Below are positions 1 to 64,000 of a stretch of 64,000 nt of DNA, piece by piece. Within the stretch, counting starts at the first letter, position 1; every line of letters begins with the position of its first letter. The notes beneath the pieces were generated by a model, which was not told the origin of the DNA, made no database searches, and saw only the letters and a program-made list of their open reading frames with translations. The translations under genes and the position numbers were made by a program. The stretch is from Eutreptiella sp. 'Long Island Sound 2002' (Eukaryota > Protista > Euglenida): NCBI GenBank assembly GCA_964036045.1, contig OZ038378.1, positions 25,606,001 to 25,670,000 on the forward strand, given 5' to 3'.

Positions 1-1130
1 GGCTGCATGAAGCAGCTCAGCAAGATGGCATATGGCTGTCAACGCTGGCTTCCAAACCACATAACTTCGGGGGCCCCCACCCGAATGGCTGTGAGGCACA
101 GAGCAAAAAAAACCGCATCGCTTCACTCCACGGACGTTGTGACCACGAAAAGCTCAAAATGCTGTCGTCTGCTGGAGCCCAACCGACGGTAGCACTCGCA
201 AGTAGTACTCTCACCAGTGCCTTATGACGTTGGGTCCACTTCGCTTTTGTCGCTGTCCAATCCATGGGGGCCCACCTCAGGGCTCCGGCCTCTTGACTGC
301 CACTCCCATTTTCCAGAGCATGACCCTGCCCCTTGACCCGCTGCCGATCCATCGAAAGGCCGTCCCAGTGTGATATCGCTGCTGTACCTCCCAACCCCCG
401 TCGTGTTGCATGTCCATGACCCCCCAGTGAACTTGATATCTTCCAGCAAACTCAGGTGCACAGCAATGTCCCGCGGCCAGGGCAAGGACTAAGCTTGAAC
501 GAGAGGGAGGTCACGGGGCAACGTGGTGAACGCTTGTACGACCAGTTGGCCATAATGGGGACGGTTGTGGAGCAAGAGCGGCTGAGTTGTCCCTTATGCC
601 CCCAGAGACGCAACGGGCGCAGATGAGATGCGTCAGGGAGTACGAACACAGCACAGGGCACAGATGGAAGGATTGAAGACAGGCGCATGGCTGCCGAAGT
701 TCCCATCGCTGTCTCGCCCTCCCCACCCACTGACCTCTCCCGCGGTCCCTCTTGCGCCTGTCGGTGTCAAAGCCGCGGGGTGTCCCTCACAACCACAAGG
801 CAGAGCGGCAAACACTTGTAAAAGCGGTGTGCCACGGTCGGAAAGCGTGGCCCACCGGTTCGGGAGCAGGAGCAAAACCGTTGCAGGTGCAGTTGGGGTC
901 AGAAGGATGCGGTTGGAGCGCAGTCGTCGGTTACTGTTCCGGGAGGGGGGTACAGCCCTCCCCCTCCCCTATCAAGCGCAGGCCTCTCTCTATGCCCCCA
1001 GCCATTTTTCTCTCTGCCTGCTGCATTCATCCCCGCTGCCCTGCTTTGTGCTCACATTTTATCTGTCTTACCGTGAGACTCCGTACCTCTCGGTCGGCGT
1101 AATGCGCTGTGGCACCCGCCTACCCCCCCC

Positions 1131-2654
1131 CTACGCGCAGCCAGGGCCCCTGACCTGCCGCCCCAGCTCCTCCTGCAACCCACGCAGCGCTGTGCGCTGC
1201 GCAACCGCCACCTCCGCTGCCATCGCACGGCGCCTCGCAGGGGGTCCCTGTCGCCCCTCCTCCGCCGCCTCCACGCCGCCGAAGCGCAGGCTCTCCGTGA
1301 CCCACCGCAAAAGCGTGGCCATGGCCCGCGCCTCGATCTCGGGGTCCGCAAGCGGCGCCCCCGCTAGCGCCGCCAGCGCCCCCTCCGGGCCCCTTCCGGC
1401 CACCAGGTCCTCACAGGCTGTGGGGTCCATGACCCACAGCCGCCCACACGCCATGAGCCCCGCAGGTAATGTGTCGCACACGCACGCCCCTGGGGCTGCC
1501 TGCGCCCCTGCGATGTGGACATGGCTGTGGCTGGGGCTCAGGCCGGAGGGGCTCTGGCCCGGGCTGACATTCGCAGTGGTGACTGATGTGTTTGGGGCCG
1601 TGAAGCACAGCGTCAGGCTACCGTCTGGGGCCGGGGGGGCAGCGGTCAGGCCCTGAAGGACGTGGGCTTTCGTGTGCCACCGGGCACTCTCGCACGGCGG
1701 CGGGATTCGCAGGCACGCGCGGCGGACGTCCGCGGCGGCGTCCGGCAGCACAAACCCAAAGCTGAGCAGCAGCTCCGCGTTGGACTTGCGGCCGTAGCTG
1801 CTCCAGATCTGGTCCCCCGCGCGGTACGCCCGGTCCGCCACGAGGCCCACGCCGGCGTTGCCGGCCACGAGCCGCACGCCGTACCGCACGCCCGCGATGT
1901 GGTTCGCGACGTCGATGCCCGGGACCAGCGCCTCCCCGAGGCCGTCCACGGCGTACGCGCGCGACAAGACCACGTGCTTGGCCCACCGATAGTTCGCGAG
2001 GGTGAAAACCACCGGCGGAAAGATGTCCGGGGCCGGCGCGAATACCGCCGTGTGCAGCGCCTCGTACTCCCGCGCAACGCTCTGCGCGATTTTGGCGCCG
2101 CGAGCGGCCATGTCGGGGTCGAGCAGAGCCGCGCGCTCTTCGGCGCTCCACAGCCACGCGGCCTCGCAGGCCTCGGGCCGCGGCAGCATCGCGACATACG
2201 GCGCAAAGGCCGCGCGGTACCCGTTGGCAACTTCGATCAAGATCTGGACGGCCAAGAGGGGCTCACCGTACGGCACCGCATCCGAGAAGCCGTACAAGTC
2301 CGCCAGCGCGTCCACGCAGCGGAGGTAGAACTCCGCCAGGGGCCCATCCAACGCAGTGTCCTCCGTCAAGTAGCACGTGGGCGGGAGTAGCAGAACAGTG
2401 TCACCCTCTGGCAAATTGGTGGTGGCAAACAGGCCGTATCCCGCGCCCTGGGCCTCGCGGATCGCGACTTTGGACCCGATGCCCTGCGCCCCTCGCTGCC
2501 GCAGCCACTCGCTGAACGCTTGTGCTGCCGAGTCGGCAGTGTTGGTCGGCACTTGGTCCGGGCAGCCCGACGACGCGTGGCGCGTGCAACCCGACCGCTT
2601 GAGGTTTCCGTGGTCAAGCGCAGTGAGAGTGTCCAGGCCTGAGGCATGGAGCAT
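1131..2654 (-). CDS. SET-domain protein lysine methyltransferase, RuBisCO LSMT/SETD3-like, single exon
   Basis: Uninterrupted ORF with SET motifs GAGYGLFATTNLPEG, ALVPGIDVANH and GDQIWSSYGRKSNAELLLSFGFV, followed by a helical C-terminal region ending RRAMAAEVAVAQRTAL as in LSMT substrate-binding domains. First ATG is at 2654, but the frame stays open upstream to about 2830, so the true start is uncertain. Confidence 0.9.
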   Translation of the reverse strand: MLHASGLDTLTALDHGNLKRSGCTRHASSGCPDQVPTNTADSAAQAFSEWLRQRGAQGIGSKVAIREAQGAGYGLFATTNLPEGDTVLLLPPTCYLTEDTALDGPLAEFYLRCVDALADLYGFSDAVPYGEPLLAVQILIEVANGYRAAFAPYVAMLPRPEACEAAWLWSAEERAALLDPDMAARGAKIAQSVAREYEALHTAVFAPAPDIFPPVVFTLANYRWAKHVVLSRAYAVDGLGEALVPGIDVANHIAGVRYGVRLVAGNAGVGLVADRAYRAGDQIWSSYGRKSNAELLLSFGFVLPDAAADVRRACLRIPPPCESARWHTKAHVLQGLTAAPPAPDGSLTLCFTAPNTSVTTANVSPGQSPSGLSPSHSHVHIAGAQAAPGACVCDTLPAGLMACGRLWVMDPTACEDLVAGRGPEGALAALAGAPLADPEIEARAMATLLRWVTESLRFGGVEAAEEGRQGPPARRRAMAAEVAVAQRTALRGLQEELGRQVRGPGCA

Positions 2655-4261
2655 GGGGTACAGAAGCACCAGAAGCACCAGGATTGCCGCGGTGACTGGG
2701 CAAAGGGTGATCCATTGGCGCGGAGGAAACCCGCGAATCGCTGACTGGTGTTGTCTTGTCGTGGAGGAAGGGGTGAGTGAAAACAGGTTTGCAGGGGATG
2801 GGGTCCGTTTGAGCCCCTTATGAACACCCTACCCCTCCCTTTCGGGGGTTAAAGAGGCTGAAAAGGGGTATATTCTGGAACCAACAGCACTGTTTCTGAT
2901 TCCAAGCTGATTCTCAGCCCGCCCATCCCCTGTGCCAACAGTACTCATGTCCAGTCTAATCTGGCCACATCCACAAAGCACAAAAACGTCTCGGATGTAG
3001 TGCCCCACCATGACCTCCTATCAATAGCGCTACCTCAGGTGTACATGCCACCGGCACATCAGAAATGGTATCAGAACTTGTGTTGGCAGAGTTGGTAGTG
3101 TTAGTGTCGCAGTTGAAGCTTGAGGTAGAGTCGGAATCGGAGCTACCTGACCGCTCCTAGTCCTTGTGCAAAAGGCTGAACGCAGAGGTTACAGGCTGAT
3201 CGTTGCTTTTTTGACGCTGGTTCTGCCCCCCTTTCCATACTGCCTCCTCCAGTCCCAAGTTTCGTCCTACCTCTACCTCCAATTCATACTCTACCTCAAC
3301 TCTACAGGCTACTCTGCTCTGGCAACCCTAACCCCAGCGCTGCAAAACAAAACACTACAAAATCCCTGCTCTTGGTGGATGGGCCACAGTGTGTGGGTGT
3401 GTGATACATAGGGCACGCAGGGGAGCGGTGTGTTCACGGGGGGGGGGGGGGCTGTGGTTGAGGCGTGTTGTGTGTCAGTGGGGGAGACAAGCGTACAGCA
3501 CCCGGAGTTTCCAAGTGGTCTCCCAACTCAGTACAAACAGGGAAGCCACACCCATCAGCAAAAAGCAAATGTTTGCTCTGTGGGCTGAGGGCACACCCGG
3601 TCTTGTGACACCTGGGGTGGGCCACGCCCCACCTCCCACACCCCACGGCGCGTGCAACCAGCCCACAGGTGCACGGGGCAAATGCTCACCAGAGGCCAAA
3701 GCAGCAAGGAAACCATCAGAATATGAAATTTTTTTTGCGAAATTAGTAAAATTTTGTTTTTCAACTGTAAAATGTGGAAAAAGTAATTTTTTTGCGATTA
3801 AATTTTGCAAGTGCCGAATTCGCATAAGTGGAGGGGCAAGAAAATATTTTGCGATTAATTTTGGCATGACTGTCCTTTTGCGTAGATCAATTTTCTTGGT
3901 GGGCTCCGGATGGTTGTTGTTATTTCTTGGTGGACTCTGAATGGCTGCTGCCATTTCCTGGTGCACTCAATATGGATGCTGTTCCTAGTGGACTTTGGAT
4001 GGATGCTAGATGCCATACATAGGAATGCAAGTGACATGAGATGCATTCTGCATGTACTCATCAACACGTACATTAAAAGGGTCACAAACCTACAAATGTT
4101 TAATTGCACCCCATTTTTGCGAACAGTTGCCGAATTCTACGATGTCAAGCAGTGCAATGAATTTAAACTTTTGTGTCTTTTTTTTTTTTTGCATTTAGTG
4201 GTCCTCTAAACTAAATATTTTAGCAAAATATTCATATTTCCCTAGCAGCTGGGAGGGAAAA

Positions 4262-4535
4262 TGGCAACCCTATCCTTGACAGGTAGGGAGACGGATAACC
4301 ATACCCTAAACTAGAGGGAGACAATTAAACCTATCCCTGACCAGGACGGAGGGAAGACGACTAGATGTACCCCTAACCAGAAATTGAGCCTTAGCGCAAA
4401 GGGGCACGCAGTGCAGATGGGGGATGGCATTGGGTGAAGCAAGGAAGTTGCATGGGTGCCAAGAAACAAGCATGTAGGAATGTAGGAGGGAGATGGCCCA
4501 TTGGCCTCCACAAGGTTGGTGAGGATTTAGCATGT
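4262..4535 (-). repeat. Dispersed repeat, copy 1 (inverted relative to copy at 13862-14142)
   Basis: Minus strand CATGCTAAATCCTCACCAACC...CTACATGCTTGTTTCTTGGCACCCATGCAAC...TAGGGTTGCCA aligns by eye with 13862-14142 plus. Confidence 0.8.
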
Positions 4536-4562
4536 TAATCAACGAGCAAATACCAAAAAATA

Positions 4563-4588
4563 GGAAAAAAATAGACACTCAGAAAAGT
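4563..4588 (-). other. Genomic copy (relic) of a euglenid spliced-leader exon
   Basis: Minus strand reads ACTTTTCTGAGTGTCTATTTTTTTCC, almost identical to the Euglena gracilis SL as I recall it (ACTTTCTGAGTGTCTATTTTTTTTCG). No recognisable SL-RNA Sm site follows. Confidence 0.75.
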
Positions 4589-7500
4589 TGAAGGCTTGGC
4601 AAGTGTTCGCCCCCACCTACACTGGGGCGGCAATGTGGCGCACGTGGCGGTATTAGGCACACCTCTACGGTAGAAGGGCTCTTGTTGCCCATGTGGTAAC
4701 CTTGGGGGCGCCCTTAGCGCAGTGCGCACGCAGTGCAGGCACAGTGCAACCATTTGGGCGTCTAGCTGTACTAGAGACCCATACCTTGTGATACTAGTGG
4801 CATCATTGTTGCCCCTAGCATAGGTTTTCATGCTTCTTCCACATTGGGGATATGGCATTTTTGGATTTTCACCCACTCTCACACATTTCCACCCCTTTTC
4901 ACACTTTTTTTTTGCTCATCTTCATCATGGACTCCCACACTTTGGTGTGGGCCGTTGAGTTGGGGTGATGGACTCCCACGCTTTTGGCGTGGCCTCTCAA
5001 GTTGACGTGACGGACTACCCGGTTTTGGCTTGACCACAATCGAATGCCCTATGTGAGGCCGCATCCCTACTGATGAGGATGCATGGTTGTACCACAAGTC
5101 GAAAATGGAGGTTGCCGTGGATTCCCTCCTGCAAGCCACTTTGCTCCCCGTCCAGTTGAGGATGAGGTGGACACATACACGGCTTTGGGACTAGCTAGTA
5201 GGGTGAGTGAGCTTCCAATTGAACAAAAAAGAGGATATGTGTGTGGCTTTCCGCAATTTGCATAATGTCTTATATAAAGGGAAGGTAGCTTGCGTTTGTC
5301 TTGAGCTAGGGTAGTTTGGGTGACCTAAATTTAGGGGGGTTTGGGCAGCTGGGGTGGCCTAATTTTGAGGGCGTTTGGAAGGGGTCGGTATAGGGGTTCT
5401 TCACAAGGGAATCTAGTCTAAAAGTAGCGCGCAGTGCGCGCACACTGCAAGGACCCCTCCCCCAACCCAAGCGCTAGAAAGAAAACCCCTTGACAACCTT
5501 GCTTGTGGTGGGTGGGCCATTGTGTGGAGGTGTGTGGTAGGGTGTGTTGAGGGGCATGCAAGGAAGCGGTGTTTTCGCAATGGGGGGTTGGGGTGTGTGT
5601 GTGTGTGTGTGGCTGGGGCAAGGTGTATCCGTGTGTTGTGTGTGCATGGTAGAGTAGGGAAAATCAGAGTACACCACCTACACAGCAGGCCAAGCCCTTG
5701 CATAGTCTTGAAAAAGTGTGGTGCCCATTGGCTAACAAATCCTGGACAAAGCAATGCCCTTGCTATCAGAATGGCTATTCGTATACAATGACATGTCTAG
5801 CAATCGGAGAACATTCAACCAAAAGTACAGGCAACACTAGTTGAAACATTTATTGACTAGGGTATGAGAGTTTTGCTTGTGCACCCCCCCCCCCTCTACT
5901 CATGCAGCAACCTAGCCACTGGGAACAACCATCAAGGACAAAGGATGCTCCAAGAACATGAAGGACAAAGGATGCTCGAGGACCAGCAGTTGCATACCCA
6001 CTGTCACTTACTGCCATGTGGCAGTTCGAATGGGTGGAAATGAGCATGATGGGGGTAGTTTCATGGCTTGGCGCTTGGCAACTAGTGCCAATTTAGTTGG
6101 CGCACAAAAAAATAGAAGAATAAAATATGTGCTTGCGGTTAGGACACACTATGTGGCCAACCGGCAGCTCAAAATCATTGAAGCTAAGCATAAAGGGGCA
6201 CATTGCCCACTTGTACTCATGCTGACGTAACCCAACTCTCAATGGCACATACACACACAAGAATCATCCCGTATTGTGAATTCTGGGGCAAAACTAAAGT
6301 CAATTGCGAAATTTTAGTGTTGCTTGTGTACCCCCCCCCCCTTTGTGCATGCACCGATGCGACAAGGGATGCTTCAAGACAAGCAATTGCGCTATCACTC
6401 GCTACCTTATTCGAAAAAAACAACATGTCAATGGTGGGCTCCCCTGTCCCCATTTGCGAAGGGTCCCCAACACAGGTTTTCAACCCCCTTTATAGTACAG
6501 ATTGAGACGTGCCCTAGCCTACAAAATGATATGTTTACCCAGAGGGGAGGGGGTAGGTCTTCTCGTAGGGTCAGGGTCTGCTCATGGCTGAGCTTAAATG
6601 GGACTCCATGTAATACCAACCCACCACCACTCCCATGCAACGCAATTTATGTGCCAACCGTCTCATGATGTGATGCTGAGAGCAAAGGTGTGTCTTTGCT
6701 CATCCCCAAAGCAATTGCGCAAGTGCACCCACATTGTCAGGTACAAATTGTCATCGGGGTTGCTCTTGGTCACAAAGCAAATCAAGGGCTCACCATATAC
6801 CATATTCCATATATAACTTTGTGGCCCGTTGAATGTCGGCCCAGACCGGGGCTCGACGAACGACAGACCATGAGGACCCCATACACCAATTACGAAGCGG
6901 TTAAGAAAATATGTGTCCCGTGTAGTGTTAGAAAACAAAACGCGCGGGTGGAACCGTCGCAACAAGCAGTGGCTCCCACCCATGGAAAGAGAGTGCACTA
7001 ACTTCTAACAATGCCCCAATGCCTGCTATGGGTTTGCGGGGGACCAATCCGGGCCTCTATTAAGCGAGGCCCTCGGGCCCTCAAAACACAACGTAGTGCC
7101 CCGAGCCTACACAGCCATGTAAGTTTTCTCAGCGGTTTGCGGGGTGCCTTGTGATGGTACGGATGAATGGCCTAGTGCAACCACTTTGCTACCACATCTG
7201 CTACCACATCACCACATGCTGCAGAAAAGGCACTGTTCTTGGCGCTGCCAAATCAATGCACTTGCTGATCCGACCTTTTTGTTGCTAGAGCGCAGTTACG
7301 TCTTTGGACCCATAATATAGCACTCCAGCCCGGCTAGGTTGGCCCTAAAAGCGCTTGGTTGGGTACCCCAAAAGCACCAAGCTCCTATTAAAAGTGGGGA
7401 GAATTGGGGGGAAACGGTGTGAAAATGGGGGGGGGGGAGGGGGGAGGGGGGGGGTGGGGGGGAGGCATGGGGGAAAGGGCTGGAAATGGACAATGTGTCA

Positions 7501-10500
7501 AGGAGCCCAATGGAAAAATGGTGCAAGGTTGGGGACGCCTAAGAATATTGTGCCCCTATCACCTATTTTTTGCAAGAACACATGATACCTTTTGGGCCTA
7601 AGGGGAAGGTGTTGTTGCCCTGATTCCACTACTCCGATGCCATGTGTGTCACCCTCACGCAAAAAAAATGCAAAGCAAAAGAAAATTTGTCCATGTGAAT
7701 GCAGGCCAGTAGTCCATCAAAGTGCAAAAGACATATGCCATGGTGTCTTTTTTCCTTCATGTCCGGCGGCCCTTCATCACGCACCCACTTCAAAAAATGA
7801 AAAGCAACACCCAACATGACCAAAGTGGCCGGCAAAGCCTATGTGCGCCATGCAATGGTGTACGTGAGCGGAAGAGTTTTGGACATTCCATCCCACCAAT
7901 CAAGGATGCTCAAGGTGTCCCAACCACAGCCGCAACCGCTAGTACGCTTGCCACTCCGCATGGTCTGATCTAAGCAAAACAATATATTATGCTAGTTCAT
8001 GTTGTCGCCCATGCCCTCCTCATTTTACAAGACAGCGTGCATGAAACACTCTTGCATTTGCATGTTTGGCATAAAGCAACACTGGCAAGTACTTTTGAAC
8101 TTTGGCGGCTGCCGCTTGCACGGCCACGTTTAAACGTGCGGTTACAAACACCTCGATCCTTGTTGGGCAGGGCCTCCACAATTTGATCTCCAAGAGGACC
8201 ATGGGTGGACCGGTAATTCCAATGAGCAAGTTGAGGAATGAGTTGGCTGTACACACTCAGCAGTTGAGGATGCCGTGAGGGCATCAATGCACCTAATTTT
8301 GGTGCCACAGCAACTTGCACTTTGTGCAAAGAATCAAACAAATGTTTGCCCCAATGGACAAAGAACGCCAAGTTGACACTTATGGTGGCAAAATGTTCAT
8401 TTAGAATCACACATAGCTACCTCCCCCCTTAGGGGCCCACGTGTGGGCGAGATGAATACCGCCGTGCCCGAGAAGAGACGGCTTAGGCGGCTTGGCGGTG
8501 GTGGCAGTGGATTGTGTGCCCTTGCGCGACGCTTATGGCCAATGCACTTGCAAGCTATAGAGATGTGCCCTTCTGTATTGTCTTCATGCGCAAGGGGCAT
8601 CACCATTGTTAGCAAAGTGGTACACAATTGGGATGAAGGCATGTCGATGAAACAAAAGTGGCCTTTCCGAGGATACAAAGGGGGCATATAAGACCTTTCC
8701 TTGTTAATGGTGGAGGGCATGTAGGCTTAAAGAAGACTCCATGCCAAATTGTTAGGACCCCTACAAGCCATCCTACTTCCAAGTGTCAATGACAGGCTGA
8801 TAAGTGCGTTCAAGTGAATTCTGTGATGGCACACAAACATTACAAGGACGTACCATGGAAGCCAAATGGCATGAAAAGAAGTGCCCCCAAACATGCGTCT
8901 CAATCTGCTGAGCAAAGCAAGAGTTGGTGCTTGAGGAATGGCAGCGAGGAAGGGATGGTAGCACCGACAACGAAATACGGGAAAAAGCCTGAACACTTGG
9001 AACAGACCAGAGCCCATTCTAGCTTCTATAGACTAGACAGCCGAGATCAATTGACAATTCTCGCTTGGTGCTCCGCGGCAATACTTTGTGGGAGAGCTCC
9101 ATTCTCCACGCAGGTTGATGAAAGAGCATCTCCGGTTTGTGGGGAAAGTGGGTGGCGTGAGCTTAAGGAGGGGGCAACTTTGTGGACTATGAACCTCCCG
9201 CAATCCATGGTCTCACATACTTGCAACCTACCTAAATAGCATATTGTATTGGACATGGCTTGCTGAGTAGGCTAGTATCGGAAGCCGCTAGCTGGTGGGC
9301 TCAAAATTCAATATGTGCAACCCTACTATCGTGGTGAAGGCGGGCAAGCTGTTTTGGGCGATAGGGTAGGAACTTTGCTTGGAAGTAATAAAGCACAACA
9401 AGTGGCCATGCAATACCTGTGAAGTAACAGGGGGTACCCATCAAAACCAGTGCCGAAATGGCGAGAAATGTGAGGCCCTACCGTTTGAGGGGTCCCCAAC
9501 GCTCATCCTGGGGACAAAGGCCGCAAATGGATACCTCTTCCCTACCGTCGCTAGGGCCCACATGCGGGCAAAGCGTTGGAAAAATGCTTTGTCGGAAGGA
9601 AATTTTGTGGCAAAATGTCTTGCTGGAAAAATGTGGGACAAATGTTGCCATTTACCCCAGGTTCCCCACATTTTCCTGCATTTCTCCCCATTTTTGCTAT
9701 TTGCTAAATGGGGGGAAATGGGAATTGCCCACCCCTCCCCTTAGATTGCAGAAAAAACGCATTTTGGGGGGCTTTGGCCCAAGGATTACCCATTTTCCCC
9801 TCGGAAAATCCAGGAAATTTCCCAATTGACCCATTGTCCCCTATGTTTTCAATTGCCAAAATAGTGTACTTGCAACATTCCCGAAGCCGGGCGCTTTTTG
9901 GTCATGGCCGCTGTAGTGAGGGCAGTCGCGATTGACGTGGCAACACGCCCCACCATTTGCTTACAACGTGCCACAAACAAGGCATCCGAACATTGGATTC
10001 TCACCATATTGATGTCCCACTCTATACCGTCATGCAAGCACACATCATGGTTAGCCGTTTCTGTCTACCACAAGTGAAGGAGATCATACATTGGAGCATA
10101 GTCATGTGCCACAAAATAGAAATCCGCAGGGTTGCCTTACAAAAATGCTCAGCCCAATTGTGGCCGCACCGAGCGCATTTGTCCACGCAGGTGGACACCC
10201 TCAGGTGCTCTAGAGTAGCTTACTGCATGGGCACAGCTGGCCACATAGTGTTCGGAGCTAATTGTGGTGCTACCAAGTCAGATTTCCTGAAACTGGTGAC
10301 TTCACCAACTTTCAACAAGCCAATGACAAACAAGACTCCGATGCAGGTGATGATGAAGTCCGTTTCCAAGGATATCCGGGCTACCATGTGTGCAAGCATG
10401 CTTGGGGTACCTCAGAACGGGAAGGGGGGCACGTGCCTATATCGGCGATCCGCATCCACTACCATGGCCCATTGAATGGGTAGCACGGTGGGTGGCATGA

Positions 10501-11251
10501 TGTCGAGCTTTTCACACATCCTAACGGTGTTGAGGGTTGCGCAGGGTAACTCATGCTTTCCCCTCAATAGCCACGATTTGTATGTGTTGAGGTAGCGCCG
10601 CCGCTGGCAACAGCTCGGGGTGTTTGGCCGCCAAGCAGATGTTGCCCAACCCACGACCCCGGAGCGCACCTTGCTGAATCCGTTTGTGATGTGGATCATC
10701 ATATCACGGTCGAAGACAATAACACTCATAAACTAGATGTCATCAGCAATACCGGCTACAAACCCAGCCACCCCACAAACAACACCCATGGACGGGCTGG
10801 TACTCGGTGTGCTACCCAAACCGAGTGGCGAACCCTCAATCAAAATCAAATGAGGGTGCTGACCCACTGGGGGCACGTTGGAGCAAGACGGTATGTCTTG
10901 GGGACATTCGCACCAACTCTAGTGCACCTCCCTACATTTGACACATGGATATGGCAAAGGTCCCAGTGCACCAGAAATGTGGCCTGCACTGAAGGCCGAA
11001 TACAAAGTCCGCGAGCCCATCCGCGTAAAACCTACCCGGCGCTGAAACTTGAACTGAGGTCGGCTAGGCATGGGCCACGGTCACACAGGTCGTTGATGGC
11101 TGTGTGTCATTGGTCTGGCTGCGACATGCCGTGTTGGTGTTGCTGAACTTCACCAAGACATATACAGCCCATGTTGCGCATGTGGGATGGACCCTTGCTC
11201 CCGCAATGTGGGGTGATCTGTATGTACAAATTGACAGAGACCGCTTATGCA

Positions 11252-11615
11252 GCTGTACCTACGCAGCAGCAGAGTCGTGCTCCGCCTACTGGTACTGCTT
11301 GATTCTTCGGTGGGCCCCAGGGGCTTGCTTTCGGTGCGGGTTGTAATGCCACCGGGCTAGAGACTCTACTGGTTTGCTAGCTCTGCCGTTTCTTGCACCC
11401 TCGACGCCAAGGCGATGTGGTGTCTTCTCTGCAGATTGATGGAGACCCCTTGTGCTGCTGTACCTCCACGGTAGCAGAGTCGTGCTGCGCCTACTACTAC
11501 TACTTGATTCTTCGGTGAGCCCCATGTGCTTGCTTTCGGTGCGGGTTGCAATGCCACCGGGCTAGAGAGTCTATTGCTTTGCTAGCTGTGCCGTTCCTTG
11601 TACCCCCGATGCCTT
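11252..11615. repeat. Diverged direct repeat, two ~160-bp copies at 205-bp spacing
   Basis: GCTGTACCT...GCAGAGTCGTGC...TTGATTCTTCGGTG...GCTTGCTTTCGGTGCGGGTTG(T/C)AATGCCACCGGGCTAGAGA starts at both 11252 and 11457. Confidence 0.85.
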
Positions 11616-12978
11616 TGACCGCACATTCGACGTTTAGTGCGTTCTAAGCCCCGCCCCAATTGGCCAAAGTGCATGGGCGCCCCCTCAACTCCTCTAATTG
11701 CTACCCGCACTCCTCAAAATCAAGTCGTATATTTTCATGATACTTCGGTTGCGTCATGGACATAGGGAAGACTTGGTGGCTGATGACGTTGACGGGGGAT
11801 CCATTCCCCCGTGGAGACATCGAGGACAACTTCATGCCGCTTCTTAAAGAACTGCAAATACAGCAAGGTCACCGGCGGTTTAAATCCAAGCGCTACCTAG
11901 CACACGAGGGTATCGACAACAGCAAGGGACCATCCCTCCATCCTAATTCGCATAAGAAAGCTCGCACTATACCCCAACATTAGAAACCATGTAGGCGTCC
12001 CGAAAGCAGGGTTGCACCATTGACACCATCGATGGTACTGCTCCGTGTCGAGATTGGGCATGTCCCCATGCATGGTGAATGCAATTCGCATGGTTAGTAG
12101 CGTTAAAGCAAAACCCAGTCAATGGCAAGAATGGATTGCATCTCCGCTTGCCCTCTTACTGTCCCTCCCATGGTCACTAGCCTCGGTCAAAAACTAAAGC
12201 AATGATTTAGCAATGGTAGTGCATACATGGTGTGACTAGACCTCTGAGCAATCACCACATTTATGTACACCAAAACTCCAGCCAAAAAAAAAAATACCAA
12301 TACCGCTCGAGGTATCACCAAACTCAAATCATCTCCAACAAAATCGCTAAGTTTGCTTACGTGGTGAGGGCACCAGCGCCGGGCTTGTCTGGTGGAGCCA
12401 CACTGCGCACCAAAGGGAAAAAGGAAGGGGCTCCAGGGTGCGCCAAGGGTCACGACTATACCCAAGTGACGCCTCCCGGCCAAAGGAACACGCGCATGGT
12501 TTCCATGCTACTTCGGCCCTCTACAGAGCATTTGCCCCGCGCCCTGTGGGTTGGTTAAAGACGCCGTGAGGTTGTGGGTTGGTGTGCCGTGGCACACAGC
12601 GGCCCATGAGCGCGAAAAGGCATTGCGGAGGCGGCCCTTCAGACAGGCTGTACAGCCTAAACCAGTTCGCTGCTGCTCCTTCAACAGGTAAGCGGGAACT
12701 CTCTTTTCTAGATTGAGAAGCTCTGTCCTTGTGACCAAAGTATTCCTGTCACACATCCCGAGCAACGGCAATGTGAATTCCATTGTGTTTTATTTTATCC
12801 GTTCAGTTGTGTGTCAACCGTGCCGAGCGTGGCTAGCATATGAAACACGCCAAGTGTGCTACGGATGGGTTGTCCACGTTCAACGGGGCCTAAACCTTCC
12901 TAATTGGTGGAATGCCAGCGTGCCTGGCGAGCTGACGTTCCACCAAATGCCTGAGATATGTCACAACATGTGACTTGG

Positions 12979-13291
12979 AGGGAGTACTGGGCACGGTGCG
13001 CGCACGGTGCAAGTATTTGAGTTGTTGAGAAATAACGGTAACCATCCATGGCCCATAAGGAAAAAACTGTAACCATCCAGGATCCACCAGGAAATAACAG
13101 CATCTACCCAGAGCCCATCAGGAAATAAAAGTGACCATCCAAGCCCACCAGGATATAACAGCAACCATTGAGAGCCAGCCAGGGGGAATGGTAACAATTC
13201 AGAGCCTACCAGGTCCTCTCCCGGTAGACTATCTGCTGGGGAAGTTGTTCCAATACTTGGCACGGTGTGCGCACGGTGCGAGTACTCCCTC
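12979..13291. mobile_element. Small MITE-like element with imperfect ~40-bp terminal inverted repeats and an internal 30-31-bp tandem repeat
   Basis: Left end GAGGGAGTACTGGGCACGGTGCGCGCACGGTGCAAGTATT versus right end AATACTTGGCACGGTGTGCGCACGGTGCGAGTACTCCCTC. About six diverged units resembling AATAACAGCAACCATCCAGAGCCCACCAGGA lie at ~13031-13213. No clear TSD. Confidence 0.55.
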
Positions 13292-13861
13292 TTGACGCGC
13301 AGCACTGCCCCCTCACCCAAAAATCCTTGTCTGCAGGATTCATGGCATTATGGTTCAGTCTGCATCATTTGCACCTTATGCAGCATTTGAATACATTCAC
13401 GGCCCCAGAGTGGGTTAGCAAGGGGTGTCGGTCAGATTGCCTGGCAGAGGAAGTCCAGTGCTCAAGTGGAAGCCTGGCATATGTGGTTTTGTTTTGAAGG
13501 CGTTGTGCTTGGCAGCAGAGCGGACCATGCCCTTGTAGTTTGTTTGCATCTCAACTGAACATTGCAGTTTGTGGTACAATGGAATTGCTTTGTGCCCTCC
13601 ACCCACAAAAATCCACTTGTACAAGGATTTGGGAGGGTCCAACAAGGTTTTGCAGGTGGGTGTGTGTGGGTCCGTTAAAGCCCCCCAAAGGAGTGGGAGG
13701 GGGGATCTGAAAAGGGGCTGAAATGTCCCAAATGAAAACAAGTAGCCCTTTTGTTGCCGTTCTTGAATTCTTGCTTTGGGTTGGAGACAGCAGTGTCTAT
13801 GCAGCCATTTGCATTTGTTACATTCCACTGTGCGGACCAGAGAAGGTACGCATCATGCAAT

Positions 13862-14142
13862 CCATGCTAAATCCTCACCAACCTTTGCGGAGGCCGATGG
13901 GCCATACCCCTCCTATATTCCTACATGCTTGTTTCTTGGCACCCATGCAACACCTTGCTTCACCCACTGCCGCCCCCCTATATGCCTCTTTTCGCCGAGG
14001 TTGAGTGGTTGGTGCCTCGAGTTACCGGTCACAGGTGTGTCTAGTCGCCTTCCCTCCTTCCCAGCCCTGGGTAGGTTTAGTTGTCTCCCTCCAGGTTAGG
14101 GGGGGTTATCTATCTACATACTTGTGAGGGGTAGGGTTGCCA
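13862..14142 (+). repeat. Dispersed repeat, copy 2 (lacks the SL head of copy 1)
   Basis: Homologous by eye to 4262-4535 minus. Confidence 0.8.
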
Positions 14143-14225
14143 GTCTCCAAGTGCAGGTGCAAGTGCAGGAGGGGAGGGCTGCAAGGGCGAAACAGGTGGC
14201 ATCTCTTCACCTGCACACCAACAAA

Positions 14226-14995
14226 CAGACATGTGGTTACAGCCATGTGTGTACGGTTGCGCACGGCTACTTTCTCCGGATATGCACGGTTGCGCACGGC
14301 GAGATCTGAAGGTGGCGCACGCTTGCGCACAGTTGAGCAGCACTTCAACCGGGCCCACAAGTGGGCGGAAATGCCACATCACCCCTGCATTCTCGGGGAT
14401 CCCCAACAAAGGGGACAAAATCAAAGCACAAAAAAAACAAAAATAACCAAAAGAAAAATGGTTCCATGGCCTTGCAAATCCAGCCTGGATTTCTGTAAAT
14501 TGCCTGCACTGGGGCTTGAACCCATGCCTTTGCAGTTGTAGATGCACTGCTTTACCCACCAGGGTATGGGCCATCTCTGATGGTCCTCTGCACAGGGGTG
14601 GTATTGATATTTGGTCTATATTGGTTTTCATCCATTATTGCGTTCTCCTGAAAAAACTGAGTATTTTGAGTATAGACACATGGGGTGAAAACCCATTTTT
14701 TCACCCTCTACTAGTTCAAGCAAAATTTCCTTCGGGCGCCTTTGGCGCCCATGGTCTGGCACTTCCCAGCCAAAAACCAGCAGGGAGGGGGAGGGGGGGT
14801 CGGCATAAAGGGTCCGGTCCCGGCGTCCCCCCCCCCGTGCTTTCCGGTCAAAATTTGCGGTCAAAAATTGGTCGCACGGTTGCGCACGGCTGGATTACAA
14901 GACAGCGCACAGTTGTGCACGGCTACATTTGAAGAGGACGCACAGTTGCGCACGGCAAAGCCCCACCCTTGCGCACGGCTGTAACCACATGTCTG
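14226..14995. mobile_element. Non-autonomous hAT-like DNA transposon (770 bp)
   Basis: Perfect 19-bp TIR CAGACATGTGGTTACAGCC (14226-14244) / GGCTGTAACCACATGTCTG (14977-14995). 8-bp TSD CCAACAAA at 14218-14225 and 14996-15003. Subterminal GCACGGTTGCGCACGG repeats at both ends. 8-bp TSDs are typical of hAT. Confidence 0.9.
14499..14572 (-). pseudogene. Degenerate tRNA-like sequence inside the MITE
   Basis: Minus strand GGCCCATACCCTGGTGGGTAAAGCAGTGCATCTACAACTGCAAAGGCATGGGTTCAAGCCCCAGTGCAGGCA has a B-box (GGTTCAAGCCC) and a TGCA/TGCA anticodon-like stem, but no valid acceptor stem. Confidence 0.35.
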
Positions 14996-15423
14996 CCAAC
15001 AAATATGCATTCGCTACACGGCAAAGATGGCAGACATACCCAGAGTGCCAGTCATGCCCCAATGCTCCGTGTGGTACGCAGTAGGCCTCTGTCGGTCGCA
15101 TCTGTTTCGAAGGCGGCAGCGCTGAACATAGCAAGCAACAGCCGCTGCCGTGCTGAGCCCCACAGCGGCACAAAGGGATGCCACGTACGCAAGGCCTGCA
15201 ACAGAGGTGCACGAGCAATGCACAACTGGAGGTCGAGTGGCTGGGTGCACTAACTCATCTAAATGCCAGCTTGGGGGTGCATGGATACTGAGGGGTGTCC
15301 TTGAGAGCAAAAAAAAAAAGCCTTCGTAACGCCCACAGAAACAAACATTCACGGTGACCCTCTTTGCTTCCTGGTCAAGAAATGGGCAACACACAAGACC
15401 ACAGAAACAGTATTGAACAATGG

Positions 15424-15530
15424 CTGACGGTTGGCAGCGGTTGGCGGTTGGTGGTTGGTGGCGGATGGCGGCGGTTGGTGTTGGCGGTTGGTTGCGGTTG
15501 GCGGTTGGTGATTGGCTGGTGGTTGGTGGT
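15424..15530. repeat. Degenerate (GGCGGTT/GGTGGTT)n minisatellite
   Basis: Directly visible 7-bp-like repeats. Confidence 0.85.
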
Positions 15531-16594
15531 CCCTGGGGGCTGTCCTTAACAGAAAAAAAAGATTATTGGGCTTCTTAAGGACACCCTTGTGGGTACTTGC
15601 CAAATGATGTTCGACGCAAATTCGTCAAAAGAGTATACTGAGTAAACAAACAAGTGGTATCTGCAGTAAACAGACTGCAGCATTGCAACAGCACTCCATC
15701 ATGGAGGAAGTGTTGTAGTGCACCTTGGAAGTCACTTTTCGATCGAAGTTGAAAGAACTGGACACGCGAAAGAAAATCAACAAATTGCAGCAGCGCAGGA
15801 GCAGTCGATCCCCAAGGAAATAGTGCTCCTCCGGGCGCGGATCCGAATTGTTACCCCCTGTGCCTATCATGCTGTTTTCAGGCTTTTTCGCCTCAACCAT
15901 CTACACACAAAGCAGCACATACCTGGTTCAGCGAAGAACCCCTGTTGCACCGAGGGCATCGCTGCATGCCCTTGCTGCCACTGCTTCCTCCGGCTCACCA
16001 TCCCATACCCCATACGGTCAGGTGCAGTGGACGGCCTCGCAGTGGTCCCCGAAAACTTCCACCTGGTCTGGACAGCTGTCAGTAACAGCGGCTCCGGTGC
16101 AGAAAGGCCAGGCATGGGCTGGAATGCGGTCACCCCCATAGAGGGCGGGTGGGGCAGCCAACAATTCAGGAACAGGGGCTGCCATTGTGAGCTCAGACAC
16201 AGCGACACAAACCAAAGGAAAAATAGCCCCAGAGAAACGGCAACGGTAGTGCAAGTACAGTGCACACCATTCATGAGCACTGCGCAAACATGGCAATCTC
16301 TGAACACACACACACTGGGGGAAGACTAAGCATTCTTTGCAGCCCTGCAATGCCCAACCGCTCATGCCTATATCCATTGCGTAAGCTCGGCACGCCATGT
16401 TCCCAGAAGGGGGGGGGGGTGGCTTCAACAAGCAGTCAGGCTCATAGTATTGGGAGGCCATGGTTTGGCTGCCCCGGGAATGTAGGCTGCTGGAACGAGA
16501 CTGAAATTCTTGCAGCAGTTGGTAGCTTCCTTGGGAAAATAGCACCACCCTGGGCCCTTGCACAATGAGCTGCGTGCCACCGTAGCTAGCACAA

Positions 16595-16597
<3 letters not shown>

Positions 16598-16629
<32 letters not shown>
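16598..16629. repeat. (CA)n microsatellite; similar tracts at 33772-33801 and 34234-34274
   Basis: Directly visible. Confidence 0.95.
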
Positions 16630-16631
<2 letters not shown>

Positions 16632-17869
16632 GCTAAATACCCCAGAAATTCCACAAAGCACTCAATAGCAAGGACGCAAATGACAATCAGAAAATTACAG
16701 CACAAAGCACATCAATATCCACTAGCACACACTACACCACAGCATGCGATTGTAAAACAACACGAGCACAAAAGAGGCCCAGAGTGTCAGTCTCCTCGTC
16801 ACTTGAACAAGACAGGGCATGCGGGCTGCCAAGAGGCACCTTTCTGTGGAAGCAGGCGCACAGCCGTGAGAACTGTCATCAGCAAGAGGGGCCTAAGACA
16901 GTAGATTCCACTGTACAAAGGGACCACCTGTGACGATTTTTTTTTTTTTGCTCAGACTCACATGTGCCTCGTAAGTGCTCGGTCAGACGGACCACATCAT
17001 GCTGCCAGTCTAAGTACAACATATGTGTCCCGTGTGAAGAATTCCACATGCCGCCTGCAGCGGTGGGACATATATTTGGATTCTGGATTCCTGTCACCTG
17101 AGTATGCAGCTGTACGTTGCCACCACGCGCTGTGGGCTTACGTGAAATCAAAAATTCCAACAAGCATCAACCTGTAGTGTCCTGTCACTCACCTGTCACC
17201 ATTTTTTTTATCAAAGAAGCTTAACATGACAGTGCCAAGCCCCATCAGGGCACGAAGTAACGAGCAAAAGACCGGTTTTGGCAAAGCAGCCTTGGTAGCT
17301 ATACGAGTTCCAGCTCATAATTGGTCTCCCTGGGGTTCCCTTGTAGATGTTGCCTCGGTCAGAGGGATCTTCCACTCACTTGGGTACCGGTGTGCCTTGT
17401 GGCTTGTGGTGGGTGGTTGGGGGGCAATTTCCCACAAGTGGGGCCCTATGATTGCCTAGGTCGCTTGTGTTTAAGGTACAGTGTTTGGTGTATTAGTTTG
17501 GTGTCTTAGCGGTATGTGTCTAGCGGTTTGTGGACCTTGTCATGTACCGCTTGTTTTCGATGTACCCATTCTTTTTGCTGCAGCCGTAAAGGCGTCAAGG
17601 CTGGTTGACGCGGGGCGAAAGACGCACCCGAAAATGAAAACAGCTGAGAGCAGTTAGTGTAACTCCTAAAGGCCCTCACGCTATGCCACTGTCGGTGGGG
17701 GCAACCTCGGCAAAGCCTCCCCCGGCACTGAACATTCGAAGTTCTACAGCTGTAATTTCTCTAGACGCAATGAGGAACACCCCAATTCGGGGTACTCACG
17801 TGCATACACTGCGACGACCCAGAGTGTGTCCAGTGCGGCGTTGAAAGCCACCACGCACTGACAATACCC

Positions 17870-18240
17870 GCGAGTTAGTGATACAGGGATCGGCTGTTTG
17901 GAGTAGTGGCGCAACGAGCCGTGCACCCACCCTCTAGACTCGGGGAGCCAGGCATTTGCCATTGCTCCACGCTCATTTTTCCAGCCGGGAGTACTCCAGC
18001 CGTCACGAAAGCCCCTCTCCATATCGCTTGTAGCTGGGGACCGATTGGAGGGGGGCACAGTGGGGGCCTTGCTGGATTTGACCCTGCCTGTGTAGGACAA
18101 GCAAGGGGTTGAGGGGTTTATTGTGTGTGAGCAAGTATTCCTATACTTAGCCGACATTTGTAACGGTTGTATAGTCGGCTATCCCTTTCTTAAGTGTTAC
18201 GGGTTACAGTTGGATGCCGATGGGGACTGCCTTGTGGACA
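17870..18240 (+). pseudogene. Retropepsin-like aspartic protease remnant
   Basis: DTG at ~17880 followed by AIAPRSFFQPGVLQPSRKPLSISLVAGDRLEGGTVGA, then after a frameshift FLYLADICNGCIVGYPFLKCYGLQLD, which resembles the I-(I/V)-G-x-(P/D)-F-L motif of retroelement proteases. Confidence 0.5.
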
Positions 18241-19199
18241 CCCTGGCCACATTTGGGGTGCCAGTAGCCCACAGAGGCACTACAGCCTCCGCAGTCACTT
18301 TTTCAGATTCGGAACTTTCCCCCCTCGAGCTCCACGAAGACAAGATGGTCAGCGGTAACACCCCTCCCCTACAGAACGACTCGCATGTCCAATTAGTGGC
18401 GTGCGCAGCCGCCAGTGCCACCCTACAAGCAACCTTGGCTGCTCTCCTCAAAACAGTGGAGGCAATCGCACAAAGCAGGATCACCAAATTCAAAGGAGAG
18501 GAGCAACCCACCACAACGCCTGTCTCAACTAAAATAGCTCAGTGTGTTTGCGAACCAGACATGCCCGGGTTCGACACGGAGTGTGCGTCCCCGCAGTGCA
18601 TCCGTGGGTGTCATTCGGAACAACGGACGGTTTCACCCCCCTCCCCTACAGAGCAGGTGACCGGATTGTGGCGCCACAGGTGTGAGGCACACAAGTGGTC
18701 CACTATGACGGACAAACCGGAGGTTTTTCCATGCACGAAACCCCCCTACTCCCTTGAGTGGATTTATATGCATATTGCACACGGTTTTACGCCCGCCCCT
18801 CCCCCTTCCTGTGGTAAGTGTGTGTGTCACCAGACTCAGACCCCATGTGTGTGCCATGTGCAGGTGCACCCCCCAAGTGACAGGGAGTGTGTTCTGTCCG
18901 ATGCCGAGTCCGTACCGGAGGAGGATGGTGTTTTGGCCTATCCACAACCCCCCCGAGAACCAGGGTACATCATCCCAGATTCTTTCGCCGGGGTTGGGGC
19001 TATCACCAAACATCCAAGGGGCAGTGGATGGGGGGCACAGACGCAAAATATACGCCCCCCCCCCCTTGGACACCTTGGTACCGACCGCGAAAAAAAGTTT
19101 TTCAAACGGTGGGGTGGTATGCGAGCAATGCTGGACATACAAAGCTTGCCGGAAGCATGTGAGGAAGGGGCTATAAAAACGCATACACGGGTAATGGCT

Positions 19200-19520
19200 C
19201 GTTGCAAATACAAAACTGAAAGCTATGCGGTCATTCCTAAGCTCTGTGCTCAAATTGAGCAACGGGCTGGTCTAACGCCGGAGGTTGACGCCTTTGCAGA
19301 ACGCTACAACCACTAGTACAAACAGTACCGGAAGAAACGATGTGATGCCTTCTCAAAGGACTGGGGCTCCAAAACGTTATGTACTAATGTCCCATTTTCA
19401 AAAATGTCCCGGGTGGCCCAAAAGTGCATCATGGACCAGGCCCAAGGCATCATGACATGGCGGTGCCGGTTTGGTAGGCCCACGATTGGTTTTGGGCTCT
19501 TGGGGAGATAGCCCCCTTCC
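19200..19520 (+). pseudogene. Dam-like (phage/DIRS-type) N6-adenine DNA methyltransferase domain remnant within pol
   Basis: Reads PEVDAFAERYNH*YKQY...DAFSKDWGSKTLCTNVPFSKMSRVAQKCIMDQAQGIM, then in a shifted frame VPVW*AHDWFWALGEI. This matches the D(L/A)FA...N, DAF..xW, N-P-P-F(S) and LVVP.W....W(F/Y) pattern of DIRS-type Dam domains; the catalytic NPPF appears as NVPF (19386-19397). Confidence 0.7.
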
Positions 19521-19939
19521 GGCAGACCAACCCATTTTTCAAGACAACTGGGGCACAATTTTGTCTCCATCTAAAGGGTGGACCACTTGTGTGATATTGT
19601 TTGATGCACTTGTGTGATATTGTTTGATGCACTCAATCCCTCCTCCAAAATGCCGGGAGCACCGGACGATGGGTATGACGCTGATGGCACTCAATCCCTC
19701 CTCCAAAATGCCGGGAGCACCGGACGATGGGTATGACGCTGATGGGGAGATAACCATTCCTATTCCACACAAGGCAAGCGTGCGGGAACTTAGTGCTGTT
19801 AATCCACCTTCCACGCATTTTCGCCCCATGTCGGACCGCTGCATACGCAATGTACTGCAGGCGGACTGAGTTGATGCGTGGTACGCCTCTTTCCGGCAAA
19901 AGCTGCAAGAAAAATTTAAACACCTAATTTTCTGTCATG

Positions 19940-21050
19940 TACCCATTACGGAGGTGGATCCACTGCTGTGACAGGAGGGAGTCCACACCATCCGGTTCAA
20001 AGAAAATTTTCAGCCGCAAAAATGTCCCCCCTTCCGTGCGTCTGGGATACGGGATGCGGCATTCCGAGAGCTCATTGACAAGTTTACCGCTTGCAAAATG
20101 TTGGTTCCATCCAAGTCACACTAGGGGGTGCGGGCCTTCGTGGTCCCCAAACCAAACGGGAAATGGTGCCTGGTCATTGACTACCACCACCTCAACACGC
20201 AAGTGTTGGATGACCCGTACTCCCTCCCGGTGATTGAGGACATGATCCTTGGGCAAAAGGGAAAGGCACTCTCGTCCGTCTTCGATTTGGAGGACCGGTT
20301 CCACCAGATGCATTTGGCCGAGGAGTCCCATCACCTGACGGCTTTCGTCACCCCCTAGGGGATGTACGAGTGGACCATGCTACGCATGGGGCTGAAAACA
20401 GCTCCCACGGCGTACCAACGCATGGTCGCGTCATGTATTGACGAATTCACTCGAAAATACGGGACAAAGCCGTACATTGACCATCTCATGCACGGCACAA
20501 TAGACCCCGACACGGGGCAAGGGGACGCTGCTAGTGACCGGTGCATTGAGCAACATTTTCAGGAATTGGATGTTTTTTCCATCTTGGCTCACAGGAAGCT
20601 CACTCTCAAATTGGAGAAGTGCACAATGTTTGCCACACGGGTGAAATTTTGTGGTCACATACTCACGCCACAGGGCCGTGTCCGGGACCCTGAAAAGGTC
20701 CAAGCCATCAAATGATGGCGGTGGCAAGACATACAAACCCCCACCCACATGAAGGCCTTCCTGGGTTTTACCCAGTGGTATGCGGTGTATGTCAAGGGGT
20801 ACGCCAAAATGGTGGCCCCCCTGAATGATGCCCTGAAGGGAATGTGCATTACCAAGGCACAAAAGGGTGCACAAAAATTTGAGAAAAAGTCTGGTCGACT
20901 GGTGGGGGCTGACGGTACTACATGGACAAACGACACTCTCCCGGCGCCTGACCACCCAGACTACGCCGCATATTGTAAGGCAGTGGGCAAGATATGTTGC
21001 ACCCCCAAAATGATTCAAAATTTTGAACTACTTGTGGAAGCTTTCAGCTA
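19940..21050 (+). pseudogene. Ty3/Gypsy reverse transcriptase remnant
   Basis: AFVVPKPNGKWCLVIDYHHLN; PYSLPVIEDM; VFDLEDRFHQMHLAEESHHLTAFVTP*GMYEWTMLRMGLKTAPTAYQR; YIDH (degenerate YIDD); LKLEKC...VKFCGHIL...DPEKVQAI; AFLGFTQWY...APL. Confidence 0.95.
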
Positions 21051-21560
21051 AGATGTCATGTTACAATACCCCGATCCTGCCAATCAATGGTGGATTAGTA
21101 CCGATGCAAGCAGTTTTGCTTTTCGGAGGGGTATTGGAGCATATTGATGACAATGGGCACCTGCGACCAGTGGCATTCTTCGAGAAAGCCCTGCAAGGAA
21201 CGGGCCACAAAAACCGGGATGGCCAACACTGGGTGGACCAGCAAATTTCAGCGGACACCCCAGAACCATAGGACAGAATTTTGATGTCCCGAATTCTCAG
21301 TCTTAATGACCACGGTCGCCCGCATGCCAGGGTATGGGAGGGCGAGAGGGCTACCGACCATCTCAAATGCTGAAGTGTTGAGATAGACTCTCGTCTCCCA
21401 GCCACGGGCACTATGCTTCGCGCTGTGGTGGCCCAATGGAAACAACGGTTGACGCAGGCACCGGGGAGGGAACCAGTTTTTAAGGATTCCCGTGACACTG
21501 ATGACGTGGTAGATCATAGGTGTCACCAAGCAGCCCTGATCAAAGCACTACCCACGGCAT
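21051..21560 (+). pseudogene. Ty3/Gypsy RNase H remnant
   Basis: LQYPDPANQWWISTDASSFA and, across a frameshift, GGVLEH...LRPVAFFEKAL. Confidence 0.8.
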
Positions 21561-24279
21561 TGCGTGGGCAGGCGCGGTCCCAATGCAGGAGTCAGCTGCG
21601 CAAAAACATCCGCAACCAAACCTGGCTACAGGGCGCAGCTCAGATATTACAGCATACTCTCCCTCCAGGATGTCTCGAGGGAACTTCAGCGGGCAATTTT
21701 TCACAAGCCTTGGGTGGATATTGGGAATGGACTGCCCCCCCCTCCCCTGAGGAGACCCCCTGCACCACAGTGGACTTTTACAAGCAACAGCATGCCAGGG
21801 TCCGGGCGGGCAAGGCTAAGGAAGGCAAATCAGCCTCTGACCCTGCGGACCGCCCAGTCTACATACCTGCGCCCACCAAAATTCTATTTGACAACTGGAA
21901 AAATGTTTACATGGCAGACGAGAGTCTCAAAGCTCCGTACGCCGCGCTGTGCACGGCACCCCGCTCAACAAATTTTCCAACCACTTTTCCCAAGCTCCCC
22001 ACGCAGCTCCTTTTCCAGGCAACCAGCAACCTCGCATGCAACCTAGCAAGCACCTTTCCCAACCACTCCCAACCATCAAAATTCCAAGCACTTTCTCCAA
22101 GCGGCGGATGCCTCCGGTTTCTCAGCGGTGCGCCGAACCAAATGGCTGAGAACTATTTTTTTTTTAACTCATGCGACCTATCCCGCCCTCGCTTAGATTT
22201 GCACCTTGCAATTTACAACCAACACCCGAAAAAGTTCCCAAGTATCGTCAAGGTGTAAAAAAAAAAAGGGATGCCAAGGGGATTTGCGACATGTGAGGTT
22301 CAACATCCATGATATTAAGAAGTTTGATGCGAACAGGAGCCATGACTGTCAATGATCATTCGAAAAAAGACACAGGCCACGAAAACTCAATGAGATGGGT
22401 TTGAGCCAGAAAATGGTGATTGGGAATGGACTTGTGGATAAAAACGGATTCCGCAGGACACTCCATTCCATATCAGCGCTCACCTATGAACTACAAAATA
22501 GTCCCTTGACATGAGCCTCTACTTGTGATGCATAGTCCATGCACTCCTACGTGAAGTGGAACATGAGCTGCTCACTTTCCGCCAAAGCTGAATTTTCTGG
22601 TGTTGAGTTGCAGCTCAATCTCTCCAAGAAGAATGCCAGTCTGGCCATCCTAGTCTAGCCATATTCCCAGCTGGTCCCTTGCATAGTTTTATTTCTGCAG
22701 GAATTCTCCAGCCTGCATATTCTTAAATTCATATTGTTGCTGGAGCAGCCACACTGTATTAAGGTTTAAAATCGACAATGCTATCTCGCTAATAGTCTAC
22801 AAAGACCAAACTCCAAAAGCTAGACTGGAAAATATTCTTGACTTTACAAATACAGCAAATCGAGGAAGCCCTGAAAAACCTAACCTGGAATGTTCTTTTT
22901 GCAAACACTTACGCCTGATGTGCCCATCTGGAGCATTCTTACACAGATATTCTCAAAACTGCAACAGCACTTGGGCACTACCCGTTTATTCCCCTCACAC
23001 TCAATGGCCCAACAGTGAGGTACACAGAATATGTATGCAACATTCTTTACATTTGACATTTGATCATAGTGGATGGCCACAATATCAAAAAAAAAAATAG
23101 TTTTGATGTTTGCGGTTATCAGCTATCGAGGCTCAAAGCAGCACATACAAACAGATACAGCAAACACAGATTGCATAGCAGCAACACTTGGGCAGGCATA
23201 ATCCAGACAATTGACAATGGGTTGGCAGCTTCCTGTTTAAGAAAAATACAGGGACATGTCCTGCATGAAGATTTCTCGCTGGATTAATTGCAAATTGACC
23301 AGTATGGCGGCTCTCCTGCAGATGAAAGAGCACTAAATGTGTATATCATTCGAAGAGTGAGGCAAGTCTCCGTCACCTGTCCCAGAAACGTCTGAATGCA
23401 CGACACCTCTCTTCACATACACAGACACACTCCATACACTTGAAGCATCTGGAGATGCACGCCTCCAGAAGGAAGTAGGAAAGGTTTAGCAGGTACGGCA
23501 TGGATAATGATGGAGATTGCAAGACCCCACAAATAAACAACATCGTCGGTTGCACCAAGTTGTTGTCCCAAGCACATCGGCAGGGGATGTCGTGCAGCAG
23601 TGCACCGACGCGTGATGCTGTTTCCTTGCTGACATAGACGGAAGGGGCTTTGGTGGACCACAGTGCCACAGCATTCTACGGGATGAAGGCACCTGCAGCA
23701 CAGCCCATGTAACGAACCCCTCCTGTCGCATGCACTCGGAAGCCAGAGCCACTGAACAATCAGGAGGCTTCCGCCATTAGAGCTCCTCACATCTCAGAGG
23801 TAGAGGGAGGTGGGGCACAGATCTGGAATGATCACCTTCAATGCTCAAAGATTTCAACAGACTGGAGAAGGTTGGGGGGCCTAGGAGGCCAGCAAATCAT
23901 GGCTGACGCCAGCTGATCAAACGGACCCAAACCCTGTGCTTGTTCGGTGCACTGGGCACAGGGCCAATATGACGCGCCAACAGGCTTCCAGCATGCAGAA
24001 TGTACAGTGGAGCTCAGCTTCGGGGGCACACATGTACTATGTGTACATGTGTACACGATGTTCGCCTCCCAAAACCCCAGGGGTACAGCGAAACGTGAGA
24101 TCATATCACGGGCACGTGCTATGCACTCCTGCATGTCCCGAAGCAAACATGCAATGGACTCAGGGTCTGCATACGCAGTGTGGGCAGGCGGGGGGAGGAG
24201 TGGGTGTTGGGAATAAATCAGGGCCCAGCAGGATCGTGGGAGCAGCGGTTGCTGATGGCATTGATGCACCGTCGCCTCC

Positions 24280-24726
24280 CTAAGCCACCGGTTCTGCATG
24301 CGGAGAACTCGGGGGTGTACACGTCCTCCAGGCGAACTGACTCTCCCCCGCCAGCACTTGAAACACCATGGCGTCCGTCCGGATGTCGTCGATATCGGGC
24401 CGGCCCTTGCGGCTGCTAAACGGGTTCTCGAGCTCCCCCTGCACGTTCTTCAGCAGCAGAAACAGCAGCGTGACCAGAGTTGCAATGATGTACGAAAAGA
24501 AAGGGAAGCTGTAGGTCCCCAGCGCGGCGAAGTGCGGGGACAAAATCAGGGGGACAACGTAGACACAGAAGCGTATGAAGGCACGGATGTTGGTGGGTGT
24601 ACGGTAGTCACTGAAAACACGCAGACCCTCAAACGAGGTCAGGGCCTCGCGGGTATCGTGGATGGCGCGGGTGATCAACGGGGCCGGAAGACTGGACAGC
24701 CGAAGGGCGTCCGTAATGAAACAGAG
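24280..24726 (-). CDS. Bestrophin-like (UPF0187/YneE-related) membrane protein, exon 2
   Basis: Starts after acceptor CCTCGCAG, phase 0. Encodes LCFITDALRL...DYRTPTNIRAFIRF, hydrophobic segments, LKNVQGELENPF...DIDDI, and a TAG stop at 24280-24282. ENPF...DD parallels the E-x-PFG-x-D-x-ND motif of bestrophin-like channels. Confidence 0.8.
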   Translation of the reverse strand, partial: LCFITDALRLSSLPAPLITRAIHDTREALTSFEGLRVFSDYRTPTNIRAFIRFCVYVVPLILSPHFAALGTYSFPFFSYIIATLVTLLFLLLKNVQGELENPFSSRKGRPDIDDIRTDAMVFQVLAGESQFAWRTCTPPSSPHAEPVA

Positions 24727-25620
24727 CTGCGAGGCAGGGCGGACGGGGGCCACGCCAGTGTTGCGCCTCACCGATTCTCCTCTCGCCTCACCGTCCAGCC
24801 ACATCATGGGGGATGCGCACTCACTGCAGCCACCTTGTAGATCAGTTCACCAGCCACCCCATTTCCCCCATGCATCCAAGGGTCTCCAGAGCAGAGAGGA
24901 GTAACATGGCTACATGACCCCTTCCGCATCGGGGTCTCTGAAGTGGAGAGGATCAATGTGGCCAAAAGGTTCTGGGCTATGGTAGTTTCAAATGTTGTTG
25001 AAAAAGGCTTAACAATAGGGTGCACTGCCCAAAACGCTTGAAACGAATGGCTGCCTGGGGTACACCCCACTTTAATTTCCCCACAGCATCAGCGCAGCAT
25101 ATGCACTGCGTCCAGCGTTCCCTCTCTGATGTATTCCACTTCTGTGCTGTGTCCTTCTCATCATCTCTGTAACGCCACCCACTCCTCTGCCCTCACACCC
25201 TCTGCCTGCTCTTGCCTTGTGCTTCTGATCCCTTTTGGATGTCCGGACCAGACCTACGGCGACAACGGGGTGTGCGTGCTTGGGGTGGGAGCCTCGATCC
25301 ATCATCGGGATGACGTGGGGACCTGTGGTAACCCTGAATGAATCCATGGCGCTCCCTAACTGGAAAAAAAAACACACAAGGAAAAAGGGTGACCATACAC
25401 TCACTGATTTTCGGGTGGTCACTGAGGGCGGTTCGGCGGTGGCCGACGCCAGTTGGCAGGTAACCGACGGTGGTTGAGCAGCTGTTTAGCGCGCTTCCTA
25501 AGGGCGCTCCTTGGTAAAAAAAAAACAAAAAGACGGGGTGATAAGGAGCGCACTGAATGAATCACGATTCCCATGCGCTTTGCGCAGTGCACTTTGCAGC
25601 GACAACGCCATGCAACATAC
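24727..25620 (-). other. Conventional GT-AG intron (894 nt)
   Basis: Donor GAC|GTATGT at 25620 and acceptor GCAG|CTC at 24727. The join gives continuous ...VYDHITD-LCFITDALR... Confidence 0.85.
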
Positions 25621-26688
25621 GTCTGTAATATGGTCGTACACCTTCAACAATCTCTGCATCTTGTCGTGCTCGTTGCAGGCAACCAAATACTTCCGCATGT
25701 CCTCAAAGCAGCACCCGATCACAGTCTTGGAGCAGTGCACGAAGTCTTCAGGCAGCCCTGGAACATCGGCCCAGCAGCGGTGCTGCAGATACACATTCAT
25801 CATGCAGGAGCGCAGCCGCGCGAGGAGCTGCAGCGCGGCCTCTCGCCGTTGGTATGCTGCGTTCACCGCAAACGCGATGGGGAACACGGAGACAGTGATG
25901 ACGATGCCCGGGTGCAGCAGATACTTTGGATTCTGCAGCCGCCAGAACACGGTCGTCAGAACCCAGACCAAGACCACTTGCAGCAAGTCCAGAAGGCCCA
26001 GCAGACGGAAGTATGTTTGGGCTATGAAAAAAAGGTCGAACATGGCATATTTGACTCTGTACTTTGCTTTTTGCGTCACCGTCGCGCACGACGACCCAGG
26101 CTCAATGTCCGGACGGTAGTTGTCGTAGTCGATAACTGGAACGTGGGAGAAAAGCGACGAGCCCAGCAGCTTCCGTCCGGGCTCCGCGATGCCCGACGCA
26201 TCCGGGAGGAAGTTGATCTGCTGGCGCTCTGTGTTCGGCCGGCGACCGCTAAGCAGAACACTCAGACTAGGGGAAATGTCCTTTGACTCTGCGGCATCTG
26301 CCATGCCATTGGCCACATCATCGCATGCGTCTAAGTCTGATGCGCCAGTCTGTGCCAGCGGGTCTCCATGGGCCAGCGCAGGCGTGACACTTGCGAGTGC
26401 GACCTTCGGGGCGAATGGAGCAGCTGCTGCGGGCACATCCCCGGCCTGTCTCGCCTGCAGGTCTTTCATGAGCATCTTTCGGGGGCCCAATCGCGGCACC
26501 AGCTCACGCCAGTCGGGCTCCGTGAGCTCAAGAAGGACACGGCCGTCGACCAAATGGGCGGAAAGACTGGCCCGCAGCTCCTGCGTGCAGTGCGGCTCGG
26601 CGTGGCGCGGGAAGCTGGCCACCACCACGTCATGCGCCCAGCGCTTCACATCTTTGAAGGACCATGCAGAAATATGGAGAGACAACAT
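25621..26688 (-). CDS. SAM-domain plus bestrophin-like membrane protein, exon 1 (spliced product 504 aa)
   Basis: N-terminal SAM-like AWSFKDVKRW...VDGRVLLELTEPDWRELVPRLGPRKMLMKDL. TM segments followed by VFPIAFAVNAAYQRREAALQLLA, resembling the F-R-x-N-x-AY-x-R motif of YneE-type bestrophins. The ATG at 26688 is directly preceded by a pyrimidine-rich tract and CAG, so it may follow a cis or trans splice acceptor. Confidence 0.8.
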
Positions 26689-27268
26689 CTGATGTGCCAC
26701 GCACGGAGCGGGACGGTGGCAATCCCAGTGTGCAATGTGAGTCTGTGCCGCTCGTCAATCTAGCCCAGGCTAATACCCTGACATTACTGATGATTAGACG
26801 ACACAAACGCCATGCTGTGTAGCTGTGTCGGGAATTTCTGGGCCTTGTTGGTTCGTCGTTGATTCATTGAGGGTCAACACTAAGTTCTTGGGGTGCCCGA
26901 GGGCTGCTGCTTTCCCCCCCCATTCCATTCAGCGCCCATGGAAAAGTTTTCAAGCTTAATCTAGAATTGCCAGTGCCTGTTGATACTGGCGCGCCCACAT
27001 AGGGGAAGCGGCAGTGTGCCGGGCATCTTTTTGGGCCACTTTTGATACGGAGCCGTACTCCACGCTTTTTGCATGGTCCCTTTCCGGTTGGGGATATGGG
27101 GAATGCCTTTCCACAAGTTTTTTGTTCCATACCGGGGTCATTTTTAGCTTCATATGCATTTTGGATGTGGCATATTTGAATTGTCACCCATTTTTACCTG
27201 TTTCCAACCATTTTTACCCATTTTCCATCCCTCTTTTCTCCGAACCATGGGGACCCCGAGAAGGCAGG

Positions 27269-27552
27269 GGTGATGTCATTGTGCCATTCATTGGTAGAAA
27301 GAATGGAACTTTGACGGCCCGGCAACAGTGGCACAATGATGTGCATGGGTGGTATAGGGCACGCATTGAGCATTTGTCTCGACAGTTGTGGCATTGGGGT
27401 TTGGTTCCAAACATCTAGCGTGTCGGCCCTAATGAGTTGCACCAGTCCGTGCATGTTTTGTTGCATTTCACGCAATTTTGCATTCGGAGGCAGGTCCGTC
27501 GCCCTCCTTATGGGCCATGGGACCATGTCCCGCCTCATGTTTGGACTGATAA
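27269..27552 (+). pseudogene. PIF/Harbinger- or IS5-like DDE transposase C-terminal fragment
   Basis: GDVIVPFIGRKNGTLTARQQWHNDVHGWYRARIEHLSRQLWHWGLV resembles the P-F...LT..Q..(Y/H)N..H...R..IEH.F..L segment of DDE_Tnp_4 transposases. In-frame stop; upstream part replaced by another repeat. Confidence 0.55.
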
Positions 27553-30500
27553 AAGCAGCGGCTGAGGAAGGTGATGAGGAAGAGGATGAGGCAGATGTGT
27601 GTGCGTTGTGTTGTCCGAAGCACTCCACCATCACAGTTTGTGGTGAGTGCCAGGAGCATTATTGTGACGAATGTATTGATGCCCACACTTGTGGGGAACA
27701 AGTTATTTATTGGCCAATGCATGATGGATACACATTGTTGTTGAATTCAGCTATTTTGACTTATGCAGCGTGCCTTGTAGGGAAGGTTTGCGGTCCACTC
27801 TGGTTGACTTGGGGGGCTCCTCTGGGGGAGGGTAGATCCGGGGGATAGTTGATAGAAAAGTCGTGTACCGGGCGCGCGCCGGGCAAACACCCCCGTATAA
27901 GCCATCCAGTTCTTCAGGTATGAGGATCGCCTCTATAGCAAGATGATTTGTGAACATTTCCTGACCCCAGTACTGTCAGCATGAGAGAAGTGTCAACATG
28001 CACAGTATGTAATTTATCATCTCAAGCAGTTTGTGTGTACATGTCCATGTGTCTTGCTTTACAAGGGCTTTTGGGTTTTTGCTGTCATACTGTCAATGGC
28101 GCAGGACCAAATGCACTGTGCGATTCATTGATATCAGAAGAGATAGTGCGAGTTCCGAGAGTGCTTGTTCTGGTTTGCTTTGTGACATTTTGCTGCTGCA
28201 ACTTGCACCAATTTTATCTTTCGTTCCGCCGGTTTTTCGTGTGTTCTTGTGCCAACTCAAGGTTTGACAGAAATTCAGGAGCTCTGGTTTACATTTCAGG
28301 ACACAGGGCATGCAATAAGGTTCCCAGCAACGTTCCCAAGGAAAATGGGGAAATGGGAAAAATGTGGGGAAGTGGCGGATAATGGGGAAACTTGTGGGAG
28401 ATAGGGGGAAATTGGGGGGGAATGGGGGAAATTGTGGAGACTAGGGGAAAATTGGAGAGCCAGTCAGTGGATACCCAACCCCTCTGTGAGTCTCGGACAA
28501 CCTTCAACGGAATGTAACGCACCCTTTTTTTGTATGGGTGCACATGGTCCATGGGAGAAAAGAGGCAACACTGTGAAAGGGGACCCATGGACTGCCCTTC
28601 ACCCCCCCCCCCCCCGCCCCATGTATCCCCAACTTCTGCACTATTCTTCCCCACTTTTCCCCATTTGCCCCTCTTTCCCCCATTTTCCTGCACTTTTCCT
28701 CCAGCCATCGCCCGATGCACCCAGCCCCGTCCCATCAGCACTGAAAATCACCATCCTCCACATTTTGGGGGGTGGTTTAAAAACCATTTTTCAACTCAGT
28801 TTTCCAAAAACGACACGTCTTGACCCATCCCCCCCTTCCCCAATTTCCATATTTTCCCCGTTTTGGAATAGTGTTCTGGCAAGGTTCCGGTTGTGGGAAT
28901 TTCTGGTACTTGCAACAATACCCCAAAAAAAGGAGAAAAAATCTCATTGAGCCGTTTCCCGATTTTCTTGGAGCTTGAAGGGGGGAGACAATACCATTGC
29001 AAAAAAATATTCTAATTCAGGCCTGCAGAAACAACCTTGGGATGTGTGGTTGCCTCCTCTAGACCTGCAAGCGCTTGTACACCAATATCTCCCAATGTTG
29101 TTATCCATGAGATCCAAACTCAGTAGAGATACAACCTCAGGGTGTGCAGCGCAGGGGCTTCCTTCAGTCCTGTGCACCAATGTCTCCAACGTTGTTGTCA
29201 ATGTCTCCGACGTTGTTGCCGGAGAGATACAAACTCAAGGTGCGCAGTGCAGCTACCTCCTTGTGCCCTGCAAGGGCTGCACCAATGTCTCCAACACTAC
29301 TGCCCATGAGATACAAAATCAGGGTGTGCAGTGCAGGGGCCTCCTTCAGCCTGCAAGGGCTTGTGCACCAATATCTCCGAGTGTGCTGCCCCTAATTTTT
29401 AGGTCCACAGTGCACAAAGCGTTCATGGATAAATTGTACATAACTCGGTGAAGGTCTTGCCCATGTGGAATGAAGTAACGTAAATGTCGGTGCTGCAGCC
29501 CATTCCACATTCAGCTACACACACGGTTGCATGCTGCCGTCCCCGAGAAAACAGAAATGCAGAGTAATAATTCCAGAGGCAACTCGTGCAACTTCATCTT
29601 TGCACAGAAATAATGGTCTACAAATACAAAGCCCATGGAAAGCGTGCACGACTACATGCCCTTCGTTCGCAGGAGGGGTGGGGGGCAGGGGGCAGAGAGG
29701 CCATTGAGGAAAGGTGCCCCCTATTGCACATCGACCAATGCAATCTCACTGTTTGAACAGTGGGTGGTTGTTAGACAGTGTTTGAAGGCAAAAAAGCGCC
29801 ATTTGACCAAAGGGTGGTCGTTGGACAATGCCAGGGACACTTCTGCAAATAGTCCTTCCTTCTTTTTGCGATGGAGGTTTGCATCCATATTCCTTTCCTG
29901 ATGGTAAAGTCCCTGACAAAGCAATACGAATGAAAAATTTTTCAGCAACTTGGCCTAAAATGTATATGGAAATGTGCAAGAGGCAGTCTATTTTCAACAA
30001 GCTGCACAACAACCAACGTACATCCAGGACTTGGATTTACCTGATGGACTTTGATTTCCCTTGATGCACCATGGTAGACTCATGGACCTCAAAAGACATT
30101 CCTGGACCTTTGACGTACTGCGTCCAACAATTCTCACTTGGCTTAAAAAATGTGCATTCAACACAAAATGACAGAACTGGAAAACTCAGGTGTTTGGGCA
30201 TGATATGTGTTGTTGGCGCTGCTGCTTTTTGCAGTCAAACACAACACCCCATGCACAGCATGGATACTGAAAATGCAGCACAAATTGCTATAGAGTGCAC
30301 CTTGTACTTGTCAACCCAACCCGCTAATTGCTGGATTCACTGGGGCTGTGTTCCATGGCAATGGAGTCCTTTGCCCAGGCAGCATTATGCTACCAGTGGA
30401 GGCTTTAATTTAAGAGGTTTTTTTTTTCGGATGACCAAAATTAAAGGGGCAAAAAATTGGTATTGCTCCTTAGAAATGAAGGGAAAATTTGGTGTGAGGA

Positions 30501-30662
30501 CCCTTGCTGCTGCTTCCGAGTGGATGTTCATTGTGGATTCCGGGTGGGCTCTGGATGGTTGCTGTTGGGGGGACCCGTAGCATCCATGTCCTGGGGGTGC
30601 ATGCACATGCAAAGATGCAGACAGGCAGACATAAAAAAGACCAAAAAAGCGAAGCTAAAAAA

Positions 30663-30738
30663 ATTGCAGGCACCAGGGTTTGAACCCTGGACCCTTGGGA
30701 TTAGAAGCCAGTACAACTACCAACTAAGCTATATCAGG
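30663..30738 (-). pseudogene. tRNA-derived sequence (tRNA pseudogene or SINE head; Lys/Arg-like, loop CTTCTAA)
   Basis: Minus strand has an A-box-like TAGCTTAGTTGGTAG, loop CTTCTAA and an intact T-arm CCAGGG-TTCAAA-CCCTGG. Acceptor and anticodon stems do not pair. Confidence 0.55.
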
Positions 30739-33700
30739 ATCTGCAAGAATTTGAACATCAGAGAGTGGATGGCATAGTAAAAAAAAAAGGGTGGGTGTCC
30801 TTATGGCACCCCCTGACACAATATGGCACAAAGAATCCTTAAAATTGAAGGAAATATTTGGTACGAGGCAGGGCGCCGAAATTTGTACATATCAACTTTT
30901 TCCGGGCCCAATTAAAGCCCCTGGTGGTACGACGTGTGCTACCACATCAATGCCAGCTGCTGCATGTTGCACTTTCGTATCAAGACATATCTCTTGGTGA
31001 CCCAGTAAACGCACCAACCCAGAGCATTTTTCAGAGTTGAAAACATTGTTGCCTCGTTGGTGCCCACCAAGTGTCTTGCAGGGGGGATATATCCAGAAAG
31101 CCAGAACTTGCTGAACTGACAACATGGAGAATTTTGTCCTTCTTTGGACGGTACATCATTTGCCTGTTCCCTGTGTTGTCAAAAGTCACTTGCCATGCCC
31201 ACATATAAACCGCTCGACGTGCTATGGCTGCCCCTGATGCACCAGAAGTTTGATTTAAAAGAAAAAGAAAAGAAAAACTTCTGAAAGTCTGGAATGGGCT
31301 AGAGTGACTGGGAACAGGCCTAACCAGACAAAGAAGGCTTGCAACCTCCGCTCCCAGCAGGCTTCCTGCAAGCAGCCTCAACACCAAATCTTGTCCACTG
31401 CTGAGGTCACCACTTTTGTATCCAATGTTTTGGATTGCAAAGAGTACCCCAGCAAGGCCTCACAACATGATTTTGTGGCGAGCTGCATGGATGTGAACCT
31501 GGGGAAACTGTGAAGCATGCCCAGTTTGTATGGGAACTGTGTATCCTTGCTGAAAAAGAATTTGACGTTTCTGAATAGACAGGACTGAACTGTGCAGCGC
31601 ACATTGTGTGTGGCTCGCTCACCTTGCTTTGTGACCTCCTGCATCTGTGTACCCCCACCATGTGCTGGCAATGGCTCATTTCACGGCCCTTTTCAATGCA
31701 GATTTCAAAAAGTATTCGCATACCCCGCCCCTTAGGGAAAGATTGTATGAATATTGGAAAGAATTGTGCTAAAAAATCCAAACCGTGCCATTTTGCTCCA
31801 CATTGGCATCTTCTGAAACATGCCAAGAGATCTGCCGTGCGTGGTAAGCAGTACTGCGAAAGCAACAGGCTGATTTCTGGTGCAATCACCTTGAGTAGGG
31901 CGAAATATGTAATCAGTGTCATTTTCAGTGTGGAACGGAAGTTATTATCCCAACCCCATTGACGTGTGTTCATTTGTTGATGTCTAAAGGTATTGCTCTT
32001 TCGACTGATGACACAGTAGCAAGGCACCATGCACAGTGTAATGGTTCTTGTTTGCTGAAAGCAATGTATGCAACGGGTGTGCAGAAATGCCGCTGGCACT
32101 ACCTGAGCCCAACGGGAACAGGGGATCTACAAATTCCATTGCCAGTGCAGCAGAAGAAGCCGCACAGCAAACTATGCAGCCCTGTAACTTTCAGTCAGTC
32201 GGCACACATCTGATGTAAGAATTGACAGCAGCAGAAACACGACACCACAGGGTCTAGACACATGAAATTAATCAAAAATACGCGGCAGTCAGCAGTGCCG
32301 CTGGGACCTCTTGGTCGCCGTATCACACCTGCAGACAAACCAGTGTTGGGGCAGTGCCCACCTACCAGATGAACCCGTCTCCAGATGCTACGAAGGATAG
32401 GTTTGATGCAGAAGAAGTGTCGGACGCAGATCATGATCCTTCACTAGTACGTTTGAGAGTCCACAGGCTCCAACTCGGTCACTCTTCTGGCATATGGTCA
32501 ACGGGCCCCATCCAAAGGTGCTGCCTCTGTTAATGGGTTGGTGACCAACGGAATGAGCGAACAGAAGAGTGAATGGGTCAGTAAATGAAATCTGGAGAGG
32601 AGAGGGAAAGCAGCGATTTAGACCGGAAGTAAGAGGAATGAGTGAGGGGCGATGAAGGCATTGATGGTGGTGGTAAGGAATGCCATTCACAATGGGCGTC
32701 CAAATGGCAAAGCGCACGAGCGGAACGGTGTGTCACGCAAAGCACATTGGCGCTGCATCAATCGGAGATCTGACAGACTTGCGGCTTGTTCAACTGGTCC
32801 CACCATTGCACAATATCAGAGATGCAAATCAGCACCGCCGGTCCTGTCTGCCCTAGGTTGATGGAGAGTTAGAAAAGCCCATGTCCCACAATTTGGCGTC
32901 AGAGTTCAGTGAAAAAAAACGGGTGTAGAGCAGCTTCCAATACATTGAAGTTACCGATACGGATACGAAACTGCAAATGCATATGCAAAGTGGGCATCCC
33001 TCTGCCTTTTGTCCCGGTCCCACTCAACTAGTTCGCTGCCTTTTGCCACGAAGGTCCGACATGTCCGTGTTGGGGCGACTTGGCCTTCCTCAGAACCAAC
33101 CCCCACACACCAGTGGAACAATGGACGGGCACCCGCAAGCGCCCAAACCCTGCCAAAATCACCTTTGTTTTGTGATTCAAGGGGATCAGCGACTGATTTT
33201 CTAACATTCATTCTGACATTTACTGAGTCACTGAAATCCTGGACATATCCTTTGCTCTTGACAAAACTCGTATTCACCAAATCAAATTGCTTGCACACCA
33301 CACGCCACGTCGCTTGGTTCCTGAGTTGCTTGGTGTCCGGCTTTGCAGCGCGCATCCGAGGTCAGCCAGGTACTTCTCCCCAATTGCCCCCCGGACTGGG
33401 CTGATCGTGGTGTCACAGTGCAAGCGCAAAATCATGCCCCAACATAGTGCTTCAACATGCACAGTGCTCAAATACCAAGCATCTACACGCACACGGACGC
33501 ACGTACGCCGGCATACACACAACATATGGCATCATAGAAAGCAGGGGACAGGACGCCGTGCCGTTGAACGTCATTGCGCACCAATCACTGGCCCGTCACA
33601 CGCGTTAGGGTTCAGCAAGGAACCTCCTGTTCCCAAGGCAGGAAGACTTCTGTGCAACCACCTGTGCCTGTGCATGATAGGTATACAATTTGCCACGAGC

Positions 33701-33769
33701 AATCCCTGGTGCAATTCTGTGGGAAGTGCCACTGTCATCAAATGAAACAGCGTGCGGGCGCACATACAC

Positions 33770-33803
<34 letters not shown>

Positions 33804-34237
33804 CGTGAGGGAAACAATGAACCAACGACCAAGACCCAGTGTGGATGATACGATGCACAGCAAGGCAGTGGTCACGGGGCACAAGTCTCCAGACACCTCA
33901 TCAGGCCATACAGAACAAAATCATTGTATGAGGCTAGGCGCCTTTCTGCAGGTAGTGCAGTGGCAATGTGGGCGACATCACTACTCAAGCCTGGACCTAC
34001 AGCTACAGCTACAGCTACACCGCACTGAATCGCTGTTATCGCACCGAACTGCCGTTGTGCACAACCAATGTTGGGGCGTAGGAGAAGGGTCATGGTTTCA
34101 ATCACACGTCCCACACCCCCGTTCTCATGGTTGCAGCCTGGGGGAGGGAGATCTATTTGTGAGGATGCAACGCTGCTCTCATGCTGTGACGTACCACGGG
34201 GGAGGGGGCATTGAGCCACGTGTAACCGCCTGCTCAC

Positions 34238-34272
<35 letters not shown>

Positions 34273-35933
34273 CAACAGGGGGCAGGAGAACGAGACGGGA
34301 CCAGAATGCAAGCCGCATGACCACCCCATGATGCCTCATGTGGGAGCTTTGGCAGAATAGCCCGTGTTGCCGCGGTGGGTACCCAGGCCTAGGCATCATG
34401 GCACCGCCGGTCTCCTCATGGTCTCCTTCATGCGTGGGTCAAAGGTACATATACCGAAGCCCACACATAGTTGACATGGTGAGGGGGTACAGCCAACGGA
34501 TGGCTCCAGTTCCGGCCTGTAGCAGTCCCGGGGCGGCTTCTTTGCGGTTTGTGGGGTGTTCTAGCCCCACGGCCCTCGAAGGAAGCACCCACGCTCCCTG
34601 CTGGAAGGCCACACCTACAAACCGTCGCCCATGCCTCCGCACTGGGTCCTTTAAGCCTCAGTCTCAGGCTGGGGTTTGGAAAGGTTGGCCAGTGCCGCAA
34701 AATGGGAAGACTCGGGGGTCATTGGCGCTTGGACGGGGCGGCCATCCCTATCCTCCTCATGGCGGGAACTCAGGGCTCACTAGGCCCCCAGCTCAGAGAG
34801 GGGGCCACCCCTTTCCATGACACCACCTGCTGGGCCTCCGGACCCAGCACACCCTTCCTCTGTGTCCCTCCTCTGCGCCACACACTTCAGGGCCTTCACC
34901 CGTGGGCAGGCCTTGTGGGCCCGATGCCAAGGACCAGGGTTGAAGGGGGGCACCACCTAAAGCGCCAGGGGCAAGGGACGCCAGATGACCGGGTGACTGG
35001 AGTGACACGCAACGTAGTAGCACGGCCAACCGAAATGGAATGACATGGCCGAGCCGTACCCCCGGTTGCGTGTTGGCAAGGGAGCGTACCACCACCCCTC
35101 CCAAGTTACACCACTACACTGCGGTGAGGCACGCGCCCCTGGGCGGCAGTAGGAGCACACACATACACTTTTGTTACGACCAAAACAGAAGCGCAAAGAC
35201 AAAAACCCGTAGTGTACTCCAGAACAGATGCTCTAGATCACAAGGCGCAGCCAGCAGCCAGCAGTACACAAACATAACGGGGTAAAGCTCAGCCCTAACA
35301 AACACGTACGCGCAGCCAGCGGTAAGTGAACTCTCACAGCTCACAATCAGCGATTGGTGCTCTGGGCCCACTGCAACTTGGCTTCACCCAAAATCATCCC
35401 TCTCCGTCAGCGAGCACCCTGGTGTGATGTCTCACTGACATCGCCATACACATACACATACACATACTGTGCACCCAAGTATATTTTCAGCACACCACAC
35501 ACACTCGGATGAGACCCGATTGCTACTCACGTGAGCAAATGCAATGCACACACAACACACAACACAAGACATAGATTCGCAAAATGCATGTTTGCAATTC
35601 TACACGCGTTCAGGTCTAGTTGCATGCAAAACTTGACACAAGGAAATGACACTTTACACACTCTACGAGATGGCAATCCCGAAGCTTGGAAAATACAGAT
35701 GGTGAAAAGCGAGGCAAGAAATGGACGAAGACAACCGGGACCAGAGGGACGGCCATACGGACAGACAGATAGGCTGATGGACGGACAGACCGACGGACGT
35801 TGAGGGAGGAAACATCAGGAAGAAACCGAGGGACAAGCAGTAGGGTCAAGCAGAAGAGCTACCAACAACCGCGTTGTCGGCAGCCCGTATTTCAACACGA
35901 GCACAACCATCTGGCCACATCACGACTCCTCAC

Positions 35934-36225
35934 AGTCGATGGCGGTTGCCACACCCCCGCACAGCGAGAGGCACGCACAGAGCCCCCCCCCTACCGCCAA
36001 TGACAGCTGCACGCACTGGGTCACCCCCATGCCTATCATTCCCAGGGCCAGCCCAAAACCCACGCCGATGCCCATGCCGATGCTCAGGCCCAACAACAGC
36101 CCAATCCCAAGCCCCTTGCCAATGCGGCAGCACGCACTGCGCGCCCCACCGGAGCCCGCAGGTGCCGTAGCGGGTGGTTCCTCGTGCGTTTGGGAGGAGT
36201 CAGACGGCGCTCCTGCGAAGGAATC
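35934..36225 (-). CDS. Candidate internal exon of an unidentified gene encoding a Gly-rich hydrophobic segment
   Basis: Flanked by TTGTTGTGTTGCAG| and |GTGAGG. Encodes DSFAGAP...KGLGIGLLLGLSIGMGIGVGFGLALGMIG...ATAID. A phase-compatible 61-nt AG/GT-bounded segment lies at 35310-35370. No homology recognised. Confidence 0.3.
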
Positions 36226-36834
36226 CTGCAACACAACAAAAGCACGTCGAAATAATACAGATGGGTCGAGGAGGGGGCGGTATTAGAGGGTTGTAGGGGG
36301 GCGCAGGGCACGGAGGGGGGGGGGGGCAAAAATCAGAGCCCCATTTTAGGTACATAATTTTTTTAGACCCCGGACCTCCACCCCTACGCTGCCCTCAGTA
36401 AACGCCTGGGACGGTGGCTGCAACCGGGTGCACCAACACGGATTAGCGGACCAGCAGAAAACGAAAGTGAACTGCAGTGCATTGCTCCCAAACAAAGCAT
36501 CGAGAACGAAGAAGAAGAAACGCACAGAAACAGGCGAATCAACAAGCTAATGGAGAAGTGCCCATGATATCGTCTGGGGAAGCCCTCTGCATGCTCCACT
36601 CTGTACAAATGAAAATGGAGGCGGCGTATGCTCCGCAACATGTCGGCAATCAGCGGCAGAAAGCGCATGCAGGTTGCACGCATTTGCGCAGCATTTGCGG
36701 GCCGCCGGGGGCCCACAACGCCGACAAAGGAGGGGCTAAGGCCGGCATGTAGACCCACGGGGAACTGAATGCCATCCGCTCATCACACATGATGGGCAGG
36801 CCGTTGCTTAATGACCGGTTGGACAGCCCTGCCT

Positions 36835-36890
36835 CCCACCCACCCCACCCCACCCCACCCCATCCCACCCCACCCCACCCCACCCCACCA
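36835..36890. repeat. (CCCCA)n microsatellite
   Basis: Directly visible. Confidence 0.9.
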
Positions 36891-37800
36891 CACCCACTGG
36901 CACGTGCTGATGCTGGGTTCTGCTCAGGTGCAATGGCTTTCAGCCAAAAGGTGTGGCCCTTTGAACTCATGCTCTCACTTGGCATTCGGTTCATTGCTGA
37001 TCCGTGCCCCACATTAGCAAAACAAATGCCAGAGAACAAGGGCGAAACATCACAAGAAGGACCTGGAGGCAAGAGGACAGGCCTGAGAATACCAAACGGA
37101 TGGCATCCTCTCAATGAACCGCAGCCAAATGCTTCTGTGGTAACCATCAATCTGTCACCACCCAAGACGCCAAAAGAGCGGACCCCGCCTGCTCGTGGGG
37201 GAAGGGGCACAGCTGGCAGAATATGGCCGCAAAACTAGCCCAACCCACCCACCACCTCTTGCAACCCCCTCTCCCGCCCCAGGGAGGGGCTTGCTTGTCG
37301 TTCAGCAATGGCCTGGTGATGGGCCTGCAATGTGTCCCAAATGAAATGGATCATGGTACGGCTGAAACGACACATCAAGAAGTGGGCCCACAAATGTTGT
37401 CATTCAGATCGGGTGCACAAAGTAATGGTTGTAGCGAGTATTGAGCTTGGTGTTGAGATCAAATATATGGAGCAAAAGCGAATCCGTTTTCAGATACCAA
37501 CCCACTGCTGAAATCTTCCCCTGTCCCTATTCCATGTCTTTGACCCTAATCTTGCCCTGGGCATCCCTGTCATACGCTTCGGGTCGCAGGCGTACTTCTT
37601 TCGGGGACAAGGGATTGCACGGATTGCGGACTGACGGCTTGACTGAGCAGTTGCCTCAGAGACGCTACAAACTCTTCCCTGACAGGATTGTGCAGGATCG
37701 ACGCAGGGTCTCTCAGCTGAAATCGCCAAAACCCGTTCTCCATCTAATGCTACTCCTCAAAATAGCCCTCACGCTGTCCCCATCACAACACCCAGCGGTC

Positions 37801-37900
37801 CACAGCACAGCAAAGCACAGCACAGCACAGCACAGCACAGCACAGCACAGACCACACCACACCACACCACACCACACCACACCACACCACACCACACCAC
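37801..37900. repeat. Compound (CACAG)n-(CACAC)n microsatellite, left half of a tract split by the element at 37901-39691
   Basis: Directly visible. Confidence 0.95.
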
Positions 37901-37969
37901 CACGGGGGGGCCGTCTCCTCGCTTTTGTACGCGACTCCCCCCCCCCAGTAGGAGTGGGCCGAAGGCCCC

Positions 37970-38007
<38 letters not shown>

Positions 38008-38208
38008 TTGGAGGGGGGGTTCAGGGAGGGGCGATGGGGGGGGGGGTTCAGGGAGGGGCGATGGGGGGGGGGGGTTCAGGGAGGGGCGATGGGGGGGGGG
38101 TCGGGAGGGTCCGTTGGGGGGGGCGGTCCAGGTGGGGCAATTTGGGGTAGTGGGGGGGGGGGGCATAGGCTCCCGTTACCTCCCCTTGCCCTCCCTCAAG
38201 GGTGAGAG

Positions 38209-38244
38209 CTAGGGCTAGGGTAGGGGCTAGGGTAGGGTTAGGGT
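38209..38244 (+). repeat. Degenerate telomere-like (C/T)TAGGG tract
   Basis: CTAGGGCTAGGGTAGGGGCTAGGGTAGGGTTAGGG. Confidence 0.6.
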
Positions 38245-39377
38245 CACCGAGCTGGTGGAACCAGTCTTGGTTTTATAACCCTTTTTAGTGTCTAGGGTGG
38301 ACCTACCAGGTTTAGCAGCAAGCAACAGCAGCAAGCAGCAAGCAACAACACGCGCGAAATGGGTAAAAAGCAGAACTCCGTCGTGGTGCTTCGGATTCGG
38401 GTGAAATTTTGGTGGATGATACCTATGGGTGTGAAGTACAATCACACAAAGTTTGAGCAAGAAACTCAACGGTGGCGGCCGGGAACGGGATTCGCAAGTG
38501 GCGGACCTCAGTTTCAAAAACTGCAGTTTAGGGCCAAAAACAGCCATTTTTGGGCCAAAAAAGCCCTGGAACACATTCAAAACGGCCAAACGAAGGGAAA
38601 CGGTGGGTACACTGCACCTGCGGCTTGACTTCCCCGTGTCAACGAGCTCTTTGCGGCCCTCTAACTCCATGATATGTCCCGGAAACGGCCCAAAAAGGCC
38701 CCCAGAAGCTCCAAATGCCGACAGCCAAAAACCAAGAATAGGCCATATCTTTGGCTACATGGCTCAAAATGCGATTCCGAGGGCACCTACTCCACCCGCA
38801 ACCCCCCACTTTTTGTGGTTTCCACCCCTCAGAATTGCCCAAATGGACGCCTAGACCCCAATACCTAGGCCCACTCGGCTGCAGCAAGCTGCAAGCTCAA
38901 GCCCAAACAGGTGGGTGCCCAAATGGGTCAACAAGGTCCAATAGGGGCAAAAAGATGACTTTTCTCAAAAATGATCCTAGACCATGTGCGACGCTAAAAC
39001 AAGTGTTTTTGGACCGTTTTGAGCTCGTGGTGGCCCATTTTGGTCCTCCGAGAATCCCAAAATGCCTTGAAAATGGGCTGTTTTGGGACCAAAAATGGGT
39101 CAAAAATGGGTCAAAAACGCATTTTTCCAAACCTCATCCTAGACCATTTGGGGTGCACAAACGGGTGAAATGAGCCCATTTTGAGCCCATTTTGGGGCAT
39201 TTTGGCCCCTCAAAAGTCCAAAAAGCCTTGAAAGTGGGCCTCATGGTGATGGGGTTCACTTGCAAGCTGATTTCACTTTGTCAAGAGCCATCAATGTGTG
39301 AATCATTCTTGATGTCCTTCACCAATCATAGCTGATGTTCCCTCCCCCACCAGCTCGGTCCCAATATTCAGTCTTGA

Positions 39378-39450
39378 TTAGGGTTAGGGTTAGGGTTAGG
39401 GTCATGGGTAGGGTTAGGTGTAGGGTTAGGAGCATGCTGAGGGTTGGGGT
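39378..39450 (+). repeat. Interstitial TTAGGG telomeric-type repeat
   Basis: Four perfect TTAGGG units (39378-39401) followed by degenerate units. Confidence 0.8.
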
Positions 39451-39691
39451 GGGTGTTAGAGTCAAGGTTGGGTTCAAGTATAGCGTTGGGGTGCTCCACC
39501 GCCTAGGCGGGGAGGGATGCTATGTTGGCAAGGGGAACGAAAACAATTTTCCGGCGCCTTCGGCGCCACCATATGTATGGCCGGTAGCTATTGACCCTTG
39601 GTAACTAAGTGGGCCCGGAGGGCACGGATGGGGGGGGGGGGGGGGAGGGGGGGGAGTCGCGTACCCAAACCGAGGAGACGGCCCACCCGTG

Positions 39692-39842
39692 CACACCACA
39701 CCACACCACACCACACCACACCACACCACACCACACCACACCACACCACACCACACCACACCACACCACACCACACCACACCACACCACACCACACCACA
39801 CCACACCACACCACACCACACCACACCACACCACACCACACC
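39692..39842. repeat. (CACAC)n microsatellite, ~30 units, right half of the split tract
   Basis: Directly visible. Confidence 0.95.
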
Positions 39843-41782
39843 CTGAGTACTCCCCAGCCCTACCCATGGGCTGGGTGCCGGGGGCTAAGCCCCCAACGAC
39901 AGGGCCTGGGCACCACCCTCAAGGGTGGTGTACTAACAGTGTCGGGTGTACGCACACTCCAACGCAAAACACCACCCCCAATGGAGCCCGCGGCCCCCTA
40001 GTACCGGCCGCCAGGGCTCTGGGAAAGGACCAGCAATCCCTAGAGAGGACGGCTGGTACAACCTCCCCCTCCTCCCCCCCTCAGCGCCCTTGCCCCACCC
40101 ACAGGGGCCCTCTGCAGAGCCCTGGCATGCGCCCCCCCCGCGCTCTTGCCTCTGCCCCCCCTACCGCCGCCCCCGCACGCGCTCCCGTGCCCCCTAGCAT
40201 GCGCCTCCCCCAGGCGCCTCCCCCGAACACCGGCCCCACTCCCGATGGAGGCCCTTGCCCCAACACTCCCTGTCACCCTCCTCCCATGCCCAATGCCCCG
40301 CCCCCTGCCACAGGTATGGCGGCTAGCGACGAGGAGGCCCCCGAACCGGGGCTTTGGTAGCGCGGTGGGACCGGGACGGGTATGACAGGTGTGTGCGTGG
40401 CTGAGAGAGGTGTGAGATGTGGGGAACCCCAAAGGAGACGGCCCGCGCCGGGGCCGACAATTTTCTGGTTTGTTTATTGTTTCTGTTTCTTCCTTTCTGT
40501 TTCCTTTGCGCGACTGCCTGTAGAGGCGCAAGCCTCATGCAGGAACCTTCGGGCCTGTTAGCGCCTTTCCTTCGGGTTTTCTTCTCTTTGTTTCGTAGGC
40601 GGAGTGAGACGAGCGGCGCCGCAGCGCCCCAGAGGCCTGTGGCTCAGACATGCGCGGGGGGGCCAACCTAGACCCCCCGTGCCACTGCCCATGCCCACTC
40701 CTCGCCCTGGAATTGACCAAGATGATAGCCATGAGGGCTGCCGAAGCTCGCTGCCGTTGGGCAGCTGGAGCGACACTGCCGAAGGGGGAGGAGTCCCCGC
40801 AACCCCCCGGAATGGGCGGCGTGGCCCCGCTGGTGGAGCGGTTCGAGGCCACGCCGCCCTTGCGCCGCCCAGACCTGGTTTTGTGTTGGGATGAATGTAT
40901 TGAGATTATGCGGGTACAGAAGCCCGCACTTCCAGAACCGTTCCCCGCGTCCGGTTGGACGCCCCGAAGGTATGGTATCCAACTATCCTTTGAGTATGGG
41001 TAAGGTATAAGGCCCCCCGGCCACCACCCCAACGCCCATAGCAGAGAGGGCGTCCGGGAGGGGTAACAGTCCCCGATCCCCCAAGGGCAGCCCCAATGGT
41101 GAGCGCACCACCGAAAGGGGCATGTCTGCAGGGTAATTTTGTATATTAAGTAATTAACGCAATCCCCCTCCCTTTACTGCCAAAATTATTCTTAAAGGGT
41201 TAAAGGGCCTCCCCGAGGCCCAGTTAAGTGCGCCCCCAGAGCCGGACTCAACCGGCCGCGGTGAGGCGAGCCCAGAGTTTGGGTATGAGGGGCCAGACTT
41301 TAAGTGCTGGCGGTCACGCCTCTTCGCTTCCCCGCGGGCTTAAACTGCCCAAGGGGGCCCTAAGTACCGTATTGTTCGGGAGTCAAGCCCCGGCGGGACT
41401 TAGGGTTTTGGTTAAGAGGACTCACATTGAGTCCCTGCTACTGCTACCCCGGAGTTATGACCTCCGGTACCGCCTGCCTACCTCGCCGGCTTGCTGCTTA
41501 GCATAGCCGGGTAGGGGTGCAAGGCTACCCCATCATAGAGCTCACAGAGGCGGGGAGTTAGTACGGTCTTTTGACCGGAGGACCCAGCCCAGGGCTCTAC
41601 TGGTGGGGCAGCCCGACGCCAAAGCGGGTAGGGACGACCTATCAGGCCGTGTCGCAGCAACGGCCGCCAACTGGGTAGGGCCTCATGACCCCCCGACCGG
41701 CGAGCACACGCCGCTGCAGACTACCGCCCCCTAACGGCACCCCCCTCGAACCGGCCGCCGCCTTGGAAGGGCCCTCTGCCCG

Positions 41783-44700
41783 ACCAGGCTGGTGTGCCCA
41801 GGCCTTGGGGACTGCTGCCCCGCGCGGGCCCTCCTTGAGCACCGACCACCGCCTGGGCAGGCCTCCACGTCCCCCCAGGCTTGTGTGCCCAAGCCTTGGG
41901 GACTGCTGCCCCCCGCAGGCTCTCCTTGAGCACCGACCAGCACATGGGCGGGACCCCCCGTCCCCCGAGGCTAGTGTGCCCGGGCCTTGGGGACTGCTGC
42001 CCCCCGTAGGCCCTCTTTGACCACCGACCACTACCTAGGCAGGGCTCCCCGTCCCCTGAGGCTGGTGTGCCCGGGCCTTGGAAACTGTTGCCCCTCGTGG
42101 GCCCTCGTAGAGGACCGACCACCGCAGGGGCAAGACTCCCCGTCCCCTCAGGCTGGTGTGCCCGAGCCTTGGGGACTACTGCCCCCCGAAGGCCCTCTTT
42201 GCGCACCGACTACCACGTGGGCAGAACTCCCTGTCCCCTGAGGCTGGTGTGCCCGGGCCTTGGGGACTGCTGCCCCCCGCGGGCCCTCCTTGAACACCGA
42301 CCACCGCCTGAGTAGGACTCACCGTCCCCCCCGGCTGGTGTGCCCCGGCCTTGGGGACTGGGCCCAGCCGCGGGCCCTCCATGAGCACCTGCCCGGGCCT
42401 TGGGGACTGCTGCCCCCGGCAAGCCCTCCTTGAGCAGCGACCACCGCTTGGGCAGGACTCCCCGTCCTCCCAGGGTGGTGTGCCCAGGCCTTGGGGATTG
42501 GTGCCCCGCGTAAGCCCTCTTTGCGCACCGACTACCACGTGGGCAGGACTCCCCGTCCCCTCAGGGTGGTGTGCCCGGGCGTTGGGGACTGTTGCCCCCC
42601 GCAGGCCCTCCTTGAGCAACGACCACCGCTTGGGCAGGAGTCCCCGTCCCCCAAGGCTAATGTGCCCGGGCGTTGGGGACTGCTGCCCCCCGTAGGCCCT
42701 CCTTGCGCAGCGACCACCGCTTGGGCAGGACGTCCTGTCCCCCCAGCCTAGTGTGCCCGGGCCTTGGGGACTGCTGCCCCCCGCAGGCCCTCCTTGAGCA
42801 GCGACCACCGCTTGGGCAGGACTTCCCGTCCCCCCAGCCTAGTGTGCCCGGGCCTTGGGGACTGCTGCCCCCCGCAGGCCCTCCTTGAGCAGTAACCACC
42901 GCTTGGGCAGGACTTCCCGTCCCCCCACGGTGGTTCGCCCGGGCCTTGGGGAATGCTGCCCCCCGCAGGCCCTCCTTGAGCAGCGACCACCGCTTGGGCA
43001 GGACTCCCCGTCCCCTCGGCCTAGTGTGCCCGGGCGTTGGGGACTGTTGCCCCCCGCAGGCCCTCCTTGAGCAGCGACCACCGCTTGGGCAGGACTCCCC
43101 GTCCCCTCACCCTAGTGTGCCCGGGCCTTGGGGACTGCTGCCCCCCGCAGGCCCTCCTTGAGCAGCGACCACCGCTTGGGCAGGACTTCCCGTCCCCCCA
43201 GCCTAGTGTGCCCGGGCCTTGGGGACTGCTGCTCCCCGCAGGCCCTCCTTGAGCGGCGACCACTGCTTGGGCAGGACTTCCCGTCCCCCTAGCCTAGTGT
43301 GCCCGGGCCTTGGCAACTGTTGACCCCCGCAGGCCCTCCTTGAGCAGCGACCACCGCTTGGGCACGACTCCCCGTCGCCCCAGGCTAGTGTGGCCGGGCC
43401 TTGGGGACTGCTGCCCCCCGCAGTCCCTCTTTGAGCACCGACCACCACCTGGGCAGGGCTCCCGGTCCCCCCAGGCTGGTGTGCCCGGGCTTTGGGAAAT
43501 GTTGCCCCCCGCAAGCCCTCCTTGAGCACTGGCCACCGCCTGGGCAGGAATCCCCATCCCCCCGGGCTGGTGTGCCCGGGCCTTGGGGACTGGTGCCCCG
43601 CGTAGGCACTCTTTGCGCACCGACCACCACCTGGGCGGGGCTCCCCGTCCCCCCAGGCTGGTGTGCCCGGGCCTTGGGGACGGCTGCCCCCCGCAGGCCC
43701 TCCTTGAGCAGCGACCACCGCTTGGGCAGGAGTCCCCGTCCCCCCAAGCTAGTGTGCCCGGGATTTGGGGACTGCTTCCCCCCGTAGGCCCTCCTTGAGC
43801 AGCGACCACCGCTTGGGCAGGAGTCCCCGTCCCCCCAGGCTGGTGTGCCCGTGCCTTGGGGACTGCTGCCCCCCGCAGGCCCTCCTTGAGCAGCGACCAC
43901 CGCTTGGGCAGGAGTCCCCGTCCCCCCGGGCTAGTGTGCCCGGGCCTTGGGGACAGCTGCCCCCCGCAGGCCCTCCTTGAGCAGCGACCACCGCTTGGGC
44001 AGGACTTCCCGTCCCCCCAGCCTAGTGTGCCCGGGCTATGGGGACTGCTGCCCCCCGCAGGCCCTCCTTGAGCAGCGACCACCGCTTGGGCAGGACTCCC
44101 CGTCCCCCCAGGCTGATGTGGCCGGGCCTTGGGGACTGCCGCCCCCCGCAGTCCCTCATTGAGCACCGACCACCACCTGGGCAGGGCTCCCCGTCCCCCC
44201 AGGCTGGTGTGCCCGGGCTTTGGGAACTGTTGCCCCCCGCAAGCCCTCTTTGAGCACTGGCCACCGCCTGGGCAGGAATCCCCGTCCCCTCGGGCTGGTG
44301 TGCCCGGGCCTTGGGGACTGCTGCCCCGCGTGGGCCCTCTTTGCGCACCGACCACCACCTGGGCGGGGCTCCCCGTCCCCCCAGGCTGGTGTGCCCGGGC
44401 CTTGGGGACTGCTGCCCCCCGCAGGCCCTCCTTGAGCAGCGACCACCGCTTGGGCACGACTCCCCGTCCCCCCAGGCTAGTGTGCCCGGGCCTTGGGGAC
44501 TGCTGCCCCCCGCAGGCCCTCCTTGAGCAGCGACCACCGCTTGGGCAGGAGTCCCCGTCCCCCCAAGCTAGTGTGCCCGGGCCTTGGGGACTGCTGCCCC
44601 CCGTAGGCCCTCCTTGAGCAGCGACCACCGCTTGGGCATGACTCCCCGTCCCCCCAGGCTGGTGTGCCCGGGCCTTGGGAACTGCTGCCCCCCGCAGGCC

Positions 44701-47700
44701 CTCCTTGAGCAGCGACCACCGCTTGGGCAGGAGTCCCCGTCCCCCCGGGCTAGTGTGCCCGGGGCTTGGGGACTGCTACCCCCCGTAGGCCCTCCTTGAG
44801 CAGCGACCACCGCTTGGGCAGGACTCCCCGTCCCCCCAGGCTGGTGTGCCCGGGCCTTGGGGACTGCTGCCCCCCGCAGGCCCCCTGGAGCACCGACCAC
44901 CACCTGGGCAGGAGTCCCCATCCCCCTAGGCTAGTGTGCCCGGGCCTTGGGGACTGCTGCCCCTCGCAGGCCCTCCTTGAGCAACGACCACCGCTTGGGC
45001 ACGACTTCCCGTGCCCCGAAACCTAGTGTGCCCGGGCCTTGGGGACTGCTGCCCCCCGCAGGCCCTCCTTGAGCAGCGACCATCGCTTGGGCAGGACTCC
45101 CCGTCCCCCCGGGCTGGTGTGCCCGGGCCTTGGGGACTGCTGCCCCCCGCAGGCCCTCCTTGAGCAGCGACCACCGCTTGGGCAGGACTTCCCGTCCTCC
45201 CAGGGTGGTGTGCCCGGGCCTTGGGGATCGGTGCCCCGCGTAAGCCCTCTTTGCGCACCGACTACCACGTGGGCAGGGCTCCCCGTCCCCTCAGGGTGGT
45301 GTGCCCGGGCCTTGGGGACTGTTGCCCCCCGCAGGCCCTCCTTGAGCAGCGACCACCGCTTGGGCAGGACTTCCCGTCCCCCCAGGCTAGTGTGCCCGGG
45401 CCTTGGGGACTGCTGCCCCCCGCAGGCCCTCCTTGAGCAGCGACCACCGCTTGGGCAGGACTTCCCGTCCCCCCAGCCTAGTGTGCCCGGGCCTTGGGGA
45501 CTGCTGCCCCCCGCAGGCCCTCCTTGAGCAGCGACCACCGCTTGGGCACGACTCCCCGTCCGCCCAGGCTGATGTGGCCGGGCCTTGGGGACTACCGCCC
45601 CCCGCAGTCCCTCATTGAGCACCGACCACCACCTGGGCAGGGCTCCCCGTCCCCCCAGACTGGTGTGCCCGGGCTTTGGGAACTGTTGCCCCCCGCAAGC
45701 CCTCTTTGAGCACTGGCCACCGCCTGGGCAGGAATCCCCATCCCCCCGGGCTGGTGTGCCCGGGCCTTGGGGACTGCTGCCCCGCGTAGGCCCTCTTTGC
45801 GCACCGACCACCACCTGGGCGGGGCTCCCCGTCCCCCCAGGCTGGTGTGCCCGAGCCTTGGGGACGGCTGCCCCCCGCAGGCCCTCCTTGAGCACCGACC
45901 ATCGCCTGGGCAGGCCTCCACGTCCCCCCAGACTGGTGTGCCCAGGCCTTGGGGACTGTTGCCCCCCGCAGGCTCTCCTTGAGCACCGACCAGCACATGG
46001 GCGGGACTCCCCGTCCCCCGAGGCTAGAGTGCCCGGGCCTTGGGGACTGCTGCCCCCCGTAGGCCCTCTTTGACCACCGACCACTACCTAGGCAGGGCTC
46101 CCCGTCCCCTGAGGCTGGTGTGCCCGGGCCTTGGAAACTGTTGCCCCTCGTGGGCCCTCGTAGAGCACCGACCACCGCAGGGGCAAGACTCCCCGTCCCC
46201 TCAGGCTGGTGTGCCCGAGCCTTGGGGACTGTTGCCCCCCGAAGGCCCTCTTTGCGCACCGACTACCACGTGGGCAGAACTCCCTGTCCCCTGAGGCTGG
46301 TGTGCCCGGGCCTTGGGGACTGCTGCCCCCCGCGGGCCCTCCTTGAACACCGACCACCGCCTGAGTAGGACTCACCGTCCCCCCAGGCTGGTGTGCCCAA
46401 GCCTTGGGGATTGCTGCCCCCCGCAGGCCCTCCATGAGCACCTGCCCGGGCCTTGGGGACTGCTGCCCCCGGCAAGCCCTCCTTGAGCAACGACCACCGC
46501 TTGGGCAGGACTCCCCGTCCTCCCAGGGTGGTGTGCCCGGGCCTTGGGGACTGGTGCCCCGCGTAAGCCCTCTTTGCGCACCGACTACCACGTGGGCAGG
46601 ACTCCCCGTCCCCTCAGGGTGGTGTGCCCGGGCCTTGGGGACTGTTGCCCCCCGCAGGCCCTCCTTGAGCAGCGACCACCGCTTGGGCAGGACCACCCGT
46701 CCCCCCAGCCTAGTGTGCCCGGGCATTGGGTCCTGCTGCCCCCCGGAGGCACTCCTTGAGCAGCGACCACCGCTTGGGCAGGACTTCCCGTCCCCCCAGC
46801 CTAGTGTGCCCGGGCCTTGGGGACTGCTGCTCCCCGCAGGCCCTCCTTGAGCAGCGGCCACCGCTTGGGCAGGACTCCCCGTCCCCCCAGGCTGGTGTGG
46901 CCGGGCCTTGGGGACTGCTGCCCCCCGCAGTCCCTCTTTGAGCACCGACCACCACCTGGGCAGGGCTCCCCGTCCCCCCAGGCTGGTGTGCCCGGGCTTT
47001 GGGAACTGTTGCCCCCCGCAAGCCCTCCTTGAGCAGCGACCACCGCTTGGGTAGGAATCCCCATCCCCCCGGGCTGGTGTGCCTGGGCCTTGGGGACTGG
47101 TGCCCCGCGTAGGCCCTCTTTGCGCACCGACCACCACCTGGGCGGGGCTCCCCGTCCCCCCAGGCTGGTGTGCCCGGGCCTTGGGGACGGCTGCCCCCCG
47201 CAGGCCCTCCTTGAGCACCGACCACCGCCTGGGCAGGCCTCCACGTCCCCCCAGGCTGGTGTGCCCAAGCCTTGGGGACTGCTGCCCCCTGCAGGCTCGC
47301 CTTGAGCAGCGACCAGCACATGGGCGGGACCCCCCGTCCCCCCAGCCTAGTGTGCCCGGGCCTTGGGGACTGCTGCCCCCCGTAGGCCCTCTTTGACCAC
47401 CGACCACTACCTAGGCAGAGCTCCCCGTCCCCTCAAGCTGGTGTGCCCGGGCCTTGGAAACTGTTGCCCCTCGTGGGCCCTCGTAGAGCACCGACCACCG
47501 CAGGGGCAAGACTCCCCGTCCCCTCAGGCTGGTGTGCCCGAGCCTTGGGGACTACTGCCCCCCGAAGGCCCTCTTTGCGCACCGACTACCACGTGGGCAG
47601 AACTCCCTGTCCCCTGAGGCTGGTGTGCCCGGGCCTTGGGGACTGCTGCCCCCCGCAGGCCCTCCATGAGCACCTGCCCGGGCCTTGGGGACTGCTGCCC

Positions 47701-50700
47701 CCGGCAAGCCCTCCTTGAGCAGCGACCACCGCTTGGGCAGGACTCCCCATCCTCCCAGGGTGGTGTGCCCGGGCCTTGGAGACTGGTGCCCCGCGTAGGC
47801 CCTCTTTGCGCACCGACTACCACGTGGGCAGGACTCCCTGTCCCCTCAGGGTGGTGTGCCCGGGCGTTGGGGACTGTTGCCCCTCGCAGGCCCTCCTTGA
47901 GCAACGACCACCGCTTGGGCAGGAGTCCCCGTCCCCCAAGGCTAATGTGCCCGGGCCTTGGGGACTGTTGCCCCCCGCAGGCCCTCCTTGAGCAGCGACC
48001 ACCGCTTGGACAGGACTCCCCGTCCCCCCGGGCTGGTGTGCCCGGGCATTGGGGACTGGTGCCCCCCGTAGGCTCTCTTTGCGCACCGACCACCACCTGG
48101 GCGGGGCTCCCCGTCCCCCCAGGCTGGTGTGCCCGAGCCTTGGGGACGGCTGCCCCTCGCACGCCCTCCTTGAGCAGCGACCACCGCTTGGGGACGACTC
48201 CCCGTCCCCCCAGGCTAGTGTGCCCGGGCCTTGGGGACTGCTGCCCCCCCGCAGGCCGTCCTTGAACAGCGACCACCGCTTGGGCAGGAGTCCCCGTCCC
48301 CCCAGCCTAGTGTGCCCCGGCCTTGGGGACTGCTGCCCCCCGCAGGCCCCGTGGAGCACCGACCACCACCTGGGCAGGAGTCCCCATCCCCCTAGGCTAG
48401 TGTGCCCGGGCCCTGGGGACTGCTGCCCCTCGCAGGCCCTCCTTGAGCAACGACCTGCGCTTGGGCGGGACTTCCCGTCCCCCCAGCCTAGTGTGCCCGG
48501 GTCTTGGGGACTGCTGCCCCCCGTAGGCCCTCCTTGAGCAGCGACCACAAGCTTGGGCAGGACTCCCCGTCCCCCCAGGCTGGTGTGCCCGGGCCTTGGG
48601 GACTGCTGCCCCCCGTAGGCCCCGTGGACCACCGACCACCACCTGGGCAGGAGTCCCCATCCCCCTAGGCTAGTGTGCCCGGTCCTTGGGGACTGCTGCC
48701 CCTCGCAGGCCCTCCTTGAGCAACGACCACCGCTTGGGCAGGACTTCCCGTCCTCCCAGGGTGGTGTGCCCGGGCCTTGGGGACTGGTGCCCCGCGTAAG
48801 CCCTCTTTGCGCACGGACTACCACGTGGGCAGGGCTCCCCGTCCCCTCAAGGTGGTGTGCCCGGGCGTTGGGGACTGTTGCCCCCCGCAGGCCCTCCTTG
48901 AGCAACGACCACCACTTGGGCAGGAGTCCCCGTCCCCCCAGGCTAATGTGCCCGGGCATTGGGTCCTGCTGCCCCCCGCAGTCCCTCCTTGAGCAGCGAC
49001 CACCGCTTGGGCAGGACTTCCCGTGCCTCCAGCCTGGTGTGCCCGGGCCTTGGGGACTGTTGCCCCCCGCAGGCCCTCCTTGAGCAGCGACCACCACTTG
49101 GGTAGGACTCCCCGTCCCCTCAGCCTAGTGTGCCCGGGCCTTGGGGACTGCTGCCCCCCGCAGTCCCTCTTTGGGCACCGACCACCACCTGGGCAGGGCT
49201 CCCCATCCCCCCGGGCTGGTGTGCCCGGGACTTGGGGACTGGTGCCCCCCGTAGGCCCTCTTTGCGCACCCACCACCACCTGGGCAGGGCTCCCCATCCC
49301 CCCAGGCTGGTGTGCCCGGGCCTTGGGGACGGCTGCCCCCCGCAGGCCCTCCTTGAGCAGCGACCACCGCTTGGGCAGGACTCCCCGTCCCCCCGGGCTA
49401 GTGTGCCCGGGCCTTGGGGACCGCTGCCCCCCGCAGGCCCTCCTGGAGCAGAGACCACCGCTTGGGCAGGAGTCCCCGTCCCCCCAGGCTCGTGTGCCCG
49501 GGCCTTGGGAACTGCTGCCCCGCGTAGACCCTCCTTGAGCACCGACCACCGCGTGGGCAGGACTCCCCGTCCCCCCGGGCTGGTGTGCCCGGGCCTTGGG
49601 GACTGCTGCCCCGCGTAAGCCCTCTTTGTGCACCGACCACCACCTAGGCAGGGCTCCCCGTCCCCTCAGGCTGGTGTGCCCAGGCGTTGGGGACTGCTGC
49701 CCCCCACAGGCCCCGTGGACCACCGACCACCACCTGGGCAGGAGTCCCCATCCCTCTAGGCTAGTGTGCCCGAGCCATGGGGACTGCTGCCCCTCGTAGG
49801 CCCTCCTTGAGCAACGACCACCGCTTGGGCAGGACTTCCCGTCCCCCCAGCCTAGTGTGCCCGGGCCTGGGGGACTGCTGCCCCCCGGAGGCCCTCCTTG
49901 AGCAGCGACCACCGCTTGGGCAGGACTCCCCGTCCCCCCAGGCTGATGTGCCCGGGCCTTGGGGACTGCTACCCCCCGCAGGCCCTTCTGGAGCAAAAAC
50001 CACCGCTTGGGCAGCAGTCCCCGTCCCCCCAGGCTGGTGTGCCCGGGCCTTGGGGACTGGTGCACCGCGTAGGCCCTCCTTGACCACCGACCACCACCTA
50101 GGCAGGGCTCCCCGTCCCCTCAGGCTGGTGTGCCCGGGCGTTGGGGGCTGTTGCCCCGCGTAGACCCTCCTTGAGCACTGGCCACCGCCTGAGCACGAAT
50201 CCCCGTCCCCCCGGGCTGGTGTGCCCGGGCCTTGGGGACCGCTGCCCCGCGCAAGCCCTCCTTGAGCACCGACCACCGCTTGGGCAGGGCTCCCCGTCCC
50301 CCCAGGCTAGCGTGCCCGGGCCTTGGGGAGTGCTGCCCCCCGTAGGCCCTCTTTGAGCACCGACCACTACCTAGGTAGAGCTCCCCGTCCCCTCAGGCTA
50401 GTGTGCCCGGGCCTTGGGGACTGCTGCCCCCCGTAGGCCCTCCTTGAGCAGCGACCACCGCTTGGGCAGGACTCCCCGTCCCCCCAGGCTGGTGTGCCTG
50501 GGCCTTGGGGATTGCTGCCCCCGCAGGCCCCGTGGAGCACCGACCACCACCTGGGCAGGAGTCCCCATCCCCCTAGGCTAGTGTGCCCGGGCCTTGGGAA
50601 CTGCTGCCCCCCGCAGGCCCTCCTTGAGCACCGACCACCACCTGGGCAGGAGTCCCCATCCCCCTATGCTAGTGTGCCCGGGCCTTGGGGACTGCTGCCC

Positions 50701-53672
50701 CCCGCAGGCCCTCCTTGAGCAGCGACCACCGCTTGGGCAGGACTCCCCATCCCCCCAGGCTAGTGTGCCCGGGCCTTGGGGACTACTGACCCCCGCAAGC
50801 CCTCCTTGAGCAGCGACCACCGCTTGGGCAGGACTCCCCGTCCCCCCAGACTGGTGTGCCCGGGCCTTGGGGATCGCTGCCCCCCGTAGGCCCTCCTTGA
50901 GCAGCGACCACCGCTTGGGCAGGAGTCCCCGTCGCCCCAGACTGGTGTGCCCGGGCCTTGGGGAGTGCTGCCCCCCGTAGGCCCTCCTTGAGCACCGACC
51001 ACCAGGACTCTCCGTCCCCCGAGGCCAGTGTGCCCGGGCCTTGGGGACTGCTGCCCCCCGAGGACCCTCCTTGAGCACGGACCACCGCCTGGGCGGGACT
51101 CCCCGTCCCCCCACGCTGGTGTGCCCGGGCCTCGGGGACTGCTGCCCCCCGAGGACCCTCCTTGAGCACCGACCACCGCTTGGGCAGGACTCTCCGTCCC
51201 CCTACGATGGTGTGCCGGGGATTGGGGGACTGCTGCCCCCCGCAGGCCCTTCATGAGCATTGACGACCACCTGGGCGGAACTCGCCTTCCCCTCAGGCTG
51301 GTGTGCCCGGGCCTTGGGGACTGCGGCCCCCCGTAGGCACTCCATGAGCACCGACCACCGCCTGGGCGGGTTTCCCCGTCCCCGTAGGCTGGTGTCCCCA
51401 CGCCTTGGGGACTACTCCCCCCGCAGGCCCTCCTTGAGCACCAACCACCGCTTGGGCGGAACTCGCCTTCCCCTCAGGCTGGTGTGCCCGGGCCTTGGGG
51501 AGTGCTGCCCCCCGTAGGCCCTCCTTGAGCACCGACCACCAGGACTCTCCGTCCCCCGAGGCCAGTGTGCCCGGGCCTTGGGGACTGCTGCCCCTCGAGG
51601 ACCCTCCTTGAGCACGGACCACCGCCTGGGCGGGACTCCCCGTCCCCCCGGGCTGGTGTGCCCGGGCCTCGGGGACTGCTGCCCCCCGAGGACCCTCCTT
51701 GAGCACCGACCACCGCTTGGGCAGGACTCCCCGTCCCCCTACGATGGTGTGCCGGGGATCGGGGGACTGCTGCCCCCCGCAGGCCCTTCATGAGCATTGA
51801 CGACCACCTGGGCGGAACTCGCCTTCCCCTCAGGCTGGTGTGCCCGGGCCTTGGGGACTGCTGCCCCCCGTAGGCACTCCATGAGCACCGACCACCGCCT
51901 GGGCGGGACTCCCCGTCCCCGTAGGCTGGTGTCCCCACGCCTTGGGGACTACTCCCCCCGCAGGCCCTCCTTGAGCACCAACCACCGCTTGGGCGGAACT
52001 CGCCTTCCCCTCAGCCTGGTGTGCCCGGACCTTGGGGACTGTTGCCCCCCGCAAGCCCTCCATGAGCACCGACCACCGCCTGGGCAGGATTCCCCATCCC
52101 CCAAAGCTGGTTTGGCCGGGCCTTGAAGGCGGCTGCCCGACACGGACCCTCCTTGAACACCGACCACCACCTGCCTAGGACAGCCCGTCCCCCCAAGGCC
52201 GGGGTGCGGGGCCTTGGCGATTGCTGCCCCCCACAGGCCCTTCATCAGCACCGACCACCGCCTGGGCGGAACTCGCCTTTCCCTCAGGCTGGTGTGCCCG
52301 GGCCTTGGGGACTGCTGCCTCCCGCGGCCCCTCCTTGAGCACCGACCACCACCTAAGCAGAACTCCCCGTCCACTCAGGCTGGTGTGCCCGGGCCCTGGA
52401 AATTGTTGCCCCTCGCAGACCCACCTTGAACACCGACCACCACCTGGGCAAGACTCCCCATCCCCCCAGGGTTGGTGTGCCCGGGCCTTGGAAAATGCGG
52501 CTCCCCAATGGCCCTCTTTGCGCACGGACCACCGCCTGGGCGGGACTTCCGGTCCCCCCAGGGTTGGTGTGCCCGGGCCTTGGGGTCTGCTGCCCCTCAC
52601 AGGCCCTCCTTGAAAACCTACCAGCACCTGGGCAGGACTCCCCGTCCCCCCAAACGGGTGTGCCCGGGCCTTGGGGGCTGCTGCCCCCCGCAAGCCCTCC
52701 ATGAGCACCAACCACCGCCTGGGCGGAATTCGTCTTCCCTTGAGGCTGTTGTGCCCATGCCTTGGGGATTGCTGCCCCTCGCAGGCCCTCCTTGAACACC
52801 AACCACCACCTGGGCAGGACTGCCCGTCCCCCCAAGGCTGGTGTGCCCGGGCCTTGGGGACTGCTGCCCCCCCCACGGGCCCTCAAAGAGCACCGAGCAC
52901 CGCCTTGGCAGGACTCCCCGTCCCCGCATGCTGGTGTGCCCGAACCTTGGGGAACGCTGCCCCTCGCAGGCCCGCCTTGGACTACGACCACCGCCTGGGC
53001 ACGAGTCCCCGTCCCCCCAAGCTGGTGTGCCCGGGCCTTGGGGAATGCTGCCCCCCTGGGGCCCTCCTAGAGCACCGACCACGGCCTGGGCAGGACTCCC
53101 CGTCCCCACAGGCGGGTGTGCCCGGGCCTTGGGGGCTGCTGCCTCCCGCAGGCACTCCATGAGCACCGACCACCACCTGGGCGGGACTCCCAGTGCCACA
53201 AACGTGGTGTGCCCGGGCCTTGGGGACTGCTGCCCCGTGTGGATCCTCCTTGGGCAACGACCACCGCCTGGGCGGAACTCGCCTTCCCCTCAGGATGGTG
53301 TGCTCGGGCCTTGGGGACTGCTGCCCCCCGGAGGCCCTCCTTGCGCACCCCACCGCCTACGCGGGACTCCCAATCCCCATAGGCTGTTGTGCCCGGGCCC
53401 TGGGGGCTGCTGCCCCTCAAAGGCCCTCCTTGAGCACCAGACACCACCTAGGCAAGACGCCCCCGTCCCCTAAGGCTGCCGTGCCCGGGCCTTGGGGACT
53501 GTTGCCCCCCGCAGGCCCTCCTTGACCACCGACCACCTCCTGGGCAAGACTCCCCGTCCCCCCAAGACTAGTGTGCCCGGGCCCTGCTGCCCCCTGAAGG
53601 CCCTCTTTGCGCACCGACCACCGCCTGGTCAGGACTCCCCGTCCCCCCAAGGAGGGTGTGCCCGAGCCTTGG
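41783..53672. repeat. GC-rich 91-bp tandem satellite (~130 monomers) with higher-order duplications
   Basis: Consensus GTGTGCCCGGGCCTTGGGGACTGCTGCCCCCCGCAGGCCCTCCTTGAGCAGCGACCACCGCTTGGGCAGGACTCCCCGTCCCCCCAGGCTG (91 nt). ORF starts recur every 91 bp (42855, 42946, 43037). Edges are more diverged than the centre. Confidence 0.97.
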
Positions 53673-56075
53673 GCGCTGCCGCCCGCACATGACAGGATTC
53701 TCCCGCCATGCCCACACCGAAGCACTCTGGGGCCCCTGGGGGCATGGCTGCCAGGGTTTATTCCGATCCACACACACGTGGCAGACCGCGGTCGTCTCAG
53801 AGTGGGTCTGGCAGGGGGCCTCGGCCAAGGAGGAATTCCGGAACTCCCAGTCCTATACCCTCCAAGCACACCACGCGCTCAGAGGGGGATGTCCTGCGGT
53901 GCTTACACTAGGGTAATACACCCACCACCCGAGGTGCCCCCACCTCATCGCTACGCTGCAGCGGGTAGTGGATGACGTGGCCATGCCCATGTGGATGCCG
54001 GGCCCCTGCTCAGGAACGCCCCCCATCCTGGTACGGGGCCCCGCGGACCCCGGGCGGGAGCAGCGGCCGCCCCTGTCCCCCAAGTGGAGGTGTACCCAAC
54101 CCAGTACGGCGATGTTGTGCAGGTGATCATCCCGCCGACAATCTACGAAACGGTGCAGGCCCTGGGATACCACCACCTGGGTGACCTGTACACTGAGGTC
54201 CACTGTGTCAAACGGGAGCGTGCCGCGAAGGAACGGGCACCAACCCGCAAGGGTAATCCCAGGCCTTAGGGCGTGGCTCGCCCGCCACGACGCTGCCCAC
54301 GCCAAGGTGGCAAGCTGCACCCAAGGACTGGATCCCGGGCGCCGTGCCCGCGTCCCCGGCGGAAGTGGCCAAGACCACCCGGATGGAAACCGTGTACCAC
54401 GGAGGGTATCCCATCAAGGTGACCACGGCCATGAAGAATACCATGGAGGCCGCGGACTGGGCGCCGGCACTCCGGGTGTGCTGCCAGCCCCGCGGCGCAC
54501 TACAGAACAACACCAGACTACACCGCCTCCCAGTGGCCCTTCTAGGCGTTCAAGTGCAGGTCAACGCGCCCTTGCATGCCAAACTATGGGACGACCGACA
54601 ACACGTGTGCCTGGCCCATGTGCAAAGCGTGGGGGTTTGGGCGCCCACCATCATGTGGATGTCCGCGCCCCCGGCCGACGCCTACTGGCAGTGCCCCAAG
54701 GCACCGCAGGCCCCCCTATCACTGTCCGTGGATAGCCATAGCCACGGCAGCAGTGGCAAAATTCAAGTACCCTGTGGAGTGTGTAGCGCACAAGTGCCCG
54801 GGGCACCCGAACAAGGGGCCCCTCTACTACTCACTCAATACGGCGGGGACAGTACGAGCGGAGCTCTGCCCTGCCCTGCGAACCCACCTCCGGGAGCACC
54901 ATGGAGACCTGGCCCTCGTGGGGCCGCACGGCCGGGCTACCGACCCTCCGCAAGTGATGGCCCCCGAGGTCAAGCCGGGCATTTGGTTCCATGACCTGCC
55001 GGCGCTGGCCACTCTCCGCGGTGCCGTCGCCGCAGTGGATGCCGGAACCACGGAGGCAGGCATGGCAAAGGCAGGAGTCGCCCAGAGCGGACCCGCCGCC
55101 TACCAAGCCCACGTGGCCTCAGGGGTAGGCACCTCCCAGGAAGGGGAGGCCGTGATCCTCCTCTCGTACGTCCGCAAACTGGCGCAACAGCCAGGGGTAT
55201 ATTGGCTGGTGCCGGACTCCGAGGCGGCGGTGGGGGCCCTCCGCACGTACCAGGAGGGGGACCATTGTGGAGATGGCATACATCACCTCTACGCCGCTGT
55301 CCTAAGAGGCAAACGCCTCTCCCTGAAGTCGGCCATGAACGTGGTTACCACGCCGTCGCACTGGATAATGGACCTGAACGTCTGTGTTGATGTAGCGACG
55401 CAGGAGTCGCCACAGTTGGACCTGACATGGCTCCTCCGGCGCCCTTTCTCCTTCATCCCCCCAGTGACCTACCGGGACCAGTGTCAGCTTTCCCTAACGG
55501 CGCTGAGGAACTTGTTGCACGATCGGGCCTCCATTGCGGCGCAGGCCGGCTATGGGGAGTGAACTACATGTCGGGAGGTGGGCTCCCCCTCGACTGGTTC
55601 GATAGTGACTAGCAGCGCCAGATCACGGCGCACCGCATGGACAACATCCCTATGATGACTGCCTTGGCCCACCGGTCCTCCCACCGAGACACGGTGCTGG
55701 ACACAACATGTCTCCTCTGTGGGGTGCAACCCGAGGGGGCACCCCACCTCTGGCCTGCTCGGCCCAGTCCCATGAGTGGTAACCAGTCCGCTGGCGACTC
55801 GCGGAATGGCTCGACCAAAAGGTGGGAACACGGGCGGCCCCGGTGCGCCACCGGCTGTGGGAGCCGGCTGTACTGGAGCAGTGGGCAGCACCCTTGCGGA
55901 CCACCTCTATGCAGTGGGCCCACATGGAGTGCTCACGGCCCCACGCGCTGGGGACAAAGTTCATACATCACGTCATCGAAGAGTCAATACGGGTCTGGTA
56001 CGCCCACGCCAGGGCGCGTGCCACGTTGCTAAAAGCCCACCTAGGCCCAGGCAGCACGATGGGCCCAGGCAGCAC
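53673..56075 (+). mobile_element. Non-LTR retrotransposon copy A (5'- and 3'-truncated): end of RT thumb, linker, RNase H, CCHC
   Basis: Homologous to copy C from HAHT..LWGPW onward. RNase H motifs AVDAG, TSQEGEA, LVPDSEAA and PSHW...LN..VD. TTCLLCGVQPE..PHLW. Several stops and frameshifts. Confidence 0.9.
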
Positions 56076-56196
56076 CACACCACACCACACCACACCACAC
56101 CACACCACACCACACCACACCACACCACACCACACCACACCACACCACACCACACCACACCACACCACACCACACCACACCACACCACACCACACC
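56073..56196. repeat. (CACAC)n tract, ~24 units, junction A/B
   Basis: Directly visible. Preceded by a 14-bp direct repeat GGCCCAGGCAGCAC (56044-56057 and 56062-56075). Confidence 0.95.
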
Positions 56197-57775
56197 TCGA
56201 TCCCGGGCGCCGTGCCCACCTACCAGGCGGACGTGGTCAGCGGAGGCCGAGTGGCCAAAACCACCCAAGTAGTGACCGTGTACCACGGGGACAACCCCTC
56301 CGGGTGACCGCGGCCATGCAGGATACCATGGAGGCGCCAAACTAGGTGCCAGAACTCAGGGTGTGCCACCAGCCCCCAGACACGCCACCAAGCGCACCAG
56401 GCTACACCGCCTCTTGCTGGCCCTCCTGGGTATTCAAGTGCAGGTGAACGCGCCCCTGCATGCCCAGCTACGGAAAGATCACCACCATGTGTCCCTCGCC
56501 CGGCTTCAGCGCACCGGGGTCTGGGCGCCCACCATCGTGTGGATGAACGACCGCCGACCGACGCCTACTAGCAGTGGGCCCAAACGTCGCGGCCCCCTCT
56601 AGTCACCGTCACCGCCGCGCTGCCGCCGTTTCCGTGAAAAGCCATAGCCCCAGCGGCCGTGGCGAGTTTCAAGTACCCAGCGGAGTGTGTGACACACAAA
56701 TGCCCGGGGCACCCGAGCAAAGGGCCCCTTTATTACTCCCTCGATACGGTGGGAGCGGTGCCAGCGGAGCTCAACCCAGCCCTGCACACCCATCTCAGGA
56801 AGCACCGGCCCTCCTGGCGCCGCACGGCCGGGCTACCGACCCCCCGAATGTGCTGGCCCCCGAGGTTCAGCCAGGCATCTGGTTCCATGATCTGCCTGCG
56901 CTGACTACCCTCCGCGGTACAGTCGCTGCGGTGGATGCGGGGGCCATGCGGGCGGGCATGCCAATGGCCGGAGTCGCCAAGAGCGGGCCTGCGGCTTACC
57001 AGGCCCACGTGGCCTCGGGTGTGGGCACCTCCCAGGAAGGGGAGGCTATGATCCTCCTCTCGTACATCCGAAGGCTGGCACAGCAGCGAGGGGTATATGG
57101 GCTGGTGCCGGACGCGGAAGCGGCAGTGGGGGCCCTTTGCACGTACCAAGAGGGGGGCCACTGTGGAGATGGCATCCACCACCTCTACGCAACAGTCCTT
57201 GGGGGAGAGCGCCTCTCCCCGGAGTCCGCTATCAACGTGGTTACCACGGCGTCGCACTGGATAACGGACCTCAACGTCCGTGTGGATGCGGCGATGCAGG
57301 AGCTGCCGGAGGTGGACCTAACATGGCTCCTCCGGTGCCCTTACTCCTTTCTCCCCCCGGTGCCCTACCGCGACTAGTGTCGGTTCTCCCCGACGGCGCT
57401 GGGGGACTGGTTGCAAGATCGGGCCGCAATACCGGTGCGGGCCGGCTATGAAGGCCGGTGGGGGGTGAACTACATGTTGGGAGGAGGTCTCCCCCTTGAC
57501 TGGTTCGATAATGATAAGCAGCGCCACATCACAGCGCACCGTATGGACAACCTCCCAACGATGACGGTCCTGGCCCACCGGTCCTCCCACCAGGACACGG
57601 TGCTGGATACCACGTGCCTCCTCTGTGGAGCGCAGCCCGAAACGGCGCCCCACCTTTGGGGCTGCTCGGCACAGTCCCATGAGTGGGGGCCGGCCCGCCG
57701 GCGGCTCGCGGCGTGGCTCGACCAGAAGGTGGGGACGCGGGTGGCCCCGGTGCGCCACCAGCTGTGGGAGCCGGC

Positions 57776-58647
57776 CACGGGGGCTGGCGCCAGCCAATGT
57801 GTGACCCCGAGGGGTGTTCGACAGTTTGGGGGGCTGTAGGGGGGGGGGGGACCCCCACCCCCCTCCGAAGGGGGGGGGGGACCCCACCCCCCCCTTCGTT
57901 GAGCCCAACCCAGCACCTTTTCCGGCAGGCCCCGTCCAAGCGCGCAAACACACAAAGCTAACAAGATGCACGGTGAATGGTGATTGTCTCGGGGAGCCCC
58001 ACCGCATCAGAGCGGGGGACTAAATCAGAAGTGGCTACTTAACCCCTGCCATCTCGGGGAGCCCCTCCACACCAGAGCGGGGGACTAAATCAGAAGTGGC
58101 TACTTAACCCCTGCCGTCTAGGGGAGCCCCTCCACTTCAGAGCGGGGGACAAAATCAGAAGTGGCTACTTAACCCCTGCCGTCTCGGGGAGCCCCTCCGC
58201 CTCAGAGCGGGGGGCAAAATCAGAAGCGGCCCACAAGTGGGCAACGTGGCTACTTAACCCCTGCCGTCTCGGGGAGCCCCACCGCATCAAAGCGGGGGAC
58301 TAAATCAGAAGGGGCTACTTAACCCCTGCCGTCTCGGGGAGCCCCTCCGCCTCAGAGCGGGGGGCAGAATCAGAAGTGGCCCAGAAGTGGGCAAGGTGGC
58401 TACATAACCTTTTTGTGCTTTTCAGCCATTTTTGAATTCTCCACAAATTCTGAGTATTTTGAGTATAGACACATGGGGTGGAACAAAAAAATTCCCCCCC
58501 GCCGTATGCCTAAAACAAAATCTGCGGCGCCTCCGGCGCCGACAAAGCACACTGTTCCGTGCGACAATTTTGGGGTCCGTAGAGGGGGGGGGGGGTGCCC
58601 CCCCCCCCCCCTTTGGGGTCGGGTCCCGGCCAGGGCCGGCCCCCGTG
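57776..58647. mobile_element. Non-autonomous hAT-like element (872 bp) nested in copy B
   Basis: 13-bp TIR CACGGGGGC(T/C)GGC. 8-bp TSD GAGCCGGC at 57768-57775 and 58648-58655. Removing the element restores the retroelement reading LWEPAVLEQW. Confidence 0.9.
57989..58410. repeat. 65-bp tandem repeat (~6 units, one 85-bp variant) inside the nested MITE
   Basis: AGAGCGGGGGACTAAATCAGAAGTGGCTACTTAACCCCTGCCGTCTCGGGGAGCCCC... starts at 58009, 58074, 58139, 58204, 58289 and 58354. Confidence 0.9.
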
Positions 58648-59093
58648 GAGCCGGCAGTGCTGGAGCAGTGGGCAGCAGCCCTGCGGACCCCCTCTATGCA
58701 GCGGGCCCACCTGGAGTGCACAATGTCCGACGCGCTGGGCACCGAGTTCATACGCCACGTCATCGAGGAGTCAATACGGGTCTGGTACGCTCACGCCAAG
58801 GCGCGTGCCACGTTGCTGAAGGCCCGCCTAGGCCCGGGCAGCACGATGGCGTGGGCACTGCAGGAGCTGCGCCCGCACCAGCAAGCGGAGCGAGAGGGAG
58901 TACAGCGGGAGCTCGTAGAGTGAGGACGGTCGCCAAGGGGGTGCCGACAAGGTCTTCCCGACTCCCCCTCTCTCCGCCAGGACCTACACACTTACACACG
59001 GCGCGCACACAACACACACAGACAGCCCCGCCCGTTTACCTGTACCCACGGGTAGACATCCCGGCCATTGCCTTCTGGTAACAGCGCCTTCGG

Positions 59094-59159
59094 CACACCA
59101 CACCACACCACACCACACCACACCACACCACACCACACCACACCAAACCGCACCACACC
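59094..59159. repeat. (CACAC)n tail of copy B, ~13 units, junction B/C
   Basis: Directly visible. Confidence 0.95.
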
Positions 59160-62100
59160 GGACATGCTAGGCACCTCGGTCACGGCGGGTCCTGCCCTCA
59201 AAAGGAGCCTTGTGGCCCTGGGGGAGGCCCAGCGCCAACAAAACCTCCGGGAGATTAAGCGCAGGGCCCTCCGGCGCTCGCAAGACACCCAGAACCTCAA
59301 GCGCGGCCCGGAGTAGTGGAGGGAGATCCAACGGCGCAGCCGCGGCCCCCCGCGGGATGTCTCTGAGATCCCGCTGGACAGTAAGGCGCTCCTCAACCCT
59401 AGGGAGACGTTGTCCGCCCTGTACTTGAGCCACCAACGGCTCCGGGGCCATAGCTACCGGATACGGGACGACCCTGACCGGTGGGCCCACTTCCAGCGGT
59501 ACCTGGGGCTCTTGCCGCAACATGCCCTGCCGGCCCGCGGCGACTATGTCCAACCTCGCCACCTGTGGGATGTGCAGTCAGGCAAGGCCCGAGGCCCCGA
59601 CCTCCGCCTAACCGAGGCGGACGTCTGCAGCGACATCACATGGTACCGGCACTTGCCGGAGGCGGACCAGGGGACCCTCTGCGCCGTGGTGCGTAGCCCC
59701 CCAGTCAGCCGCACGGTGGGCAGGCGGGGCCGGGTAACCCTGCTCCTCAAAAACCCGGACCAACCTGTCCGGGAGGCAAACCTCCGGGGGATAACTATCT
59801 CCTCCCACGTATCAAAGCTGGAGCCCACAGCTTTCTACGCCGTTGCGACGGCCATCTATGAGCGGGCCCTGGGAGGCCCCTGCCTCGTAGGAGGCATGCG
59901 AGGAGTGACCCTCCAGGAGGTGGTGCGCACGGTGCACATGAAGCTGGACCAGGCCCGCCTCCAGCGCCGAGTGGTGGACGTCCTGATCACGGATCTTGCG
60001 AAGTATTTCGACGTGATCGCCCAGGACATCCACCCGATAGTGGGGGCCTGGGTAGGCCTAGGGGAGGCGGACCACCTCGCCACCCACACCGAGGGTTTCT
60101 CGTACACCCTGCCCCTGGGCCCATGGCAGTCCAGCACCCTGGCACAACTCCTGGGAACTCCCCAGGGCACGATCCAGGGAGTCCATGCGGGGGCTACGGT
60201 GGCGCTCCCTTTCCTGCGCTTCATGGACATCGCGTACAGGACTCATACGGTGGAGCCGTTCCGCTTCCCAGGGCTTTTGTGGGTGGACGACACTATCGTC
60301 ATCCTGGAGCGGGGCGACTCCCGCCCCATACATGGGGTCCTACTGGATCAGCGGACCTACTATCAGGGAATCCTGCGGGTGGATGTCCCTAACCGCAAGA
60401 TCCACCATGGGTCGACGTCCGACCCGCACCCCCTGCGGTCCCACGCCGGCGGCGGTGGCCCGCCATCTGGGCCGCACGTGGGTAACGGACACCCCGGACC
60501 ATCGCCGGGGCCCCGGAGATACAGCCCTCCAACGTCCTGCGATACATGGGGACTGACATATATCTCCAGGGGGCGCCCATAGCCCCCCGCAACCTGCCGG
60601 AGATCCGGGCGGCCGTCTGGAAGCAGCTCCGCCCCCAGCGGCTCTCCCCGGACGCAGCCATGATGGTCCTCATGGCCAAACTCCCGAGCAAACTGCTCTC
60701 CCTGGCCAGTGTGTACCGCCCCACGGCCCGGGTGCACACTGCCAATGACGCCCTCATGTTCAGGGCGTATAAGCATGTGACAGGCATCTCCCGCCACGCC
60801 CACACGGACCCACTCTGGGGGCCATGGGAGCATGGTTGCCAGGATCTGACCCGGTCGGAACACTCGTGGCAGGCCGCGGTGGTCAGAGAGTGGGTCCGGC
60901 AGGGCGCCTGGGCCAAAAAGGAATTCCGGGACTCCCAGGCCCACTCCCTTCAGACGCACCAGGCGCTAAGGGGGGGGTGCCCGGCAGTGCTTACTCCGGG
61001 GCAGTACACCCACCACCCGAAATGCCCTCACCTCATAGCCACGCTGCAGAAAGTCGTGGACGAGGTGGCCATGCCCATGTGGATGCCGGGCCCCTGCTCG
61101 GGGACAACCCCGATCTTGGTACGAGGCCCCGGGGGACCCCGGGCAAGGGCGGTGGCGGCCCCTGCCCCCCGGGTGGAAGTGTACCCGACCCCGTATGGCG
61201 ACGTCGTGCAGGTGATCATCCCCCCGGTCATCTACGATACGGTGCAGGCCCTCGGGTACCACCACCTGGGCGACCTCTACATGGAGAACCACCACGTGCT
61301 GCGGGAGTGCGCCCTGAAGGAGCGGACGCCGGCCCGCAAGGGAATCCCGGGACTGCGGGCATGGCTGGCCCGTCACGCGGCCGTCCTGGTCTCCCTGCTG
61401 AGGGAGCCCCCGCCGCGATTGCAGGCAGCGCCCAAAGACTGGATCCCGGCCGCCGTACCCGCCTACCAGGCGGAAGTGATCATCGGCGGCCGGGCGGCCA
61501 AAACCACCCGCATGGCGACTGTGTACCACAGAGCCCCTCCGGGTTACCGCGGCCATGCAGGATACCATGGAGGTGGAGGACTGGGTCCCTGAACTGAGGG
61601 TGTGCCGCCAGCCCCCGGGCACGCTGCCCAGTGACACCAGGCTACACCTCCTCCTAGTGGCCCTCGTGGGTATCCAGGTGAAGGTGGACGCGCCCCTGCA
61701 TGCCCGGCTGTGGAGCGACCACCACCATCAGTCCCTGGCCCAGCTGCAGCTCACCGGGGTCTGGGCGCCCACCATCGTGTGGCTGGCCGCCCCCCCGACA
61801 GACACCTACTGGCGATGGGCCAAGACGTCGCGAGCCCCTCTCGTAACGGTCACCGCGGCGCTGCCGCCTCTCCCGTGGATAGCCATAGCCCCAGCGGCCG
61901 TGGCTCTTTTCAAATACCCGGTGGAGTGTGTGGCGCATAAGTGCCCGGGGCACCCGAGTACGGGCCCCCTCTATTACTCCCTCGATACAGTGGGCACGGT
62001 GCCGGCTTTGGCTACCCTCCGCGGAACTGTCGTGGCAGTGGACGCGGGGGCAACGCGAGGGGCTATGGCGATGGCCGGAGTTGCCCAGAGCGGGCCCACG

Positions 62101-63317
62101 ACCTACCAGGCCCGGGTGACCTCGGGAGTGGGCACCTCCCAGGACGGGGAGGCAATGATCCTTCTCTCATATGTCCGCGGGCTGACGCAACAGCCGGGAG
62201 TCTACAGGTTGGTGCCGGACTCGGAAGCGGCGGTGGGAGCCCTCCGCACGTACCACGAGGGGGGCCACTGCAGGGATGGTATCCACCACCTCTACGCGAC
62301 CGTCCTGGGGGGACAGCGCCTCTCCCCGGGGTCCGCTCAATGTGGTGACCATGCCGTCGCCTTGGATCACGGACCTCAACGTCCGTGTGGACGCGGCGAC
62401 GCAGGAGCAGCCGGAGGTGGACTTAACGTGGCTCCTCAGGCGCCCTTACTCGTTCCTCCCCCCGGTGCCCTACGGCGACCAGTGTCAGCTCTCCCCAACG
62501 GCGCTGAGCGCCTGGTTGCAGGAACGGGCCGCGATTCCGGCGCAGGCCGGCTATGAGGCCCGATGGGGGGTGAACTATATGCCGGGAGGAGGGCTCCCCC
62601 TAGACTGGTTGGACAAGGACCAGCAGCGCCACATCACGGCGCACCGTATGGACAACATCCCTACGATGGCGGACTTGGCCCACCGGTCCTCCCACCGGAA
62701 CACGGTGCTGGACACGACCTGCCTCCTCTGTGGGGCGCAGCCGGAGACGGCGCCTCACCTATGGGCCTGCTCAGCCCAGGCCCATGAGTGGGGGCCGGCC
62801 CGCCGGCGGCTCGCGGGGTGGCTCCACCGGAAGGTGGGCGGGCGGGCGGCCCCAGTGCGCCACCAGCTGTGGGAACCGGCGGCCCTAGAGCAGTGGGCGG
62901 CAGCCCTGCGGACCCCCTCTATGCAGCGGGCCCACCTGGAGTGCGCGGGGCCCAACGCGCTGGGCACCGAGTTTATCCGCCACGTTGTGGAGGAGTCCAT
63001 CAGGGTCTGGTACGCTCACGCGAAGGAGCACGCCACATTGCTAAAGGCCCGCTTGGGCCTGGGCAGCACAATGGCGTGGGCGTTGCAGGAGCTGCGCCTG
63101 CACCAACAGGCGGAAAGAGAGGGGGGGCAGCGGGAGCTCCTGGGATAACGATGGCCGCCACGGCGGTGCCCGCCAGGTTTTTCCAGCCTCCCCCACTCTC
63201 CGCCCAAGAACCACATACCCACACACAGCGTGCACGCAACACACACAGCCCAGCCCGTTTACCTTTGCCCTTGGGTAGACATCCCGGCCTTTTGCCATTT
63301 GGTAACAGCGCCTTCGG
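59160..63317 (+). mobile_element. Non-LTR retrotransposon copy C (longest; 5'-truncated before RT): RT, thumb, long linker, RNase H, CCHC, 3' UTR
   Basis: KARGPD, GRVTLLLKNPD...NLRGITISSHVSKL, TDLAKYFD, GTPQG (~60154), WVDD (60280-60291), RNase H ~62020-62410, CLLCGAQPETAPHLWAC (C-x2-C-x8-H-x3-C, ~62719), stop 63146-63148. Frameshifts near 60560, 61540 and 62340; ~140-nt deletion near 62000 relative to copies A, B and D. No endonuclease within the retained part. Confidence 0.93.
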
Positions 63318-63358
63318 CACACCACACCACACCACACCACACCACACCACACCACACC
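63318..63358. repeat. (CACAC)n tail of copy C, ~8 units, junction C/D
   Basis: Directly visible; same preceding GGTAACAGCGCCTTCGG as copy B. Confidence 0.95.
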
Positions 63359-64000
63359 GTATCGAGGGAGTAATAGAGCGGAGCCAGCGGAGCTACACCA
63401 AGCCCTGCGCACCCACCTCAGGGAGCACCATGGGGACAAGGCCCTCCTGGCGCCCCACGGCCGGGCGACCGACCCCCCGCGAGTGTTGGCCCCTGAGACT
63501 CGCCCAGGCGTCTGGTTCCATGACCTGCCTGCGCTGGCGACCCTCCGAGGCAGTGTCGTGGCGGTGGATGCAGGGGCCACGCAGGCGGGTATGGCCATGG
63601 CCGGGGTCGTCCAGAGCGGGCCTGGGGAGTACCAGGCCCAGGTGGCCTCAGGAGTGGGCACCTCCCAGGAGGGGGAGGCGATGGCCCTCCTCTCGTATGC
63701 CCGCCGGCTGGCGACACAGCAGGGGGTTTACTGGCTGGTGCCGGACTCGGAGGCAGCAGTGGGGGCCCTCCGCACGTACCAGGAAGGAGGGCACTGCGGA
63801 GATGGCATCCACCACCTCTACGCCACTGTCCTGGGGGGGCACCGCCTCTCCCCGAGGTCTGCCATCAATGTGGTGACCACACCGTCGCACTGGATCACGG
63901 ACCTCAACGTCCGTGTGGACGCAGCGACGCGAGAGCCGCCGGAGGTAGACCTCACGTGGCTCCTCAGGCGCCCCTACTCATTTATCCCCCCAGTGCCCTT
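63359..64000 (+). mobile_element. Non-LTR retrotransposon copy D (5'-truncated, runs off the window), RNase H region
   Basis: WFHDLPALATLRGSVVAVDAG...GTSQEGEA...LVPDSEAAVG...VVTTPSHWITDLNVRVD. Confidence 0.9.

Follow-up and report, generated by a model that had tools for sequence, protein, structure and literature searches.

From position 37805 onward, the 64,000-nucleotide stretch of DNA analysed here (the window) holds pieces of one LINE family together with short tandem repeats, a satellite and two foreign elements. Four same-strand pieces of the family, A to D, were mapped by BLAST onto a single full-length reference copy (FL; 12,395 bp, from C24), on which the coordinates of the window pieces are given. 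The features are listed below with their positions in the window, strand and method of recognition.

37805-37900, + strand: target tract to the left of a later insertion, (CACAG)8(CACAC)11, with unique DNA before the tract (sequence read)
37901-39691, no strand: TIR element, CACGGGGG...CCCCCGTG, with inverted ends of ~44 bp (inverted repeats)
39692-39842, + strand: (CACAC)30 immediately 5' of a complete element 5' end (sequence read)
39843-42345, + strand: 5' region of an old copy, from the canonical 5' end CTGAGTACTCCCCAG, equivalent to FL 1 to ~2666 at 71-93% identity (BLAST)
41784-53684, + strand: array of ~131 copies of a 91-bp monomer, apparently an internal 5' tandem repeat of the element, expanded (TRF, BLAST)
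53690-56062, + strand: copy A, FL 9662-12107, RNase H and CCHC region (BLAST)
56073-56196, + strand: (CACAC)24.8, junction tract between A and B, 100% matches (TRF)
56197-59093, + strand: copy B, FL 10323 to the end (BLAST)
57775-58648: second TIR element, carrying 65-bp repeats and interrupting copy B (TRF, BLAST, inverted repeats)
59094-59159, + strand: (CACAC)13.2, junction tract between B and C (TRF)
59160-63317 (BLAST end 63356), + strand: copy C, FL 8030 to the end (BLAST)
63318-63358, + strand: (CACAC)8.2, junction tract between C and D (TRF)
63359-63378, - strand: 20-nt segment in inverted orientation, opening copy D (sequence comparison)
63379-64000, + strand: copy D, FL 10886 onward, continuing beyond the window (BLAST)

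The initial annotation had described four diverged copies on one strand, each truncated at a different 5' point and joined to the next by (CACAC)n. All three junction tracts were recovered, and the description of the copies, whose pairwise identity in the window is 77-84%, holds for B, C and D, with the start of A as the exception. Copies B and C do end identically, as had been noted, in GGTAACAGCGCCTTCGG and then CACACCACAC, and the 27-mer at this terminus was counted twice in the window, with 0 expected from shuffles. Copy B is found by BLAST as two pieces (56196-57775 and 58647-59137) with an 870-bp foreign insertion between them. Copy C has RT motifs at ~59740-60400 (DLAKYFDV at ~59990, VDD at ~60285), RNase H at ~62030-62400 and CCHC at ~62720-62775, and is damaged by a 140-bp internal deletion at 62006 and by frameshifts. 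The inverted segment that opens copy D is the reverse complement, without mismatch, of the element sequence that directly precedes D's start (61969-61988 in copy C); beyond the window the copy ends at C1:25670843 and is followed by ~56 nt of repeat and then by a further complete 5' end at C1:25670900.

Copy A stops at FL 12107, without the canonical 3' end, and runs straight into repeat. Its 5' edge adjoins the 91-bp array with no CACAN tract, so its start is probably not a TPRT truncation point. The identity of copy A to FL is 76.6%, and that of the 39843-42345 part is similar, at 71-80% over two long stretches; copy A probably represents the surviving 3' portion of an older copy that has its intact 5' end at 39843 and a 6.8-kb internal deletion. 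FL 2100-2900 gives 117 BLAST matches spanning 41839-53580, and monomers are present in other full-length copies as 7.5 units of 94 bp (C24) or as an array of ~2.6 kb (C6). The ~12-kb satellite at 41784-53684, which had been taken for a separate neighbor of the LINE array, appears from these matches to be the element's own 5' monomer array, which would have expanded after insertion.

The two TIR elements are unrelated to the family. The first splits the target tract, with 37805-37900 to its left and 39692-39842 to its right, and judged from sequence it is a later insertion into the microsatellite and not part of the LINE. A TTAGGG-like run at 39370-39440 sits within it.

Structure and abundance of the LINE family

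The family is a LINE of ~12.4 kb, comprising a ~3-kb leader with 91-94-bp monomers, an ORF1 of 1212 aa and an ORF2 of 1794 aa in which APE endonuclease, RT, RNase H and CCHC domains follow in this order. Its copies have a fixed 3' end, variable 5' truncation (starts from FL 1 to FL 11878) and no terminal repeats; the consensus fold of the last 150 nt contains only a weak hairpin (-10.9 kcal/mol). Exact 3' ends number 2584 genome-wide, the canonical 5'-end 16-mer has 763 exact occurrences, and copies are present on all large contigs. Dozens of 120 scored RT matches lie within an intact 1794-aa frame.

With a full-length copy recovered, the endonuclease, whose type the initial annotation had left open, is APE-type by its structure model. 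The AlphaFold model of the ORF2 N-terminus (residues 50-330; pLDDT 70, pTM 0.70) matches the human L1 endonuclease in Foldseek (E 7e-11, probability 1.00, TMt 0.71) as well as the TRAS1 endonuclease structure, and the endonuclease motifs N, E, D-N, D and SDH are kept across the alignment. The earlier assignment to an RT-RNase H-CCHC family is borne out by three RT-region relatives at 39-47% identity that match Pfam RVT_1 (best E 6.8e-08), and by ESM features, which score 0.95 to RVT_1 clusters for the RT region and 0.93-0.94 to RNase_H and zf-RVT clusters for the C-terminal part of ORF2. The RT motifs DLAKFFDV, GTPQG and VDD are visible in ORF2.

No Pfam family was returned for ORF2 in its intact 1794-aa form, for ORF1 (1149 of 1212 aa searched), for any of six ORF fragments from copies in the window or ten from the C24 copy, or for ten relatives of the endonuclease region. 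With ORF2 undetected by Pfam, the family will be overlooked or misnamed in standard repeat and gene annotation. In sequence searches of PDB, neither phmmer with ORF2 nor an RT-region profile produced a meaningful match, and all that a word-based protein search retrieved were members of this family with 94-98% identity. Among 442 phmmer matches in 1.84 billion proteins, the 150 listed are short family-related fragments, none to a named LINE clade. Searches of the literature on Euglena LINEs turned up no account of the family, and the Dam-carrying retrotransposons of a 2026 preprint are different elements. A spliced-leader reading of the 5' end (CTGAGTAC...) was also rejected, only ~six bases being common with what we take to be the Euglena spliced leader.

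CACAN repeats at the ends of copies

The proposal that 5' junctions carry the repeat was scored genome-wide and in 33 genomic regions that were read, with 24 local 5' junctions and 41 3' junctions. CACAN repeats stand before ~81-83% of the 763 exact full-length 5' ends, CACANCACA being found within 8 nt upstream in 323 of 389 reverse-strand ends and in 63 of 78 ends on C1. Truncated copies included, 21 of the 24 sampled 5' junctions touch a CACAN tract; the truncated copies that abut tracts start at FL 3081, 5846, 6756, 6833, 8030, 8411, 8604, 8969, 10323, 10420, 10784 and 10862. The exceptions are a copy on C8 with no tract, one at C14:25.07 Mb with a (GT)n flank and one at C16:33.75 Mb, where 80 bp of another element lie between copy and tract.

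At the other end, all 41 3' junctions lie at ...GCCTTCGG, matched exactly or with up to 3 mismatches, and all read CGG (or a one-base variant) and then CAC, nearly all in the phase CACAN. The 5' junctions end in a unit plus C in 10 of 21 cases by script, or 12 of 21 with two reassigned by eye, a call that the element's first bases make ambiguous. CACAN is on the element's sense strand in all but one sampled locus. Moreover, the fifth base is the same on both flanks of a locus (CACAC, CACAA or CACAG) and does not follow the copy tree: the C24 copy (CACAA) and a C14 copy (CACAC) are 96.5% identical over the last 1.2 kb. These observations support (CACAN)n, with its fifth base free, as the target. 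The CACAC tail and the insertion into CACAC tracts that the initial annotation had put forward stand as to the kind of repeat, but not as to CACAC only.

Among 100 3' ends on C1, 42 have a same-strand neighbor within 13 kb and 2 an opposite-strand neighbor, where random placement would give ~2% neighbors. This agrees with the earlier suggestion that an insertion provides the site for the next one and that arrays grow in this way. Neither a prevalence of unique 5' flanks elsewhere nor breakpoints shared by copies A to D were seen.

Proposed insertion into CACAN tracts and alternative explanations

We propose, with a probability of about 0.75, that this LINE family integrates by TPRT into (CACAN)n / (NTGTG)n tracts, in a single orientation, and that the copies in the window are independent insertions. 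The endonuclease would nick the GT-rich strand of a tract, and a few CACAN units at the 3' end of the RNA would anneal to the nicked strand, priming the synthesis of cDNA. Insertion would split the tract and leave repeat on both sides, and the leftover repeat would be the next landing site, building co-oriented head-to-tail arrays. Both flanks of copies are the same short repeat, within which a target-site duplication is not recognizable, and no empty site was seen, so we infer insertion into a pre-existing tract from the flanks.

Such flanks could also come about by pure self-tail targeting, with all CACAN tracts being RT tails of the family, produced by 3'-end stuttering or tail-only insertions, and new copies priming on old tails. 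About two thirds of the sampled upstream tracts indeed come after the 3' terminus of a further copy or of a non-autonomous partner, very long tracts (>880 bp and >1.3 kb) lie beside copies, and the fixed phase of the 3' junction is what copying of the first units from RNA would produce. However, at five loci the DNA upstream of the tract is non-element DNA, unique or merely CA-rich, and a fifth base that is specific to the locus and not to the lineage fits a property of the target better than a templated tail, so that we consider an origin of all tracts from tails possible but rather unlikely. Tail-only (abortive) insertions of the family could also account for the tracts that have no copy upstream. 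Slightly less likely again is a wider version, in which the family makes CACAN tracts because its RT copies the terminal units reiteratively, in a telomerase-like manner, leaving tail-only insertions; the LINE lineage, its 91-94-bp monomers and a partner with 47-bp repeats would then be a main source of pentanucleotide microsatellites and kilobase satellites throughout the 2.3-Gb genome.

Integration into CACAN tracts has also to be weighed against changes at the DNA level. Tandem or segmental duplication, or unequal crossing-over between the repeats, might build an array in place of repeated insertion, and the family offers examples elsewhere: a start at FL 8924 is seen twice at C16:32.8 Mb, near-identical blocks lie at C16:33.75 and 33.79 Mb, and one composite (in order, a 3' fragment, an old copy that starts at FL 11878 and a copy that starts at FL 10784, separated by repeat) recurs at C22:11.2 Mb, C908 and C23:26.0 Mb. 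For the window, such an origin is very improbable. Its copies start at four different points (FL 9662, 10323, 8030 and 10886) and are just 77-84% identical, the 140-bp deletion is private to C and the TIR insertion to B, and D has its own 5' inversion. The different starts, the divergence and the 20-nt inversion of D argue for the independence of the copies, in line with the initial annotation, and support reading the array as separate insertion events of a single abundant family of APE-type LINEs. The recurrent composite, whose repeat lengths differ among the three loci, would likewise be expected if arrays spread as units, read-through transcripts running from an upstream copy through the repeat into the next and being retrotransposed together. 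But C908 may be just an unplaced duplicate of C22, the tracts upstream of solitary copies would be left unexplained, and neighboring copies in the window are of different branches and ages; we hold spread by units to be improbable.

Comparison with known LINEs

Going by its flanks and orientation, the family is best classed as a further microsatellite-specific LINE. Known APE-type LINEs of this kind are Waldo in (ACAY)n, Mino in (AC)n, Kibi in (TC)n, Koshi in (TTC)n and Dong in (TAA)n (PMC3812793). Like them, the family is APE-type, lies inside one kind of microsatellite in a fixed orientation and passes into the repeat at its 3' end, and the targets of Waldo and Mino are CA-rich, as CACAN is. 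In contrast to all five, it targets a pentanucleotide whose fifth base is free (CACAC, CACAA, CACAG and others), its ORF2 carries RNase H and is too diverged for Pfam, it measures 12.4 kb and has a 5' leader built of monomers, and its host is a euglenid and not an animal. To our knowledge, microsatellite-specific LINEs have so far been animal elements, and the family would add a protist, pentanucleotide-targeting case to the short list. Its thousands of copies, many intact ORFs and free fifth base make it a good system for weighing endonuclease cleavage against RNA-tail pairing in target choice. The family would also explain the origin of co-oriented LINE arrays and of the adjoining 12-kb satellite, which matters for annotating the repeat-rich 2.3-Gb assembly.

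I/ingi-type LINEs have an ORF2 in the order APE, RT, RNase H and zinc finger, and ingi and L1Tc are LINEs of kinetoplastids, the sister group of the host's group. The family has the same domain order, with no sequence-level link in the phmmer matches listed (150 of 442). Zepp LINEs of Chlorella and Coccomyxa form nested clusters, one per chromosome, in centromere or telomere regions (PMC3446292; Higashiyama et al. 1997 cited there). Zepp elements are alike in being GC-rich LINEs with clusters of their own 5'-truncated copies, whereas the family here has thousands of copies on all chromosomes, joined strictly head to tail via a pentanucleotide tract.

Telomere-specific LINEs either insert into (TTAGG)n, as do TRAS and SART, or form head-to-tail arrays, as do HeT-A, TART and TAHRE (PMC5537684). 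The likeness lies in inserting directionally at short tandem repeats or in the head-to-tail arrays, but the locus here is not telomeric and the repeat is not a telomere repeat. The telomere analogy of the initial annotation was abandoned when the array was placed relative to chromosome ends, C1:25.6 Mb on a contig some 200 Mb long or longer not being near an end. The leader of mouse L1 consists of tandem 5' monomers whose copy number varies between copies, and by analogy one might guess at a promoter function for the monomers of the present family; these are 91-94 bp long and range from 7.5 to ~131 copies, with a 12-kb satellite in the window.

Layout of the array and the full-length element

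Direct repeats and inspection of the sequence identified four homologous pieces on one strand of the window, copies A to D, separated by pentanucleotide tracts whose TRF unit, CACCA, is the CACAC of the initial annotation in a different phase. Copies B and C both terminate in GGTAACAGCGCCTTCGG followed by the repeat, and the 27-mer spanning this junction has two occurrences in the window and none in shuffles. The four same-strand copies, three pentanucleotide junctions and identical B and C ends of the initial annotation were thus reproduced. A search of the organism's own genome (2.28 Gb, 2317 contigs) with copy C as query returned many copies, and every one reaching the first base of C extends further upstream. 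Upstream walking at two loci recovered a full-length element of ~12.4 kb, for which a single copy from contig C24 (12,395 bp) served as the reference, FL. It starts with CTGAGTACTCCCCAG right after a (CACAA)54 tract, itself downstream of another 3' end, and contains a tandem repeat of a 94-bp unit (7.5 copies in C24; the corresponding monomer array in contig C6 spans ~2.6 kb).

Features of the window; tandem tracts are from TRF, element pieces (all on one strand) from mapping FL onto the window
39843, complete 5' end directly after (CACAC)30, followed by FL 1 to ~2666
41784-53684, 91-bp tandem array, ~131 units
53690-56062, copy A, FL 9662-12107
56073-56196, (CACAC)n tract, 24.8 units, perfect or near-perfect
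56197-59093, copy B, FL 10323 to the end
59094-59159, (CACAC)n tract, 13.2 units, perfect or near-perfect
59160-63317, copy C, FL 8030 to the end, with a 140-bp deletion
63318-63358, (CACAC)n tract, 8.2 units, perfect or near-perfect
63379-64000 onward, copy D, FL 10886 onward

The (CACAC)30 tract continues at 37805-37900, across an inserted element with terminal inverted repeats (TIR; 37901-39691), and is preceded there by unique DNA. Past the window edge the array goes on, with the 3' end of copy D at C1:25670843, a new complete 5' end at C1:25670900 with CACAC units before it, and a further 3' end at C1:25673489.

The array had been described as lying beside a separate satellite, but the 91-bp repeat is homologous to FL's own monomers and, by this comparison, appears to be a portion of the LINE itself. 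Since the 5' edge of copy A, unlike that of nearly all other copies, lacks a tract of CACAN (the unit with a variable fifth base), and since its divergence level equals that of the 5' part starting at 39843, we infer that 39843-56062 is a single old copy whose monomer array has expanded hugely and which has lost 6.8 kb internally. The claim of four 5'-truncated copies therefore holds for B, C and D, which start at different points, each after a CACAC tract, but probably not for A, the likely old-copy remnant. A 14-nt direct duplication (GGCCCAGGCAGCAC, GATG, GGCCCAGGCAGCAC) precedes the point, FL 12107, at which copy A halts and enters the repeat (55960-56072); because the internal CAGCAC resembles a CACAG-type unit, this end may reflect internal priming on the RNA.

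The 3'-end 17-mer occurs 2584 times genome-wide (control, 0), and 44 of the first 100 3' ends on contig C1 have a neighbour within 13 kb, where ~2% is expected; the neighbour is on the same strand for 42 and on the opposite strand for 2. Tandem duplication is present in some other arrays of the family. For the window array it is rejected on the grounds of the different start points, the pairwise identity of 77-84%, the private changes (the 140-bp deletion in C only, a TIR insertion in B only) and the opening of copy D, where 20 nt repeat in inverted form the element sequence that immediately precedes its start point; small 5' inversions of this kind are left by twin priming or snap-back priming in LINE integration. 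The same features uphold the earlier proposal of independent insertions in the window. Elsewhere, a three-piece composite (3' fragment, repeat, old copy from FL 11878, repeat, copy from FL 10784) is found with differing tract lengths at L026 (C22:11.2 Mb), L025 (C908) and L024 (C23:26.0 Mb), which points to either segmental duplication or a retrotransposed read-through transcript.

Coding capacity

An intact copy on contig C5 encodes an ORF1 of 1212 aa and an overlapping ORF2 of 1794 aa. A protein search of the genome gave 1604 candidate RT matches, and dozens of the 120 scored have an open frame of exactly 1794 aa. Pfam searches with ORF2, ORF1 and all pieces found no family up to E 10, a PDB sequence search with ORF2 gave no match, and a word-based protein search returned nothing beyond the family itself; exhaustive phmmer gave 442 matches, the 150 listed being short fragments, some at just 32-47% identity. 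Domain evidence comes from other sources. Three diverged RT-region relatives match RVT_1 (best E 6.8e-08), and the RT region scores 0.95 to RVT_1 clusters by language-model features. Residues 50-330, modelled with AlphaFold (24 relatives in the alignment; pLDDT 70, pTM 0.70), match the human L1 endonuclease (Foldseek E 7e-11, TMt 0.71) and also that of TRAS1, so that of the two types named in the initial annotation, APE and restriction-like, the model supports APE. The C-terminal part scores 0.93-0.94 to RNase_H and zf-RVT clusters and, by eye, carries D-E-D-H...D and C-x2-C-x7-H-x4-C motifs. Together, these data give the ORF2 order APE, RT, RNase H, CCHC.

For one copy at L051/L052 (C14:25066000-25083999, minus strand), the protein search reported an open frame of 3565 aa and a stop-free scan one of at least 2168 aa, which reaches the end of the fetched DNA. 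This copy is missing the element's first 107 nt as well as the canonical 3' end, and (GT)n / (GCGT)n, not CACAN, stands before it; its long frame may be an ORF1-ORF2 fusion or belong to a variant lineage.

Junctions and the source of the repeat

Element pieces and pentanucleotide tracts were mapped in 51 fetched loci plus the window, merged into 33 regions (309 kb). In this small sample, biased to relatives of copy C and FL, a (CACAN)n tract adjoins 21 of 24 within-region 5' junctions, among them all six complete 5' ends as well as copies with a dozen different truncation points. Non-element DNA precedes five of the upstream tracts. The exceptions are a C8 copy without a tract, a C14 copy flanked by (GT)n, and a copy with 80 bp of another element between it and the tract. 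Genome-wide, the 5'-end 16-mer occurs 763 times (control, 0-1), with CACANCACA at most 8 nt upstream at 323 of 389 reverse-strand sites and 63 of 78 listed C1 sites, and the repeat at the 5' junction, on which the initial annotation had staked its proposal, thus accompanies 81-83% of the full-length 5' ends scored. That proposal named CACAC as the target; pentanucleotide tracts do adjoin the copies, but their fifth base may be C, A, G or mixed.

The phase and the fifth base of the repeat bear on whether it belongs to the element or to the site. At each of the 41 3' junctions, ...CGG (or a variant differing by one base) is followed by CACA-N in a single phase, so the RNA is the probable template of the first units. 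The fifth base varies between loci and is identical on both flanks of a locus, and it does not follow the tree built from the terminal 1.2 kb of 24 copies, where CACAA has three separate positions and CACAG a single one, nested among CACAC copies; a CACAA copy on C24 and a CACAC copy on C14 are 96.5% identical. Some tails switch unit type a few units in, as expected if RNA-derived units join target units. On this evidence, insertion into pre-existing CACAN tracts of whatever type is the favoured reading, and the CACA core of the RNA tail would pair with the tract (no empty site was seen); the data are also compatible with many of these tracts having first been made by the family itself. On the 5' side, 10 of 21 junctions end by script in a full unit plus one C, 12 with two more reassigned by eye, which hints at a preferred break position, the element's first bases making the call ambiguous. 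At L027 (C23:34073562-34077880), a copy lies inside an imperfect (CACAG)n tract extending >1.2 kb on each side, and the two neighbouring 3' ends continue into the same odd start, CACATCACTGCACGGCACAG.

Related systems and neighbouring elements

The family behaves like the animal APE-type LINEs specific for microsatellites, Waldo (ACAY)n, Mino (AC)n, Kibi (TC)n, Koshi (TTC)n and Dong (TAA)n (PMC3812793), and its stacking recalls the self-associated Zepp clusters of green algae (PMC3446292) and the head-to-tail arrays of Drosophila telomeres (PMC5537684). It differs in its host, a target of pentanucleotide units whose fifth base is free, its size, its monomeric leader and an ORF2 invisible to standard profiles. 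The telomere analogy drawn earlier does not extend to location, since the array is not telomeric.

The LINE arrays are shared by a non-autonomous partner of ~2.6 kb that starts immediately after a tract (L031:1-1747 on C24; also L012/L022, L026 and L025) and is built from a 47-bp tandem array, a unique stretch of ~300 bp and the terminal 100-150 nt of the LINE, with GGTAACAGCGCCTTCGG and CACAN units at the end. An (ACCCC)10 repeat lies at 36839-36888, ~1 kb upstream of the CACAN tract, with no link to the LINE seen. The 1.8-kb element at 37901-39691, within the CACAC tract, is bounded by terminal inverted repeats of ~44 bp (CACGGGGGGGCCGTCTCC... / ...GGAGACGGCCCACCCGTG) and includes long runs of G as well as, at ~39370-39440, a degenerate run resembling TTAGGG. 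It probably forms one TIR superfamily with a second insertion of similar ends (CCACGGGGG... / ...CCCCCGTGG), which splits copy B at 57775-58648 and contains G/C homopolymer palindromes and 65-bp tandem repeats (57986-58409).
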